From: Candidatus Micrarchaeota archaeon
GTDB taxonomy: Archaea; Iainarchaeota; Iainarchaeia; Iainarchaeales; 1-14-0-10-31-34
DNA length: 49,032 nucleotides
Direction of reading: 5' to 3'
Assembly: GCA_018829335.1 (NCBI GenBank)
Contig: JAHJUD010000046.1
Location: 1-49,032 of the forward strand
Below the pieces are notes generated by a model. The model saw nothing but the letters and a program-made list of their open reading frames with translations, was not told the DNA's origin and made no database searches. Shown piece after piece: positions 1 to 49,032 of this stretch; positions within the stretch are counted from its first letter, which is position 1; each line of letters starts with the position of its first letter. The position numbers and the translations under genes are program-made.

Positions 1-1228
1 AGTAAATCACGAAGTTTTTGCATAGTTCTTTTACTTCTTCTCTGACTTTTTTTCTGACAGATTCATCGTTTTTGTTTTCAATTATCCTGTTAATCCATTC
101 CCCAACCATTTTCATTTCTTCTTCTTTAAAGCCTCTGGTAGTTAAAGCAGGAGTTCCTAATCTTATTCCTGAAGGATTAAACGGGCTTTTAGTGTCAAAA
201 GGAATCATGTTTTTATTGCAGTAAATTCCTGCTTCATCTAAAATTAATTCAGCTTCTTTTCCTGTGATTTCTTTTTTTGTTAAATCAATTAAAAGCAAAT
301 GATTGTCTGTTCCGCCTGAAACTAAGCGAAAGCCATAGTCTTGCAGAGTGTCTCCAAGGGCTTGAGCATTTTTTATTATTTGTTTTGAATAATCTTTGAA
401 GTCTGGATTTAATGCTTCGCCGAATGCAACTGCTTTTGCTGCATTAATATGGTCATGTGGCCCGCCTTGCAGGCCAGGAAAAACTGCTTTATCAATTTTT
501 TCTGCGTGTTCTTGTTTGCATAAAATCATTGCGCCTCTAGGGCCTCTCAAAGTTTTATGTGTGGTTGTTGTTACTACTTCAAAGAATGGAACAGGGTTTT
601 CATGCAGGCCTGAACAGCATAAGCCTGCAATATGTGCAATATCAGCAAAAGAAATTGCATTAACTTCTTCTGCAATTTCTTTTAGTTTTTTGAAGTCAAT
701 TTTTCTTGGATAAGCTGAAGCACCAGAAATAATCATTTTAGGTTTTTCTTCTAAAGCAGTTTTCCTTATTGCATCATAATCAATTAATTCTGTTTCTTTT
801 GAAACGCCATAACCTATTGCATGATATTGCATTCCAGAAAAGCTGACTTTGTGACCGTGAGTTAAATGACCGCCCATTGCAAGGCTCATTCCCATGAATT
901 TGTCTCCTAAATTCATTAAAGCCACAAAAACTGCCTGATTGGCTGGACTTCCGGAGTATGGCTGGACATTAACGTGTTCTGCATTAAATAATTTTTTTGC
1001 TCTTTCTATAGCTAAATCTTCTATTACATCAACAAATTCATTTCCGCCGTAATATCTTTTATGAGGGTAGCCTTCACTGTATTTGTTTGTAAAAACAGAG
1101 CCCATTGCCTCTAAAACTGATTTAGAAACATAATTTTCTGATGCAATTAATTCTAATCCTTGCATCTGCCTTTTTGTTTCGTTTTGTATTGCCTCAAAAA
1201 CTTTTGAATCAGCTTTCTCTAAAACCAT
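1..1228 (-). CDS. glyA: Serine hydroxymethyltransferase (C-terminal end cut by window edge)
   Basis: Absent from the ORF track because it runs off the window. My minus-strand translation from ATG 1228 reads [67 protein letters not shown], the canonical SHMT N-terminus. A GGGGG SD-like run lies about 7 nt upstream. Confidence 0.9.
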
Positions 1229-1303
1229 TAAATGACCCCCTAAAAGATATTAAGAAAAGAAAGAAAGTAATTAAATTTGTTTTGGAAGAAAAAGAAATAG
1301 AAG

Positions 1304-1324
1304 GTTAAGCCTTAACGGCTTAAC
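1304..1324 (-). terminator. Hairpin (8-bp stem GTTAAGCC/GGCTTAAC, 5-nt loop) spanning the stop codon of the 1312-2022 gene
   Basis: Perfect inverted repeat read directly. It is followed on the transcribed (minus) strand by a T-rich tract (1260-1303). Confidence 0.3.
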
Positions 1325-2022
1325 ATGTTCTGCAATGCATATTTTTTGTCTATTAAAAGCACATTGCTTGGAATAAAGTTTTCTAGTTTTGCCAAAACTG
1401 TTGTAAAGGCAACAAAAGAAATGCTTATTCCAAAAGCAAAAGCAAGTCTTTCAACTGCAACAATTGGAATTAATGCAAGCCATGCTTCTGCAGGCATTGG
1501 AATAGTGTAAAGGAATATAATTGAACCAATTGAATGAGCAGTAAAAGTTGAACCAAGACTTCTGAAGAATAAATTGTTTTTGAAGAAGACTGTTGCTATT
1601 ACAGGAATCAGCCAGTACAAGGAATAAAACCATACTGTCCTTCCAACAGGATGCAATATGAATAAAGCCATTGCAATTAAAGGGATTACTGCAGAAAAAT
1701 TAAATTTTTTCTTTGACTGCAATCCAAAGTATGCTGCTGCAAAAAGCATTGGAGTCAGCCTAAAAATATTTATGAAATCAAATGTTTTGCCGAACAAAAG
1801 CATGTCGCTTAATTGTGCAATTAATACTGCTCCTGCACCAATAAAAGGACCTAAAAAGCTTCCTGCAATTGGCCCAAAAAACTGGAATAAAGTAAAATAC
1901 TGTTGTTCTGCACCAATAATAGAAGAAAAATTAATTTGCTTGGCTATTAAAACAAGAACAGAAAATAATGCCAGAAACATTATTCTTTTCCCTGTAACCA
2001 AATCCCTTAAACTTGTTTTCAT
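1312..2022 (-). CDS. Multi-pass integral membrane protein, family not recognised (possible small-molecule or vitamin transporter)
   Basis: 236-aa ORF with about 6-7 hydrophobic segments. It sits between glyA and the metF-like gene on the same strand. Confidence 0.65.
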   Translation of the reverse strand: MKTSLRDLVTGKRIMFLALFSVLVLIAKQINFSSIIGAEQQYFTLFQFFGPIAGSFLGPFIGAGAVLIAQLSDMLLFGKTFDFINIFRLTPMLFAAAYFGLQSKKKFNFSAVIPLIAMALFILHPVGRTVWFYSLYWLIPVIATVFFKNNLFFRSLGSTFTAHSIGSIIFLYTIPMPAEAWLALIPIVAVERLAFAFGISISFVAFTTVLAKLENFIPSNVLLIDKKYALQNMLSR

Positions 2023-2095
2023 TTAATCCCTCCAAAAAATCCATTAAAACTTATTTTTGTTAATATTATATTGTAGCATGGTAAGCTTTTTTAAG

Positions 2096-2959
2096 TTAGG
2101 CTTGTCTAAGCCTTAAGGCAAGTTCAATGCATGAATCAAGGTTATGTAAAAAAATTTCTTCAATGTTAAGGTTTAATGGAATGCTTAAATTTTCTTTTTC
2201 TGAAAAAGTTATTATTTTGTTCCAGACTTTTTCTGCACTATTAATTGAATTCACTGGGATTTTTTCTTCTTCAGAAAAAATTTCTTTTTCTGTTTTTTCA
2301 GGCATTTCAACTCCAAGCCATCTCAAAAAAAACAGTTCGTTTATTCCTGAAACAGGACAAAAGCTTAAATAAACTTTTGCCGGCTTGATTTTTTTTTCAA
2401 TGCAAAGAGAATTGTATTCAAAAAGTGTTTTTTGTGTTTTTTCTGATTCAAAAAGAATTTGTGAAGTAAAAAAAGATGCGCCTGAAAGTGTTTTGGTTAA
2501 CATTCTTTGGGCTTCATTTTCTCTTGAAGGAATCATGATGTTTCCTGCATTAATTGAAGAAAAGCTTTTTGCAAGATTGTTTGCTTCAGTAACTGAAGGC
2601 CCTGGGTAAGAAAATTTGTCTGAACTGCCCCCTACAAAAACAAAATCCTTTAAGCCTAATTCATTAACGCTTTTGTTAATCCATTTTTGAAGTTCGTTTA
2701 GCCCGTTGCAGTGAACAACCACTTTATTTACAATAACTTTTTTTCCTGTTAATTCATTTATTTTTTTTGCAAATCTTCTTGCAGAAACATTTCTGTAATA
2801 AGGTTTTCCTTCAAAGTTTTCATCAACTATTTCAGGCACATTAATTACATCAGGCTTAATTGAATTAACTGATTCACTTACTTTATCCATTACTTTTTCT
2901 TTGTAGTTGTCTGAAGTCATTCTGCTTGGAGGCACAATTTCAAGCATTAATTCAGTCAT
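2096..2959 (-). CDS. metF: Methylenetetrahydrofolate reductase-like protein
   Basis: 287 aa. It has an EIVPP start of the beta-barrel, VFVGGSSD, and an FFTSQILFE motif (compare FxTQxxFD of MTHFR). Neighbours are glyA and metE. Confidence 0.6.
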   Translation of the reverse strand: MTELMLEIVPPSRMTSDNYKEKVMDKVSESVNSIKPDVINVPEIVDENFEGKPYYRNVSARRFAKKINELTGKKVIVNKVVVHCNGLNELQKWINKSVNELGLKDFVFVGGSSDKFSYPGPSVTEANNLAKSFSSINAGNIMIPSRENEAQRMLTKTLSGASFFTSQILFESEKTQKTLFEYNSLCIEKKIKPAKVYLSFCPVSGINELFFLRWLGVEMPEKTEKEIFSEEEKIPVNSINSAEKVWNKIITFSEKENLSIPLNLNIEEIFLHNLDSCIELALRLRQA

Positions 2960-2991
2960 TTTTCATTCACTTAATTTTTCATAATTTTTAA

Positions 2992-4167
2992 TTATTCTAA
3001 TGCTTTTCTTGCAAGTTCTGCGCCTTTAACCATGTTTTCAAGTTTTGGGAAAGCAATTTCCCATTTTCTTGTCCTTAAACCGCAATCAGGGTTAACCTGC
3101 ACTTTTTTTGGGTCATCCATCAGCTTGTTGATAAAAAGAATCCTGTCCCTGATAATTTCAGGGGATTCAATCAAATCTGAATGAATGTCTATTAACCCTG
3201 CGCCAATGCTTGCATTCATTTTGTATTCTTTGAATAATTCAATTATCTTTAATGCTTCTTCATGTATTTGGTTTGGATTAAATTCTTTTCCTGTTGAATG
3301 GTTAGTGCATTCAATCAAGTAGCTGTCTGCAGATGATTCAGCTAATTCAGGAAACAAAGAAGAATAATTGCTGTAACATAAATGAACTGCTTTCTCCACA
3401 TTTCTTGGGACGCCTTTAAATGATGCATTAATTCCTTCAACTACTAAGTCTGCTTCATGCTGTTTTGTTGAAGCAGCAGGCTCATCAATCTGAATCACTT
3501 CAGCCCCTGCTTTAACATATTCTTTTACTATTGGATTAATTACATCTGAAGCAAAATCAAGAACTGCATTTCTTCTTGCTTCCTTAACTGGATTTCCTGA
3601 AGCTTTTTTTTCCTGTAATTCAGCGTAATATTCAACATAACTCCAGTCAGTCATAGTATAAGGGCCTGTAAGGCAGGGTTTTATTATTTTTTGTGAATGA
3701 TTTCTTGCAAACTCAAATTCTTTTTTAAACCAGTCAATTCCTTCATCAGAGATTTCAACTTTTTTTGTAATTATTCCTTTCCTGAAATAATTTGCATCAA
3801 AAGAATTCACAAACCCTGCTGTTTTGATTCCTTTTGTTTTTGATGCAAAAGCGTCATACATTTCAGTTCTTGGCTGTTCTCCGTTAAAAACCCTGTCTAA
3901 TCCTGCTTTTTCAAGCATTCTAATAACATAAATTGAAGAAATGTCAATTATCCTTTGTTTTTCTTCTTGAGTTCTTTTTTCGCCGTTTTTTTGAAGCAGT
4001 CCTGTTTTTTTTTCGTTTGCTAATTCAAATCTTTCATTTACATCAAATTTTTTTCCCCATTCAAGAGCATCTTTAATCCAGTTTTCATTGGAAGGAGCAT
4101 TAAGTTTCTGCCTCCAGATAGGCCTTTGAATGCTTCCAATTTCCTGAGTCAAAAAAGTTTTATTCAT
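2992..4167 (-). CDS. metE: Cobalamin-independent methionine synthase, catalytic (Meth_synt_2-like) domain protein
   Basis: 391 aa with IQIDEPA, VHLCYSNY (His-x-Cys zinc ligands) and NPDCGLRTR (Cys zinc ligand). Confidence 0.8.
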   Translation of the reverse strand: MNKTFLTQEIGSIQRPIWRQKLNAPSNENWIKDALEWGKKFDVNERFELANEKKTGLLQKNGEKRTQEEKQRIIDISSIYVIRMLEKAGLDRVFNGEQPRTEMYDAFASKTKGIKTAGFVNSFDANYFRKGIITKKVEISDEGIDWFKKEFEFARNHSQKIIKPCLTGPYTMTDWSYVEYYAELQEKKASGNPVKEARRNAVLDFASDVINPIVKEYVKAGAEVIQIDEPAASTKQHEADLVVEGINASFKGVPRNVEKAVHLCYSNYSSLFPELAESSADSYLIECTNHSTGKEFNPNQIHEEALKIIELFKEYKMNASIGAGLIDIHSDLIESPEIIRDRILFINKLMDDPKKVQVNPDCGLRTRKWEIAFPKLENMVKGAELARKALE

Positions 4168-4168
4168 T

Positions 4169-5173
4169 TTATTCTTCTCCTGAAAGTCCTGCTGCTGCCT
4201 TTGAAAGAATATTTATTTTTTCAAGGCCTTGCTCAAATGGAACATCAAACAGCCTGTCATTAGGCCCTATAAAAAAGTTTCCTGAAAAAGACGCATTCAA
4301 TTTAAAGTCTTTAATTGTTTTTTTAACGCTTTCAATTGATTCAATTCCGATTCTTGAACCGTCAACTAAACCCAAAAAAACGTCTTTTTTTGTTTTTATT
4401 CCTGAAAAATCAGAATAAAAGCAGTCAACTCCAATAAAATCAAAAGCTGTTTCTTCAATTAAAGGGATTGCTTTTGATGCGTCAGCCAAAGGAAAATTTA
4501 TTCCAAGAGTAAAATTTTTTTCCTTTATTTTTCCTGCAAATCCTTTAACCAAAAGCTTTTCGTCAAAACTTTCTTTAAGGAAATCAAAGCCAAAAGAAGG
4601 TTCAGAAAAAATTACAGCAAAATAGCCTTTTTCTTTAAGGGAATCAAGGTTTAATGCAATGGCTTGGGCATAATCCAATACAAGCTCTTTATTGTCATTG
4701 TAAAAAGAATTCTGCACCAGTCTTGAAAAAGAATAAGGCCCAGGCAAAAACAAAACTCCTTTCCTGTCTTCAATTTCAGGAAGAAAAGATGAAAGTTCAT
4801 TCCCTTTAGCAGTTATTTTTGAAATTATTTCAGGTTTTCTGTAAAAAGTGTTGGTTGAATACCATCTTGTTACAGGGCCAACAGAATCTTCTCCTGAAGA
4901 ATTCCTTTTCCTGAAGCCGTTAAAAAAAGAAAAAGGCCTTAATAAGTCAAGCCAGTTTGCCTGCCCTGCTGAAACAAAAGCAAAACCTTTTTCTTGCGCA
5001 TTAATTATTTTTTCTGCATCTTTTTTCAAAAGTTCCTCAAATTTCTCTTTAGTTGAGTGCCCGTCCCTTAAAAGCCTGTGCTCACTAATTGTTTCAGCGC
5101 TTCTTGAAACAGGGCCTGAAAGAATTGCTCCCAAAAAAGACATTAAATCACTGAAAAAAAAAGAATAGAACAA
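4169..5173 (-). CDS. MetE N-terminal-like (Meth_synt_1-like) domain protein, encoded separately
   Basis: 334-aa ORF ending 1 nt before the ATG of the catalytic-domain gene, with a GGAGAAG SD inside its last codons. It has an UROD/MetE-like barrel pattern but lacks the zinc-ligand motifs. The real start may be M11 (5143). Confidence 0.55.
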   Translation of the reverse strand: MFYSFFFSDLMSFLGAILSGPVSRSAETISEHRLLRDGHSTKEKFEELLKKDAEKIINAQEKGFAFVSAGQANWLDLLRPFSFFNGFRKRNSSGEDSVGPVTRWYSTNTFYRKPEIISKITAKGNELSSFLPEIEDRKGVLFLPGPYSFSRLVQNSFYNDNKELVLDYAQAIALNLDSLKEKGYFAVIFSEPSFGFDFLKESFDEKLLVKGFAGKIKEKNFTLGINFPLADASKAIPLIEETAFDFIGVDCFYSDFSGIKTKKDVFLGLVDGSRIGIESIESVKKTIKDFKLNASFSGNFFIGPNDRLFDVPFEQGLEKINILSKAAAGLSGEE

Positions 5174-5289
5174 TTTTAAAAGAATAATTGAGATAAAAAA
5201 TATTCTTAAAAGAATAATACTGGGAGTTTGTAAGCCGACTAAAGGGAAATAACAGTAATTTTTTATTTTTGTTCTTCAATTAACTCATA

Positions 5290-5925
5290 ATGCAAATAAA
5301 AGAAAACGTGAAAAAAATTTTTTCTGAAATCCCGAAAAACGTTAAAGTTCTTGCTGCAACAAAAAACCAGAATCCTGAAAAAATAAAGCAGGCAGTAAAT
5401 GCAGGAATAAGGGTAATCGGGGAAAATATTGTGCAGGACGCAGAAAAAAAGTTCTCTGAATTTGATTTTGAAGTGGGAAAGCATTTTATCGGGCATTTGC
5501 AGTCAAATAAAGCAAAAAAGGCAGTTGAATTGTTTGACTGCATTCAGTCAGTTGATTCATTAAAGCTTGCAGGAAAAATTGATTCAGCCTGTTCAGGCAT
5601 TAACAAGAAAATGCCTGTATTTATTGAATTAAATTTAGGGGAAAACCAAAAATTCGGGGTAAAAAAAGAAGAAATACTAACTATTGCAGAAGGAATTTCC
5701 CGGATGAACTTCCTTGAATTAAAAGGATTAATGTTTATAGCGCCGTTTTTTGAACAGCCGGAAAAATCTGTTCCTTTTTTTTCTGAAGCAGGAAAAGTTT
5801 TTTTTGAACTCAAGAATTCTTTTGCTTCAGTTGAAGTGCTTTCAATGGGAATGAGCACAGATTTTGTTTTTGCGGTAAAAAATAAAAGCAATATGATTAG
5901 GATTGGAAAAAAAATTTTCAGTTAA
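5290..5925 (+). CDS. YggS/PROSC-family pyridoxal-phosphate homeostasis protein
   Basis: 211 aa with VKVLAATKNQ, RVIGENIVQDA, HFIGHLQSNKAKK and LKGLMFIAP, typical of the YggS family. Confidence 0.8.
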   Translation: MQIKENVKKIFSEIPKNVKVLAATKNQNPEKIKQAVNAGIRVIGENIVQDAEKKFSEFDFEVGKHFIGHLQSNKAKKAVELFDCIQSVDSLKLAGKIDSACSGINKKMPVFIELNLGENQKFGVKKEEILTIAEGISRMNFLELKGLMFIAPFFEQPEKSVPFFSEAGKVFFELKNSFASVEVLSMGMSTDFVFAVKNKSNMIRIGKKIFS

Positions 5926-7217
5926 ACATGCTTGTAAAAGTCAACGTTTATTTCGCCTAAAAAGAAAATTGAGCCAACAACAAACAATAAGTCTTTTTCT
6001 TCGGTTCTGGTTAAAGCAAAATCAAATGCTTCCTGTGAGTCATGAAAGCCAATAAAAGGTTTTTCGTGTTTTTCTGCAAAAGAAACCAGTTTTTCTATGT
6101 CCATTCCCCTGTAATTTGCCCTTGTAATAACTATTTTGTCTGCTAAAGGAAAAATGAGTTCGCTTATTTTTTCAGCGTCTTTATCTGAAGACAAGGCAAT
6201 CAATAAAATCATTTTGTCAAACATTTTCTTTTTTTTCATTAACAAAAGGGTTTTTTTTATTTCCTTAAAGCAGTCTGAATTATGGCCTGCATCAAAAATA
6301 GTCAAAGGCTTTCTTTGGATTACCTGAAATCTTCCTGGAATAAAAGCTTTTTTTATTCCTTCCTTGATTTTCTTTTTGTCAAACTTTAATTTAAGTTTTT
6401 TTACTGCAAGAACTGCAGTGGCAATATTTATTGGCTGGAATTCACCTAAAAGAGAGGTTTCAATTCCTTTTATTTTTTCTCCTTCAACTTCCAAATCAAA
6501 TTTCTGTTTTATTAAACTGAACAAGTGATTAGATGTTTTGCAGAGTTTTTGAACTTCAAATACAGGAACATTTTCTTTTGATGCTTTTTCTTTGATTACT
6601 TTAAGGACTTTTTTGTCTTTTGATGCCGTAACCACAATTGAATCAGGCTTTATTATTCCTGCTTTTTCTTCTGCGATTAGTTCAACTGTATTGCCTAAAT
6701 ATTCAGTGTGTTCAATTGAAACATTGGTTATTACTGCAATTTCAGGTTTTATCACGTTTGTTGCGTCAAGGCGTCCGCCTAAACCTGTTTCAATTACTGC
6801 AAAATCAACTTTTTTTCTTGCAAAAAAATCATATGCTATTGCAACAGAAAACTCAAAAAAAGTGGGAAACAAAGAAGAATCTTTTTTCTTTAATTTATCA
6901 GTTATTTTCTTTATTTTTTTTATTTCAAAAATCAGTTCTTTGTCGTTTATGTCAAAAGAATTAAGTTTTATTCTTTCACTAAATCTTTTAATATGAGGAG
7001 AAATATAAAGCCCTGTATTAAACCCGTATTCTTGAAGGATTTGGCTGATTATTGTTGAAGTTGAGCCTTTGCCGTTTGTTCCTGCAATATGAATGCTTTT
7101 GAATGAATTCTGCGGATTATTTAATTTTTTTAGAACAGCATTAACTCTTTCTAATCCTAAAACAGTCCCAAGCTTGTGCGCAGAAAACAGGTAATTAAGG
7201 TAATCTTTTCCTTTCAT
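5922..7217 (-). CDS. folC: Folylpolyglutamate synthase/dihydrofolate synthase
   Basis: 431 aa with the Mur-ligase P-loop HIAGTNGKGST, ETGLGGRLDATN and NVSIEHTEYLG. Confidence 0.85.
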   Translation of the reverse strand: MKGKDYLNYLFSAHKLGTVLGLERVNAVLKKLNNPQNSFKSIHIAGTNGKGSTSTIISQILQEYGFNTGLYISPHIKRFSERIKLNSFDINDKELIFEIKKIKKITDKLKKKDSSLFPTFFEFSVAIAYDFFARKKVDFAVIETGLGGRLDATNVIKPEIAVITNVSIEHTEYLGNTVELIAEEKAGIIKPDSIVVTASKDKKVLKVIKEKASKENVPVFEVQKLCKTSNHLFSLIKQKFDLEVEGEKIKGIETSLLGEFQPINIATAVLAVKKLKLKFDKKKIKEGIKKAFIPGRFQVIQRKPLTIFDAGHNSDCFKEIKKTLLLMKKKKMFDKMILLIALSSDKDAEKISELIFPLADKIVITRANYRGMDIEKLVSFAEKHEKPFIGFHDSQEAFDFALTRTEEKDLLFVVGSIFFLGEINVDFYKHV

Positions 7218-7290
7218 TAATTTTCACTTTGCTCCGGGTAAATTAAGACAAAAAAAGATTAAAAAATGGTGTGAGCATAAATTTAAAAGA

Positions 7291-7986
7291 ATGAATAAAG
7301 GCATGCTTATTGTATTAGAAGGGCTGGATTCAAGCGGCAAAGCCACTCAAACAAAACTGCTTGAAGAAAAACTTAAAGAAAAAGGAATTAAAACAAAAAC
7401 TTATTCTTTTCCAAGATACAATGAATTTTTTGGAAAACTTATTGCAGAATACCTTAAAGGAAAATTCGGAAAAAAAGAAGATGTGCCAGAAGAATTTGTT
7501 TCATTGCTTTATTCTCTTGACAGATATGAAATAAAAAAAGAAATCAATTCTTTTCTTGAAAAAGGTTTTGTTGTTTTAATGGACAGGTATTATACTTCTA
7601 ATTTTGCTTACCAGACAGCCAAATTCAGCAAAGAAAAAAAAAGAAAAGATTTTTTGGGTTGGCTGAAAAAGCTTGAATCAGCCATGCCTTTTCCTGATAT
7701 GGTTTTTTTTCTTGATGTTCCAGTTGAATTCTCACAAAAATTAATGGATTCAAGAAAACAAAAGGATTACATGAAAGAAAAAAAAGACATTCACGAAAAA
7801 GATTTAGATTACCAGAAAAAAGTAAGGGAAATGTTTCTTGAATTATGCAGAACAGAAAAAAACTGGTTTATAGTGGAATGCACTGAAAAAGGGAAACTGA
7901 AAACAAAAGAAAAAATAAATGATTTTTTATGGAGTAAAATTGAACTCTTGCTGAACCAAGAAAATAAAAAAGCTTCCCTTGCTTAA
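7291..7986 (+). CDS. tmk: Thymidylate kinase
   Basis: 231 aa with P-loop IVLEGLDSSGKATQ, then DRY and a lid region. Confidence 0.8.
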   Translation: MNKGMLIVLEGLDSSGKATQTKLLEEKLKEKGIKTKTYSFPRYNEFFGKLIAEYLKGKFGKKEDVPEEFVSLLYSLDRYEIKKEINSFLEKGFVVLMDRYYTSNFAYQTAKFSKEKKRKDFLGWLKKLESAMPFPDMVFFLDVPVEFSQKLMDSRKQKDYMKEKKDIHEKDLDYQKKVREMFLELCRTEKNWFIVECTEKGKLKTKEKINDFLWSKIELLLNQENKKASLA

Positions 7987-7992
7987 TTTTTT

Positions 7993-8460
7993 ATGCACAG
8001 AATTGAAGTATTTTTCAGAGAAGAAAAAAATGATGCTGAATCAATTTCAGTTAAAAAAGAAATTGAATCAGAATTAGGGATTAAAACTGAATCAGTGAAA
8101 ATTGTGCATTGTTATTATATTAATGCTGAATTAAGTGAAGAAGAAGCAAAAACTGCTGCAGAAAAACTTTTTTGTGATCCAATAGTGCAGAATTATTCAG
8201 TTGATTCAGATTCAGGGATTAAAGCAGACTTTATGGTTGAAATAAAGTTTCTGCCTGGAGTAACAGACAATGAAGGAAACGCAGCAATGATTGGAGTAAA
8301 AGATTTGCTTAAAAGGGAATTCAGGGAAAAAGAAAATATTAGGACATCAAAAAAATACTTTTTTTCCGGAAACCTGAAAGAAAAAGAAATTGAGAGAATC
8401 TGCAGGGAAATGCTTGCAAATCAAGTAGTAGAATCATATGAAATAAAAAAGCTGGATTGA
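7993..8460 (+). CDS. purS: FGAM synthase PurS subunit, double-length (two PurS-like halves)
   Basis: 155 aa. The second half (MVEIKFLPGVTDNEGNAAMIGVKDLL...REMLANQVVESYEI) matches the PurS pattern. The first half has a similar beta-alpha-beta layout. It lies immediately upstream of purL. Confidence 0.7.
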   Translation: MHRIEVFFREEKNDAESISVKKEIESELGIKTESVKIVHCYYINAELSEEEAKTAAEKLFCDPIVQNYSVDSDSGIKADFMVEIKFLPGVTDNEGNAAMIGVKDLLKREFREKENIRTSKKYFFSGNLKEKEIERICREMLANQVVESYEIKKLD

Positions 8461-8490
8461 AAAGTGAAAAAATAAAAAATTAAATAAAAA

Positions 8491-8519
8491 GAATGAATAA
8501 AAAAAATGAACAGAAATAA
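8491..8519 (+). repeat. A-rich leader motif GAATGAATAAAAAAAATGAACAGAAATAA, copy 1 (upstream of purL)
   Basis: Near-identical to 10996-11025. It sits inside a 106-nt spacer with almost no C on the coding strand. Confidence 0.4.
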
Positions 8520-8566
8520 TAAAGAAATAAATTAAAAAAAATAATTAAAATGCAAAATGAAATTAA

Positions 8567-10981
8567 ATGATTGAAATGAAAAACACAATTGAAATATCAA
8601 AGATGAACGAAAAAGAACTCATAGATTTAAGCAATAAAATGCTTTTGGCTTTAAACGCAAAAGAAATGAATTCAGTTCAAGAATACTTTAAGGAAAAAAA
8701 CAGGCATCCTTTTCAGGCAGAATTAGAAACAATTGCACAAACATGGAGCGAGCACTGCAAGCACAAAACATTTAATTCAGCAATAAATTATAAGGAAATT
8801 TTTTTGGATGGAACAATAAAAGAAAAAAAGTTTGATAACTTGTTTAGGGAAACAATTAAATCAGCAACACACAAATTAATGAAAGAAAAAAACTGGCTTG
8901 TATCTGTTTTCTCTGATAATGCAGGAATAATTTCATTTAATGAAGAATTTGATGTAGCATTCAAAGTTGAAACACATAATCATCCTTCTGCTTTAGATCC
9001 TTATGGAGGGGCAAACACTGGCATTGGAGGAGTAATAAGAGACATTTTAGGCGTTGGATTAGGAGCAAAGCCTGTTGCAAACACTGATGTATTTTGTTTT
9101 GCTGACCCTGAAACAAAAAAAGAAGATGTTCCTGAAAATTTGCTTCATCCTAAAAGGATTTTTAAGGGAGTAAGAGCAGGAGTAAGAGATTACGGAAATC
9201 GAATGGGAATTCCAACCATTAACGGCGCAATATTATTTGATGAAAGGTATTTAGGAAACCCTTTAGTGTATTGCGGGACTATTGGATTGATTCCAAAAGG
9301 ATTGCATGAAAAAAAAGCCTTTAAAGGAAACAAAATTATTGCAGTCGGAGGAAGAACAGGAAGAGACGGAATTCATGGTGCAACTTTTTCTTCAATTGAA
9401 TTAAACGAGGAAACTTCTTCTACTGCAGTTCAGATAGGAAACCCAATAGAAGAAAAAAAAATGATGGACGTAATTTTACAGGCAAGAGACAAAAAATTAT
9501 ATTCTTGTATTACTGACTGTGGCGCAGGAGGATTTAGTTCAGCTATAGGGGAAATGGGAGAAGAAACAGGCGCAAAAGTTTTTTTGGAAAAAGCGCCGTT
9601 AAAGTATAAAGGATTAGAGTCATGGGAAATCTGGGTAAGTGAGGCTCAAGAAAGAATGATTCTGGCTGTTCCTGAAAAAAACACAAAAGAATTTTTGGAA
9701 TTATGCGGAAAAGAAGATGTTGAAGCAACAGTTTTAGGGGAATTCACTGAAACAAAAAAATTAGAAGTATTTTTTAACGAAGAAAAAATCATTGACTTGG
9801 AAATGGATTTTTTGCATAAAGAAATTCCAAAAACAGAAAAAAACGCTGAATGGAAAGAAAAAACATTAACTGAAGAATTTAGTGAACCAGAAAACTTTAA
9901 TGAAGTTTTAATGCAATTGCTTGCAATGCCTAATATTGCCTCAAAAGAAACAACAATAAGACAGTATGACCATGAAGTGCAAGGCACTTCAATAATAAAG
10001 CCTTTAATGGGAAAAAAAAATGATGCTCCAAGCGATGCTTCAATAATAAAGCCTTTATTTGAATTCAAAGAAGGAATTGCAGTCTCAAACGGAATTAATC
10101 CATTATATGGAGACATTGATCCTTATTGGATGGCTGCCTCTGCAATAGATGAAGCAATAAGAAATTTAATCTGTGTTGGAGCCCAAATAAACCATATTGC
10201 ATTATTGGATAATTTTTGTTGGGGTTCTCCTACAAAAGAAAAGCTGGCTGAATTGGTTAGGGCTTCAGTTGCCTGCAGGGAAACCGCAATAGCTTTTGGA
10301 ACTCCATTTATTTCAGGAAAAGATTCTTTTCATAATGAATTCAGGTTAGGAGAAAAAACAATTTCAGTTCCTTCCACTTTGCTTATTTCTGCAATAGGAG
10401 TTCTTCCTGATGCAATCAAAAGGATTTCAATGGACTTAAAAGAAAAAAACAATTTGATTTATTTGGTTGGAGCAACAAGAAACGAATTAGGTGCAAGCCA
10501 TTTCCTTAAATTACAGGAAAAACTTGGAAAAAATGTTCCTGAATTAAATGCTGAAGAAGCAAGAAAAGCCTATGAAAAATTATCTGAAATTGCTTTGATC
10601 GGAGAAAAAAATTCTGAAAGAATTATTCGTTCAATGCATGACTGTTCAGAAGGAGGATTAGCTGTAACAATAGCTGAAATGGCTTTTGGAGGAATGCTTG
10701 GAGCAGAAATAGATTTAAGGAAAATTGTTTTTGAAGGAAATGAAAAAGAAAAAACAAATACAGTTTTGCTTTTCTCTGAATCAAATTCAAGGATTTTAGT
10801 TGAAGTGCCGTTTAAATTCAAAGACAAATTTGAATCAATAATGCAGGGAACAATTTTTGCTGAAATAGGATTTGTTTCAGATGATTTAAACCTTAGAGTT
10901 ACAGGCTTGAATGGAGAAAAAATAATTAATTCAGATTTAAGTGAATTAAAAAACACATGGAAAAAAACATTAAATTGGTGA
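8567..10981 (+). CDS. purL: Phosphoribosylformylglycinamidine synthase II
   Basis: 804 aa with WSEHCKHKTF, ETHNHPSALDPYGGANTGIGGVIRD and GKDSFHNEF. It ends in TGA. Confidence 0.92.
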   Translation: MIEMKNTIEISKMNEKELIDLSNKMLLALNAKEMNSVQEYFKEKNRHPFQAELETIAQTWSEHCKHKTFNSAINYKEIFLDGTIKEKKFDNLFRETIKSATHKLMKEKNWLVSVFSDNAGIISFNEEFDVAFKVETHNHPSALDPYGGANTGIGGVIRDILGVGLGAKPVANTDVFCFADPETKKEDVPENLLHPKRIFKGVRAGVRDYGNRMGIPTINGAILFDERYLGNPLVYCGTIGLIPKGLHEKKAFKGNKIIAVGGRTGRDGIHGATFSSIELNEETSSTAVQIGNPIEEKKMMDVILQARDKKLYSCITDCGAGGFSSAIGEMGEETGAKVFLEKAPLKYKGLESWEIWVSEAQERMILAVPEKNTKEFLELCGKEDVEATVLGEFTETKKLEVFFNEEKIIDLEMDFLHKEIPKTEKNAEWKEKTLTEEFSEPENFNEVLMQLLAMPNIASKETTIRQYDHEVQGTSIIKPLMGKKNDAPSDASIIKPLFEFKEGIAVSNGINPLYGDIDPYWMAASAIDEAIRNLICVGAQINHIALLDNFCWGSPTKEKLAELVRASVACRETAIAFGTPFISGKDSFHNEFRLGEKTISVPSTLLISAIGVLPDAIKRISMDLKEKNNLIYLVGATRNELGASHFLKLQEKLGKNVPELNAEEARKAYEKLSEIALIGEKNSERIIRSMHDCSEGGLAVTIAEMAFGGMLGAEIDLRKIVFEGNEKEKTNTVLLFSESNSRILVEVPFKFKDKFESIMQGTIFAEIGFVSDDLNLRVTGLNGEKIINSDLSELKNTWKKTLNW

Positions 10982-10995
10982 AAAATGAAAATAAG

Positions 10996-11025
10996 GAATG
11001 AATGAAAAAAATGAAGCGGAAATAA
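10996..11025 (+). repeat. A-rich leader motif GAATGAATGAAAAAAATGAAGCGGAAATAA, copy 2 (upstream of purQ)
   Basis: Aligns with 8491-8519 with a few mismatches. Both spacers also share TGAAAARTGAAAA just after the stop codon and AAATGCAAA further on. Confidence 0.4.
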
Positions 11026-11101
11026 AAATGCAAATCAAAGAATTAATGAAAAAAATTGAAGTGACAATAAAATGGAATTAAAAAATTTTAAGTGATGTGA
11101 A

Positions 11102-11854
11102 ATGAATCCAAAAATTATTGTTTTAAGGACTGCAGGAACAAACTGCGATTATGAAACAGTCAATGTATTCAAGTATTTGGGTGCAGAAGTAGATTTAGTT
11201 CATGTTAATTCCCTACAAAGAAAAGAAATTTCTTTAAGTGATTACCATTGCCTTGTATTGCCTGGTGGTTTTGCTGACGGAGACTATATTTCTTCAGCCA
11301 AAATTCTTGCAAACAAGCTGAAATATAATTTAAGAGAAGAAATTGAAAATTTTATTTCAGAAAAAAAACTGATTTTAGGCATTTGCAACGGCTTTCAGGC
11401 TTTAGTTAAAGCAGGTTTTCTTCCTGCAATAAATAATTTTTTTGAACAGCAGGTTACTTTGCTTTGGAATCAATCAGGACATTTTCAGGATGAATGGATT
11501 ACAATGAAAAAAACCGGAGGAAAGCATTGCGTCTGGACAAAAGAAATTGAATCAGTTTACTGCCCTATAAACCATGGGGAAGGAAGACTTGAAATTCCTG
11601 AAAACACTTTGAAAGAATTATATGAAAAAGATTTGGTTGTATTTAAGTATGAAAAAAACCCTAATGGTTCAATGGATTCAATTGCAGGCATATGTGATGA
11701 AACAGGAAGAATTTTTGGTTTAATGCCTCACCCGGAAAAAAACGCTTTTTCTTTAACTGACCCAAGAAGCACAAGAGAACAATTTGGATTTGAAGGAGAA
11801 GGAATTTCTATTTTCAGGAACGGGGTAACATATATAAGGGAAAACCTGTTCTGA
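11102..11854 (+). CDS. purQ: Phosphoribosylformylglycinamidine synthase I (glutaminase subunit)
   Basis: 250 aa with LPGGFADGDY, GICNGFQAL (catalytic Cys) and MPHPE. Confidence 0.9.
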   Translation: MNPKIIVLRTAGTNCDYETVNVFKYLGAEVDLVHVNSLQRKEISLSDYHCLVLPGGFADGDYISSAKILANKLKYNLREEIENFISEKKLILGICNGFQALVKAGFLPAINNFFEQQVTLLWNQSGHFQDEWITMKKTGGKHCVWTKEIESVYCPINHGEGRLEIPENTLKELYEKDLVVFKYEKNPNGSMDSIAGICDETGRIFGLMPHPEKNAFSLTDPRSTREQFGFEGEGISIFRNGVTYIRENLF

Positions 11855-11920
11855 TTTAAGTAAAAAAAGAAAATTGAATAAAAAAAGAAAAAATTAATTT
11901 AATTTCTGAAAAAGATTGAA

Positions 11921-12571
11921 ATGAAAAAGAAAAACATTTTATTAATTTTAAAGCTGTTAAAAAAAGAAGTCGGCTTTCATAAGCCTGTAGTAGGATTTGA
12001 AAACCCTTTCAAGGTTTTGATTTCAACTGTTTTAAGCCAGAGGACAAGAGATGAAAATACAGAAAAAGCATCCAAAGCTTTATTCAAAAAATTTTCTAAT
12101 TCAAAAACTCTTGCAAAAGCAAAAACAAAAGAAATTGAATCACTGATTAAGCCTGCAGGATTTTACAGGGTTAAAGCAAAGACAATCAAAAAAATTGCAA
12201 TAGATTTAATTGAAAGGTTTAATGGAAAAGTTCCTTCTTCTCTTGAACAGCTTGTTTCACTTAAAGGTGTTGGAAGAAAAACCGCTAACTGTGTTCTTGT
12301 ATACTCTTTTCATATTCCTGCTATTCCGGTTGATGTTCATGTTCATCGCATTTCAAACCGCATTGGTTTGGTGAAAACTAAAACTCCGGAAGAAAGCGAA
12401 ACTGAATTAATGAAAGTGTTTCCAAAAAGCAAATGGATTGAATTAAACGATTTAATGGTTAAATTTGGGCAGAATAAATGCTTTCCAAGAAACCCTAAAT
12501 GCGAAACCTGCCTGTTGAACAAGGAATGTGATTTTGGAAGGGAAAAATTAAATAAAGGAAAAACTATTTGA
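11921..12571 (+). CDS. nth: Endonuclease III (DNA glycosylase/AP lyase)
   Basis: 216 aa with the HhH-GPD segment LKGVGRKTANCVL, DVHVHRISNR, and a C-terminal Cys cluster CFPRNPKCETCLLNKEC. Confidence 0.88.
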   Translation: MKKKNILLILKLLKKEVGFHKPVVGFENPFKVLISTVLSQRTRDENTEKASKALFKKFSNSKTLAKAKTKEIESLIKPAGFYRVKAKTIKKIAIDLIERFNGKVPSSLEQLVSLKGVGRKTANCVLVYSFHIPAIPVDVHVHRISNRIGLVKTKTPEESETELMKVFPKSKWIELNDLMVKFGQNKCFPRNPKCETCLLNKECDFGREKLNKGKTI

Positions 12572-12783
12572 TTATTATGGCTAATGGAATTGAAGCAGTT
12601 GAAGTGACAAGAGACAAAATTGATGAATATCTTGGTTTAACAACAGAAGAATTTGTTGAAGATAAAAGCAGAATTGAAGAAGCAAAAAAAAGAGGCAAAA
12701 AACTGCTTTTACAATCAATGGATTCTGGATTAAAATTATTTTTTATTGTAAGAACAGGAAAAGAAGGACAAAAAATATTATGA
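12568..12783 (+). CDS. N-terminal part of a GNAT-like acetyltransferase (terminated by in-frame TGA)
   Basis: 71-aa ORF (the ATG at 12577 is the more likely start). It is in the same frame as 12826-13185, with a single TGA (12781-12783) between them. Confidence 0.45.
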   Translation: MIIMANGIEAVEVTRDKIDEYLGLTTEEFVEDKSRIEEAKKRGKKLLLQSMDSGLKLFFIVRTGKEGQKIL

Positions 12784-12825
12784 GTTTTTGGTTTAAACCC
12801 TAAAAGGACAATAACTTATAAAAAC

Positions 12826-13185
12826 TTGAAAGCAAGAGCGCTTGTGGAACCATTATTCTTGCAAAACGAATTATTTGATTTTTTAATTGTTAAAGAATTA
12901 AGGGGAAAACCTTTTGTTTTTTCAAAATGCATTAAATTGATTGAACAAAAAGCCAGAGAACTTGGAATGAAAAAAGTTGTGATGAGAATTGAAGCAAAAA
13001 ATCCTAATTGGAAAAAATTAGGGAAAAAATTCTTTTCCAAAAAACAGTACGATTATTCTACAATGACATTTGAGGGAATGAAATATTATTTGGAAAACCT
13101 GGGAAGAAAAGGCATTAGGGCAGTTTTTAAACGAAAAAAACGCAGACAACCTAAAAGACTTCTTGTTTCAAAAAAATTGAAGTGA
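12826..13185 (+). CDS. C-terminal part of a GNAT-like acetyltransferase with a basic tail
   Basis: FLIVKELRGKPFVFSKCIKLIEQKARELGMKKVVMRIEAKNPNWKKLGKKF fits the GNAT beta4-alpha3-beta5 core. The frame is open back to the TGA at 12783. The track start is a TTG. Confidence 0.5.
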   Translation: MKARALVEPLFLQNELFDFLIVKELRGKPFVFSKCIKLIEQKARELGMKKVVMRIEAKNPNWKKLGKKFFSKKQYDYSTMTFEGMKYYLENLGRKGIRAVFKRKKRRQPKRLLVSKKLK

Positions 13186-13282
13186 TTAAACAAGATCCAT
13201 TAAAGTGTTTTTTGAATTCCTTTTCCAAGCTTTCTGCTTTCTTGCCAGTTACAATGTTTTCCAATGAATTATAAAAATCAAT

Positions 13283-13573
13283 ATGCCTTATTTTATTATT
13301 ATGAAAGAAAGAATTGAATTCAAAGTTTTTGGAAGGGTTCAGGGAGTAGGCTTCCGTTTTGCTGTAGTCAGGGCCTCAAAAAAATTTAAAGTAAAAGGTT
13401 TTGTAAAAAACCTTGATTCAGGCGAAGTTTTAGTTATTGCAGAAGGAGAAAAAAAAGAATTAGAAAAATTCATTGAAGAAGTGAAGAATTTTTCTTTTAC
13501 TCAGATAACAAAAGTTGAAGTGCAATGGAAAAAAACATTAAACGAATTTGAAGAATTCAGAATAGAGTATTAA
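13283..13573 (+). CDS. acyP: Acylphosphatase
   Basis: Contains VFGRVQGVGFRF and GFVKNLDSGEVLVIAEG. The likely start is the internal MKERIEF. Confidence 0.85.
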   Translation: MPYFIIMKERIEFKVFGRVQGVGFRFAVVRASKKFKVKGFVKNLDSGEVLVIAEGEKKELEKFIEEVKNFSFTQITKVEVQWKKTLNEFEEFRIEY

Positions 13574-14043
13574 CTATTTTTAACATAAATTGAAACTCTT
13601 TTAGTGAATAACCTTCCGTTTGAAAGAAATCCAATGTTTATTTCATAGTTGCCTGAAGGAATGTCTTCTCTTAAAGCCCTTAAATTAAAATCAAAAGACC
13701 TTGATTCACCTTTTCCTAAAACAGGAACAGAAACTTCTTCAGGAAAAACAACGATTGAATCAGAGTCAACTGCCTTTGCTTTAATTACTGAATCAACTGC
13801 GTCTTCTCCTGAAACGTTCACTACTACAACTTTCATTAATATTTTGTCTTCCTGGCTTAAATCAAAAGAGGATTCAGAAAAAGAAACAAGCAAAGGGTCA
13901 GGCTTAAACAAAGAAGAAAAAGCAATAATCAAAAAAGCAATAATTAGAACTGCAATAACTGCAAGCAAAGGAAACTTTAATTTGTCGTAACCAAAAGAAA
14001 ACTTCGGCATTGAAAGGGATTTTGACTCATCATAAATACTCAT
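13570..14043 (-). CDS. N-terminally membrane-anchored protein with a CARDB/beta-sandwich-like ectodomain
   Basis: 157 aa with one TM (LLAVIAVLIIAFLIIAF), then VVVVNVSGEDA...GESRSFDFNL...GNYEINIGF. Confidence 0.6.
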   Translation of the reverse strand: MSIYDESKSLSMPKFSFGYDKLKFPLLAVIAVLIIAFLIIAFSSLFKPDPLLVSFSESSFDLSQEDKILMKVVVVNVSGEDAVDSVIKAKAVDSDSIVVFPEEVSVPVLGKGESRSFDFNLRALREDIPSGNYEINIGFLSNGRLFTKRVSIYVKNS

Positions 14044-14086
14044 GCATTAAAATAAGGTAAATGGAATTTAAAAAATTAACCTTGAT

Positions 14087-14386
14087 TCATTTCAAAGTAA
14101 ACAAGAAATCGTCTTCTTTTGCGTCAAACAGGCCTGCACGAACTCCGGCATCAAGCCAGGCATGAGCATAAGACAAGGCTGCAAGGGAATTCAACAAATC
14201 ATTTTTTTCTGAAAAATGCTTTGCATCAGAAAAATAATTTTTTGCCATAGACAAAAAATCCACTGCAATTGCTTTTTCTTTCACGGTTAAGTTTTTTTTG
14301 AATTCAATTTTTTGCAGGGCTTTTCCTGTAAGAAAAAAATATCTTTGAACTTTTTCTTCTAACTGAATATTTAAACTTTTATTCAT
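14087..14386 (-). CDS. Small helical protein, possibly DUF357-like
   Basis: 99-aa ORF overlapping the dphB stop by 8 nt. Contains LSYAHAWLDAGVRAGL. The family assignment is from memory only. Confidence 0.5.
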   Translation of the reverse strand: MNKSLNIQLEEKVQRYFFLTGKALQKIEFKKNLTVKEKAIAVDFLSMAKNYFSDAKHFSEKNDLLNSLAALSYAHAWLDAGVRAGLFDAKEDDFLFTLK

Positions 14387-15149
14387 TTTGCTTCCACCCG
14401 CTGAAAATTTTCAGGAATTCTTTTTCATCCTCGCTTAAGTTCCCGCAAACAATCAAAGAATGAGGTTCTTTACCAAAATCAAATTTTTTTATTTCTTGCG
14501 CAGAACCTGCTTTAATTTTCATTTTATCAGAACCAGCCCTTGCAATTCCAATTAAAACAGAACCAGAAATTAGTTTCATGTTTCTTTTTGATTCAATTGA
14601 TTCAAGCAGTTCAATCGCTTCACTTATTTTCATAAACTTTTTTTCCTGAACATCAATGTCCAACAGGCATAAAGTGTGCAGGCCAACAGACTTGTTTTTT
14701 TCTATTGAATCAAAAAATGATTCAGGAGCGTAATTTTCCCTCTGGAAAACAATTGAAACAGTTTTGCCAAACTTGTATTCCTGCAAACCAGTAAAAGAAA
14801 CAAAATTTACGACAGAAATTCCGGGAACAACAAAAAAAGGAATTTTTTTTGCTTTAAGTTCTGCAAGAAGAGAAAGATGAGTTGTTGCAGTCAAAGGATT
14901 TCCAAAAACAAGCAACGCAATATTTTCTTTTTTTGCAGAAGAAAAAAAAGTTAATGCATTTTCTTCAACTTCTTTCCTGCCCAAAGAAAAAATCTTTTTC
15001 CCAATTTCTTTTTCCAGTTCAGAAATTTTTCCTTCAGAATAAAGCGAAGTGTATGCTTCAAGAAAAACTTTTTTGCATTTTTTTATTTTTTCTTTTGCTT
15101 CAAGCGTTAAATTATTTTTTTTTAACCCAATTCCAATCAAGAAAAACAT
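14379..15149 (-). CDS. dphB: Diphthine synthase
   Basis: MFFLIGIGL...EAYTS...LVFGNPLTATTH...PGIS is a tetrapyrrole-methylase fold typical of DphB. The track ORF extends to 15179, but the ATG at 15149 fits homologue N-termini. Confidence 0.85.
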   Translation of the reverse strand: MFFLIGIGLKKNNLTLEAKEKIKKCKKVFLEAYTSLYSEGKISELEKEIGKKIFSLGRKEVEENALTFFSSAKKENIALLVFGNPLTATTHLSLLAELKAKKIPFFVVPGISVVNFVSFTGLQEYKFGKTVSIVFQRENYAPESFFDSIEKNKSVGLHTLCLLDIDVQEKKFMKISEAIELLESIESKRNMKLISGSVLIGIARAGSDKMKIKAGSAQEIKKFDFGKEPHSLIVCGNLSEDEKEFLKIFSGWKQNE

Positions 15150-15245
15150 TTTTTGTACCAAAAATAATGATTGAAACAAAACATTTAAATATAATAAATC
15201 CCTTAATGTGTTAAATAAATTTTTTTTGAAAGGAGGTTTGATTTT

Positions 15246-15308
15246 ATGGCAAAGAAAAAAAAGAAAGCAACAAAGAAGAAAACAGCAAAGAAAAAGAAAA
15301 AAAGATAA
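15246..15308 (+). CDS. 20-aa poly-lysine micropeptide (MAKKKKKATKKKTAKKKKKR), ribosomal L41e-like in character
   Basis: AGGAGG at 15231-15236 lies 9 nt before the ATG. A TAA stop is followed by a perfect hairpin and T-tract. It is too short for the ORF track. Confidence 0.45.
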   Translation: MAKKKKKATKKKTAKKKKKR

Positions 15309-15327
15309 ATGAAAGATTGTTTTCTTG

Positions 15328-15360
15328 GGAAAGAAATTGATTTCTTTCCTCTATTTTTTT
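15328..15360 (+). terminator. Hairpin GGAAAGAAA-TTGA-TTTCTTTCC followed by T7
   Basis: A 9-bp perfect stem and 4-nt loop read directly. A T-tract lies at 15354-15360, just after the micro-ORF. Confidence 0.5.
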
Positions 15361-15391
15361 ATTTTTGATTTTAAAACTGCTTTTTCTGGTT

Positions 15392-16240
15392 TTACAAAAT
15401 GTTTAACCCTAAACTGAACACGTCTCTTATTCCAGGTGCAAAGCCGATTATTATCACAAAAATTTTTATGAAATTCCTGAGTTTTTCGTCTTCTACTTCT
15501 TTGTCAACATACCATAAGACAATCAAAGACAAAAGAACTTTTAATAAAATGAATGCAGCAGGAGAAAAAGTTTCAATAACAAAATTAGACAAAACATGCT
15601 GTTCACTGTAAGTAAAGAAGCTAAGTGCAATAAAAGTTGCAACACCATCTAAAGTCTGACCTGCAAGAACCGCTAAATTCATTTTGCTTGAAAGAACATT
15701 CTGTTTTAATTTGTCATTTAAAAACTTCAAGACAAAAACAATTAATGCAGTTAAACCCAAAACAAAAAAGAATTCAAAAGCATGAGTTAAGTGAAGCAAC
15801 TGGTAAAGAACTACAGGAACACTTAAAATTATTCCAATTCCCATAAAAACTTTCAGTGTTTCTTTCTGGAAACGTTTTGCAATAAACATTGAAATGATTA
15901 AACTGAAGATTGTTAGCAAGCCGACAAGAATGTAAATTCCTGGAGACACAGTATAAAACCCAAAAGTTAAGGGATCAGTTGAACGTTCAAATAAATCAAA
16001 ATAGACTGCAGAATAATTTTCTTCGAAAATCCTGATAGTTGAACCAAACACAATAAAAGGAAAAACTGCTTTAAGAAAATCGAAATCAAAATTAATTCCT
16101 TTCTTTTTAAAGAAAGGGAAAACAACAAAAAAAGCTATTATAAGAAGAATTCCTGCATAAACCAAAGTATTGACTAAATTGTATCCTGAATGGCTTACAA
16201 TAGGATTAATAAAAAATTCATTGATTAAATCAGAAACCAT
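15392..16240 (-). CDS. Multi-pass membrane protein (possibly DUF63-like archaeal family)
   Basis: 282 aa with about 7 hydrophobic segments. The family guess is from memory only. Confidence 0.6.
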   Translation of the reverse strand: MVSDLINEFFINPIVSHSGYNLVNTLVYAGILLIIAFFVVFPFFKKKGINFDFDFLKAVFPFIVFGSTIRIFEENYSAVYFDLFERSTDPLTFGFYTVSPGIYILVGLLTIFSLIISMFIAKRFQKETLKVFMGIGIILSVPVVLYQLLHLTHAFEFFFVLGLTALIVFVLKFLNDKLKQNVLSSKMNLAVLAGQTLDGVATFIALSFFTYSEQHVLSNFVIETFSPAAFILLKVLLSLIVLWYVDKEVEDEKLRNFIKIFVIIIGFAPGIRDVFSLGLNIL

Positions 16241-16331
16241 AAACTAATTAAGCGAAAAACCTTTTTATATTGCACGGAATACAAAGAAAAAACGCAAAAC
16301 AAATAAAAGGAGAATCAAATAATCAGTATAT

Positions 16332-16937
16332 GTGAGTGAATTGGTTTCAGAAAAAGAAATAAAAGAATTCAGAAAGCCTGAATTTCCTGTTGAATCAGTT
16401 TTTTTGAATCGATGGTCTCCAAGGGCAATGTCAGGCGAAAAAATTTCTGACAAAGAATTAATGTCTTTGTTTGAAGCCGCAAAATGGGCTCCTTCTTCTG
16501 CAAACAACCAGCCTTGGAAATTTATTTACGCCAAAAGAGAATCAGAACACTGGCAGAAATTCTTTGATTTGCTTAATTCAGGAAACGCTGAATGGGCAAA
16601 GAATGCTTCAGCTTTAATTGTTGTTGCCTCAAAAACAACTTTTGATTTTAACAACTCATTTTCAAGGACTCATTCATTTGATTCAGGGGCAGCGTGGATG
16701 AGTTTTGCATTGCAGGCTTCAATTAAAGGATTGACCGCACATGGAATGGAAGGATTTGACTATGATAAAGCAAAAAAAGAATTAGAGATTCCAGAAGAAT
16801 ACCAAATAGAAGCAATGATTGCATTAGGAAAAAAAGGAAAAAAAGAAGATTTATCAGAAAAAAATCAGAAAAGAGAATTTCCTTCAGACAGGAAAAAGCT
16901 TTCAGAAACTGTCTTTGAAGGAAAATTTAGAAAATGA
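16332..16937 (+). CDS. Nitroreductase-family protein
   Basis: 201 aa with RWSPRAM and AAKWAPSSANNQPWKF. GTG start. Confidence 0.8.
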   Translation: MSELVSEKEIKEFRKPEFPVESVFLNRWSPRAMSGEKISDKELMSLFEAAKWAPSSANNQPWKFIYAKRESEHWQKFFDLLNSGNAEWAKNASALIVVASKTTFDFNNSFSRTHSFDSGAAWMSFALQASIKGLTAHGMEGFDYDKAKKELEIPEEYQIEAMIALGKKGKKEDLSEKNQKREFPSDRKKLSETVFEGKFRK

Positions 16938-16950
16938 CAGCTGATTTTTT

Positions 16951-17787
16951 ATGGCAGGAAACTTAAAGCAGGCACTGGAAAAAAAACTTTCAGAAAAAGA
17001 AAAAGCTGTTTTTGTTAAAAGCTTTGATTCTTTAGGGAATATTGCAGTAATTGAAATTCCAAAAGAATTAAAGAAAAAAGAACAGCTTATTGGAAACACT
17101 TTACTTGAATTAAATAAAAACTTTAAAACAGTCTGCAAGATTGCAGGGCCACACAAAGGCAAATACCGTTTACAACCATTAAAGATTATTGCAGGCGAAA
17201 AAAATTTTATTGCAGAATACAAAGAGTCAGGATGCAGATTTGTTTTTGATGTAAGAAAAACTTTTTTTTCTCCCCGCTTGTCTAATGAACGATTAAGGAT
17301 TTCAAAACTGATTAAAAAAAATGAAATCATTGGATGCTTTTTTGCAGGAGTCAGCCCGTTTCCTGTTGTTTTCTCAAAAAACTCTGAAATGAAAAAAGCT
17401 TTTGCAGTAGAATTAAACCCTGAAGCAGTAAAAATGATGAAAAAAAATGTTTTAATAAATAAATGCGCAGAAAAAATTACAGTGATTCAAGGAGACGTAA
17501 ACAAGATTGCACGAACTAAACTAAAGAATTCCTGTGACAGGATTGTAATGCCAATGCCTCACGGAGGAGAAAACTTTTTGAAAGAAACCCTGAAAGCATT
17601 AAAGAAAAATGGAGTAATTCATTTTTATCAGGTATTAGAAAAAGAAACTGCTTTTGAAGAAGCAATTGCGCGAGCAAAAAAAGAATGCATTAAACAGAAA
17701 AGAAAATTTGTTTTATTGGATAAAAAAATTGTCAGGCCTTTTAGTGCAACAAAAGTTCAGGTTGTAATTGATTTTAAGGCAGGTTAA
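16951..17787 (+). CDS. trm5: tRNA (guanine37-N1)-methyltransferase Trm5/Taw2 family
   Basis: 278 aa with the Met-10+ pattern: FDSLGNIAVIEIP, FSPRLSNER, FAGVSPF, ELNPEAV and RIVMPMP. Confidence 0.8.
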   Translation: MAGNLKQALEKKLSEKEKAVFVKSFDSLGNIAVIEIPKELKKKEQLIGNTLLELNKNFKTVCKIAGPHKGKYRLQPLKIIAGEKNFIAEYKESGCRFVFDVRKTFFSPRLSNERLRISKLIKKNEIIGCFFAGVSPFPVVFSKNSEMKKAFAVELNPEAVKMMKKNVLINKCAEKITVIQGDVNKIARTKLKNSCDRIVMPMPHGGENFLKETLKALKKNGVIHFYQVLEKETAFEEAIARAKKECIKQKRKFVLLDKKIVRPFSATKVQVVIDFKAG

Positions 17788-17822
17788 AAAATATTTTGGG
17801 TTTATTTTATTCAGGTGTTTAA

Positions 17823-18488
17823 ATGAATTTTGTTTTTTTAGGACAGCAGGGAGCAGGAAAAGGAACTTTTGCACAGCATTTAAGTGAAAAAAAAGGTTTA
17901 ATCCAGATTAGTGCAGGAGATTTATTAAGAGCAGAAGTTAAAGCTGAAACGAATTTAGGAAAAAAAGTTAAAGAAATAATGAATGCAGGAGAACTGGTTT
18001 CAGATGAATTAATTGCAGAAATGATTGAAAAAAGAATTAAAGAAGTAAAAGAAAAAGGATTTATTTTAGACGGTTATCCAAGAACACTAAAACAAGCTGA
18101 ATTATTGGAAGGGATAATGCAAAAACTGAATTTGAAAATTGATGCTGCAGTAAATTTTACTATTGGCGATGCAACTACAATTGAAAGGCTTGGCGGAAGA
18201 AGAACATGCAAGAACTGCAATAAAGTTTATCATATAAAATATTTGCCTCCAAAAATTACAGGAAAATGTGATGCCTGCGGAGGAGAACTAATTACAAGAG
18301 ACGATGACAAGCCTGAAGCAATAAAGAAAAGACTTGAAGCATACAAAAAACAAACAAAACCTTTGATTGATTATTATAAAGAAAAAGGTTTATTGAAAGA
18401 AATTGACGCAGAACCAAAAATAGAAGAAATCAAGCCGGTATTTGACAAAATAATAGAAGAAATTGAAAACAAAAAAATTACTGGTTAA
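17823..18488 (+). CDS. adk: Adenylate kinase (long form with zinc lid)
   Basis: Contains GQQGAGKGT, DGYPRT, and the CKNCNKVYH...CDACGGELITRDDD lid. Confidence 0.9.
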   Translation: MNFVFLGQQGAGKGTFAQHLSEKKGLIQISAGDLLRAEVKAETNLGKKVKEIMNAGELVSDELIAEMIEKRIKEVKEKGFILDGYPRTLKQAELLEGIMQKLNLKIDAAVNFTIGDATTIERLGGRRTCKNCNKVYHIKYLPPKITGKCDACGGELITRDDDKPEAIKKRLEAYKKQTKPLIDYYKEKGLLKEIDAEPKIEEIKPVFDKIIEEIENKKITG

Positions 18489-19020
18489 AGCGATTAATTA
18501 GTTGACTCAACTTTTTATTTATTTCCACTATCATTTTTCTGGTTAAAGCAATTGATTTTAAGGCTTCAGGGGAAATGTCTTTTCTTGATTCAAGAATATC
18601 TATTGAACTTGATTGTCTTATCAAATCAGTTCTTGCTTTCTTTATGGCATTTAAATCAGGTGTGGGAGAATCAAATAAACTTAATACTTTCCTAAAAATC
18701 TGCGAAACATTTTCAGAAATCTGCAACTCTTTTCTAACAATCTGCAAATTTCCTTTAGCAATCTGCAAACGGGTTTTTTCTAACAAAAGCTCACTGGTAA
18801 CTAGATTATTAATCAAGTCTAATTTATGATTTGAATATCTTTTACTTGTATTAGCATTAATTTTTGTAAGAAAATCATTAACAGACATTTTATTTTTTTT
18901 AGAAACCCTTTTCATATTTTCATAAGTTTTTCTAGCACTTTTTCTTAATGCTTTTTGGTAAGCAAGAGTTCCGGGTTTTTTATGAATCATTTTTGCCATA
19001 ACATCACTTAAGTTTATCAA
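18478..19020 (-). CDS. Hypothetical basic, predicted helical protein
   Basis: 180-aa ORF overlapping the nfo stop by 17 nt. No recognisable motif. Confidence 0.5.
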   Translation of the reverse strand: MINLSDVMAKMIHKKPGTLAYQKALRKSARKTYENMKRVSKKNKMSVNDFLTKINANTSKRYSNHKLDLINNLVTSELLLEKTRLQIAKGNLQIVRKELQISENVSQIFRKVLSLFDSPTPDLNAIKKARTDLIRQSSSIDILESRKDISPEALKSIALTRKMIVEINKKLSQLINRFNQ

Positions 19021-19840
19021 AAGTTTTCTTTAAAAGCAAGGCATCTTCCTCTAAATTAGGGCTTTCGCAGATCAGCCAGCCTTTGACTTTAAAGTCTTTC
19101 AATACCTGCAACAAATCTTTGTAATTCATGTCGCTTTCTTTTAGGATTAAATGTTTTCTTTCGCCTTTCTCTGAATAATTTATTCCGCTTAAATGCATGT
19201 GCAGTTCATTTAGAGCTTTTTTTCCTAATTTGTTTTCAACTAAAGAAAGGTTTTCAGTGAATTCTTCTAAAGAATTGTTTTTTCCTGTACTTCGGGCATG
19301 CAAATGAGAAAAATCAATGCAAGGCTGAACTAATTCAAATTCTTCTGATAAAAAAACAATTTCTTCTAAAGAACCCCATTGAGTTGCTTTGCCGGTTGTT
19401 TCAGGCCTAAGCCAGATTTTGATTCCTACATCAATTAATTTTTTTTCGATTTCTTTTATTCCTTCTTTAATTTTTTGAAAAACTTGTTTTGGTTCTTGTT
19501 TCATATAAAATCCTGCATGAAAAGTAACTGATTTGGCTCCGCACAAAAAACCGATTTTAGCTGAAGAAAAAATATAGTTAACTGAAGCATAATATGTTTT
19601 TTTTTCAACTGAATTCAGGTTAATGTAAAAAGGCGCATGAACAGTTAATTCAATTGATTCTTGTGCTGCAATTTTTTTTATTTCCGGAGCTTTTTCTCTT
19701 GAAATATTTATTGAACGCACAAATTCCAGTTCCATGCATCCAAGTTTTAGTTCTTTTAATCTTTTTATTCCGTTTTCTGTTGAACGGTTTTTTGTGCTTA
19801 AAGGAATTCCAGCTGTTCCAAACAATAATTCTTTTGGCAT
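19004..19840 (-). CDS. nfo: Endonuclease IV / AP endonuclease family 2 (TIM barrel)
   Basis: 278 aa with TVHAPFYINL, TFHAGFY, LRPETTGK, DFSHLHA and HMHLSG metal-ligand motifs. Confidence 0.8.
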   Translation of the reverse strand: MPKELLFGTAGIPLSTKNRSTENGIKRLKELKLGCMELEFVRSINISREKAPEIKKIAAQESIELTVHAPFYINLNSVEKKTYYASVNYIFSSAKIGFLCGAKSVTFHAGFYMKQEPKQVFQKIKEGIKEIEKKLIDVGIKIWLRPETTGKATQWGSLEEIVFLSEEFELVQPCIDFSHLHARSTGKNNSLEEFTENLSLVENKLGKKALNELHMHLSGINYSEKGERKHLILKESDMNYKDLLQVLKDFKVKGWLICESPNLEEDALLLKKTFDKLK

Positions 19841-19945
19841 GAAATAAATAAAGAAAGTTAGGTTTTAATTGGTTTTGAATGATAAAATGAATCAGTTCAA
19901 TAAGTTTTAATTGATTTTGAATTTTATTTTGTTGAGTGGCATAAA

Positions 19946-20848
19946 ATGATTGAAGTATTAATTGTCGGAAGCATTGGATTAGACGACATTGAAACACCTT
20001 TTGGAAAAATAATTAACACTTTAGGCGGCTCTGCAGTTTATTCTTCTATTGCTTCATCTTTTTTTGCTCCAACAGGAATTGTAGGAGTAATAGGCGAAGA
20101 TTTTCCAAAAGAACACATGGATTTAATTGAAAGAAGGAGAATTGACACTAAAGGAATAGAAGAATTAGAAGGAAAAACTTTTCGTTGGAGCGGAAAATAC
20201 GAGTTTGACTTGAATACAGCACAAACACTTAAAACAGAATTAAATGTAATAGAAAACTTTAAACCAAAAATTCCAGAAGAATACAAAAACGCAGAATATG
20301 TTTTTTTAGGCAACATTGACCCTGAACTGCAGTTAAGTGTGCTTGAACAAATAAAAAACCCTAAATTAGTTGTAAGCGATACAATGAATTACTGGATTGA
20401 AAGCAAAAGAGAAAAAGTAATGGAAGTAATAAATGCAGTTGACATTGCTTTAATGAATGACAGCGAAGCAAGAGAATTATTTAAGACACCAAATTTAGTT
20501 AAAGCAGCAAAAGAAATACTCAAATTAAATTCAGATTATGCAATAATAAAAAAAGGCGAACACGGCGCAGTAATGTTTACTGACAACAAACATTTTTCTG
20601 TTCCAGGTTATCCTTTAGAAGACATTAAAGATCCTACAGGAGCTGGAGACAGTTTTGCAGGAGCCTTAACAGGATTTCTTGCACAAACAAAAGAATTAAA
20701 TGACTCCAATTTAAGGAAAGCAATGGTTTATGGGTCAGTTTTAGCTTCACTGGAAGTAGAAGGATTAGGAGTAACTAACATGGATTTTATTACTCAATTC
20801 AGGATAAAGGAAAGGTTTGAGGAATTCAAGGAAATCGTAAAGTTTTAA
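19946..20848 (+). CDS. PfkB-family carbohydrate/nucleoside kinase
   Basis: 300 aa with GGSAVY and the DPTGAGDSFAGAL signature. Confidence 0.8.
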   Translation: MIEVLIVGSIGLDDIETPFGKIINTLGGSAVYSSIASSFFAPTGIVGVIGEDFPKEHMDLIERRRIDTKGIEELEGKTFRWSGKYEFDLNTAQTLKTELNVIENFKPKIPEEYKNAEYVFLGNIDPELQLSVLEQIKNPKLVVSDTMNYWIESKREKVMEVINAVDIALMNDSEARELFKTPNLVKAAKEILKLNSDYAIIKKGEHGAVMFTDNKHFSVPGYPLEDIKDPTGAGDSFAGALTGFLAQTKELNDSNLRKAMVYGSVLASLEVEGLGVTNMDFITQFRIKERFEEFKEIVKF

Positions 20849-21211
20849 TTACTCTAATAACCTGTTCATTTTTCTTGCCTTGAGTTTGTTTTTGCCTTGT
20901 AATTTTCCAACAAACTTTCTGTTGATTTCTGACTCCATTTTTTTCAGGCTTGAATCAATTGCCTTAATTAATTTCCAGTCAAAAGCTTTTGAAGACAAAA
21001 CCGTTCCAGAAAAACCCAGAGAAGAACGAACAGAAAACTTTCTTCTTGTTCCTGTTTTCTGGTGTTCTTTCAGCCTTAATTCAATGAATTCAATGTTTTT
21101 TAATTTACGGTTATTTCTTTCACAGAATTTAAGGCAGTCATTAGTGATTAAGTCTTTTTCCAGTGAACCAATTTCCTGAAAACCAGATAACTTTACTTCA
21201 AATTCACTCAT
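20849..21211 (-). CDS. Ribosome hibernation factor (HPF/RaiA, S30AE)-like protein
   Basis: 120 aa. The pattern ...KFSVRSSLGFSGTVLSSKAFDWKLIKAIDSSLKKMESEINRKF resembles the HPF ...a.a...D.y.AID...dKle.q core. Confidence 0.4.
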   Translation of the reverse strand: MSEFEVKLSGFQEIGSLEKDLITNDCLKFCERNNRKLKNIEFIELRLKEHQKTGTRRKFSVRSSLGFSGTVLSSKAFDWKLIKAIDSSLKKMESEINRKFVGKLQGKNKLKARKMNRLLE

Positions 21212-21257
21212 AACACCAACTCCTTTCTCTCAGTAAAAGGAAAAGATTGAACTGTTT

Positions 21258-21737
21258 TTAAATCTTTTTCACAAACCTTGCAGGAATTCCGGCAAAAAAA
21301 GAGTTTTCTGGAACATCAGAGTTAACCAAGCTCATGGATCCAATAACAGAATTGTCTCCTAATTCAACTCCAGCCAAAACAGTAGAGTTTGCGCCTATAA
21401 GAACATTTTTTCCTATTATTACTTTTCCTGTCCTGTATTCTTTTATCAGGAATTCATGTGCAAGAACTGTTGCGCCAAAACCAATAATTGAATTGTCTTT
21501 TATTTCAATTAATTCAGGCCAGAAAAAATCAAGCATTACTAAAGCAGCAACAGAAACATTTTTTCCTATTTTCATTCCTGTCAGACGCAGTAAAAAGCGC
21601 TTTAAAGTAAAAGAAGGAAGATACCTACACAAAAAAATAATGCAGAAATTAAATGCAATCCTAAAAGGATTTCTGATTTGATGCCATTTAGTTAAAGAAT
21701 TAGCTGTCTGAGTTTTAAATGAAGAAAGCTTTCTCAT
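21258..21737 (-). CDS. Left-handed beta-helix (hexapeptide repeat) acetyltransferase
   Basis: IGKNVSVA, IIGFGATVLAHE and IGKNVLIGANSTVLAGVELGDNSVIGSMSLV, with one N-terminal TM-like segment. Confidence 0.75.
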   Translation of the reverse strand: MRKLSSFKTQTANSLTKWHQIRNPFRIAFNFCIIFLCRYLPSFTLKRFLLRLTGMKIGKNVSVAALVMLDFFWPELIEIKDNSIIGFGATVLAHEFLIKEYRTGKVIIGKNVLIGANSTVLAGVELGDNSVIGSMSLVNSDVPENSFFAGIPARFVKKI

Positions 21738-21762
21738 AATAAAAAAAGAGAAAGAAAAGGTT

Positions 21763-21954
21763 TTATTTGCCTTTGTTGAACTCTTTAAGCAAATCCATTA
21801 TAGTGTCAGAAAAACTCTTTTTTTTGTCTTCTTTTTTTACTGTTCTTTTAACTGTTTTCTTTACTGTTGTTTTCTTTGCTTTATTTTTTACTGGATTCTT
21901 TTTTGTTATTACTTTCTTTTTAACTGTTTTCTTTTTTGCTTTTTTCTTTGGCAT
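21763..21954 (-). CDS. 63-aa lysine-rich basic protein (about 45% Lys)
   Basis: MPKKKAKKKTVKKKVITKKNPVKNKAKKTTVKK... with a short helical C-terminus. It lies between ahcY and the acetyltransferase on the same strand. Confidence 0.45.
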   Translation of the reverse strand: MPKKKAKKKTVKKKVITKKNPVKNKAKKTTVKKTVKRTVKKEDKKKSFSDTIMDLLKEFNKGK

Positions 21955-21995
21955 AACATCACCTGTTTTACTAACGCTTTTCTTTTATTTAAATT

Positions 21996-23249
21996 TTATG
22001 TTCCGGTTTCCCATGAAGCAAGATACTTTTTTTGTTCTTCAGTTAAGGAATCAATTTCAATTCCCATTGCGGCAAGCTTTAGTTTAGCAATGTTTTTGTC
22101 AATGTCTTCAGGAACCACATAAACCTTGTTTTCTAGTTTGCCTTTGCTTTTAACTATATATTCAGCGCTTAAAGCCTGGTTAGCAAAACTCATATCCATT
22201 ACATCTGCTGGATGGCCTTCAGCTGCAGCCAAATTAATTAAACGGCCTTCTCCAAGCAAATAAATTTTTTTGTCGTCCTGCAAAACATATTCTTCAACAA
22301 AATCTCGAACTTTTCTTTTGGATTTCTTCATTTTTTCTAATTCAGCAATATTAATTTCAACATTAAAATGGCCAGAATTTGCAATCAAACATTCTGGTTT
22401 CATTAATTCAAAATGCTGTTTGTCTATTACATTAATGTCTCCGGTTAAAGTTACAATCAAATCAGCCTGCTTGCAGGCGTCATTCATTTTTTTTACAATA
22501 AAGCCGTCCATTCTTGCCTCTAAAGCCTTTAAATGATCAACTTCAGTTACAGTAATGTTTGCCCCCATTCCTTTTGCTTTTAATGCAAAACCTCGACCGC
22601 ACCAGCCATAACCTGCAACAACAAGATTTTTTCCTGCCAACAAAATATTTGTTGCTCTGATTATTCCATCTAAAGTGCTTTGACCTGTTCCATATCTATT
22701 ATCAAACATGAATTTTGTTGTAGCGTCGTTTACTGCAATAATAGGATACTTTAATACTTTATCTCGTTCCATTGCTTTAAATCTGATTACTCCTGTAGTG
22801 GTTTCTTCTGTTCCTGCAATCATGCCTTCCAAGCATTCTTTTCTTTTTGAATGAATAGTTGACACTAAATCTGCGCCATCATCCATTGTAATTTGAGGTT
22901 TTGAATCCAAAACAGAATTAATATGTTTATAGTAAACTTCATTGCTTTCTCCTGTAATAGCATAAACATCAATGCCATATTCTTTAACTAAAGCAGCTGC
23001 AACATCATCTTGAGTGCTTAAAGGATTTGAAGCACATAATTTTACTTCTGCTCCGCCTGCTTTTAATGTCCTCATTAAATTTGCTGTTTCTGTTGTAACA
23101 TGAAGGCAACACCCAATCCTTAAACCCTTTAAAGGTTTTTCTTTTTCAAATCTTTCTTTGATTAATCTCAAAACCGGCATGTGTTTTTCTGCCCATTCAA
23201 TTCTCTGCTTTCCTTTTACAGCTAATTTTTCATCTTTAATATCTGGCAT
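21996..23249 (-). CDS. ahcY: S-adenosyl-L-homocysteine hydrolase
   Basis: 417 aa with [34 protein letters not shown] and [10 protein letters not shown]. Confidence 0.92.
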
Positions 23250-23353
23250 TTTAAGTCCTCCTAAAAAAAATAATAAAAAACAAAATGAATAAATTCCATA
23301 AAATTTAATTCAAATAAAAACATTAAAACAGAAAATTTTATTAAACAACTTAT

Positions 23354-24025
23354 TCAGTTTTTTCTGATGAAAATTGCATAAACTACGCCAAAAACAATTA
23401 TTATCAGTCCAACCACAATTGGAATCAATAAATCCGGCTGAGGCTGGTCAATTTGTTTTTTGAGTTTACAGCATTCAGATTCAGGTTCTTCAACACAGCA
23501 GTCTGTAATAGGATTATCTGAAACAGTTACTCCTTTTACTGCTTTAATTGGTTTAGTTGGATCAGTTGGTTTTGAATCAGGGTCAATTATTCCTCTTTTA
23601 ATTAAATCATCTAAATGAATTGTCCAATAAAAAACTTCAAGATAAATTCCTTCAAATGCAATTATAGTTGACATTAAAGGATTCATTTCATTAAAAATCA
23701 ATTCAAGTTTTTCTTGTTGTTGATGTGTTTTCTCTGAATCTGCTACATGATAAGCATCAAAAAATTCATTGTATTCTTTTATGACTTGTTCTTTTAATTC
23801 CTTTAAGTTTTGAAGATTTTTAATAATTGAATCTTGTCTTGCTTTGCATTGGGCTTCATCTTCAAACTGCTGGCAAGCAAAATCATATAATGTTTGTTCT
23901 TCATTATGGGTTATTGCATAATCCATTCTTGTTTTGAATTCTTCTTTACTCCAAGGTTCTGGATCCATTGCATTAACCATTGAAATAAAACAAACCAATG
24001 CCAAAACTAAAAATATTTTTTTCAT
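23354..24025 (-). CDS. Secreted helical protein with C-terminal TM anchor
   Basis: Signal peptide MKKIFLVLALVCFISMVNA and a C-terminal LLIPIVVGLIIIVFGVVYAIFIRKN. An ATGA overlap links it to the upstream 882-aa gene. Confidence 0.65.
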   Translation of the reverse strand: MKKIFLVLALVCFISMVNAMDPEPWSKEEFKTRMDYAITHNEEQTLYDFACQQFEDEAQCKARQDSIIKNLQNLKELKEQVIKEYNEFFDAYHVADSEKTHQQQEKLELIFNEMNPLMSTIIAFEGIYLEVFYWTIHLDDLIKRGIIDPDSKPTDPTKPIKAVKGVTVSDNPITDCCVEEPESECCKLKKQIDQPQPDLLIPIVVGLIIIVFGVVYAIFIRKN

Positions 24026-26670
24026 TTTTTTCTCACCAAAAACAATACAATTAAAACTAAAAATAATAAAACTAAATAATTTGTTTCAGACAAATTTGAA
24101 ACATCTCCTTCATATCCTGTAATTATAACAATTTTTTTAGCGTTATCAGATAAATCATGTTCAAAGGCTACTGGTTCAACTGTTGCTTCAATTTCAAAAA
24201 CTCCTTTATAAGGAACTGCAGGCAGAGTTTGGGTAAAAGTTAAAGTGTCACCTGGAGCAATATTTGTTCCATTTGGCGCATGAAATATTTCAGTTGAATC
24301 CATTGATGAAACAACAAGGAAATTAATGTCTTTTTCAATAATGTCCCCAGTGTTTTTTATTGACAAAGAAAAATCTAATACATCTCCTATATCATAATAT
24401 TCTTTTTCTGGCATAACAGTAAAATTTTCTAGTCTTAAATTATGAGAAAAAGTTTTGAATTGCACATCAAGATTATCCCAAACATAAGGGTGATTAACTG
24501 AAGTATCAATAATATTATAATTTGCGTCTCCATGCAATATTGCAGGATTTCTTAAAATCATTTTAGCGTATTTGTATCCGAATTCTCCTGAAGTAAAAGG
24601 CGGCACAAAATTCTGCTGGGGTTCAAAGTCAATCCTTGCATTTCCTGACTCATTTGTTTCATAAGTTAAATCAAAGAATTCATTGAAATCAAAAGGATTT
24701 CTTAAACGCAAAACAAATTCAATATCTTCATTTGCATTTAAATCAATATTTGAAACATTATAAGAAAGCCAATTCCACCAGCATAAAATATCCCAGCTAG
24801 GATCAGTATAACAGGCATCTCCAAGAATGTCATAAACATTTGGATTCAAAATAGTAATTAATCTGATGTTAGTAATTGGAACATCTTTAGTCATATCAAA
24901 AATCCAGCCATCATATCCTCTAAGCTTTGCATTCATTGCAGCAGCAGTCAAAAACTGATGATAAAAACCTTTAGTAATTGGAAAATCAACAAAAAACAGT
25001 TTTGAGCCGTCTGCGTCAGGAGAAGTTCCAAGATAATGATCTGCATCACTTCCATCAATAACTAAAGTTTCCTGCGCTACATCCCAAGTATAACTAGTAA
25101 TATTTACATCAGCATATAAAATGTCTTTAGGAGTTGCTCCATCCCATGGAATTCCTCTGCTTGAAATAGGCAGTTCAACAGTCCAAGGCTTTAATGGTCT
25201 GACAAAAGGGCTTGAAGGCATAAAAGTGCCATTTTTTTCAACATAAGCATCATGCCCGTCTAATTTCAAAATTTTAGCATACCATCCACTTGTTTTAGTT
25301 GGATCACCATTATGTAATCCTTGATTGGTTCCATCTTGTATTGCTGTTTCATAAAAAGGACCTCTAATAATAGTTCCTCCTGCATCAACAATATTATAAT
25401 AAACATAAACTGCACTGCATCTAAAATCGCCTCCAGTTTTTGCATTAGTTACAGTTCCCCTGAAAACTTTTGAATCACCTAAATTAAATAAAGAAAATTC
25501 AGTCGGATTAAAAAATTTTTTATATTCAAACAAATTAGTGTTATAATAAATGTTTTTGTCTTGAAGAGGACATAAAGTTCCATCAGGACAATCAGGGATT
25601 GCAATAAAATTCGGCGGAGCAGAATATTGTTCAGTTAAAGGATCATAAATTTCACAGTCAGTATGCATTGGCTGATTTGGAGGGGTATTATCATAATGTA
25701 AGAATTCACAGCTTGCCCTAAAAGCACTTTGATAAGCCCAAGGAGGCCTATAATAACAGGTATCACAACCTGATTGATAATGCATTACTCTTTCATAAGG
25801 CCTTTCGGTTGCACAAAACATTTCAACTGATTCAATTTCAACATGATGTCCTAAAGCTGCAACACTTGCATTAATGTCTTTCATATAAACTTCAAAAGTT
25901 ATTGTATTAGTGTCTTCTAAATCACATCTAATTGGTTTAGTTGGATCATAAACATAAGGATTTGCATTTGCAGCTTCAATTCCAGTAACAGGATTAAAAC
26001 AAGTAATTGGATCTAAATAAACTTCAATGTCATTAATTATTGGAATTGGAGGATCAAGGTCTTCTGAAGGCAGATAAACTTCCACATTAGGACTGCCCCC
26101 AGTAATTGGATCTTCTAAATAATATTCCCATTGACCTGAATTCTCAAATTCAACATGAATGGATATTTGTTTTACTTCAAATTCAGTTAAATTTTCTATT
26201 CCATTTGCTTCAATTGGAACCTTCCAGACAAGTTTTCTTCCATAAGAAAAAATTCCTGTTGCAGTAGTATAATCATTGCTTCCGGCTAAACCATCATAAT
26301 TAAATTCAACACAATAATCTGTTGGAGAATGCCCTGTAGTCATACGCCAAGAACAAATTTTGAGTTTAATAGGATTAACTGGCCTGTGTTCTCCTCCATC
26401 ATTAGTTGAAAGGTTTTCTAATTCAAATTCTAATTCAACCACATCATAAGGAGGCCCTGCAGGTTCATTTAATATTTCATGAGAACCATAAGTTCCTGTT
26501 CCCATTGGGCCTTTACTGTAATAAGCATTAACATTATCTGGGCCAGGGCCAGGATTAGGATTAGCAGTAAAAACTTCAGACCAATTCATCTGAACATCAT
26601 ATTCAGCAAAAACATTAACTGAAACAACAAACAGAAAAAAAACTACAAGAAAATATTTTACTGAATTCAT
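24022..26670 (-). CDS. Large secreted surface protein with C-terminal CARDB-like domain and TM anchor
   Basis: 882 aa with an N-terminal signal peptide. It is rich in Trp, Tyr and Cys. The CARDB-like segment is SLSIKNTGDII...APGDTLTF...GVFEIEATVEPVAFEHDLSDN. It ends in LVLLFLVLIVLFLVRKK. Confidence 0.7.
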   Translation of the reverse strand: MNSVKYFLVVFFLFVVSVNVFAEYDVQMNWSEVFTANPNPGPGPDNVNAYYSKGPMGTGTYGSHEILNEPAGPPYDVVELEFELENLSTNDGGEHRPVNPIKLKICSWRMTTGHSPTDYCVEFNYDGLAGSNDYTTATGIFSYGRKLVWKVPIEANGIENLTEFEVKQISIHVEFENSGQWEYYLEDPITGGSPNVEVYLPSEDLDPPIPIINDIEVYLDPITCFNPVTGIEAANANPYVYDPTKPIRCDLEDTNTITFEVYMKDINASVAALGHHVEIESVEMFCATERPYERVMHYQSGCDTCYYRPPWAYQSAFRASCEFLHYDNTPPNQPMHTDCEIYDPLTEQYSAPPNFIAIPDCPDGTLCPLQDKNIYYNTNLFEYKKFFNPTEFSLFNLGDSKVFRGTVTNAKTGGDFRCSAVYVYYNIVDAGGTIIRGPFYETAIQDGTNQGLHNGDPTKTSGWYAKILKLDGHDAYVEKNGTFMPSSPFVRPLKPWTVELPISSRGIPWDGATPKDILYADVNITSYTWDVAQETLVIDGSDADHYLGTSPDADGSKLFFVDFPITKGFYHQFLTAAAMNAKLRGYDGWIFDMTKDVPITNIRLITILNPNVYDILGDACYTDPSWDILCWWNWLSYNVSNIDLNANEDIEFVLRLRNPFDFNEFFDLTYETNESGNARIDFEPQQNFVPPFTSGEFGYKYAKMILRNPAILHGDANYNIIDTSVNHPYVWDNLDVQFKTFSHNLRLENFTVMPEKEYYDIGDVLDFSLSIKNTGDIIEKDINFLVVSSMDSTEIFHAPNGTNIAPGDTLTFTQTLPAVPYKGVFEIEATVEPVAFEHDLSDNAKKIVIITGYEGDVSNLSETNYLVLLFLVLIVLFLVRKK

Positions 26671-26764
26671 TAAAGCATCTAAAAGAATACACTCTATAGG
26701 TTTAAATAATTTACTAAAACAACGTCTAAAACAACATAAAAAAGAAAAAAAAAGAGAAAACGAA

Positions 26765-27124
26765 TTACAATAATTCGTTTTCTAAAGAAGTTAAATCATC
26801 AGAAGAATCATCTAATTCGTCTTCAAACAATGAATCAATTTCGTCGTCTGATTCTTCAACTTCTATGATTTGTTTAACGCATTTATTGTTTGTGCAGCCA
26901 CATTCAAATAAAGGTAATTTCTCGCAATCAGATTTCCCTTTCATCCATTCCTTGTTTACACAGCCATAAGAACAGGTTGGGGCACAGTCGCTGGCGGTTT
27001 CACAAAAAGTTTGCTTTGGTTCAGGAGGCAATGGAGGATTAGGCGGGTTAGGCGGAGTAATGCAGCCGGAAAAAATTAATCCAAGCACTAAAAAACTGCC
27101 TAAAATTAATATTCCGGTTTTCAT
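26765..27124 (-). CDS. Small lipoprotein-like Cys-rich protein with acidic tail
   Basis: Lipobox-like LIFSGC, a PPNPPNPPLPP linker, and a Cys module CETASDC...CSYGC...CTNNKCVK. An ATGA overlap links it to the upstream gene. Confidence 0.65.
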   Translation of the reverse strand: MKTGILILGSFLVLGLIFSGCITPPNPPNPPLPPEPKQTFCETASDCAPTCSYGCVNKEWMKGKSDCEKLPLFECGCTNNKCVKQIIEVEESDDEIDSLFEDELDDSSDDLTSLENELL

Positions 27125-28377
27125 TCAGTCACCCCAAGATTTCTGCCTGCAACAACTGCTTTTACTCTTTCTCTTACAGTTTCTTTTATTTCCTTGCATT
27201 GATCTGTGTTGCTGAATTTGTCTAAAGTGCATAAAGCTGTTGCAGTAACCTGACATCTCAATGCTTTAGGGTTTTCAGTACAGTAATCAATTTTTATTCC
27301 GCCACATAACTCTGATTTCTGGTTGTATTCACAAAACTGTTTTATTATTGGAGCACAAGATTCTGCTGTTGGGTTTTCTTTGCATTTTTCAATTGCAGCT
27401 CTAGTACAGCTTAAATCTTTTGGATGATTCTTGCAGTACTCTGAAAAAACATTTCTGCATCTCTCGTTTTTTGGGTTTTCTTTGCAGAAGTCAACCACTT
27501 CATTAGAACAGATTTCTGCTTCAGAATTTTCTTCACAGTAATCTTTTAGTTCTTCTCTGCATCTTGAATCCTTTAAATTTGAAGCACAGTAATTTCTTAC
27601 AATTTCCTTGCATCTTGAATCAGTTGAATGGTCTTCACAGTATCTTTCAACTTTTAATCTGCATTCTTTTGGGTTGTCTTTGCATAAATATCCTGCTACA
27701 GACTTGCATGTTTCATCAAAAGGATGATCTTTGCAGTAATTTTTTGCTTTTTCTGCAATCTCTTTTGCATTAAATAATCTTTTGTGGGTAATCAAATAGA
27801 AATGATAGTCTTTTCCATCTAAAGTCATTTTTCCTGCCCAGACATCAACTCCAGGCTTTGCTATTTTAGTTACATCTAAAGTTCCAACTTCAGCTGATGA
27901 AATTTCTGAGGTTGTTGTTGGCTCATTAATTGAAAGAATTTTTGCGGTCGCATGGTCTCCGTTAACATCCAAGTCAACTAACCTGTATTTTGTTTTATCT
28001 AAATAAAGAATTCCTCTTCCAATAATGTCTGCTGTACTGGTAACAACTTTTCCTCCAACTACTTTAACAGTATAAAAATCCATTGCGTCTAAAGGATTAG
28101 GTGCAATTCCTGTACCGGAAAAAAACAGTGTTCTGATATAAGGCTTTATTTTGCCTGAACCTGAATCAGTTTCATCTTCTATTTCTTCTTCAGATAATTC
28201 TTGTTCATCTGATTCCTCTAATTGTGCATCTTCACCAATGTCTAAGTCGTTGTTTTCGGTGTTTATTTCATTTTTGTTATCGTCAGTTTCAACATTATCT
28301 CCTGATTCAGCTAAAGCAAAAGAAGAAAAAACTGAAACTAAAATTAAACTAATTAAAATTAAACTAACTTTATTCAT
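27121..28377 (-). CDS. Secreted protein with acidic linker, beta-rich domain and 11 tandem 17-aa two-Cys repeats
   Basis: Signal peptide ...SSFALA. It has a D/E-rich stretch at aa 25-72 and a repeat array at aa 215-395. Confidence 0.7.
   Translation of the reverse strand: MNKVSLILISLILVSVFSSFALAESGDNVETDDNKNEINTENNDLDIGEDAQLEESDEQELSEEEIEDETDSGSGKIKPYIRTLFFSGTGIAPNPLDAMDFYTVKVVGGKVVTSTADIIGRGILYLDKTKYRLVDLDVNGDHATAKILSINEPTTTSEISSAEVGTLDVTKIAKPGVDVWAGKMTLDGKDYHFYLITHKRLFNAKEIAEKAKNYCKDHPFDETCKSVAGYLCKDNPKECRLKVERYCEDHSTDSRCKEIVRNYCASNLKDSRCREELKDYCEENSEAEICSNEVVDFCKENPKNERCRNVFSEYCKNHPKDLSCTRAAIEKCKENPTAESCAPIIKQFCEYNQKSELCGGIKIDYCTENPKALRCQVTATALCTLDKFSNTDQCKEIKETVRERVKAVVAGRNLGVTE
27193..27735 (-). 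repeat. About 11 tandem 51-nt (17-aa) coding repeats, consensus C-x-E/D-N/H-P-x4-C-x6-Y/F
   Basis: The units read YCKDHPFDETCKSVAGYL / CKDNPKECRLKVERY / CEDHSTDSRCKEIVRNY / CASNLKDSRCREELKDY / CEENSEAEICSNEVVDF / CKENPKNERCRNVFSEY / CKNHPKDLSCTRAAIEK / CKENPTAESCAPIIKQF / CEYNQKSELCGGIKIDY / CTENPKALRCQVTATAL / CTLDKFSNTDQC. Confidence 0.75.
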
Positions 28378-28471
28378 TTATTCACCCCTCTTTTAAGAAC
28401 TCAAAATAAAATGAATCCACTAATACTAACTGAATTTCTTTTTTTAAGGCTTTTCGTTTTGTTAGCTGTTT

Positions 28472-28551
28472 TTTGAAAAAAGCAATGGTTTTCTTCAATC
28501 CTTGCTTAAATTTTCAAAAAAGCCAATTGTTTTCTTTAATCCCTGCTTGAA
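28472..28551. repeat. Tandem duplication of about 40 nt spanning the galE stop codon
   Basis: Copy 1 (28472-28510) and copy 2 (28511-28551) align at about 26 of 30 core positions plus one indel. Confidence 0.7.
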
Positions 28552-29424
28552 TTCTGTTTCAGGCTTCCAGCCAAGATTTTCCTGAATTTTTTTTGTGTCT
28601 GCAATCAGTTTTTTCGGGTCGCCTTTTCTTTCAGGCAAAAATTGTATTTCAGTTTTTTTTCCAGTTAACTCAAAAACTGCATTAATTGTTTCATTAACTG
28701 AATGCCCTGAACCAGAACCGACATTAAAAACCTCAAAACCAAACTCGTCAATTTTTTCTAATGCAAGAAAATGGGCTTTAATCAAGTCTTCAACAAAAAA
28801 GAAATCCCTTATCTGGTTTCCATCTCCAAAAACTGAAATTTTTTCTTTCCTTAAAACTGCTTTAATAAAATTAGGTATTGCATGAGTTTCAGGTTTATGG
28901 AGTTCGTTTGGCCCAAAAGGATTAAAATAACGCAAACAAATTGAATTCATTTTAAAAGAATGAAAATATAATTCCAAAATTTTTTCAAATGCTTTTTTTG
29001 TTTCACCGTAAGGAGAAACAGGATTTAATAAATGAGATTCAGTTATTGGAACTTTTTCTGGTTCACCGTAAACAGAACAACTAGAAGAAAAAACCATTTT
29101 GTTTATGCCTTTTTTTCTCATTTCTTCAAGCAATACAACAGAATTTATTACATTATTCTTGAAATACTTTTGCGGGTTTTCAACTGATTCTTCAACTAAA
29201 GCAAAAGCCCCAAAATGGATTACTGCTTCAACTCCTTTAAGGGCTTTATCCAAAACTTTTTTGTCGCCAAAACTTCCTTCAAAGAATTCAGCTTTTTGGT
29301 TTACTAATTCCTTAAAACCGCGTGAAAGGTCGTCAACTACATTAACCTCAAAGCCTTTTTCAAGAAAAAAGTTTACTGCATTGCTTCCAATAAAGCCTGC
29401 GCCACCTGTAACTAAAATCTTCAT
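28495..29424 (-). CDS. galE: UDP-glucose 4-epimerase / NAD-dependent sugar epimerase
   Basis: MKILVTGGAGFIGSN and SPYGETKKAFE (YxxxK). The track ORF extends to 29496, but the ATG at 29424 gives the canonical N-terminus. Confidence 0.85.
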   Translation of the reverse strand: MKILVTGGAGFIGSNAVNFFLEKGFEVNVVDDLSRGFKELVNQKAEFFEGSFGDKKVLDKALKGVEAVIHFGAFALVEESVENPQKYFKNNVINSVVLLEEMRKKGINKMVFSSSCSVYGEPEKVPITESHLLNPVSPYGETKKAFEKILELYFHSFKMNSICLRYFNPFGPNELHKPETHAIPNFIKAVLRKEKISVFGDGNQIRDFFFVEDLIKAHFLALEKIDEFGFEVFNVGSGSGHSVNETINAVFELTGKKTEIQFLPERKGDPKKLIADTKKIQENLGWKPETEFKQGLKKTIGFFENLSKD

Positions 29425-29470
29425 TTCAACCAACAAAAAAAGAAAAAAAAGGATTAAAAACAAACTGCAA

Positions 29471-29971
29471 TCAATGAAATTCAGTGTTATTATCAAACTT
29501 GCGCATATAACGTGAGTCTTTTGGAATTTTCAGTGATTCTTCAATACGGTCTATTTCCATTAAATAATTCGCTTTAGTGTATTCATTCATTGTTTTTCTT
29601 TTTTCAAAAACTCTAATTAATTTTTCCCTGTCACTTATCATGGACTCAATCGATTTTATCAAACCAATTTTCTTAATTCTTTTCCTTTTTTTTCTTTGCC
29701 TAACATTTCCTTCAACAAAAAGTTCTTTTGAATTGCCTATGCTTGAGTTGCCTTTATAAAGTTCATATCTTAGTTCAGAACGCAATTTTCTTTTCTCAAT
29801 CCTGATTTTGATTCCGTCAAAAACCAGAAAAACGTTTCCGGCAAAATGCCATACGCCATGAGGCTTACACATGTCACGGAATTTTTTTTGTTTTTCTGCA
29901 ACAGGCTTACGCAATAAACGCTTAGACGTTTTAAGCCTTAAATGCATTCTTGAAACAAGTATTTTACTCAT
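29471..29971 (-). CDS. Hypothetical highly basic protein
   Basis: 166-aa ORF with no recognised motif. Confidence 0.45.
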   Translation of the reverse strand: MSKILVSRMHLRLKTSKRLLRKPVAEKQKKFRDMCKPHGVWHFAGNVFLVFDGIKIRIEKRKLRSELRYELYKGNSSIGNSKELFVEGNVRQRKKRKRIKKIGLIKSIESMISDREKLIRVFEKRKTMNEYTKANYLMEIDRIEESLKIPKDSRYMRKFDNNTEFH

Positions 29972-30044
29972 TAAATAATTTAATTACATTAAACTTATTT
30001 AACCCTTCCAAAGCTTTAAAAACTCTTATACATAAAAGTTTTTT

Positions 30045-30269
30045 ATGGGTTTATTCAAAGAAAGGGTTTTTCCTTTGATTTCCGGCATCGCAGTTATTGC
30101 AATCATTGGATTGTTTTTTGGCTATGCTTTGCCTTTGCTTGCATCAAATTCAGGGAAAACAGAAACAGGTTTTGCTTTATTGCCTTCTTTTAGTTCTTTT
30201 ATTGGTTTTACTGTATTGGTTTTAATTTTAGGTTTTGGCTTTTACTTGAATGCAAGAAAAAAAGAATAA
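30045..30269 (+). CDS. Small two-TM membrane protein
   Basis: 74 aa with two hydrophobic helices. Confidence 0.5.
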   Translation: MGLFKERVFPLISGIAVIAIIGLFFGYALPLLASNSGKTETGFALLPSFSSFIGFTVLVLILGFGFYLNARKKE

Positions 30270-30289
30270 AAGCAGTAAAACAAAAATTA

Positions 30290-30819
30290 TTATTTTTTTT
30301 CTCCTACAAAGATGGAAACAAATCTTCCTTCTGAAATAACTTTCAACACTTCTTCCGAAGAAAATACTCTTCCATTCATGCAAACATAAATTCCTGGTTT
30401 AAGATCCTGAACTTTTGCAATGGCATAACCTAACTAAAAGAAGCATCTGAGGGTGCAAAGCCCGTAAGCGGAAGCATTGAAGCAGTAAACATTATGATTT
30501 GGTCATTTCTCTTTAGATTTTATTTAATATATCTCGCAGTATCAGACATAGTATAAGTTCCATGAGTAATAATAATTCTCTTGCTTTGGCTTTTTTCAAT
30601 AGTTTTTAAAGCTTTCTTTAAGTCATTTGGAGTAAGTTGTCTGCTGTCTTTCATACAAACTTGAGTGAATTTAGATTCTTCATACAATTTTAGGCTTTTA
30701 ATGTATTGTGGAATGACTGAATTCTTTAATAAAGCAGTAGTATCAACTGTCGGATCATAAAATGAATCAATTGTACCTCCCATTAAAATAAAGTGAATGA
30801 ATTTAGTTTTTGAACTCAT
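30290..30819 (-). pseudogene. Decayed short L-asparaginase-like gene (one in-frame TAA plus one frameshift)
   Basis: aa 1-99 read ...ILMGGTIDS...IIITHGTYTMSDTARYIK, then TAA (30520-30522). The same frame continues NLKRNDQIIMFTASMLPLTGFAPSDASFS and stops. A shifted frame then gives LGYAIAKVQDLKPGIYVCMNGRVFSSEEVLKVISEGRFVSIFVGEKK. This order matches asparaginase N-domain motifs (GGTI, HGTDT, TGsxxP..SD). Confidence 0.7.
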
Positions 30820-30841
30820 AAAAAAACCTAGAAAAAAGAAA

Positions 30842-31555
30842 TCACAGTTTTATTCCTTCCCATGGAACTTCTTCTTTGCTTCTTACTATAATGCCGTTTT
30901 CTCCTATTTCAAACGGATGAGGAGACATTGACTGGTTTGTTCCCCTCATTTTTCTTACAAAAATTGTTCTATGAGGAGGATGCAAATACAATATCATTAC
31001 TCCGTCTACAACAAATTCTTCTACGCCAAAAGCACTTATCTGGTTTTTGTCTCCTTTTGTTTCTGAAGTCAAAAGAGTAGTGCAGTCTAATTTTTTTAAT
31101 CCGTCAGTAAACTGGAATAAAGTTTTTCTCATTGCAGCTGAACCTCGAATCCACATTGCAAGAGAAGTAGTTGAATCAACAACCAATCTTGTTGCACCAA
31201 CTTTTTCTATGTATTCTGAAATAACATTTAATTCTTCTAATACTTCTTCTTCAATGTTTTCTGAATCTTTTTCAGCTAAATTTAATTTGTAAATCTTGAA
31301 TAATTCTTTTTCCTGAAGTTTTTTTATGTCCCAGCGGAAGTTTTCCATATCCCAAGTAATGTTTTTCAGGTTTGTTTCTAAAGTAACATATAAGCCTGGC
31401 TCATCGTATTTTGTTGCTCCATTGTATAAAAATTGTGTTGCAAAAATTGTTTTTCCTGTTCCTGCGCCTCCTGAAACAAGAATTGAAGCGCCTTTTGGAA
31501 CGCCTCCTTGAATTAATTCATCTAATCCTTCAATACCTGTCGGAACCCTTTTCAT
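30842..31555 (-). CDS. KaiC/RadA-like RecA-superfamily ATPase
   Basis: 237 aa with GIEGLDELIQGGVPKGASILVSGGAGTGKT (Walker A) and RLVVDS (Walker B). Confidence 0.8.
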   Translation of the reverse strand: MKRVPTGIEGLDELIQGGVPKGASILVSGGAGTGKTIFATQFLYNGATKYDEPGLYVTLETNLKNITWDMENFRWDIKKLQEKELFKIYKLNLAEKDSENIEEEVLEELNVISEYIEKVGATRLVVDSTTSLAMWIRGSAAMRKTLFQFTDGLKKLDCTTLLTSETKGDKNQISAFGVEEFVVDGVMILYLHPPHRTIFVRKMRGTNQSMSPHPFEIGENGIIVRSKEEVPWEGIKL

Positions 31556-31656
31556 TACATCACCTGAAAAAAAATCTTCTTTGTATTAAATAAGCTTTAA
31601 CTATTAATAAACTTTTGCTGTTTTCTGAAAAAAACCATTAAATTAAAGTATAAGTA

Positions 31657-32346
31657 ATGCATATTTTTATAATGCAGAATTCGGTTGTATTAGGAGACAC
31701 TAATTTAGTTTCATTAATTGACATACCTGAATGGAAAAGCATTTTGCTTGACTTGGTTAGCTCTGAAAAAATGGATCCATGGAATATTGACATTATTTTA
31801 CTTTCAGAAAAATACTTGCAAAAAATTAATTCAATGGAAAAAATGGATTTAAGGGTTCCGGCAAATGCAATTCTTGCTTCTTCAATTCTTTTAAGGGCAA
31901 AGGCAAAGCTTTTGAAGATTCCTTCAATTGAAGAAGAAACAGAAAAAAATGGCGTGGATAAAATAATTGAAGAATTTATTCCGGAATTAAAGGATATGAG
32001 AACTTTAAGGGAAGGAAAAATTTCTTTGGATGAATTAGTTGACGCAATTGAAAGCATTGTTGAACAGACTAAAACAAAAAAAATGAAGTTAAGGGAAATG
32101 CCTGAACTCAAATTCCATGTTCCTGTAGCAGGAGAAAACATTACAGAAAAAATGAAGAAAGTTTATGCAAGAATAAAAGAACTGGCTGACTCTCAAGGAT
32201 TAGTGTTATTTTCAAATCTTACAGAAAATTTAAATGACCACTTGATTGAAACATTTATTCCATTGCTTTTTTTAAACGACGAAGACAAAATCAATTTATG
32301 GCAGGAAGAATGGTTTGGCGAAATATTCATTAGCTTAGTAAAATAG
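31657..32346 (+). CDS. scpA: Segregation and condensation protein A (kleisin), with 3' end remodelled by an insertion
   Basis: Contains DPWNIDIILLSEKYLQKI...PANAILASSILLRAKAKLL. Its last 47 nt are repeated at 34999-35043. Confidence 0.75.
   Translation: MHIFIMQNSVVLGDTNLVSLIDIPEWKSILLDLVSSEKMDPWNIDIILLSEKYLQKINSMEKMDLRVPANAILASSILLRAKAKLLKIPSIEEETEKNGVDKIIEEFIPELKDMRTLREGKISLDELVDAIESIVEQTKTKKMKLREMPELKFHVPVAGENITEKMKKVYARIKELADSQGLVLFSNLTENLNDHLIETFIPLLFLNDEDKINLWQEEWFGEIFISLVK
32292..32337 (+). repeat. att-like repeat copy A (scpA 3' end; core AAATATTCATTAGCTTA at 32321-32337)
   Basis: CAATTTATGGCAGGAAGAATGGTTTGGCGAAATATTCATTAGCTTA matches 34999-35043 with 3 mismatches. Similarity ends right after the core. 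Confidence 0.75.
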
Positions 32347-32469
32347 TATATTTTAAACTCTTGCTGTCACACCATAATAAATAGGCGATGAAAAAAACAT
32401 CTCCGTATAGTTTCAAGTAACAGAAAGGTATTTAAGCGAAAAATATCATTATATTCAAGGTAGAGTTTT

Positions 32470-32679
32470 ATGTCAAATGAAAAAGAGACCGAGCTGTTGA
32501 GGAGTAAATTCTTAAAGACTTTAGCCAAAGTATCTGATAGCCTACGAGACGAAATCATTGCAGTTATAGACGACGAGCCATTTGACTGGTCAACGACCAA
32601 TGTTGAAGTAAGAGGTAAGACAAAGAAAGGTGACCAGATACTTAGGCTGATGGACCAGATTGGATTGCTGGGTGATTGA
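32470..32679 (+). CDS. 69-aa hypothetical protein P1 (first gene of the protease operon)
   Basis: ATG ORF whose TGA stop (32677-32679) lies 1 nt before the probable P2 start. No recognised family. Confidence 0.6.
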   Translation: MSNEKETELLRSKFLKTLAKVSDSLRDEIIAVIDDEPFDWSTTNVEVRGKTKKGDQILRLMDQIGLLGD

Positions 32680-32680
32680 A

Positions 32681-32890
32681 GTGGATGAAAAATATTTGAA
32701 GAAGCTTGTGGTTATGAGATTAAATGCTGTTCCTCAGGATGTGAGTTTTTCTATTGGCAAATATGGGGATTATACCAGAAACCAGCTTATTGAAGAGGTT
32801 GAAAAAGGCACTGAAGTAGGAAAGGCCGCTACGGAAATGGAACTCAGTTTTTTAAGGAAACTACCAAAGTTTGCAAAGATGATTGAATGA
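32681..32890 (+). CDS. 69-aa hypothetical protein P2 (weak paralogue of P1)
   Basis: GTG at 32681 is preceded by GGTGAT, which matches the archaeal anti-SD. The track gives a TTG at 32660 in the same frame. The stop overlaps the P3 ATG (ATGA). Confidence 0.55.
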   Translation: MDEKYLKKLVVMRLNAVPQDVSFSIGKYGDYTRNQLIEEVEKGTEVGKAATEMELSFLRKLPKFAKMIE

Positions 32891-33528
32891 CAAGACTATT
32901 TATTACGAGGCCGCAACACGACAAGGGAACATATTACCTCTATATTTGGAGCAAGAAAATAATAGACTCTGCTGAAGACCACGGTTGGATAGTTAACAAA
33001 TCAGACGGGCCAAAAGCAACAAGAGCAGAAGTGCAAAGCAGGCTTGAAAAGAATTCAGCCGATTTTGTGTTCTTTAACGGTCATGGAAACGAAAGCGAAA
33101 TGAGCGGACACAATCTTGAAACCATTTTGGATGAATCGTCAAGCCATTTGCTTAAAAATACAATAACCTTTACCAGGGCCTGTAACTGCGTCGTCAAACT
33201 GGGGAAATCAGCTGTTGACAAAGGATGTAAGTCTTTTATTGGTTACGCAGGCAAGTTTTGGATTCCAAGAATACACAAATTTGAATTAACTCCATTGAAA
33301 GATATGGCGGCCAAGCCAGTTCTTGAGGTATCAAACCAAATCCCTTTATCAATAATAAAAAATTGCACGGCCTCTGAAGCTGTTGATTCAGCGAGGGCAC
33401 TGACAATCAAATACATTTCAAAGCTTATCTTATCTAGAGAACCATATAACAGGGCAGCACTAAAGGCTCTAAGCCAAAACGATGACTCTTTGGCCTACAA
33501 AGGAAACGGCGATGCAAAAATAGGATAA
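32887..33528 (+). CDS. Minimal caspase/gingipain/CHAT-like (clan CD) cysteine peptidase
   Basis: 213 aa with ADFVFFNGH66GNE, TITFTRAC99NC and KGCKSFIGYAG. The alternating beta/alpha order is that of the caspase-hemoglobinase fold. This is motif-level recognition only. Confidence 0.6.
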   Translation: MTRLFITRPQHDKGTYYLYIWSKKIIDSAEDHGWIVNKSDGPKATRAEVQSRLEKNSADFVFFNGHGNESEMSGHNLETILDESSSHLLKNTITFTRACNCVVKLGKSAVDKGCKSFIGYAGKFWIPRIHKFELTPLKDMAAKPVLEVSNQIPLSIIKNCTASEAVDSARALTIKYISKLILSREPYNRAALKALSQNDDSLAYKGNGDAKIG

Positions 33529-33602
33529 TTACATAGAGCCTACTGTATGACAACAAAAGTAGAAGAGCTGATAAGATGACAGCTAATACACAATTCTAAA
33601 AA

Positions 33603-33642
33603 AAATATTCATCAGCTTAAGAGAAACAGAATACGCCAAACA
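33603..33642 (+). repeat. att-like repeat copy B (core AAATATTCATCAGCTTA at 33603-33619 plus right flank)
   Basis: AAATATTCATCAGCTTAAGAGAAACAGAA..TACGCCAAACA aligns with 35027-35072. It has no similarity to copies A or C to the left of the core. Confidence 0.65.
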
Positions 33643-33676
33643 AAAGATTTATATTTAAGGAAAACGTATTAAATTT

Positions 33677-33898
33677 ATGAAAAAAGAAAACCAAATTGGG
33701 GTTATTTTTGTAATACTTGCGCCGGTTTTATTTCTTATTTTAGCAGTTTTATGCCCAATGTTTAGTTCCCCAAAATTCATTGAAAGCTTAGCCCAAGGAT
33801 CATCATTTAATCTCGGTTGCATGGGAATTCCTTTAATTGTTCCAATAGTTTCTATTTTGATTGCAGTTTATTTTTTCTGGAAAGCAAAAAAAGCATAA
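33677..33898 (+). CDS. 73-aa two-TM membrane protein
   Basis: Two hydrophobic helices. First gene of cassette 2. Confidence 0.5.
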   Translation: MKKENQIGVIFVILAPVLFLILAVLCPMFSSPKFIESLAQGSSFNLGCMGIPLIVPIVSILIAVYFFWKAKKA

Positions 33899-33915
33899 AG
33901 AAGAAACCAAAATTT

Positions 33916-34022
33916 TTTATTGCCCAAACACCTTCAAAAAAGCAATAATTTTACTGCCCAAAAACATTAATATTTTTCTTTTTTAGAGGCAAATTTAAGC
34001 TAATTTTTACTGCCCAAACACA
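33916..34022 (+). promoter_or_regulatory. Three direct repeats TTTAYTGCCCAAA(A)ACA upstream of the fic gene
   Basis: Copies lie at 33916-33930, 33949-33966 and 34004-34022. The last ends 34 nt before ATG 34056. The GC-rich core TGCCCAAA stands out in AT-rich spacer. Confidence 0.5.
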
Positions 34023-34055
34023 ACTTATTTAAACTGTTTTATTCAAGCTTTGTTT

Positions 34056-34991
34056 ATGAGTTATATTGAAAAGAAAGAAAAAAACAGAGAAACATACTGT
34101 TATTTTGTGAAGAAATTCTCGTTTATGGGCAAACAGCATAAAATAAGCAAGTATATGGGAAAAAACCCGTTAGTTTCAAAAGAAGAATACCTGCAGAAGA
34201 ACCTTGAAAGGATAACAGAACAGGAACATGAATTAAAAAAACCATTTCTTCCAAAAGAACTTGCATTTGAAAGATTACTCGAAAAAACAGAAAAGCATGC
34301 AATCTATTTAAACAATTTAATGGAAGCAAAACAAAACAAGTTAGTTGTCGAAAAACAAATAGTTAAAGAATTTGTATTTAATTCAAATAACATTGAAGGC
34401 TCAAAACTGCCAAAAAAAGAACTGGAAAAAATATTTGAAAACAGGAAAAGCTCTTATGCAAACAAAAACGAAATACTGGAAGCAGAAAATTCAATCAAGG
34501 CATTTAAGTACCTGAAAGACGAATTTTATTTTTCTTTGCCTCAAATAAAAAAGCTTTACAAAATTCTCACTAAAAGCTTAGTAATGGAAACAGGCGATCA
34601 TTACCCAAAAGGATTCAGGAAAACAGAACTAGTAGTAGGAAACGAAAAAACAATTGAACCAGAACAAATTAAACCGGAACTGAAAAAACTGCTTGACTGG
34701 CATAAAAAAAACAAGAAAAGTTATCCATTAAAGCTTGCTTTTGATTTTCATTCAAGATATGAAACCATTCACCCTTTCCGTGATGCAAACGGGAGAACCG
34801 GAAGGCTGATAACGAACAAAATATTAATGCAAAACAAGTATCCTTTAATGATTGTATTCAAAGACAACAAAAAAGCTTACTTTAATGCAATAAAAAAAGC
34901 AAGAGAAAACAAAAACAAAGAATACTATCATTTCATGCTAAACCAGCAGCTAAAATCATATAAATTAACAAAAAGAATCTCAGAACAATAA
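34056..34991 (+). CDS. fic: Fic-domain protein (AMPylase family) with intramolecular inhibitory motif
   Basis: Fic motif HPFRDANGRTGR (34770-34805). An upstream SNNIEG (34383-34400) fits the (S/T)xxxE(G/N) inhibitory helix. The track start is a TTG at 34050. Confidence 0.85.
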   Translation: MSYIEKKEKNRETYCYFVKKFSFMGKQHKISKYMGKNPLVSKEEYLQKNLERITEQEHELKKPFLPKELAFERLLEKTEKHAIYLNNLMEAKQNKLVVEKQIVKEFVFNSNNIEGSKLPKKELEKIFENRKSSYANKNEILEAENSIKAFKYLKDEFYFSLPQIKKLYKILTKSLVMETGDHYPKGFRKTELVVGNEKTIEPEQIKPELKKLLDWHKKNKKSYPLKLAFDFHSRYETIHPFRDANGRTGRLITNKILMQNKYPLMIVFKDNKKAYFNAIKKARENKNKEYYHFMLNQQLKSYKLTKRISEQ

Positions 34992-34998
34992 AAAAATT

Positions 34999-35072
34999 AA
35001 TTTATGGCAGGAAAAATGGTTCGGCGAAATATTCATTAGCTTAAGAGAAGCAGAAAAAGAATAAGCCAAACA
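34999..35072 (+). repeat. att-like repeat copy C (displaced original scpA 3' end; core at 35027-35043)
   Basis: In the scpA frame it reads INLWQEKWFGEIFISLREAEKE-stop. Its left half matches copy A and its right half matches copy B. Confidence 0.75.
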
Positions 35073-35267
35073 CTTGATTGCAAAAACTATTGTGTGTTTA
35101 GTTCTGACAGCTGTTTTTGCTGTATTGCTATACAAAATTCTCAAAAAACAAAAAATAAAATAACTGATGCAATTACAACTGAGCCAAAAAAGACAATTAA
35201 TTTTTCGTTTTCAAACTGAAACTTCATTTAAATCACAATAAAATAACTCTATTGAAGTATAAAAAAC

Positions 35268-37640
35268 TTATGTTTCCCTTAAATAGCCCCAGTTATGCAG
35301 CCTGTCAGAGTCTTCAAACCATCGGTCTCCAATATCTTTCCTGTAATACATATGGGGAATTATTATATTCTTTATTTTAGAATAAACTTGTTGTTGAGCC
35401 TGTTTCATTGTCTGGCCTGAACCACAAACAATAAGAATTACTCCGGAATTTCCTGTTACAACCCACTCACCATTAACTAATTTAACGTCTTCAATGTGAA
35501 CGCTTTCAGTTCCTTTCTTGAAAAAAATAACTGAATCCTTTGATTTAACCTCAAAAGTTTCAGGGTCATCAAAAGGAAAAGGAGGAACAACAATTCTTAC
35601 CCCAATCTGAAAACCATTATGAACTTTAAGTTTAGGGTTTTCTCCTTTAGCTAAATCAAACAAAAACTGGCCAATAGGAGTAATCATTGCATGCTCTTGA
35701 ATGCTAATAGTAGGATAACCAAAACGGGAAGTAAACTCTAAAGGATAAATTCCATAATTATTAACCATACAATTAATGTCAATATAACCAACAAAATTTT
35801 CTTTAGCTAAAGTTCCCTCAAACTTCTTTAAAGTGTTATTGAATATTTTGTTTGGCACACTCCAAAACATCGCTGTATTGCCGCACCAGCAGGGCTTTCC
35901 GTTTCTTCTGACAAACATTATGTGGTTTTTTACTGTAGCACAATAAACTTTTCCTTTGTATTCAGTTTTTTTTATGTCTTTTTTATCAATCCAGGACTCA
36001 AGTTTTTTTACTCTTTCATGGACTTCAAACTGAATTCTGGAAGAATCAGCAAAATGGTCAACTATCCAAGTCTTGTCATTTCTTTTTCTTTCCTTTATTA
36101 TTCCCACTCTTCCGATTTTTAACAGCAATTCCTGAATGCCGTCAGCAAGCATTTTAGATGAAGTATAAAAAATCCTGTAACCTTTCATTTGTGTTCCGTC
36201 ACCTAAAGCAAACCATTCAAGAAAAACAGAAATCTGTCTTGGCCTTAAACTCTTAACAAATTCCGGAACAAATTTTTGGGGGGCTTTTCCAAAAACACTA
36301 AAATAAGAAGAAAGCTGTTTATCGTAAATATTAAACCCTGAATCAGTTTCAGAAAACTTAAAATCAAGTTTTTCAAGAAGAGATTTAATTTTATTATAAA
36401 ACTCCTTTTTTTTGCTCTGAGAAATATTTACTTTGTTGTTTGACGCACTTCCTTCAGCAATATAAATTCCCATGAAAGCAAGCCAGTCATCCATCAAAAT
36501 TTTTATTTCACCTGTTTCATGCAATACAACCTGTCTTCCTTCATAATGTCCTAACTGAACTGACGGAATAATAAAATATTCTTCTTCTGTTCCAATCCAT
36601 TTGCCTGTTCTTTTAATTACTGACTGGTATTCCAAATCTTTTGCCTTGACAAAATTAAAAGAATTTTTTTTATTTCTTGCATTCCACTGGCCTGAAACAT
36701 ACATATTATGGTCAGGTGTAACCATTAAATCAAGAGTCTGGTTTTTAATTGAAATTAATTCATTATGATGATCAAAAACAACAATTTCTTCCGGTGCATT
36801 AAATTCAATTACATCATTTTCAGGATTTAAAGTGCAAATTTTGTCTTCATAATTCAATTCCCTGAAAAACTTCCAGCCCATTTCAGTCAAGACTTCTGTT
36901 TCTTCATCATAGCAGCCCATTTCTCCTGTGGAAGGCCCTAAATTTCCAGGAAAAAGTTTTTTGTGTTCAAAGTTTACATTAATTGGATAAATAAATTCTT
37001 TTCCATTAAAGAAAGCGCCAACAGCAATTTCCACTCCATTAACTCTTTTCTGTAACTGAAACAAAGGAATCTTTTTTGACCACGCCTTATTGTAATCGCT
37101 TAAAACCTGAATAACATCTTTTCCGTCGTCTTCTTCTCCAATAAACAAAAGCCCTTTAATATTTTGTGCTTCACCGCTTGGCTTAATGACATATTGCCCT
37201 GGATTTGCCTTTACAAAATCAATTGCTTCCTCAAAAGAAGTAAAATCCCTGTAAGGCAAAATAGGAACTCCGTGCTTTTTCAATTCTTCTTGGCCAAAAG
37301 CCCTGTCATCTTCAAGCATGTCAGTATAAGGGGTTCCGCCAACAACAAGTTTTCCTGCATCCCTTAATTTTTTTGCTTTAGTGCCATGGCCTAAAACATC
37401 ATCAAAAATTATTACATCAGCCCAGTCAACTTCTTTTTCCCAGTCGTCAACTTTCGGCACAAAACCATCTGCAACTTCCGCGTCTTCAGGGTTTTCAACA
37501 AAAAGCTTTGCATTATGGCCTTCTTTTACAACATGCCATGCAATGTCGGCAATTAAGGCATCAATTGAAACAAACAAAAAATTTTTTGGTTCAAAACCAT
37601 TTTTTAAGTTTGAATTGTTCTTTGAATTTTTTTGTTCCAT
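35268..37640 (-). CDS. purD: Phosphoribosylamine-glycine ligase (PurD-like ATP-grasp) interrupted by an intein
   Basis: The exteins are 242 + 202 aa. The N-extein ends GPSTGEMG and the C-extein starts TAMFW, compared with the PurD motif GPNTGGMGAYSP. Confidence 0.75.
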   Translation of the reverse strand: MEQKNSKNNSNLKNGFEPKNFLFVSIDALIADIAWHVVKEGHNAKLFVENPEDAEVADGFVPKVDDWEKEVDWADVIIFDDVLGHGTKAKKLRDAGKLVVGGTPYTDMLEDDRAFGQEELKKHGVPILPYRDFTSFEEAIDFVKANPGQYVIKPSGEAQNIKGLLFIGEEDDGKDVIQVLSDYNKAWSKKIPLFQLQKRVNGVEIAVGAFFNGKEFIYPINVNFEHKKLFPGNLGPSTGEMGCYDEETEVLTEMGWKFFRELNYEDKICTLNPENDVIEFNAPEEIVVFDHHNELISIKNQTLDLMVTPDHNMYVSGQWNARNKKNSFNFVKAKDLEYQSVIKRTGKWIGTEEEYFIIPSVQLGHYEGRQVVLHETGEIKILMDDWLAFMGIYIAEGSASNNKVNISQSKKKEFYNKIKSLLEKLDFKFSETDSGFNIYDKQLSSYFSVFGKAPQKFVPEFVKSLRPRQISVFLEWFALGDGTQMKGYRIFYTSSKMLADGIQELLLKIGRVGIIKERKRNDKTWIVDHFADSSRIQFEVHERVKKLESWIDKKDIKKTEYKGKVYCATVKNHIMFVRRNGKPCWCGNTAMFWSVPNKIFNNTLKKFEGTLAKENFVGYIDINCMVNNYGIYPLEFTSRFGYPTISIQEHAMITPIGQFLFDLAKGENPKLKVHNGFQIGVRIVVPPFPFDDPETFEVKSKDSVIFFKKGTESVHIEDVKLVNGEWVVTGNSGVILIVCGSGQTMKQAQQQVYSKIKNIIIPHMYYRKDIGDRWFEDSDRLHNWGYLRET
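35877..36914 (-). mobile_element. 346-aa intein with LAGLIDADG homing-endonuclease domain
   Basis: Cys1 in CYDEETEVLTEMG (block A), VTPDH (block B, TxxH), LAGLIDADG motifs LAFMGIYIAEGSA and FLEWFALGDGT, and a C-terminal ...CWCGN followed by Thr +1. Codon positions were checked on the sequence. Confidence 0.85.
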
Positions 37641-37781
37641 AAAATATCAGTGAAAAAAAAATAATTTCTCCAAAAATATATTAGATTAGTTCAGTTTAAA
37701 AACTTTATCTGAAAAAAAAGATTTTTTGGGAAAAATGGATTGAGATAAACCTTTTAAAGCTTTTTTAACAATTGTTAATTA

Positions 37782-38099
37782 ATGGCATTGAAATTTCCCT
37801 GTGAGATAATCGGATGGACTGTATTGCCTTCAATTAGAAGAGAATTAACCCTTTATTTAGTGGAAGAAAAAAAAATTGAAAGGAAAAAAGTCTGTAACAT
37901 TTTAGACCTTACACCTGCTGCTTTATCACAGTATCTTAAAGGCAAAAGAGGAAAAGGAGTTAACTTAACAAGAAAACAAAAAGAAAAAATCCATAAAATG
38001 GCTGACTCGCTTTTCAAAGGAAAAAAAAGCAGAAAAAAGTTTATTTTAAAGGCATGTGAAGTATGCAAAATTATGAGGAAAGGAAGTGTATGCAATTGA
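37782..38099 (+). CDS. Small HTH transcriptional regulator with Cys cluster
   Basis: 105 aa with an HTH segment KKVCNILDLTPAALSQYLKGKRG, an N-terminal PCE and a C-terminal CEVCKIMRKGSVC. Its end overlaps the iscS start. Confidence 0.6.
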   Translation: MALKFPCEIIGWTVLPSIRRELTLYLVEEKKIERKKVCNILDLTPAALSQYLKGKRGKGVNLTRKQKEKIHKMADSLFKGKKSRKKFILKACEVCKIMRKGSVCN

Positions 38100-39244
38100 A
38101 AAAAATTTATCTGGATAATGCTGCAACAACTCAAGTTGATGAAAGAGTGCTGGAAGAAATGCAAAGGGTTTTTCTGGAAAATTACGGCAATGCATCTTCA
38201 CTTCATTCTTTTGGGCAGAATGCATTAGAAGAAATGGAAAAATCAAGGGAAAAGATTGCCAGAATCCTTGGCGCAAAGCCAAAAGAAATTTATTTTACCA
38301 GCGGAGGCACTGAATCAAATAATGCAGCAATAAAAGGAATAATGAATTTAAATGAAAAAAATAAATTAATTGTATCCTCAATTGAACATCCATCCATAAT
38401 CAAAACCGCAGAATATCTAAAAGAAAAAGGAAAAAAAGTTTTTTTTGCTCAGGTAAATGAAAAAGGGATAATCAAAATCGATGAATTAGAAAAACAAATT
38501 GATTCAAACACTTCTTTGATTTCAGTAATGCACTCAAACAATGAAATCGGTTCAATCCAGCCAATAAAAGAAATTGCTGAAATGTGTGAAACAAAAAAAG
38601 TTTTGTTTCATTCTGATATCGTTCAATCAACTGCAAAAATAAAAATTGATTTAAATAAACTGAACTTGAATCTGGCTTCAGTTTCAGGCCACAAATTTTA
38701 TGGACCAAAAGGAGTCGGCTTGCTTTTTGTCAAAGAAGGCACTAAAATTGAGCCTTTAATTCATGGAGGCGGCCAGGAAAAAAAAATCAGAAGCGGAACA
38801 GAAAACATTCCAGGAATAGTTGGCTTGGCTAAAGCATTAGAGCTTACAGAAGAAAACAGGGAACAAGAAATGAATAGGCAGGAAAAATTAAGGGATAAAC
38901 TGATTAAAGGCTTAAATGAAATAAAAAAATCTAAGTTAAACGGCCATGAAACAAAAAGGCTGGCAAACAACGTGAATTTTTCTTTTTTTGGAGTTGAAGG
39001 AGAAGCATTGATTACCTTGCTTGACTTTGAAGGAATCCAAGCTTCAACTGGTTCAGCTTGTTCAAGCAAAAACCTGAAAATAAGCCATGTATTAGAGGCA
39101 ATTGGATTAGACCATATATGGGCTCATGGCTCTTTAAGGCTTTCATTAGGAAAAAACAATACAGAAAAAGAAATTGATTATACTTTAGAAAAAATTCCTT
39201 TAGTGGTTGAAAAATTAAGGAAAATGAGTTCAGTGAAAATTTAA
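38090..39244 (+). CDS. iscS: Cysteine desulfurase (IscS/NifS class V aminotransferase)
   Basis: Contains YLDNAATT, FTSGGTESNN, SGHKFYGPKG (PLP Lys) and SSGSACSS (active Cys). The ATG at 38090 behind GAGGAAAGGAAG is preferred over the track start at 38063. Confidence 0.88.
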   Translation: MQLKKIYLDNAATTQVDERVLEEMQRVFLENYGNASSLHSFGQNALEEMEKSREKIARILGAKPKEIYFTSGGTESNNAAIKGIMNLNEKNKLIVSSIEHPSIIKTAEYLKEKGKKVFFAQVNEKGIIKIDELEKQIDSNTSLISVMHSNNEIGSIQPIKEIAEMCETKKVLFHSDIVQSTAKIKIDLNKLNLNLASVSGHKFYGPKGVGLLFVKEGTKIEPLIHGGGQEKKIRSGTENIPGIVGLAKALELTEENREQEMNRQEKLRDKLIKGLNEIKKSKLNGHETKRLANNVNFSFFGVEGEALITLLDFEGIQASTGSACSSKNLKISHVLEAIGLDHIWAHGSLRLSLGKNNTEKEIDYTLEKIPLVVEKLRKMSSVKI

Positions 39245-39351
39245 AAAAAAGAACAATTAAAAAATAAATGAAAAAAAGAGAAAAATAAGAAAATGAAGAA
39301 AACTGAAAAAATTATTCAAAAAAATATTTAAAATGTTAAGAGGAGAAAAAA

Positions 39352-39723
39352 ATGTATTCAAAGAAAGTAATGGAAGAATTCAAGAACCCGAAAAACATCG
39401 GCAAAATTGAAGACCCTGATGCAGTAGGCGAAGTGGGAAACCCCATATGTGGAGACATGATGAAAGTTTACCTCAAAATAAAAGACAACAAAATAATTGA
39501 CGTTAAAGTTGAAACATTCGGCTGTGTCAGTGCAATTGCAACTTCATCTAAAGCAACTGAAATGGTTAAAGGAAAAACTTTAGAGGACGCAATGAAACTG
39601 ACTGAAAAAGAAGTTGCAGATGAATTAGACGGACTGCCTCCAATAAAATTTCATTGCTCTGTCCTTGCAGTAAAAGGAATAAAAAAAGCAATAGAAAACT
39701 ACAGGGAAAAACAGAAAAAATAA
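39352..39723 (+). CDS. iscU: Fe-S cluster scaffold protein IscU/NifU-like
   Basis: GNPICGDMM, FGCVSAIATSS and FHCSVLA provide the three conserved Cys. There is an AGGAG SD. Confidence 0.9.
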   Translation: MYSKKVMEEFKNPKNIGKIEDPDAVGEVGNPICGDMMKVYLKIKDNKIIDVKVETFGCVSAIATSSKATEMVKGKTLEDAMKLTEKEVADELDGLPPIKFHCSVLAVKGIKKAIENYREKQKK

Positions 39724-39770
39724 TTTAACTTTCAATTAAATATTTTTCGGAGTTATTGTTTAGTGATTGC

Positions 39771-40568
39771 ATGGATGACACAAAAGAAAACACAGACGAA
39801 TTAAACAAAGAATTAAATAAAGAATTAAATGCCGACTTAAACAAGCCAGTTGATGTCATTGAAGAAAAAGTAGAAGAAGACATCCAGAAAATAGAAAAAG
39901 AAACAGAAGAAAAAAAAGAACATGAAAATAAAACAACAGAAAACAATGAAAATGAAAAAGAAGAACAAAAAATAAATGAAAAAAAAGAGGATGCTGAAAA
40001 AAATGAAAACAAACTAATCGGACAAGAAACCCAAAAAAAAGAAAAGCCTGAAAAAGATTATTTTAAGGAAGAAAAAAGAATTGAAAAATTAAGGCAGTTA
40101 GTTGAAGCTACACTTTTTATGTCTCCTCAGCCAATTTCCTTGCAGGAAATTGCAAGAATTTCAGGAACAGGAGACCTTGAATTAATTTCTGAATTAATTG
40201 AAGCATTAAGAAAAGACTTAATTGAAAGAAAAAGCGGAATTGAAATTGTAAGGGAAACAGAAGGATACAGAATGCAGGTGTTAAGCGAACTAGAAGTAAA
40301 AGTTTCTCATTTAGCAGGGCCAACAAGATTCTCTAAAGGAGTAATGAAAACTTTGGCTTATATTGCATTTAAGCAGCCTGTAAAGCAGTCAACTATAGTA
40401 AAATTCAGAACAAACAAGGCATATGATGAAATAAAGATTTTAGAAGAACAGGGATTTATTTCAAAAGAAAAAGCAGGAATAACTTTTGTGATTAAAACAA
40501 CAAAAAAATTCCTTGAGTATTTCGGAGACAATGCAATAAAATTAATCAAAAACCCTGACTTTGAATAA
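39771..40568 (+). CDS. scpB: Segregation and condensation protein B with about 105-aa low-complexity N-terminal extension
   Basis: ScpB core LVEATLFMSPQPISLQEIA... plus a second winged-helix region. The N-terminus is E/K/N-rich with an ELNKELNKELNADLNK repeat. Confidence 0.75.
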   Translation: MDDTKENTDELNKELNKELNADLNKPVDVIEEKVEEDIQKIEKETEEKKEHENKTTENNENEKEEQKINEKKEDAEKNENKLIGQETQKKEKPEKDYFKEEKRIEKLRQLVEATLFMSPQPISLQEIARISGTGDLELISELIEALRKDLIERKSGIEIVRETEGYRMQVLSELEVKVSHLAGPTRFSKGVMKTLAYIAFKQPVKQSTIVKFRTNKAYDEIKILEEQGFISKEKAGITFVIKTTKKFLEYFGDNAIKLIKNPDFE

Positions 40569-40608
40569 CTATTTTTAATGAAAGCAAAAAAACCTGAAAC
40601 TGAATAAA

Positions 40609-41106
40609 TTATTTTTTCCTGAAAGTCAATTCAAAGAAAGCATTCTTAAAATTCGAAGAAAAACTTTTAGGGTTAATTTTTTCTTTTAAGAAAATTTTTC
40701 TTTTAAAAGTGTGTTTTGGCGCCATGACAACAACACTGGATTCAGTTACATCAACTTTCAGTTCTTTTCTTGAAATCCTTTTAGGCAGTTCAAAAGAAAC
40801 AACAATTTCTTCTTTAAAGTAATGTGCTTCAGCCAGAGGATTAGATAAGTTTTCAGGAACAATCTCTTTTTCAATTTCTTTTTCGTCTATTTCGTTTATT
40901 TCTTCTATTATTGGAAGGTCTTCTGAATTAAAATTTATTGTAAACCCCATCACAAAAGGCTGTTTTTCTGCAGGAACTTTTTCCATCATTGAATCCATTA
41001 ACTGGTCAATCATTTCTTCTACTTTATTCATATCCATAGAAAACTTAATTACTTTTTTTTCTTTATCCTGCACAAACACCAACTCTCTGATCAAAAAATA
41101 GTTCAT
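40609..41106 (-). CDS. Hsp20/alpha-crystallin-like small heat-shock protein
   Basis: C-terminal pattern VVSFELPKRISRKELKVDVTESSVVVMA...RKIFLKEKINPKSFSSNFKNAFFELTFRK. Confidence 0.5.
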   Translation of the reverse strand: MNYFLIRELVFVQDKEKKVIKFSMDMNKVEEMIDQLMDSMMEKVPAEKQPFVMGFTINFNSEDLPIIEEINEIDEKEIEKEIVPENLSNPLAEAHYFKEEIVVSFELPKRISRKELKVDVTESSVVVMAPKHTFKRKIFLKEKINPKSFSSNFKNAFFELTFRKK

Positions 41107-41161
41107 CAGATTTTTAAAGGTAATTTTTTATGCAAGGGTTTTTATAATTTCCTCTTGTTCT

Positions 41162-41812
41162 TCAAAATAGTTTTTTTTGAAACTTTTTATTCAAAGCCCT
41201 CTGGGAAGTATCCCAAGAACTTCTTGCAAAATCAGGCAGGCAATCATTGCATTCCATCCAAGAACTCAAAAATTTTACTGTAACTTCATCTCCAGGATAG
41301 CCTGAACCAATTTCTCCGAATTTTTCTGCCAGCTTTTTTATTTCAAAATCCCTTTCAACTTTTGCAATAATTGATGCAGCAGAAACAATAGGATAATTCA
41401 AGTCAGCTTTATGTTCTGATTTAATAATGCAGTCAAAAGAAAGGTATTTTTTTATTCTAACAGAAAAATTTTCCTGTTTGTTATCAGGGGAGTCAACAAA
41501 AACAATTTCAGGTTTTTCTTTTAGCGAATTCAATAACAGGCCAATACGCATTGCTTCAATTTCATTCAAGGATTTTCTGTCCCTTAAAACATCAATTTCT
41601 TTTGGGTTAACATGAACTGAATTAAATTCCTGTACAATGCTTTTAATCTGAAAAAACTGCCTTTCCCTTTCTTTTGGGCTTAAAAGCTTTGAGTCTTTTA
41701 CGCCTAACTCTGACAGTTTTTCTTCGTCTTTTTTGTGGATAGAACAAACTGCCAAAACCATTGGGCCAAAAACAGGGCCCCTTCCTGCCTCGTCAATTCC
41801 TGCAATAAGCAT
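41162..41812 (-). CDS. rnhB: Ribonuclease HII
   Basis: MLIAGIDEAGRGP..., FVDSPD and SAASIIAKV. The ATG at 41812 is preferred over the track start at 41830. Confidence 0.88.
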   Translation of the reverse strand: MLIAGIDEAGRGPVFGPMVLAVCSIHKKDEEKLSELGVKDSKLLSPKERERQFFQIKSIVQEFNSVHVNPKEIDVLRDRKSLNEIEAMRIGLLLNSLKEKPEIVFVDSPDNKQENFSVRIKKYLSFDCIIKSEHKADLNYPIVSAASIIAKVERDFEIKKLAEKFGEIGSGYPGDEVTVKFLSSWMECNDCLPDFARSSWDTSQRALNKKFQKKLF

Positions 41813-41909
41813 AAATAAAAGAAAAAGCATGAAAAGTTTAAGAGGTTAATGTGAAGTTAGTCAATAAACGAACACAAGGCTTTTTATATTACGCTAACAA
41901 AAATATTAT

Positions 41910-42137
41910 ATGAGGAAAAAAATGCAAAAAAAATTTTCAGCTGTAATAACAAGAGAAGAGAAATGGTTTGTTTCTTACTGCCCTGAATTAGGTGTTGCAT
42001 CACAAGGAAAAACAAAAACAACTGCTTTAAAGAATTTAAAAGAAGCAGTTGAACTTTATCTGGAAGAAGATCCTATTAGAATTCCTGTTTTAAGGGAAGT
42101 AACTGAATTCAAAGCCAAGGTAATGGCAGATGCCTAA
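41910..42137 (+). CDS. hicB: HicB-family antitoxin
   Basis: 75 aa reading FSAVITREEKWFVSYCPELGVASQGKTKTTALKNLKEAVELYLEE (UPF0150/HicB fold pattern). It overlaps hicA by 8 nt. Confidence 0.75.
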   Translation: MRKKMQKKFSAVITREEKWFVSYCPELGVASQGKTKTTALKNLKEAVELYLEEDPIRIPVLREVTEFKAKVMADA

Positions 42138-42348
42138 AACTGTTTCTGGACTAAAACTAGTAAAATTCCTGAAAAAGAAAGGATTTGAAATTTACAGCAG
42201 AAAAGGCTCTCATGTAAAAATGATTTCAATTGAAAGGAACACAAAAACAATAATCCCAATGCACAAAGAAATTGCCGTTGGAACCCTTAACAGTATTTTA
42301 AAACAGGCAGAATTAAGTGAAGAAGAAATAAAGGAATTATTAGAGTAA
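42130..42348 (+). CDS. hicA: HicA-family mRNA interferase toxin
   Basis: 72 aa reading SGLKLVKFLKKKGFEIYSRKGSHVKM...IIPMHKEIAVGTLNSILKQA (YcfA/HicA pattern with a conserved His). Confidence 0.8.
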   Translation: MPKTVSGLKLVKFLKKKGFEIYSRKGSHVKMISIERNTKTIIPMHKEIAVGTLNSILKQAELSEEEIKELLE

Positions 42349-42420
42349 AAAGTTTAGTTTAAAAGTGTTGCGATATACAAAATTTTGAATACTGATTTTA
42401 TTTTTAGGAGAAAAGATAAG

Positions 42421-42735
42421 ATGAAAATGACAATAAAAAATTTTCGCAGAGGAAGAAGAACACAGCATACAAACCAGTTTGTTTTAGTGCATGATTCCGT
42501 TGACTCAAAAACAAAAGCAGCAAAATTAATTGGAAGCAAAGCAGAATGGAAGACTTCAAGCGGCAAAATAATTAAAGGAAAAATAACAAGAATTCACGGC
42601 GGAAAAGGCGCAGTAATAGCAAGAATGGAAAAAGGCCTGCCTGGAACTGCAATAAGCACAAAAATGAATGTAATTGAAAAAAAAACAACAGCCAAAACAA
42701 AAACTACTGCAAAAAAAGAAAAGAAAAAACAATAA
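42421..42735 (+). CDS. rpl35ae: 50S ribosomal protein L35Ae (eL33) with Lys/Thr-rich tail
   Basis: NFRRGRRTQHTNQFVL...AAKLIGSKAEWKTSSGKIIKGKITRIHGGKGAVIARMEKGLPG. The ATG at 42421 behind AGGAG is preferred over the track start at 42385. Confidence 0.85.
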   Translation: MKMTIKNFRRGRRTQHTNQFVLVHDSVDSKTKAAKLIGSKAEWKTSSGKIIKGKITRIHGGKGAVIARMEKGLPGTAISTKMNVIEKKTTAKTKTTAKKEKKKQ

Positions 42736-42766
42736 CACTATTTAATTATAGGAAAAGCGGTTTATA

Positions 42767-43471
42767 ATGGCTGAATTCGATAAAGAGTTTTTTGAAAAAT
42801 GCATGTTCAAAGACAAAGGTTATGTTTCCTACGAAGAAGCATTTGCTTTGCCTGAAGCAAAAAAATACATTCAAAAAATACTGGGTTCTGCACTAAAATA
42901 CAAAAAAAAAGGAAATTTTCTTGACATAGGGTGCGCTTTTGGTTATTATTTAAAAGAAGCATCAAAAACATTTAATGTATTTGGAGTTGATGCATCAGAG
43001 TATGCAATAAAAAAAGCCAGAAAAAATCTTGACTGCCCTAAAGAGAATTTAATTGCATGCAATGCAGAAAATCTTCCATTCAAAAATAACTTTTTTGACG
43101 TAATTATTTCAATTCATTCAATAGAACACATCAAAAACTACAAAAAAGTATTAAAAGAATGCAATAGAACACTAAAAAAAGACGGAATACTTGTGTTAGA
43201 TATCCCGACAAAATTATTTGAATTCCCTCATTTTCTTAATCCGACAAAAAAAACTGTTTTCAGCATAAACCAATTCCTAAAAAAAATAGGTTTAGGAAAC
43301 AAAATACAATTTGTTTTTGACAAAACACATGTTTCATCTCCTTATCCTTGGACTATAGCAAGAGAAAAATACCTTGAGCTGTATTTTAAGGCAATAGAAA
43401 TAGAGCCAGAAAACAAATTCAAGCAATACTTTTCATCAGGGTTTACAATAATTGCAAAACCAGTGAAATGA
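42767..43471 (+). CDS. Class I SAM-dependent methyltransferase
   Basis: Motif I LDIGCAFGYY, plus FDVIISIHSIEH. Confidence 0.75.
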   Translation: MAEFDKEFFEKCMFKDKGYVSYEEAFALPEAKKYIQKILGSALKYKKKGNFLDIGCAFGYYLKEASKTFNVFGVDASEYAIKKARKNLDCPKENLIACNAENLPFKNNFFDVIISIHSIEHIKNYKKVLKECNRTLKKDGILVLDIPTKLFEFPHFLNPTKKTVFSINQFLKKIGLGNKIQFVFDKTHVSSPYPWTIAREKYLELYFKAIEIEPENKFKQYFSSGFTIIAKPVK

Positions 43472-43672
43472 AAAAAATAACTGCCAATCCAAGAACTACT
43501 TTTGATTTACAAATACTTCAAGCAGTTTTCCTTTTTCTCCACCAACAACAGGCAGATTCCTTTTTTTTGCCTGCCGTCCAATCCTTTTGAGAATTCTTTC
43601 AGACTTATCAATATCAACTACCTAAAAAAACTTTAGATAAAAAAGAATAAAAATAGTTAGGTTAGCCTAATT

Positions 43673-44422
43673 TCATTTGGCTATGGCGATGAGGGTTATA
43701 ATGTAATCTCCTTTTTCTATTGTAGTGTTTGGATAAGGCACAACTTTAACCAGTTCAACAGTAAAACCGCCAAAATGTTTTACCCCTAATTCATCAAAAT
43801 CTCTTTTTTTGGTTAAAATGAATGATTCTGGTTCATTTTCTTTTTCTGAAACACTTAATTCAACTTTTACTTGCCCTTCCCATACACAAACAACATCTTC
43901 AGGGCATCTTGAATCCTCTAACACATCCAAAAAAGTTATCTCAATGTCTTTCTCCCCAATTACTGCAGTCTGGCCTTTTTTGAGCTTGAAAAGATCGTCT
44001 AGATTTGCATTAATAACATCTGACAAAACTTGAACGCATTTATTGTTTTCACAGGAAAGTTTTTCCTCAAAAGGAGTGCATTCATACAGGCATAATTCGC
44101 ATTCTTCATTATATTGAACAATTTTTTCTTTTAATGGATTTAAATCTGCGTTTTTATTTACAAAGTTATAACAGCCAAAAGGACAGGAAGCCTGCTGCCA
44201 TACAACACAATCAACATCTTCTTCACAGTAATTCACTGAATTTAATTCTTCTTTTATTTCCTGTTCTAACTTATTGCAGTCTGTCTGAAAATTGTTTTGA
44301 TCAGAATTAGTGTCCAACCCATTAGTGTCATTTGAATTCAAGTCATTTCTGTTTCCTTGAGAACAGCCAAAAAAGAACACAATTAAAACAAAAAATAAAA
44401 CCAAAGGAATAAACTTTTGCAT
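43673..44422 (-). CDS. Lipoprotein-like secreted Cys-rich protein
   Basis: Lipobox-like FFFGC. Its Cys module CEEDVDC...CPFGC...CENNKCVQ is homologous to that in 26765-27124. The C-terminal domain contains EDSRCPEDVVCVWEG. Confidence 0.65.
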   Translation of the reverse strand: MQKFIPLVLFFVLIVFFFGCSQGNRNDLNSNDTNGLDTNSDQNNFQTDCNKLEQEIKEELNSVNYCEEDVDCVVWQQASCPFGCYNFVNKNADLNPLKEKIVQYNEECELCLYECTPFEEKLSCENNKCVQVLSDVINANLDDLFKLKKGQTAVIGEKDIEITFLDVLEDSRCPEDVVCVWEGQVKVELSVSEKENEPESFILTKKRDFDELGVKHFGGFTVELVKVVPYPNTTIEKGDYIITLIAIAK

Positions 44423-44465
44423 TATTAGATTTTAGTTGGAATAATATTTAATTATTTGTTTTTGT

Positions 44466-44810
44466 TCAGTAAAAAGGCAAAAACAATGAAACAACAACAG
44501 AAATTACTGCAGAAAGAATCCAGATCATAAACGCTTTTCCAAAACCTATTTTGTAGACAAATTTTATTATAAAAAGCCTTAAAAACAATGCAATAATAAG
44601 AAACAATGGAAGGAAAAGCAGGAAAGACAATAAAACTGAAAGAAAAAAAGAGAAAAGAAATTCCCCTAAAACAACGCCTAAAACAAGAGAAATTAAATTC
44701 ACAGTAACTGCTTTCTGGGCAGTGCTGTAATGCACGCCTAAAAAATTGGCTGCATAAAACAATACAATTGTATCAATTACAAACCCTACAGCCAAAAAAA
44801 TTAAGTCCAC
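44466..44810 (-). CDS. Small multi-TM membrane protein
   Basis: 114 aa, very hydrophobic. Its layout resembles that of the neighbouring 99-aa ORF. Confidence 0.5.
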   Translation of the reverse strand: MDLIFLAVGFVIDTIVLFYAANFLGVHYSTAQKAVTVNLISLVLGVVLGEFLFSFFLSVLLSFLLFLPLFLIIALFLRLFIIKFVYKIGFGKAFMIWILSAVISVVVSLFLPFY

Positions 44811-44851
44811 AGGAAAAATACGCTGAAGAACTATAAATAGCTTTTGTGGTT

Positions 44852-45151
44852 TCAGGAAACAAACAAAGAAACAAAAAACAAAACTATTCCAATATCAAGC
44901 CACAAAGAAAAAGATTTTGTAAAGCTTGTCTTGTAAAGAAAACTGATTAAAAAAACAGCAAACAAAATTAAAGCAAACAATAATGCAAAAGATTCAGCAT
45001 ACAAAAAAACAAAAGGAATAAACAAACCAGAAAAAAAAGCAAGCAATAAAGCTTTCCATAAACTGTTTTTTTCTAATTCAAGAAAAGCTGCAACTAAATA
45101 AATTATAATCCAAGTTGCAATAAACCCAAAACTAAACGAAAACTCAATCAT
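44852..45151 (-). CDS. Small multi-TM membrane protein (probable paralogue of 44466-44810)
   Basis: 99 aa, hydrophobic. Confidence 0.5.
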   Translation of the reverse strand: MIEFSFSFGFIATWIIIYLVAAFLELEKNSLWKALLLAFFSGLFIPFVFLYAESFALLFALILFAVFLISFLYKTSFTKSFSLWLDIGIVLFFVSLFVS

Positions 45152-45191
45152 GTTCAGACCAAAAAAAAAGAAAAAAGGAAAAAGGAATTAC

Positions 45192-45353
45192 TTATTTCCT
45201 TTTTCTGGTTCTGACTGACTTTCTTTTGACAGCTTTTGCTTTGGTTTTGACTTTAACTGAAGTTCTTGCTTTATTGACTCTCAGTTTAGTCTGGTTAAAT
45301 CCTAAATTGGTTTTAACCCCATTGAAAAAAGCTGTTATTCCGTTGAAATTCAT
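45192..45353 (-). CDS. 53-aa basic protein (MNFNGITAFFNGVKTNLGFNQTKLRVNKARTSVKVKTKAKAVKRKSVRTRKRK)
   Basis: Below the track cutoff. GGAGGG lies 5 nt upstream of the ATG. 54 codons including TAA, hand-checked. It is downstream of tfb on the same strand. Confidence 0.45.
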   Translation of the reverse strand: MNFNGITAFFNGVKTNLGFNQTKLRVNKARTSVKVKTKAKAVKRKSVRTRKRK

Positions 45354-45436
45354 TTTATCCCTCCATTTAAATACTATCAGAATTATGTTTTCAATTGGCT
45401 ACATAACGTACAGCCAAAAAAAAAGAAAAAAGTGGT

Positions 45437-46339
45437 TTAAGCAACCACCTCAATATTTAATCTTTTTTTGAGTTCCCTGTACCTGTTTCTAATTGTTACT
45501 TCAGTTACTCCGGCAACATTTGCAACCTCTTTTTGGGTTCTTCTTTCCCCTTTTAAGAGTCCTGCAATATATACTGCTGCTGCTGCAACTCCTGTAGGGC
45601 CTCTTCCTGAAATCAACCCGTTTCCTATTGCTTCTTCCAATATTTTTCTTCCTTCTTCTTGTACTTCACCTGAAAGGTTTAATTCAGAGGCAAATCTTGG
45701 AATATAATGGATCGGGTTAGTTAAAGGCACTTCTAATTTTAATTCTCTTACAAGAAATCTGTAAGTTCTTCCAATTTCTTTTTTGGTTAAACCTGAAGCT
45801 TCAGCCATTTCATTTAATGTTCTTGGAACATGGTATGTTCTGCAGACAGTGTATAATACAGCCGCTACAACTGCTTCAATTAGTCTTCCTCTTATTAGTC
45901 CTTTTTTTACTGTTTTTCTGTATAATAAGGCTGCTGCTTCAACCAATGATTCTGGGATGTTTAAGTATGAAGCAACCCTTCTTAATTCAGTTAAAGCAAT
46001 TGAAAGATTTCTCTGCATTGAACTTGAAATTGAAGCTCTTTTATGCCATTTAATTAATCTATACATTTGGGCTCTGGATTTAGATGAAAGCTTGTTTCCT
46101 CTTAAATCTGTTCCCCTTCTGTCAATCATTGTAACTAAACCCTTGTTTAGTTTAACATATTTCATTGGGCTTCCAGTTCTTGCTCTTTCTTCAAATTGAT
46201 CTGAATCAAAGCTTCTCCATTCTTTTCCTTGGTCTATTTCGTCTTCTTCTAAAATTAACCCGCAGTTCTGACAGATTAATTCTCCTTTTTCTGTGTCTTT
46301 TCTTACTTTATTGCTCTTGCATTCTGGGCATTCTACCAT
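45437..46339 (-). CDS. tfb: Transcription initiation factor IIB (TFB)
   Basis: Zinc ribbon CPECKS...CQNCG, two cyclin-fold repeats and a C-terminal HTH (VANVAGVTEVTIRNRYREL). There is an AAGGTGA SD. Confidence 0.92.
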   Translation of the reverse strand: MVECPECKSNKVRKDTEKGELICQNCGLILEEDEIDQGKEWRSFDSDQFEERARTGSPMKYVKLNKGLVTMIDRRGTDLRGNKLSSKSRAQMYRLIKWHKRASISSSMQRNLSIALTELRRVASYLNIPESLVEAAALLYRKTVKKGLIRGRLIEAVVAAVLYTVCRTYHVPRTLNEMAEASGLTKKEIGRTYRFLVRELKLEVPLTNPIHYIPRFASELNLSGEVQEEGRKILEEAIGNGLISGRGPTGVAAAAVYIAGLLKGERRTQKEVANVAGVTEVTIRNRYRELKKRLNIEVVA

Positions 46340-46523
46340 TAAAATTCACCTTCTTTTATTAAAAAAAACATTATTTTTTTCACGCTATAAAATGCTAATG
46401 GAATTCAATATACATCTAAAAATGATAAGGAAATAGCATAGCACTATATAAATAGCAGCTTAGGTTATATAAAAGGCTTTTGGTTCAACCCCTTTATAAA
46501 TGAAAGTTAGGGAAAGCTAACTT

Positions 46524-46751
46524 TCAATAAAATTCTTCTCTTGGTTTTCCTGTCTGTTTTATAATGTACTTTATGACAAACACTGACACAGTCCTGTGCA
46601 TCGGAACCCATGTTGTCTTTATGTCCCCGCTTAACTCTGTTTTTTTGAATGTTATGTGCTTTCCTGTTCTTACCTTCCTGAAACCATTTCCTTCAAGAAT
46701 CTTTATTACTTTATTTTGCGTCAGCGACCGAAGCCCTGCTATAATGCACAC
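46524..46751 (-). CDS. hicA: HicA-family toxin (second copy)
   Basis: KVIKILEGNGFRKVRTGKHITFKK...TTWVPMHRTVSVFVIKYIIKQ. The start is uncertain: a GTG at 46751 overlaps hicB by 41 nt. Confidence 0.7.
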   Translation of the reverse strand: MCIIAGLRSLTQNKVIKILEGNGFRKVRTGKHITFKKTELSGDIKTTWVPMHRTVSVFVIKYIIKQTGKPREEFY

Positions 46752-46989
46752 CTAACTCAATAGGCACATTTATGACAGAAGCATAAACTTTTTGGATGGT
46801 TTTAATTGATGGTTTTTTTGTGTCAGGGTCATTAAAGTATTCTTCAATTAATTCCTGCATGTTTTCTTTTACTTCTTTTTCAGTTTTTCCCTGAGTGGCT
46901 ATTCCAAGTAAAGGACAGGCTGCAGTAAACCATTTTCCTTCCCTGCTTAAAAAAACAGGCAAAGACATATTCTTATTTTTGTTTTTCAT
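46711..46989 (-). CDS. hicB: HicB-family antitoxin (second copy)
   Basis: LPVFLSREGKWFTAACPLLGIATQGKTEKEVKENMQELIEEYF is paralogous to 41910-42137. Confidence 0.7.
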   Translation of the reverse strand: MKNKNKNMSLPVFLSREGKWFTAACPLLGIATQGKTEKEVKENMQELIEEYFNDPDTKKPSIKTIQKVYASVINVPIELGVHYSRASVADAK

Positions 46990-47137
46990 AATGCTTCCTC
47001 ATAAACTATGCCTTAAAGCAAATTTAAACGTATTGGCATAAATAGCTTTTACTACGTCAATAAACGAAAGAAACGCATTTTAACAGGGAAATTAACTAAA
47101 ACTTAAAATCACTTTGCAACAAGTTCTTTAAGATAAA

Positions 47138-48163
47138 ATGGGTACTGCTTTAGGCGACTTAATAGAAAAAGAAGTCATTGAATTAGATTCATTAGAAAAC
47201 AAGACAGTAGGCATTGATGCATTTAATGCATTATACCAGTTTCTTTCAAACATACGAGGGCAGGACGGAAGCCCTTTAATGGATTCAAACGGAAACATTA
47301 CATCTCATTTAACCGGCTTGTTTTACAGGACAACAAACCTGTTAGGCAGGAACATTAAACCTGTTTTTGTTTTTGACGGAAAACCCCATGAATTAAAGGA
47401 AAAAACAAGGCAGAAAAGAAGGGAAATAAGGACATCAGCAGAAAAAAAAATGCTTGAAGCACAAAAAAAAGGGGATTTAGAGACAGCAAAAAAGTTTGCC
47501 CAGCAAACTTCAAAACTAACAAAAGAAATGATTGAAGAAGCAAAAAAATTAGTTGAATTCATGGGACTGCCTGTAATTCAGGCTAAAGGCGAAGGAGAAG
47601 CACAGGTTTCAGTCATGACAGAAAAAGGAAAATTAGACGGATGCGTAAGCCAGGATTATGATGCACTGCTTTTTGGCACACCAATTTTGTTCAGGAACAT
47701 TACAATAGGCGGGAAAAGAAAAGTTCCTGGAAGGAATATTTACATTGACTCTTACCCTGAAAAAATTGAATTAAATAAAGTCCTTGAAAAAAACAACATT
47801 GACAGGAAAAAACTTGTGTGGATTGCAATATTAATTGGAAACGATTTCAACGAAAAATTCCCTAAAATCGGGCCTAAAACTGCATTAAAGTTAGTGAAAG
47901 AAAACAATTCTTTTGAGGAAATAATCAAACAGACGGGTTTTGAACCTGAATTTGATTTCAGGGAAATAGAAAAAATCTTTTTAGAACCAGAATACAACAA
48001 AGATTATTCAATCAAGTTTTCTTCTCCTGACAGAGAAAAAGTAAATGAATTATTATGCGAACAGCATCAATTCAGCAAAGAAAGAGTAAAAAACACTTTA
48101 GACAAACTTGAAAGAAAACTTGAAGAAAAAGGACAGCAAAGCTCTCTAGGGAAATGGATGTAA
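47138..48163 (+). CDS. fen: Flap endonuclease 1
   Basis: GIDAFNALYQFL, PVFVFDGKPHELK, GEGEAQ, SQDYDALLFG and GIGPKTALKL-like (IGPKTALKLV). Confidence 0.92.
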   Translation: MGTALGDLIEKEVIELDSLENKTVGIDAFNALYQFLSNIRGQDGSPLMDSNGNITSHLTGLFYRTTNLLGRNIKPVFVFDGKPHELKEKTRQKRREIRTSAEKKMLEAQKKGDLETAKKFAQQTSKLTKEMIEEAKKLVEFMGLPVIQAKGEGEAQVSVMTEKGKLDGCVSQDYDALLFGTPILFRNITIGGKRKVPGRNIYIDSYPEKIELNKVLEKNNIDRKKLVWIAILIGNDFNEKFPKIGPKTALKLVKENNSFEEIIKQTGFEPEFDFREIEKIFLEPEYNKDYSIKFSSPDREKVNELLCEQHQFSKERVKNTLDKLERKLEEKGQQSSLGKWM

Positions 48164-48168
48164 AAAAA

Positions 48169-49032
48169 TTACTTTACATTAACTTTTGTTATTACAAAAA
48201 TTATTATTCCTATTATGAGTATTGCTGCGAGTATTGGTGTTATTGTTTGGTTGGTTTGTGTTGGGCATTGGTCTGTTGGATTATCAATGCATGAATTCCA
48301 GTTTCCGTTTGTGCAGGTTTGTGTTCCTGAACAAGAATCGCTTGTTGTACAGGCTCTTGTTTCTCCTGTTATGCATTTAACTGACGCATAAATTATGCTT
48401 TTTGTCTGATAACCTGTTTTTTTTGCTGTTATTGTTTGTGTTCCTGAGAGTTCTGTGAAAATAACAGTGCCTTCAATGCCTGTATTTTTTGTTTCGTTTC
48501 CATACATTACTTCTGCATTCTCCAATGGTTGTTCTTGCAGGTTTGTTATTTTGACTGTTACTTCGTTGTTTGACACGCTTGTCGTAATCTGCAATTCTTT
48601 TATTGCAGGAGTACAGTCTTGCGGGCAGGTTGTCTGGTTTTCTTCTGGTTGTTCACATTTTGTGTTTCCACAGTAAGGAGTAGTAATATTTAATTCAATA
48701 ATTTTATTTCTATAACCTGTTTTGCTTGCAGTCAAAGTAATGTATTCTTTTTGTGTTTTTAGTTTTGCTTTTCCTTCAGTATTAGTATAATAGTTTTTCA
48801 AAGCATAATTGATTTTCACATTATTCAAAGAAGCGCCTGCTTTGGTTTTAACTGTTACAGTAAAATCTTGCAAGTCTTTTAATGGTTGAGGTTCAACTGT
48901 AAGAATTAATTCTTTCAAGTTTGTTGTTGTCGGACAACCATCTCCTGTAATATCAGCACAAGAACCCCAACTCTCATTCACACAAGTTTGAATTCCAGCA
49001 CACCCTTGGCTTGTAGTGCATGCCTGTGTTAC
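48169..49032 (-). CDS. Cys-rich surface protein with two CarboxypepD_reg-like beta-sandwich repeats and C-terminal TM anchor (N-terminus outside window)
   Basis: The frame is open to the window edge (VTQACTTSQGCAGIQTCVNESWGSC...). It has repeats ending ...ASKTGYRNK and ...AKKTGYQTK, and ends in ILAAILIIGIIIFVITKVNVK. Confidence 0.7.
   Translation of the reverse strand, partial: VTQACTTSQGCAGIQTCVNESWGSCADITGDGCPTTTNLKELILTVEPQPLKDLQDFTVTVKTKAGASLNNVKINYALKNYYTNTEGKAKLKTQKEYITLTASKTGYRNKIIELNITTPYCGNTKCEQPEENQTTCPQDCTPAIKELQITTSVSNNEVTVKITNLQEQPLENAEVMYGNETKNTGIEGTVIFTELSGTQTITAKKTGYQTKSIIYASVKCITGETRACTTSDSCSGTQTCTNGNWNSCIDNPTDQCPTQTNQTITPILAAILIIGIIIFVITKVNVK

Follow-up and report, generated by a model that had tools for sequence, protein, structure and literature searches.

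The scpA end that encodes FGEIFIS[L] is very likely an integration site of tyrosine-integrase elements, and the locus described here very likely carries two stacked, integrase-less elements, of which cassette 2 was inserted before cassette 1. In the mechanism we propose, the last conserved codons of scpA would serve tyrosine-integrase proviruses and integrated plasmids of Iainarchaeota as the chromosomal attachment (att) site. An incoming element would exchange the short, variable tail of ScpA for its own and displace the former tail downstream, and integration would regenerate the att site, so that elements could pile up in tandem. Cassette 2 (33620-35043), which carries a membrane peptide and a Fic protein between repeats of about 80 nt of the scpA end, would have been inserted first, and cassette 1 (32338-33619) later, at the regenerated site.

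Repeats and probable order of insertion at scpA

The window, that is, the whole stretch of 49,032 nt that was analyzed, comes from a groundwater DPANN archaeon of the Iainarchaeota (Diapherotrites). All features given below lie on its plus strand. The kleisin gene scpA (31657-32346; Pfam SMC_ScpA, 1.6e-13) was aligned with 20 homologues. In this alignment the conserved C-terminal motif W-F-G-E-I-F-I-S-L is encoded by att copy A, and the proteins of the closest relatives terminate in ...ISLREAE. The present gene ends in ...EIFISL-VK-stop, with the VK-stop tail coming from cassette 1. The first-pass annotation gave this ISLVK-stop end correctly, but its placement of the literal end of scpA at 32292-32337 does not hold, since nine nucleotides of the gene (GTAAAATAG) follow 32337.

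A 17-nt core, AAATATTCATYAGCTTA, has exact matches in the window at 32321, 33603, and 35027, all on the plus strand, and no further match when two mismatches are allowed. Three copies compare with 0.14 expected by chance, and none of 100 shuffled sequences reached three, so the three cores reported earlier are non-random. Copy A (32287-32337, core 32321-32337) is scpA 3' coding sequence and forms attL of cassette 1. It recurs at 34993-35043 over 51 nt with 94% identity; the three mismatches had been noted before, but the repeat had been taken as 46 nt, with a downstream start (34999) that is one base off. Copy B (33603-33647, core 33603-33619) forms both attR of cassette 1 and the left junction of cassette 2. 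3' of its core lies what was once an scpA tail, now decayed (RETEY..., the stop codon is gone) and with GCCAAACA at its end. Copy C (34993-35072, core 35027-35043) is a second scpA 3' end of about 80 nt and forms attR of the array. It reads in frame as INLWQEKWFGEIFISLREAEKE-stop, and its REAEKE-stop tail finishes at 35064; as the nearest ScpA homologues end in REAE, the earlier proposal that copy C is the displaced original C-terminus is borne out. The flanks also follow the pattern described earlier, A and C having the 51-nt left flank in common and B and C a right flank of 28-29 nt (29 nt at 93% and 28 nt at 82%, with a 6-nt indel between). The overlap is thus 17 nt between A and B, and about 80 nt between A plus B and C. 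Direct attL and attR repeats that contain the core of the target, by which site-specific integrative elements are recognized, are therefore present.

From these alignments, copy B would be the scpA tail that was native immediately before cassette 1 arrived and has since decayed, which makes cassette 1 the younger, inner insertion. The same order follows from related locus L016 (ScpA 90% identical), where scpA, the core, and AGGGAAGCAGAATAA (REAE-stop) lead directly into the membrane peptide and Fic genes. Cassette 1 is absent there, and this is the empty site that the first-pass annotation had proposed to look for. For cassette 2 the empty site was found in part: L017-L021 and L022 have no Fic gene and carry other content in its place. 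The GC content is 38% in cassette 1, 30% in cassette 2, and 32% in the window.

As reported before, the window contains neither a recombinase nor a tRNA. Pfam searches of all its called genes returned no integrase (PF00589) match, no recombinase was seen in the window or in the approximately 60 kb of the source contig examined, a tRNA scan of the window found none, and an Rfam search of 31-36 kb recovered no RNA families.

Integrases at the site in relatives, and cassette 2

Codons for FGEIFI are strongly enriched downstream of scpA in related loci. We counted 23 additional copies on the plus strand (5.9 per 100 kb); the control rates are 0.19 per 100 kb upstream and, for the minus strand, 0.11, an enrichment of about 30-fold to 50-fold. 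Additional same-strand copies lie 3' of scpA in about 17 of the 57 related loci, and several (L027, L056/L135, L102, and L182) have tandem copies of the FGEIFIS site. In at least four relatives (L102, L036, L191, and L190) a tyrosine integrase lies directly 3' of the site, as part of an element that resembles a provirus or a plasmid. The L102 integrase (PF00589, 1.4e-15) is part of a 9.5-kb element that encodes a D5-type primase-helicase and has att copies at both bounds, and L036 and L191 hold proviruses with a terminase and an integrase at the scpA site. Empty and filled sites can be paired at other loci (L032/L111 versus L117), and the cargo of arrays elsewhere consists mostly of toxin-antitoxin modules, as is typical for mobile islands. 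In IMG/VR, a pattern search for a free attP (core plus left arm) had no match, and a scan with the integrase profile gave two distant matches only (27-29% identity). Comparative sequence evidence thus indicates that the FGEIFIS[L]-coding end of scpA is an attachment site in Iainarchaeota, and site reuse, the relatives' integrases, and L016 all agree with the earlier suggestion of successive site-specific insertions at one att site within scpA. A Xer/dif (IMEX) idea was dropped after dedicated integrases turned up at the site.

Two other kinds of mobile DNA could produce small units between direct repeats. Casposons insert in tandem into the 3' ends of protein genes with duplications of 14-15 nt (PMC6563490), and the 17-nt repeat could accordingly be read as the target-site duplication of a casposon or transposon. 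This reading is effectively refuted: there is no Cas1 or transposase, terminal inverted repeats are lacking apart from a 7-nt match at chance level, the repeat varies between cases from 17 to 80 nt, and the associated enzyme is a tyrosine integrase. An integron-type cassette array would account for small, toxin-antitoxin-rich cassettes at one locus with the integrase outside them. It is nevertheless highly improbable, given that no IntI-type integrase or attI adjoins the array, that the cassettes are bounded by direct repeats of coding sequence, and that no attC-like hairpins were found (DNA folding z-scores of -0.65 to +0.74).

Cassette 2 encodes a 73-aa peptide with two transmembrane segments (33677-33898). 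A homologue with 51% identity lies directly 3' of scpA in L016, and another, 45% identical, belongs to an L102 mini-cassette of 475 nt with att copies at its bounds. A repeat search found three direct copies of TTTTTAYTGCCCAAAMAC at 33914-34021, upstream of the Fic gene. In L016 and L182 they are likewise conserved 5' of Fic, and in L022 they lie directly 3' of scpA; they are probably a regulatory region. The 311-aa Fic-domain protein (34056-34991; motif HPFRDANGRTGR; Pfam Fic, 1.4e-15) matches PDC-S04 (2.9e-36) and SoFic (1.3e-24) in PADLOC. Its translation contains HPFRDANGR, which conforms to the HxFx(D/E)(A/G)N(G/K)R motif that, together with PF02661, defines Fic/Doc proteins. Against the proposed mechanism, no att copy was detectable downstream of Fic in L182.

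The unusually long repeats around cassette 2, which comprise about 80 nt of scpA-like sequence and extend to either side of the core, fit Campbell-type homologous recombination equally well. In that case circular or linear DNA that had picked up part of the scpA 3' end would have been integrated by host recombination machinery in the absence of a site-specific integrase. A low-depth contig (X11, depth 2) that runs from 35072 through AAAG to 33648 points the same way in suggesting that the tails of B and C were once near-identical; it is compatible with a cassette-1-free allele with an intact REAEKE tail, although its short side is only 49 nt. As a general explanation, mainly aimed at cassette 2, homologous recombination is nonetheless improbable. 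Cassette 1 and many cassettes elsewhere have only 17-27 nt in common with the target, the elements have conserved arms that do not resemble scpA (for example in L056/L135 and in copies 2 and 3 of L102), and relatives have dedicated integrases at the site.

Probable descent, cargo, and probable spread of cassette 1

The left arm of cassette 1 (32338-32420) comprises the VK-stop tail, the conserved arm motif TTTAAACTCTTGCTG, and what is left of an integrase start, an ORF of 11 codons including the stop (32388-32420, ATG at 32388). It can be aligned with the arms that lie 5' of the integrase gene in L036, L191, L044, and L190, as well as with the corresponding cassette of L182. The alignment with the integrase-bearing elements runs through the integrase ATG and about four codons and then diverges; past this point the window and L182 cassettes are still similar. 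Because the integrase-proximal arm is kept through about the fourth integrase codon, sequence comparison identifies cassette 1 as a putative deletion derivative of an L036/L191-type provirus, one that would have retained this arm and the first integrase codons.

Its cargo had been called a protease trio. The designation suits the 213-aa protein, which is protease-like, but not the two small proteins, which belong to no recognizable family. The 69-aa protein (32470-32679), the first gene of the operon, is conserved in L182 and L186 alongside the gene for the 213-aa protein, and had no match in Pfam or PHROGs and only a weak one in PADLOC (Csx23, 1.2e-3). The 72-aa protein (32672-32890, GTG start) is supported by gene calls in L011 and L182 and is 85% identical to the L182 copy; for neither protein was there a convincing match in Pfam, PADLOC, or PHROGs. 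The 213-aa protein (32887-33528) is predicted to be a minimal caspase-like (clan CD) cysteine protease from its motif, its AlphaFold model (pLDDT 95.7), and Foldseek. Its NGHG motif (His66) and Cys99 are invariant across 27 homologues, and the best Foldseek matches (E 7e-6 to 1e-4) are to SAVED-CHAT, gingipain R, and caspases (TMq 0.47-0.64 for 8tl0, 1cvr, and 6ns7). A Pfam C25 match is below threshold (0.059). The modeled caspase-like fold together with the conserved His-Cys dyad places the protein in clan CD.

Between att copies in L182, a distant relative, the three-gene cassette matches window positions 32314-33618 end to end at 83% nucleotide identity, compared with 57-65% nucleotide and 50-61% amino acid identity for the host genes. 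Third-position identity at conserved residues is likewise 68-80% in the cassette 1 genes and 42-59% in host genes. The GC content differs reciprocally, with cassette 1 at 38% in a 32% genome and Fic at 33% in the 39% L182 genome. In L186 the three genes are present away from scpA, which counts against the proposed mechanism. The excess of cassette over host identity argues for horizontal spread with an integrase acting in trans. Cassette 1 thus appears, on sequence grounds, to have spread between divergent hosts in integrase-less form, and we infer that a helper integrase from a co-resident element moved such cassettes in trans, in a CIME- or satellite-like lifestyle. As in CIMEs, integration genes are lost and both att sites kept, with the caveat of mutations in the 5' half of copy B, and the left-arm homology to L036, L191, L044, and L190 indicates that cassette 1 descends from an autonomous element with this att specificity.

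It is also conceivable, though unlikely, that the cassettes are pure relics, that is, full-length elements that decayed in situ, with the integrase-less forms never having moved and the likeness of the window and L182 reflecting intact transfer followed by parallel deletion. Archaeal elements are documented to lose their integrase once integrated (PMC8371274), cassette 1 still contains the integrase-start remnant, and copy B has decayed. Excision or circle junctions were not seen in Logan contigs (not reads) from 12 runs at low depth, where the joints at the locus were only short, spurious, or relative-derived. A circular form suggested by Logan contig L011, which spans exactly 32286-35010, was rejected: contig ends from several runs cluster at 32285/32315, because the conserved scpA stretch common to co-occurring relatives branches the assembly graph there. 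Against pure relics, the window and L182 cassettes have one deletion breakpoint and are collinear throughout at 83% in hosts of 57-65% identity; since the breakpoint is the same in divergent hosts, two independent identical deletions are unlikely. The alternatives posed by the first-pass annotation, mobilization in trans or relics, are therefore each partly right, as the start of an integrase is kept and integrase-less spread between hosts is nevertheless indicated. Compared with L182, copy B has a mutated core 5' half, and the TTYGGNGA half of the site is gone, so the copy of cassette 1 in the window may now be decaying and perhaps no longer able to excise.

Beyond the two stacked elements that we favor, a bolder reading, possible but doubtful, is that the scpA 3' end acts as an integron-like capture platform with no resident integrase, at which mini-cassettes are exchanged between divergent DPANN lineages by borrowed integrases. 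The mini-cassettes would consist of the att core and short arms with toxin-antitoxin, defense, or protease cargo, and would be excised and re-inserted in arrays by integrases lent by proviruses or plasmids that share their att specificity and are transiently present.

Known systems and the proposed role of the scpA site

The mechanism itself is already known, from CIME accretion in bacteria and from integrated elements of archaea; what is new is scpA as the target gene, the lineage, and the arrays of mini-cassettes. To the extent of the account in PMC5704250 (citing Pavlovic 2004 and Bellanger 2011), accretion of CIMEs, ICESt1, and ICESt3 at the 3' end of fda in Streptococcus thermophilus likewise involves a tyrosine recombinase and the 3' end of a housekeeping gene, decay to an integrase-less unit with attL and attR, and reuse of the regenerated site into tandem arrays; mobilization by a related integrase is described there as possible, as it may be here. 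In contrast to CIMEs, the scpA system has an archaeal (DPANN) host, its autonomous partners are proviruses and plasmids and not conjugative elements, and its cassettes are much smaller (0.4-3 kb), in arrays of up to 3-4 units known from sequence data.

Archaeal integrated elements are similar in having the att site within the end of a protein gene, in bringing a new stop codon, in site reuse into arrays, and in integrase loss after integration. However, scpA is not a reported target, Iainarchaeota and DPANN are not covered, and the known archaeal arrays consist of full elements or casposons and not of integrase-less mini-cassettes common to divergent hosts. Chromosomal integron arrays are also fixed platforms that gather small toxin-antitoxin and defense cassettes with the recombinase outside the cassettes, whereas the scpA locus has no IntI, attI, or attC hairpins, no resident platform integrase was seen, and its recombination site is a double-stranded direct repeat of scpA coding sequence. 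The ssrA genomic islands of Dehalococcoides bring their own integrases. In what PMC3146451 describes of them, integration likewise occurs at a single-copy conserved gene, with an RNA gene as the target.

The genomes of DPANN archaea are tiny, and the ways in which these organisms acquire genes are poorly known. The codons of one ScpA motif provide a conserved, easily recognized hotspot at which proviruses, plasmids, and integrase-less cassettes appear to gather and to be exchanged between lineages only about 60% identical in nucleotide sequence. The locus flags a small, uncharacterized operon with a predicted caspase-like protease that would move as a cassette, and it offers a natural test case for trans-mobilization of decayed elements in archaea. 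The signature of the scpA site could be used to find mobile DNA and defense or toxin-antitoxin cargo in Iainarchaeota MAGs, and the candidate integrase/att pairs may lead to genetic tools for uncultivated archaea.

Three core copies and the order of insertion

A 17-nt core (AAATATTCATYAGCTTA) occurs three times on the forward strand, at 32321 (copy A), 33603 (copy B) and 35027 (copy C), with no further copy in the window even when two mismatches are allowed. Only 0.14 copies would be expected by chance and three were reached in 0 of 100 shuffles, which disfavors a random origin and confirms the three-copy repeat described in the first-pass annotation. Copies A and C lie in a common repeat of 51 nt with three mismatches (32287-32337 and 34993-35043), and B and C have about 29 nt in common on the right side of the core, apart from a 6-nt indel. 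Cassette 1, between A and B (32338-33619), carries a trio of genes encoding 69-, 72-, and 213-aa proteins; cassette 2, between B and C (33620-35043), encodes a 73-aa membrane peptide and a Fic protein. The GC profile sets cassette 1 apart (38% G+C; the window has 32% and cassette 2 has 30%). The reported lack of a recombinase or tRNA target was likewise upheld, as no gene called across the window has an integrase domain, no tRNA genes were found in it, and the 31-36 kb region has no Rfam matches. The window lies on a contig of 84 kb from a groundwater archaeon and has archaeal markers (TFIIB, L35Ae, and FEN1), and homologues of its ScpA are labeled Diapherotrites/Iainarchaeum. Insertion of a casposon or transposon is excluded by the missing Cas1, transposase, and terminal inverted repeats and by the varying repeat length, and the defining features of an integron (IntI, attI, and attC-like folding) are absent, which excludes that alternative as well.

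The scpA gene today ends in ISLVK-stop, and copy C reads in frame as INLWQEKWFGEIFISLREAEKE-stop. In an alignment with its 20 best homologues, ScpA is conserved through WFGEIFIS[L], followed by a short variable tail. The two closest homologues (89% to 90% identity) end in ISLREAE, the same tail as at copy C, in agreement with the proposal that copy C is the displaced original C-terminus. The suggested search for an empty site in relatives was also successful for cassette 1. On the contig of these closest homologues (L016), which is decisive, scpA leads into the core (the C variant of copy B) and then AGGGAAGCAGAATAA; homologues of the membrane peptide and Fic follow directly (78% nucleotide identity to window 33603-34594), and cassette 1 is absent. 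This arrangement identifies copy B as the scpA tail in use before cassette 1 arrived, and cassette 1 as the younger insertion. After that arrival, the stop of the B tail changed from TAA to TAC and six bases were lost. In more distant relatives, whose ScpA is 81% identical, a VWA gene lies between scpA and a conserved 105-aa/IscS/NifU/ScpB block, so the space downstream of scpA is variable in general.

A KaiC/RadA-like RecA-superfamily ATPase (30842-31555, reverse strand) divergently adjoins scpA, a pairing kept in close relatives (L016 and L017-L021) that is probably just synteny, though beside a recombination hotspot. Next to it, a 99-aa ORF (30520-30819, reverse strand) matches only the N-terminal part of the asparaginase family. 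On the other side of the cassettes, the purD (GARS) gene (35268-37640, reverse strand; 790 aa) carries an inserted intein whose homing-endonuclease domain is of the LAGLIDADG type (Pfam GARS_A, GARS_C, LAGLIDADG_3, and Intein_splicing). Inteins are also present in MCM of L182 and, apparently, in NifU of L022.

Recurrence of the site and its integrases

We fetched 160 scpA loci (L-numbers) from reference genomes and metagenomes and scanned them for the FGEIF[IV]-coding sequence (TTYGGNGARATHTTYRT) with at most one mismatch, counting over the 82 distinct loci whose ScpA is at least 40% identical to that of the window. Downstream of scpA, the same strand has 23 extra copies, a density of 5.9 per 100 kb, as against 0.19 upstream (one copy) and 0.11 on the opposite strand (one copy). 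Of the 57 loci whose sequence extends at least 1 kb past scpA, 17 have one or more downstream copies; where ScpA is more distant (Micrarchaeota and others), extra copies are absent. Tandem arrays have three copies in L027, L102, and L182 and up to four in L056/L135, and single cassettes bounded by exact 20-27 nt repeats are present in L034 and L061. The second copy in L117 runs on into the sequence found directly after scpA in L032 and L111, another filled and empty pair. No circular forms or excision junctions were found in the low-depth assembled contigs. One Logan metagenome contig (L011) was rejected as a delimiter of the element, being an assembly-graph effect of co-occurring relatives. 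Three Iainarchaeota-type scpA contigs (L034, L038, and L042) are binned in MAGs labeled Chloroflexota or Falkowbacteria, probably through mis-binning.

Several of these loci encode integrases at the site. In L102 (77% ScpA identity), a 530-aa tyrosine recombinase (PF00589, 1.4e-15) starts 32 nt past the scpA stop. It belongs to a 9.5-kb element (10728-20133) with attachment-site (att) copies at both ends (10661 and 20133), which also encodes a D5-type primase-helicase (DUF5906/D5_N), a HEPN_Swt1/Abi-like protein, and several wHTH regulators. With no recognized capsid genes, this element resembles an integrated plasmid more than a virus. It is followed by a 475-nt mini-cassette whose product is homologous to the membrane peptide of the window. 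In L036 and L191 the integrase lies immediately after scpA, within proviruses carrying terminase; these two integrases are 88% identical to each other and 38% identical to that of L102, and the same type follows an att copy within the array of L190. The integrase genes of all four loci are intact, placing the att site upstream of the integrase gene and not inside it. Read from sequence, the integrases have a C-terminal zinc ribbon, and homologues are widespread in DPANN and other archaea.

Within arrays, the right ends of cassettes can have a common non-scpA arm of 20-45 nt (copies 2 and 3 of both L056/L135 and L102), which points to a site recognized by a protein and not through plain homology. 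For cassette 2, Campbell-type homologous recombination is possible, as its flanking repeats of about 80 nt are scpA-like on both sides.

Derivation and probable transfer of cassette 1

On its right side, copy A is followed by 60 nt (GTAAAATAGTATATTTTAAACTCTTGCTGTCA...GGCGATGAAAA) that can be aligned with the arm separating the core from the integrase start codon in L036, L191, L044, and L190. The alignment extends through the integrase ATG and about four codons, after which the window diverges and the integrase-bearing elements continue into the gene. The VK-stop tail of ScpA is a mark of this arm and is also present in L036, L124, L042, L038, L037, and L191. These alignments indicate that cassette 1 is a deletion derivative of an integrase-bearing element.

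A different array, that of L182, contains the same integrase-less cassette with the same breakpoint between its att copies 2 and 3; the order there is scpA, 147-aa cassette, trio, native tail. The match to window 32314-33618 spans the full length of the cassette (83% nucleotide identity), and the right arm of the L182 cassette is of the CCTAAAGGAGAATTC type. Host genes of the window and L182 are 57% to 65% identical in nucleotides (AliA 50%) and 50% to 61% in amino acids (AliA 40%), with third-position identity at conserved residues of 42% to 59%. The corresponding values are 81% to 87%, 78% to 85%, and 68% to 80% for the trio genes and 78%, 78%, and 63% for Fic. Composition is consistent with this in both directions: in G+C content the trio (38%) is like the L182 genome (39%) and unlike the window (32%); Fic has 33% in L182 and 30% in the window. 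The simplest reading of these sequences is that both cassettes moved between the two lineages, cassette 1 after losing its integrase and hence via an integrase supplied in trans. A purely in situ relic history is possible for the window copy, but it leaves unexplained why the breakpoint is the same in L182 and the identity so high. Copy B of the window has mutated in its 5' half, which reads CTAAAAAAA instead of the TTTGGAGAG of L182, so the window copy may no longer be excisable.

Independent assemblies break within 32490-33750: contig JAHJZN010000210 of GCA_018826425.1 ends at 33040, and Logan contigs of ERR2191545, which show short alternative branches, stop at 32492, 32801/33753, and 33724, hinting at strain variation or repeats inside cassette 1.

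Cargo and comparison with known elements

The 213-aa protein of cassette 1 belongs to a small family (30 proteins) in which an NGHG histidine and a cysteine at position 99 are invariant. Its predicted model is confident (pLDDT 95.7) and best matches SAVED-CHAT, gingipain R, and caspases; we read it as a putative minimal clan CD protease. The two small upstream proteins have no recognizable family, and the earlier label of a protease trio is therefore unjustified. The trio is also found away from scpA, in L186, and is thus a functional module in its own right. The cassette 2 protein is a clear Fic-domain protein matching the PADLOC candidates PDC-S04 and SoFic. Fic is preceded by three direct copies of TTTTTAYTGCCCAAAMAC (33914-34021). 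The Fic genes of L016 and L182 have conserved these repeats upstream, L022 has them immediately after scpA, and the B and C tails end in degenerate GCCAAACA(C) copies. The repeats may serve as an operator or promoter or may belong to the att arm.

Cargo at other scpA sites includes HEPN+MNT, MazF/PemK, HicAB, ParE, MazE, DUF4258, and DUF6036 modules, the addiction and defense type typical of mobile islands, with occasional metabolic genes such as asparaginase. The scpA-site cassette of L034 carries a full 418-aa asparaginase-like gene (1102-2355). In the window, a DUF7387 and HicA-toxin pair between RNase HII and ribosomal protein L35Ae (about 41922-42348, forward strand) is a toxin-antitoxin module outside the scpA hotspot.

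The scpA arrays behave like the CIME/accretion elements of bacteria, with integration at a gene 3' end, decay to an att-flanked integrase-less unit, and tandem integration (PMC5704250). They also match archaeal integrated elements: in Thaumarchaeota, 14 of 68 lie in 3'-distal parts of protein genes and tandem arrays occur, and integrase loss after integration has been reported (PMC6563490, PMC8371274). In a search of open-access text, neither scpA as an integration target nor arrays of this kind in Iainarchaeota or DPANN came to light. Our results show the feature to be real and support and extend the earlier model of successive site-specific insertions. Very probably, the end of scpA is the att site of tyrosine-integrase elements and the window holds two stacked integrase-less cassettes, with cassette 1 a deletion derivative. 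The arrays may form an actively shuffled platform resembling an integron. New here are the target gene, the phylum, and the arrays of mini-cassettes.
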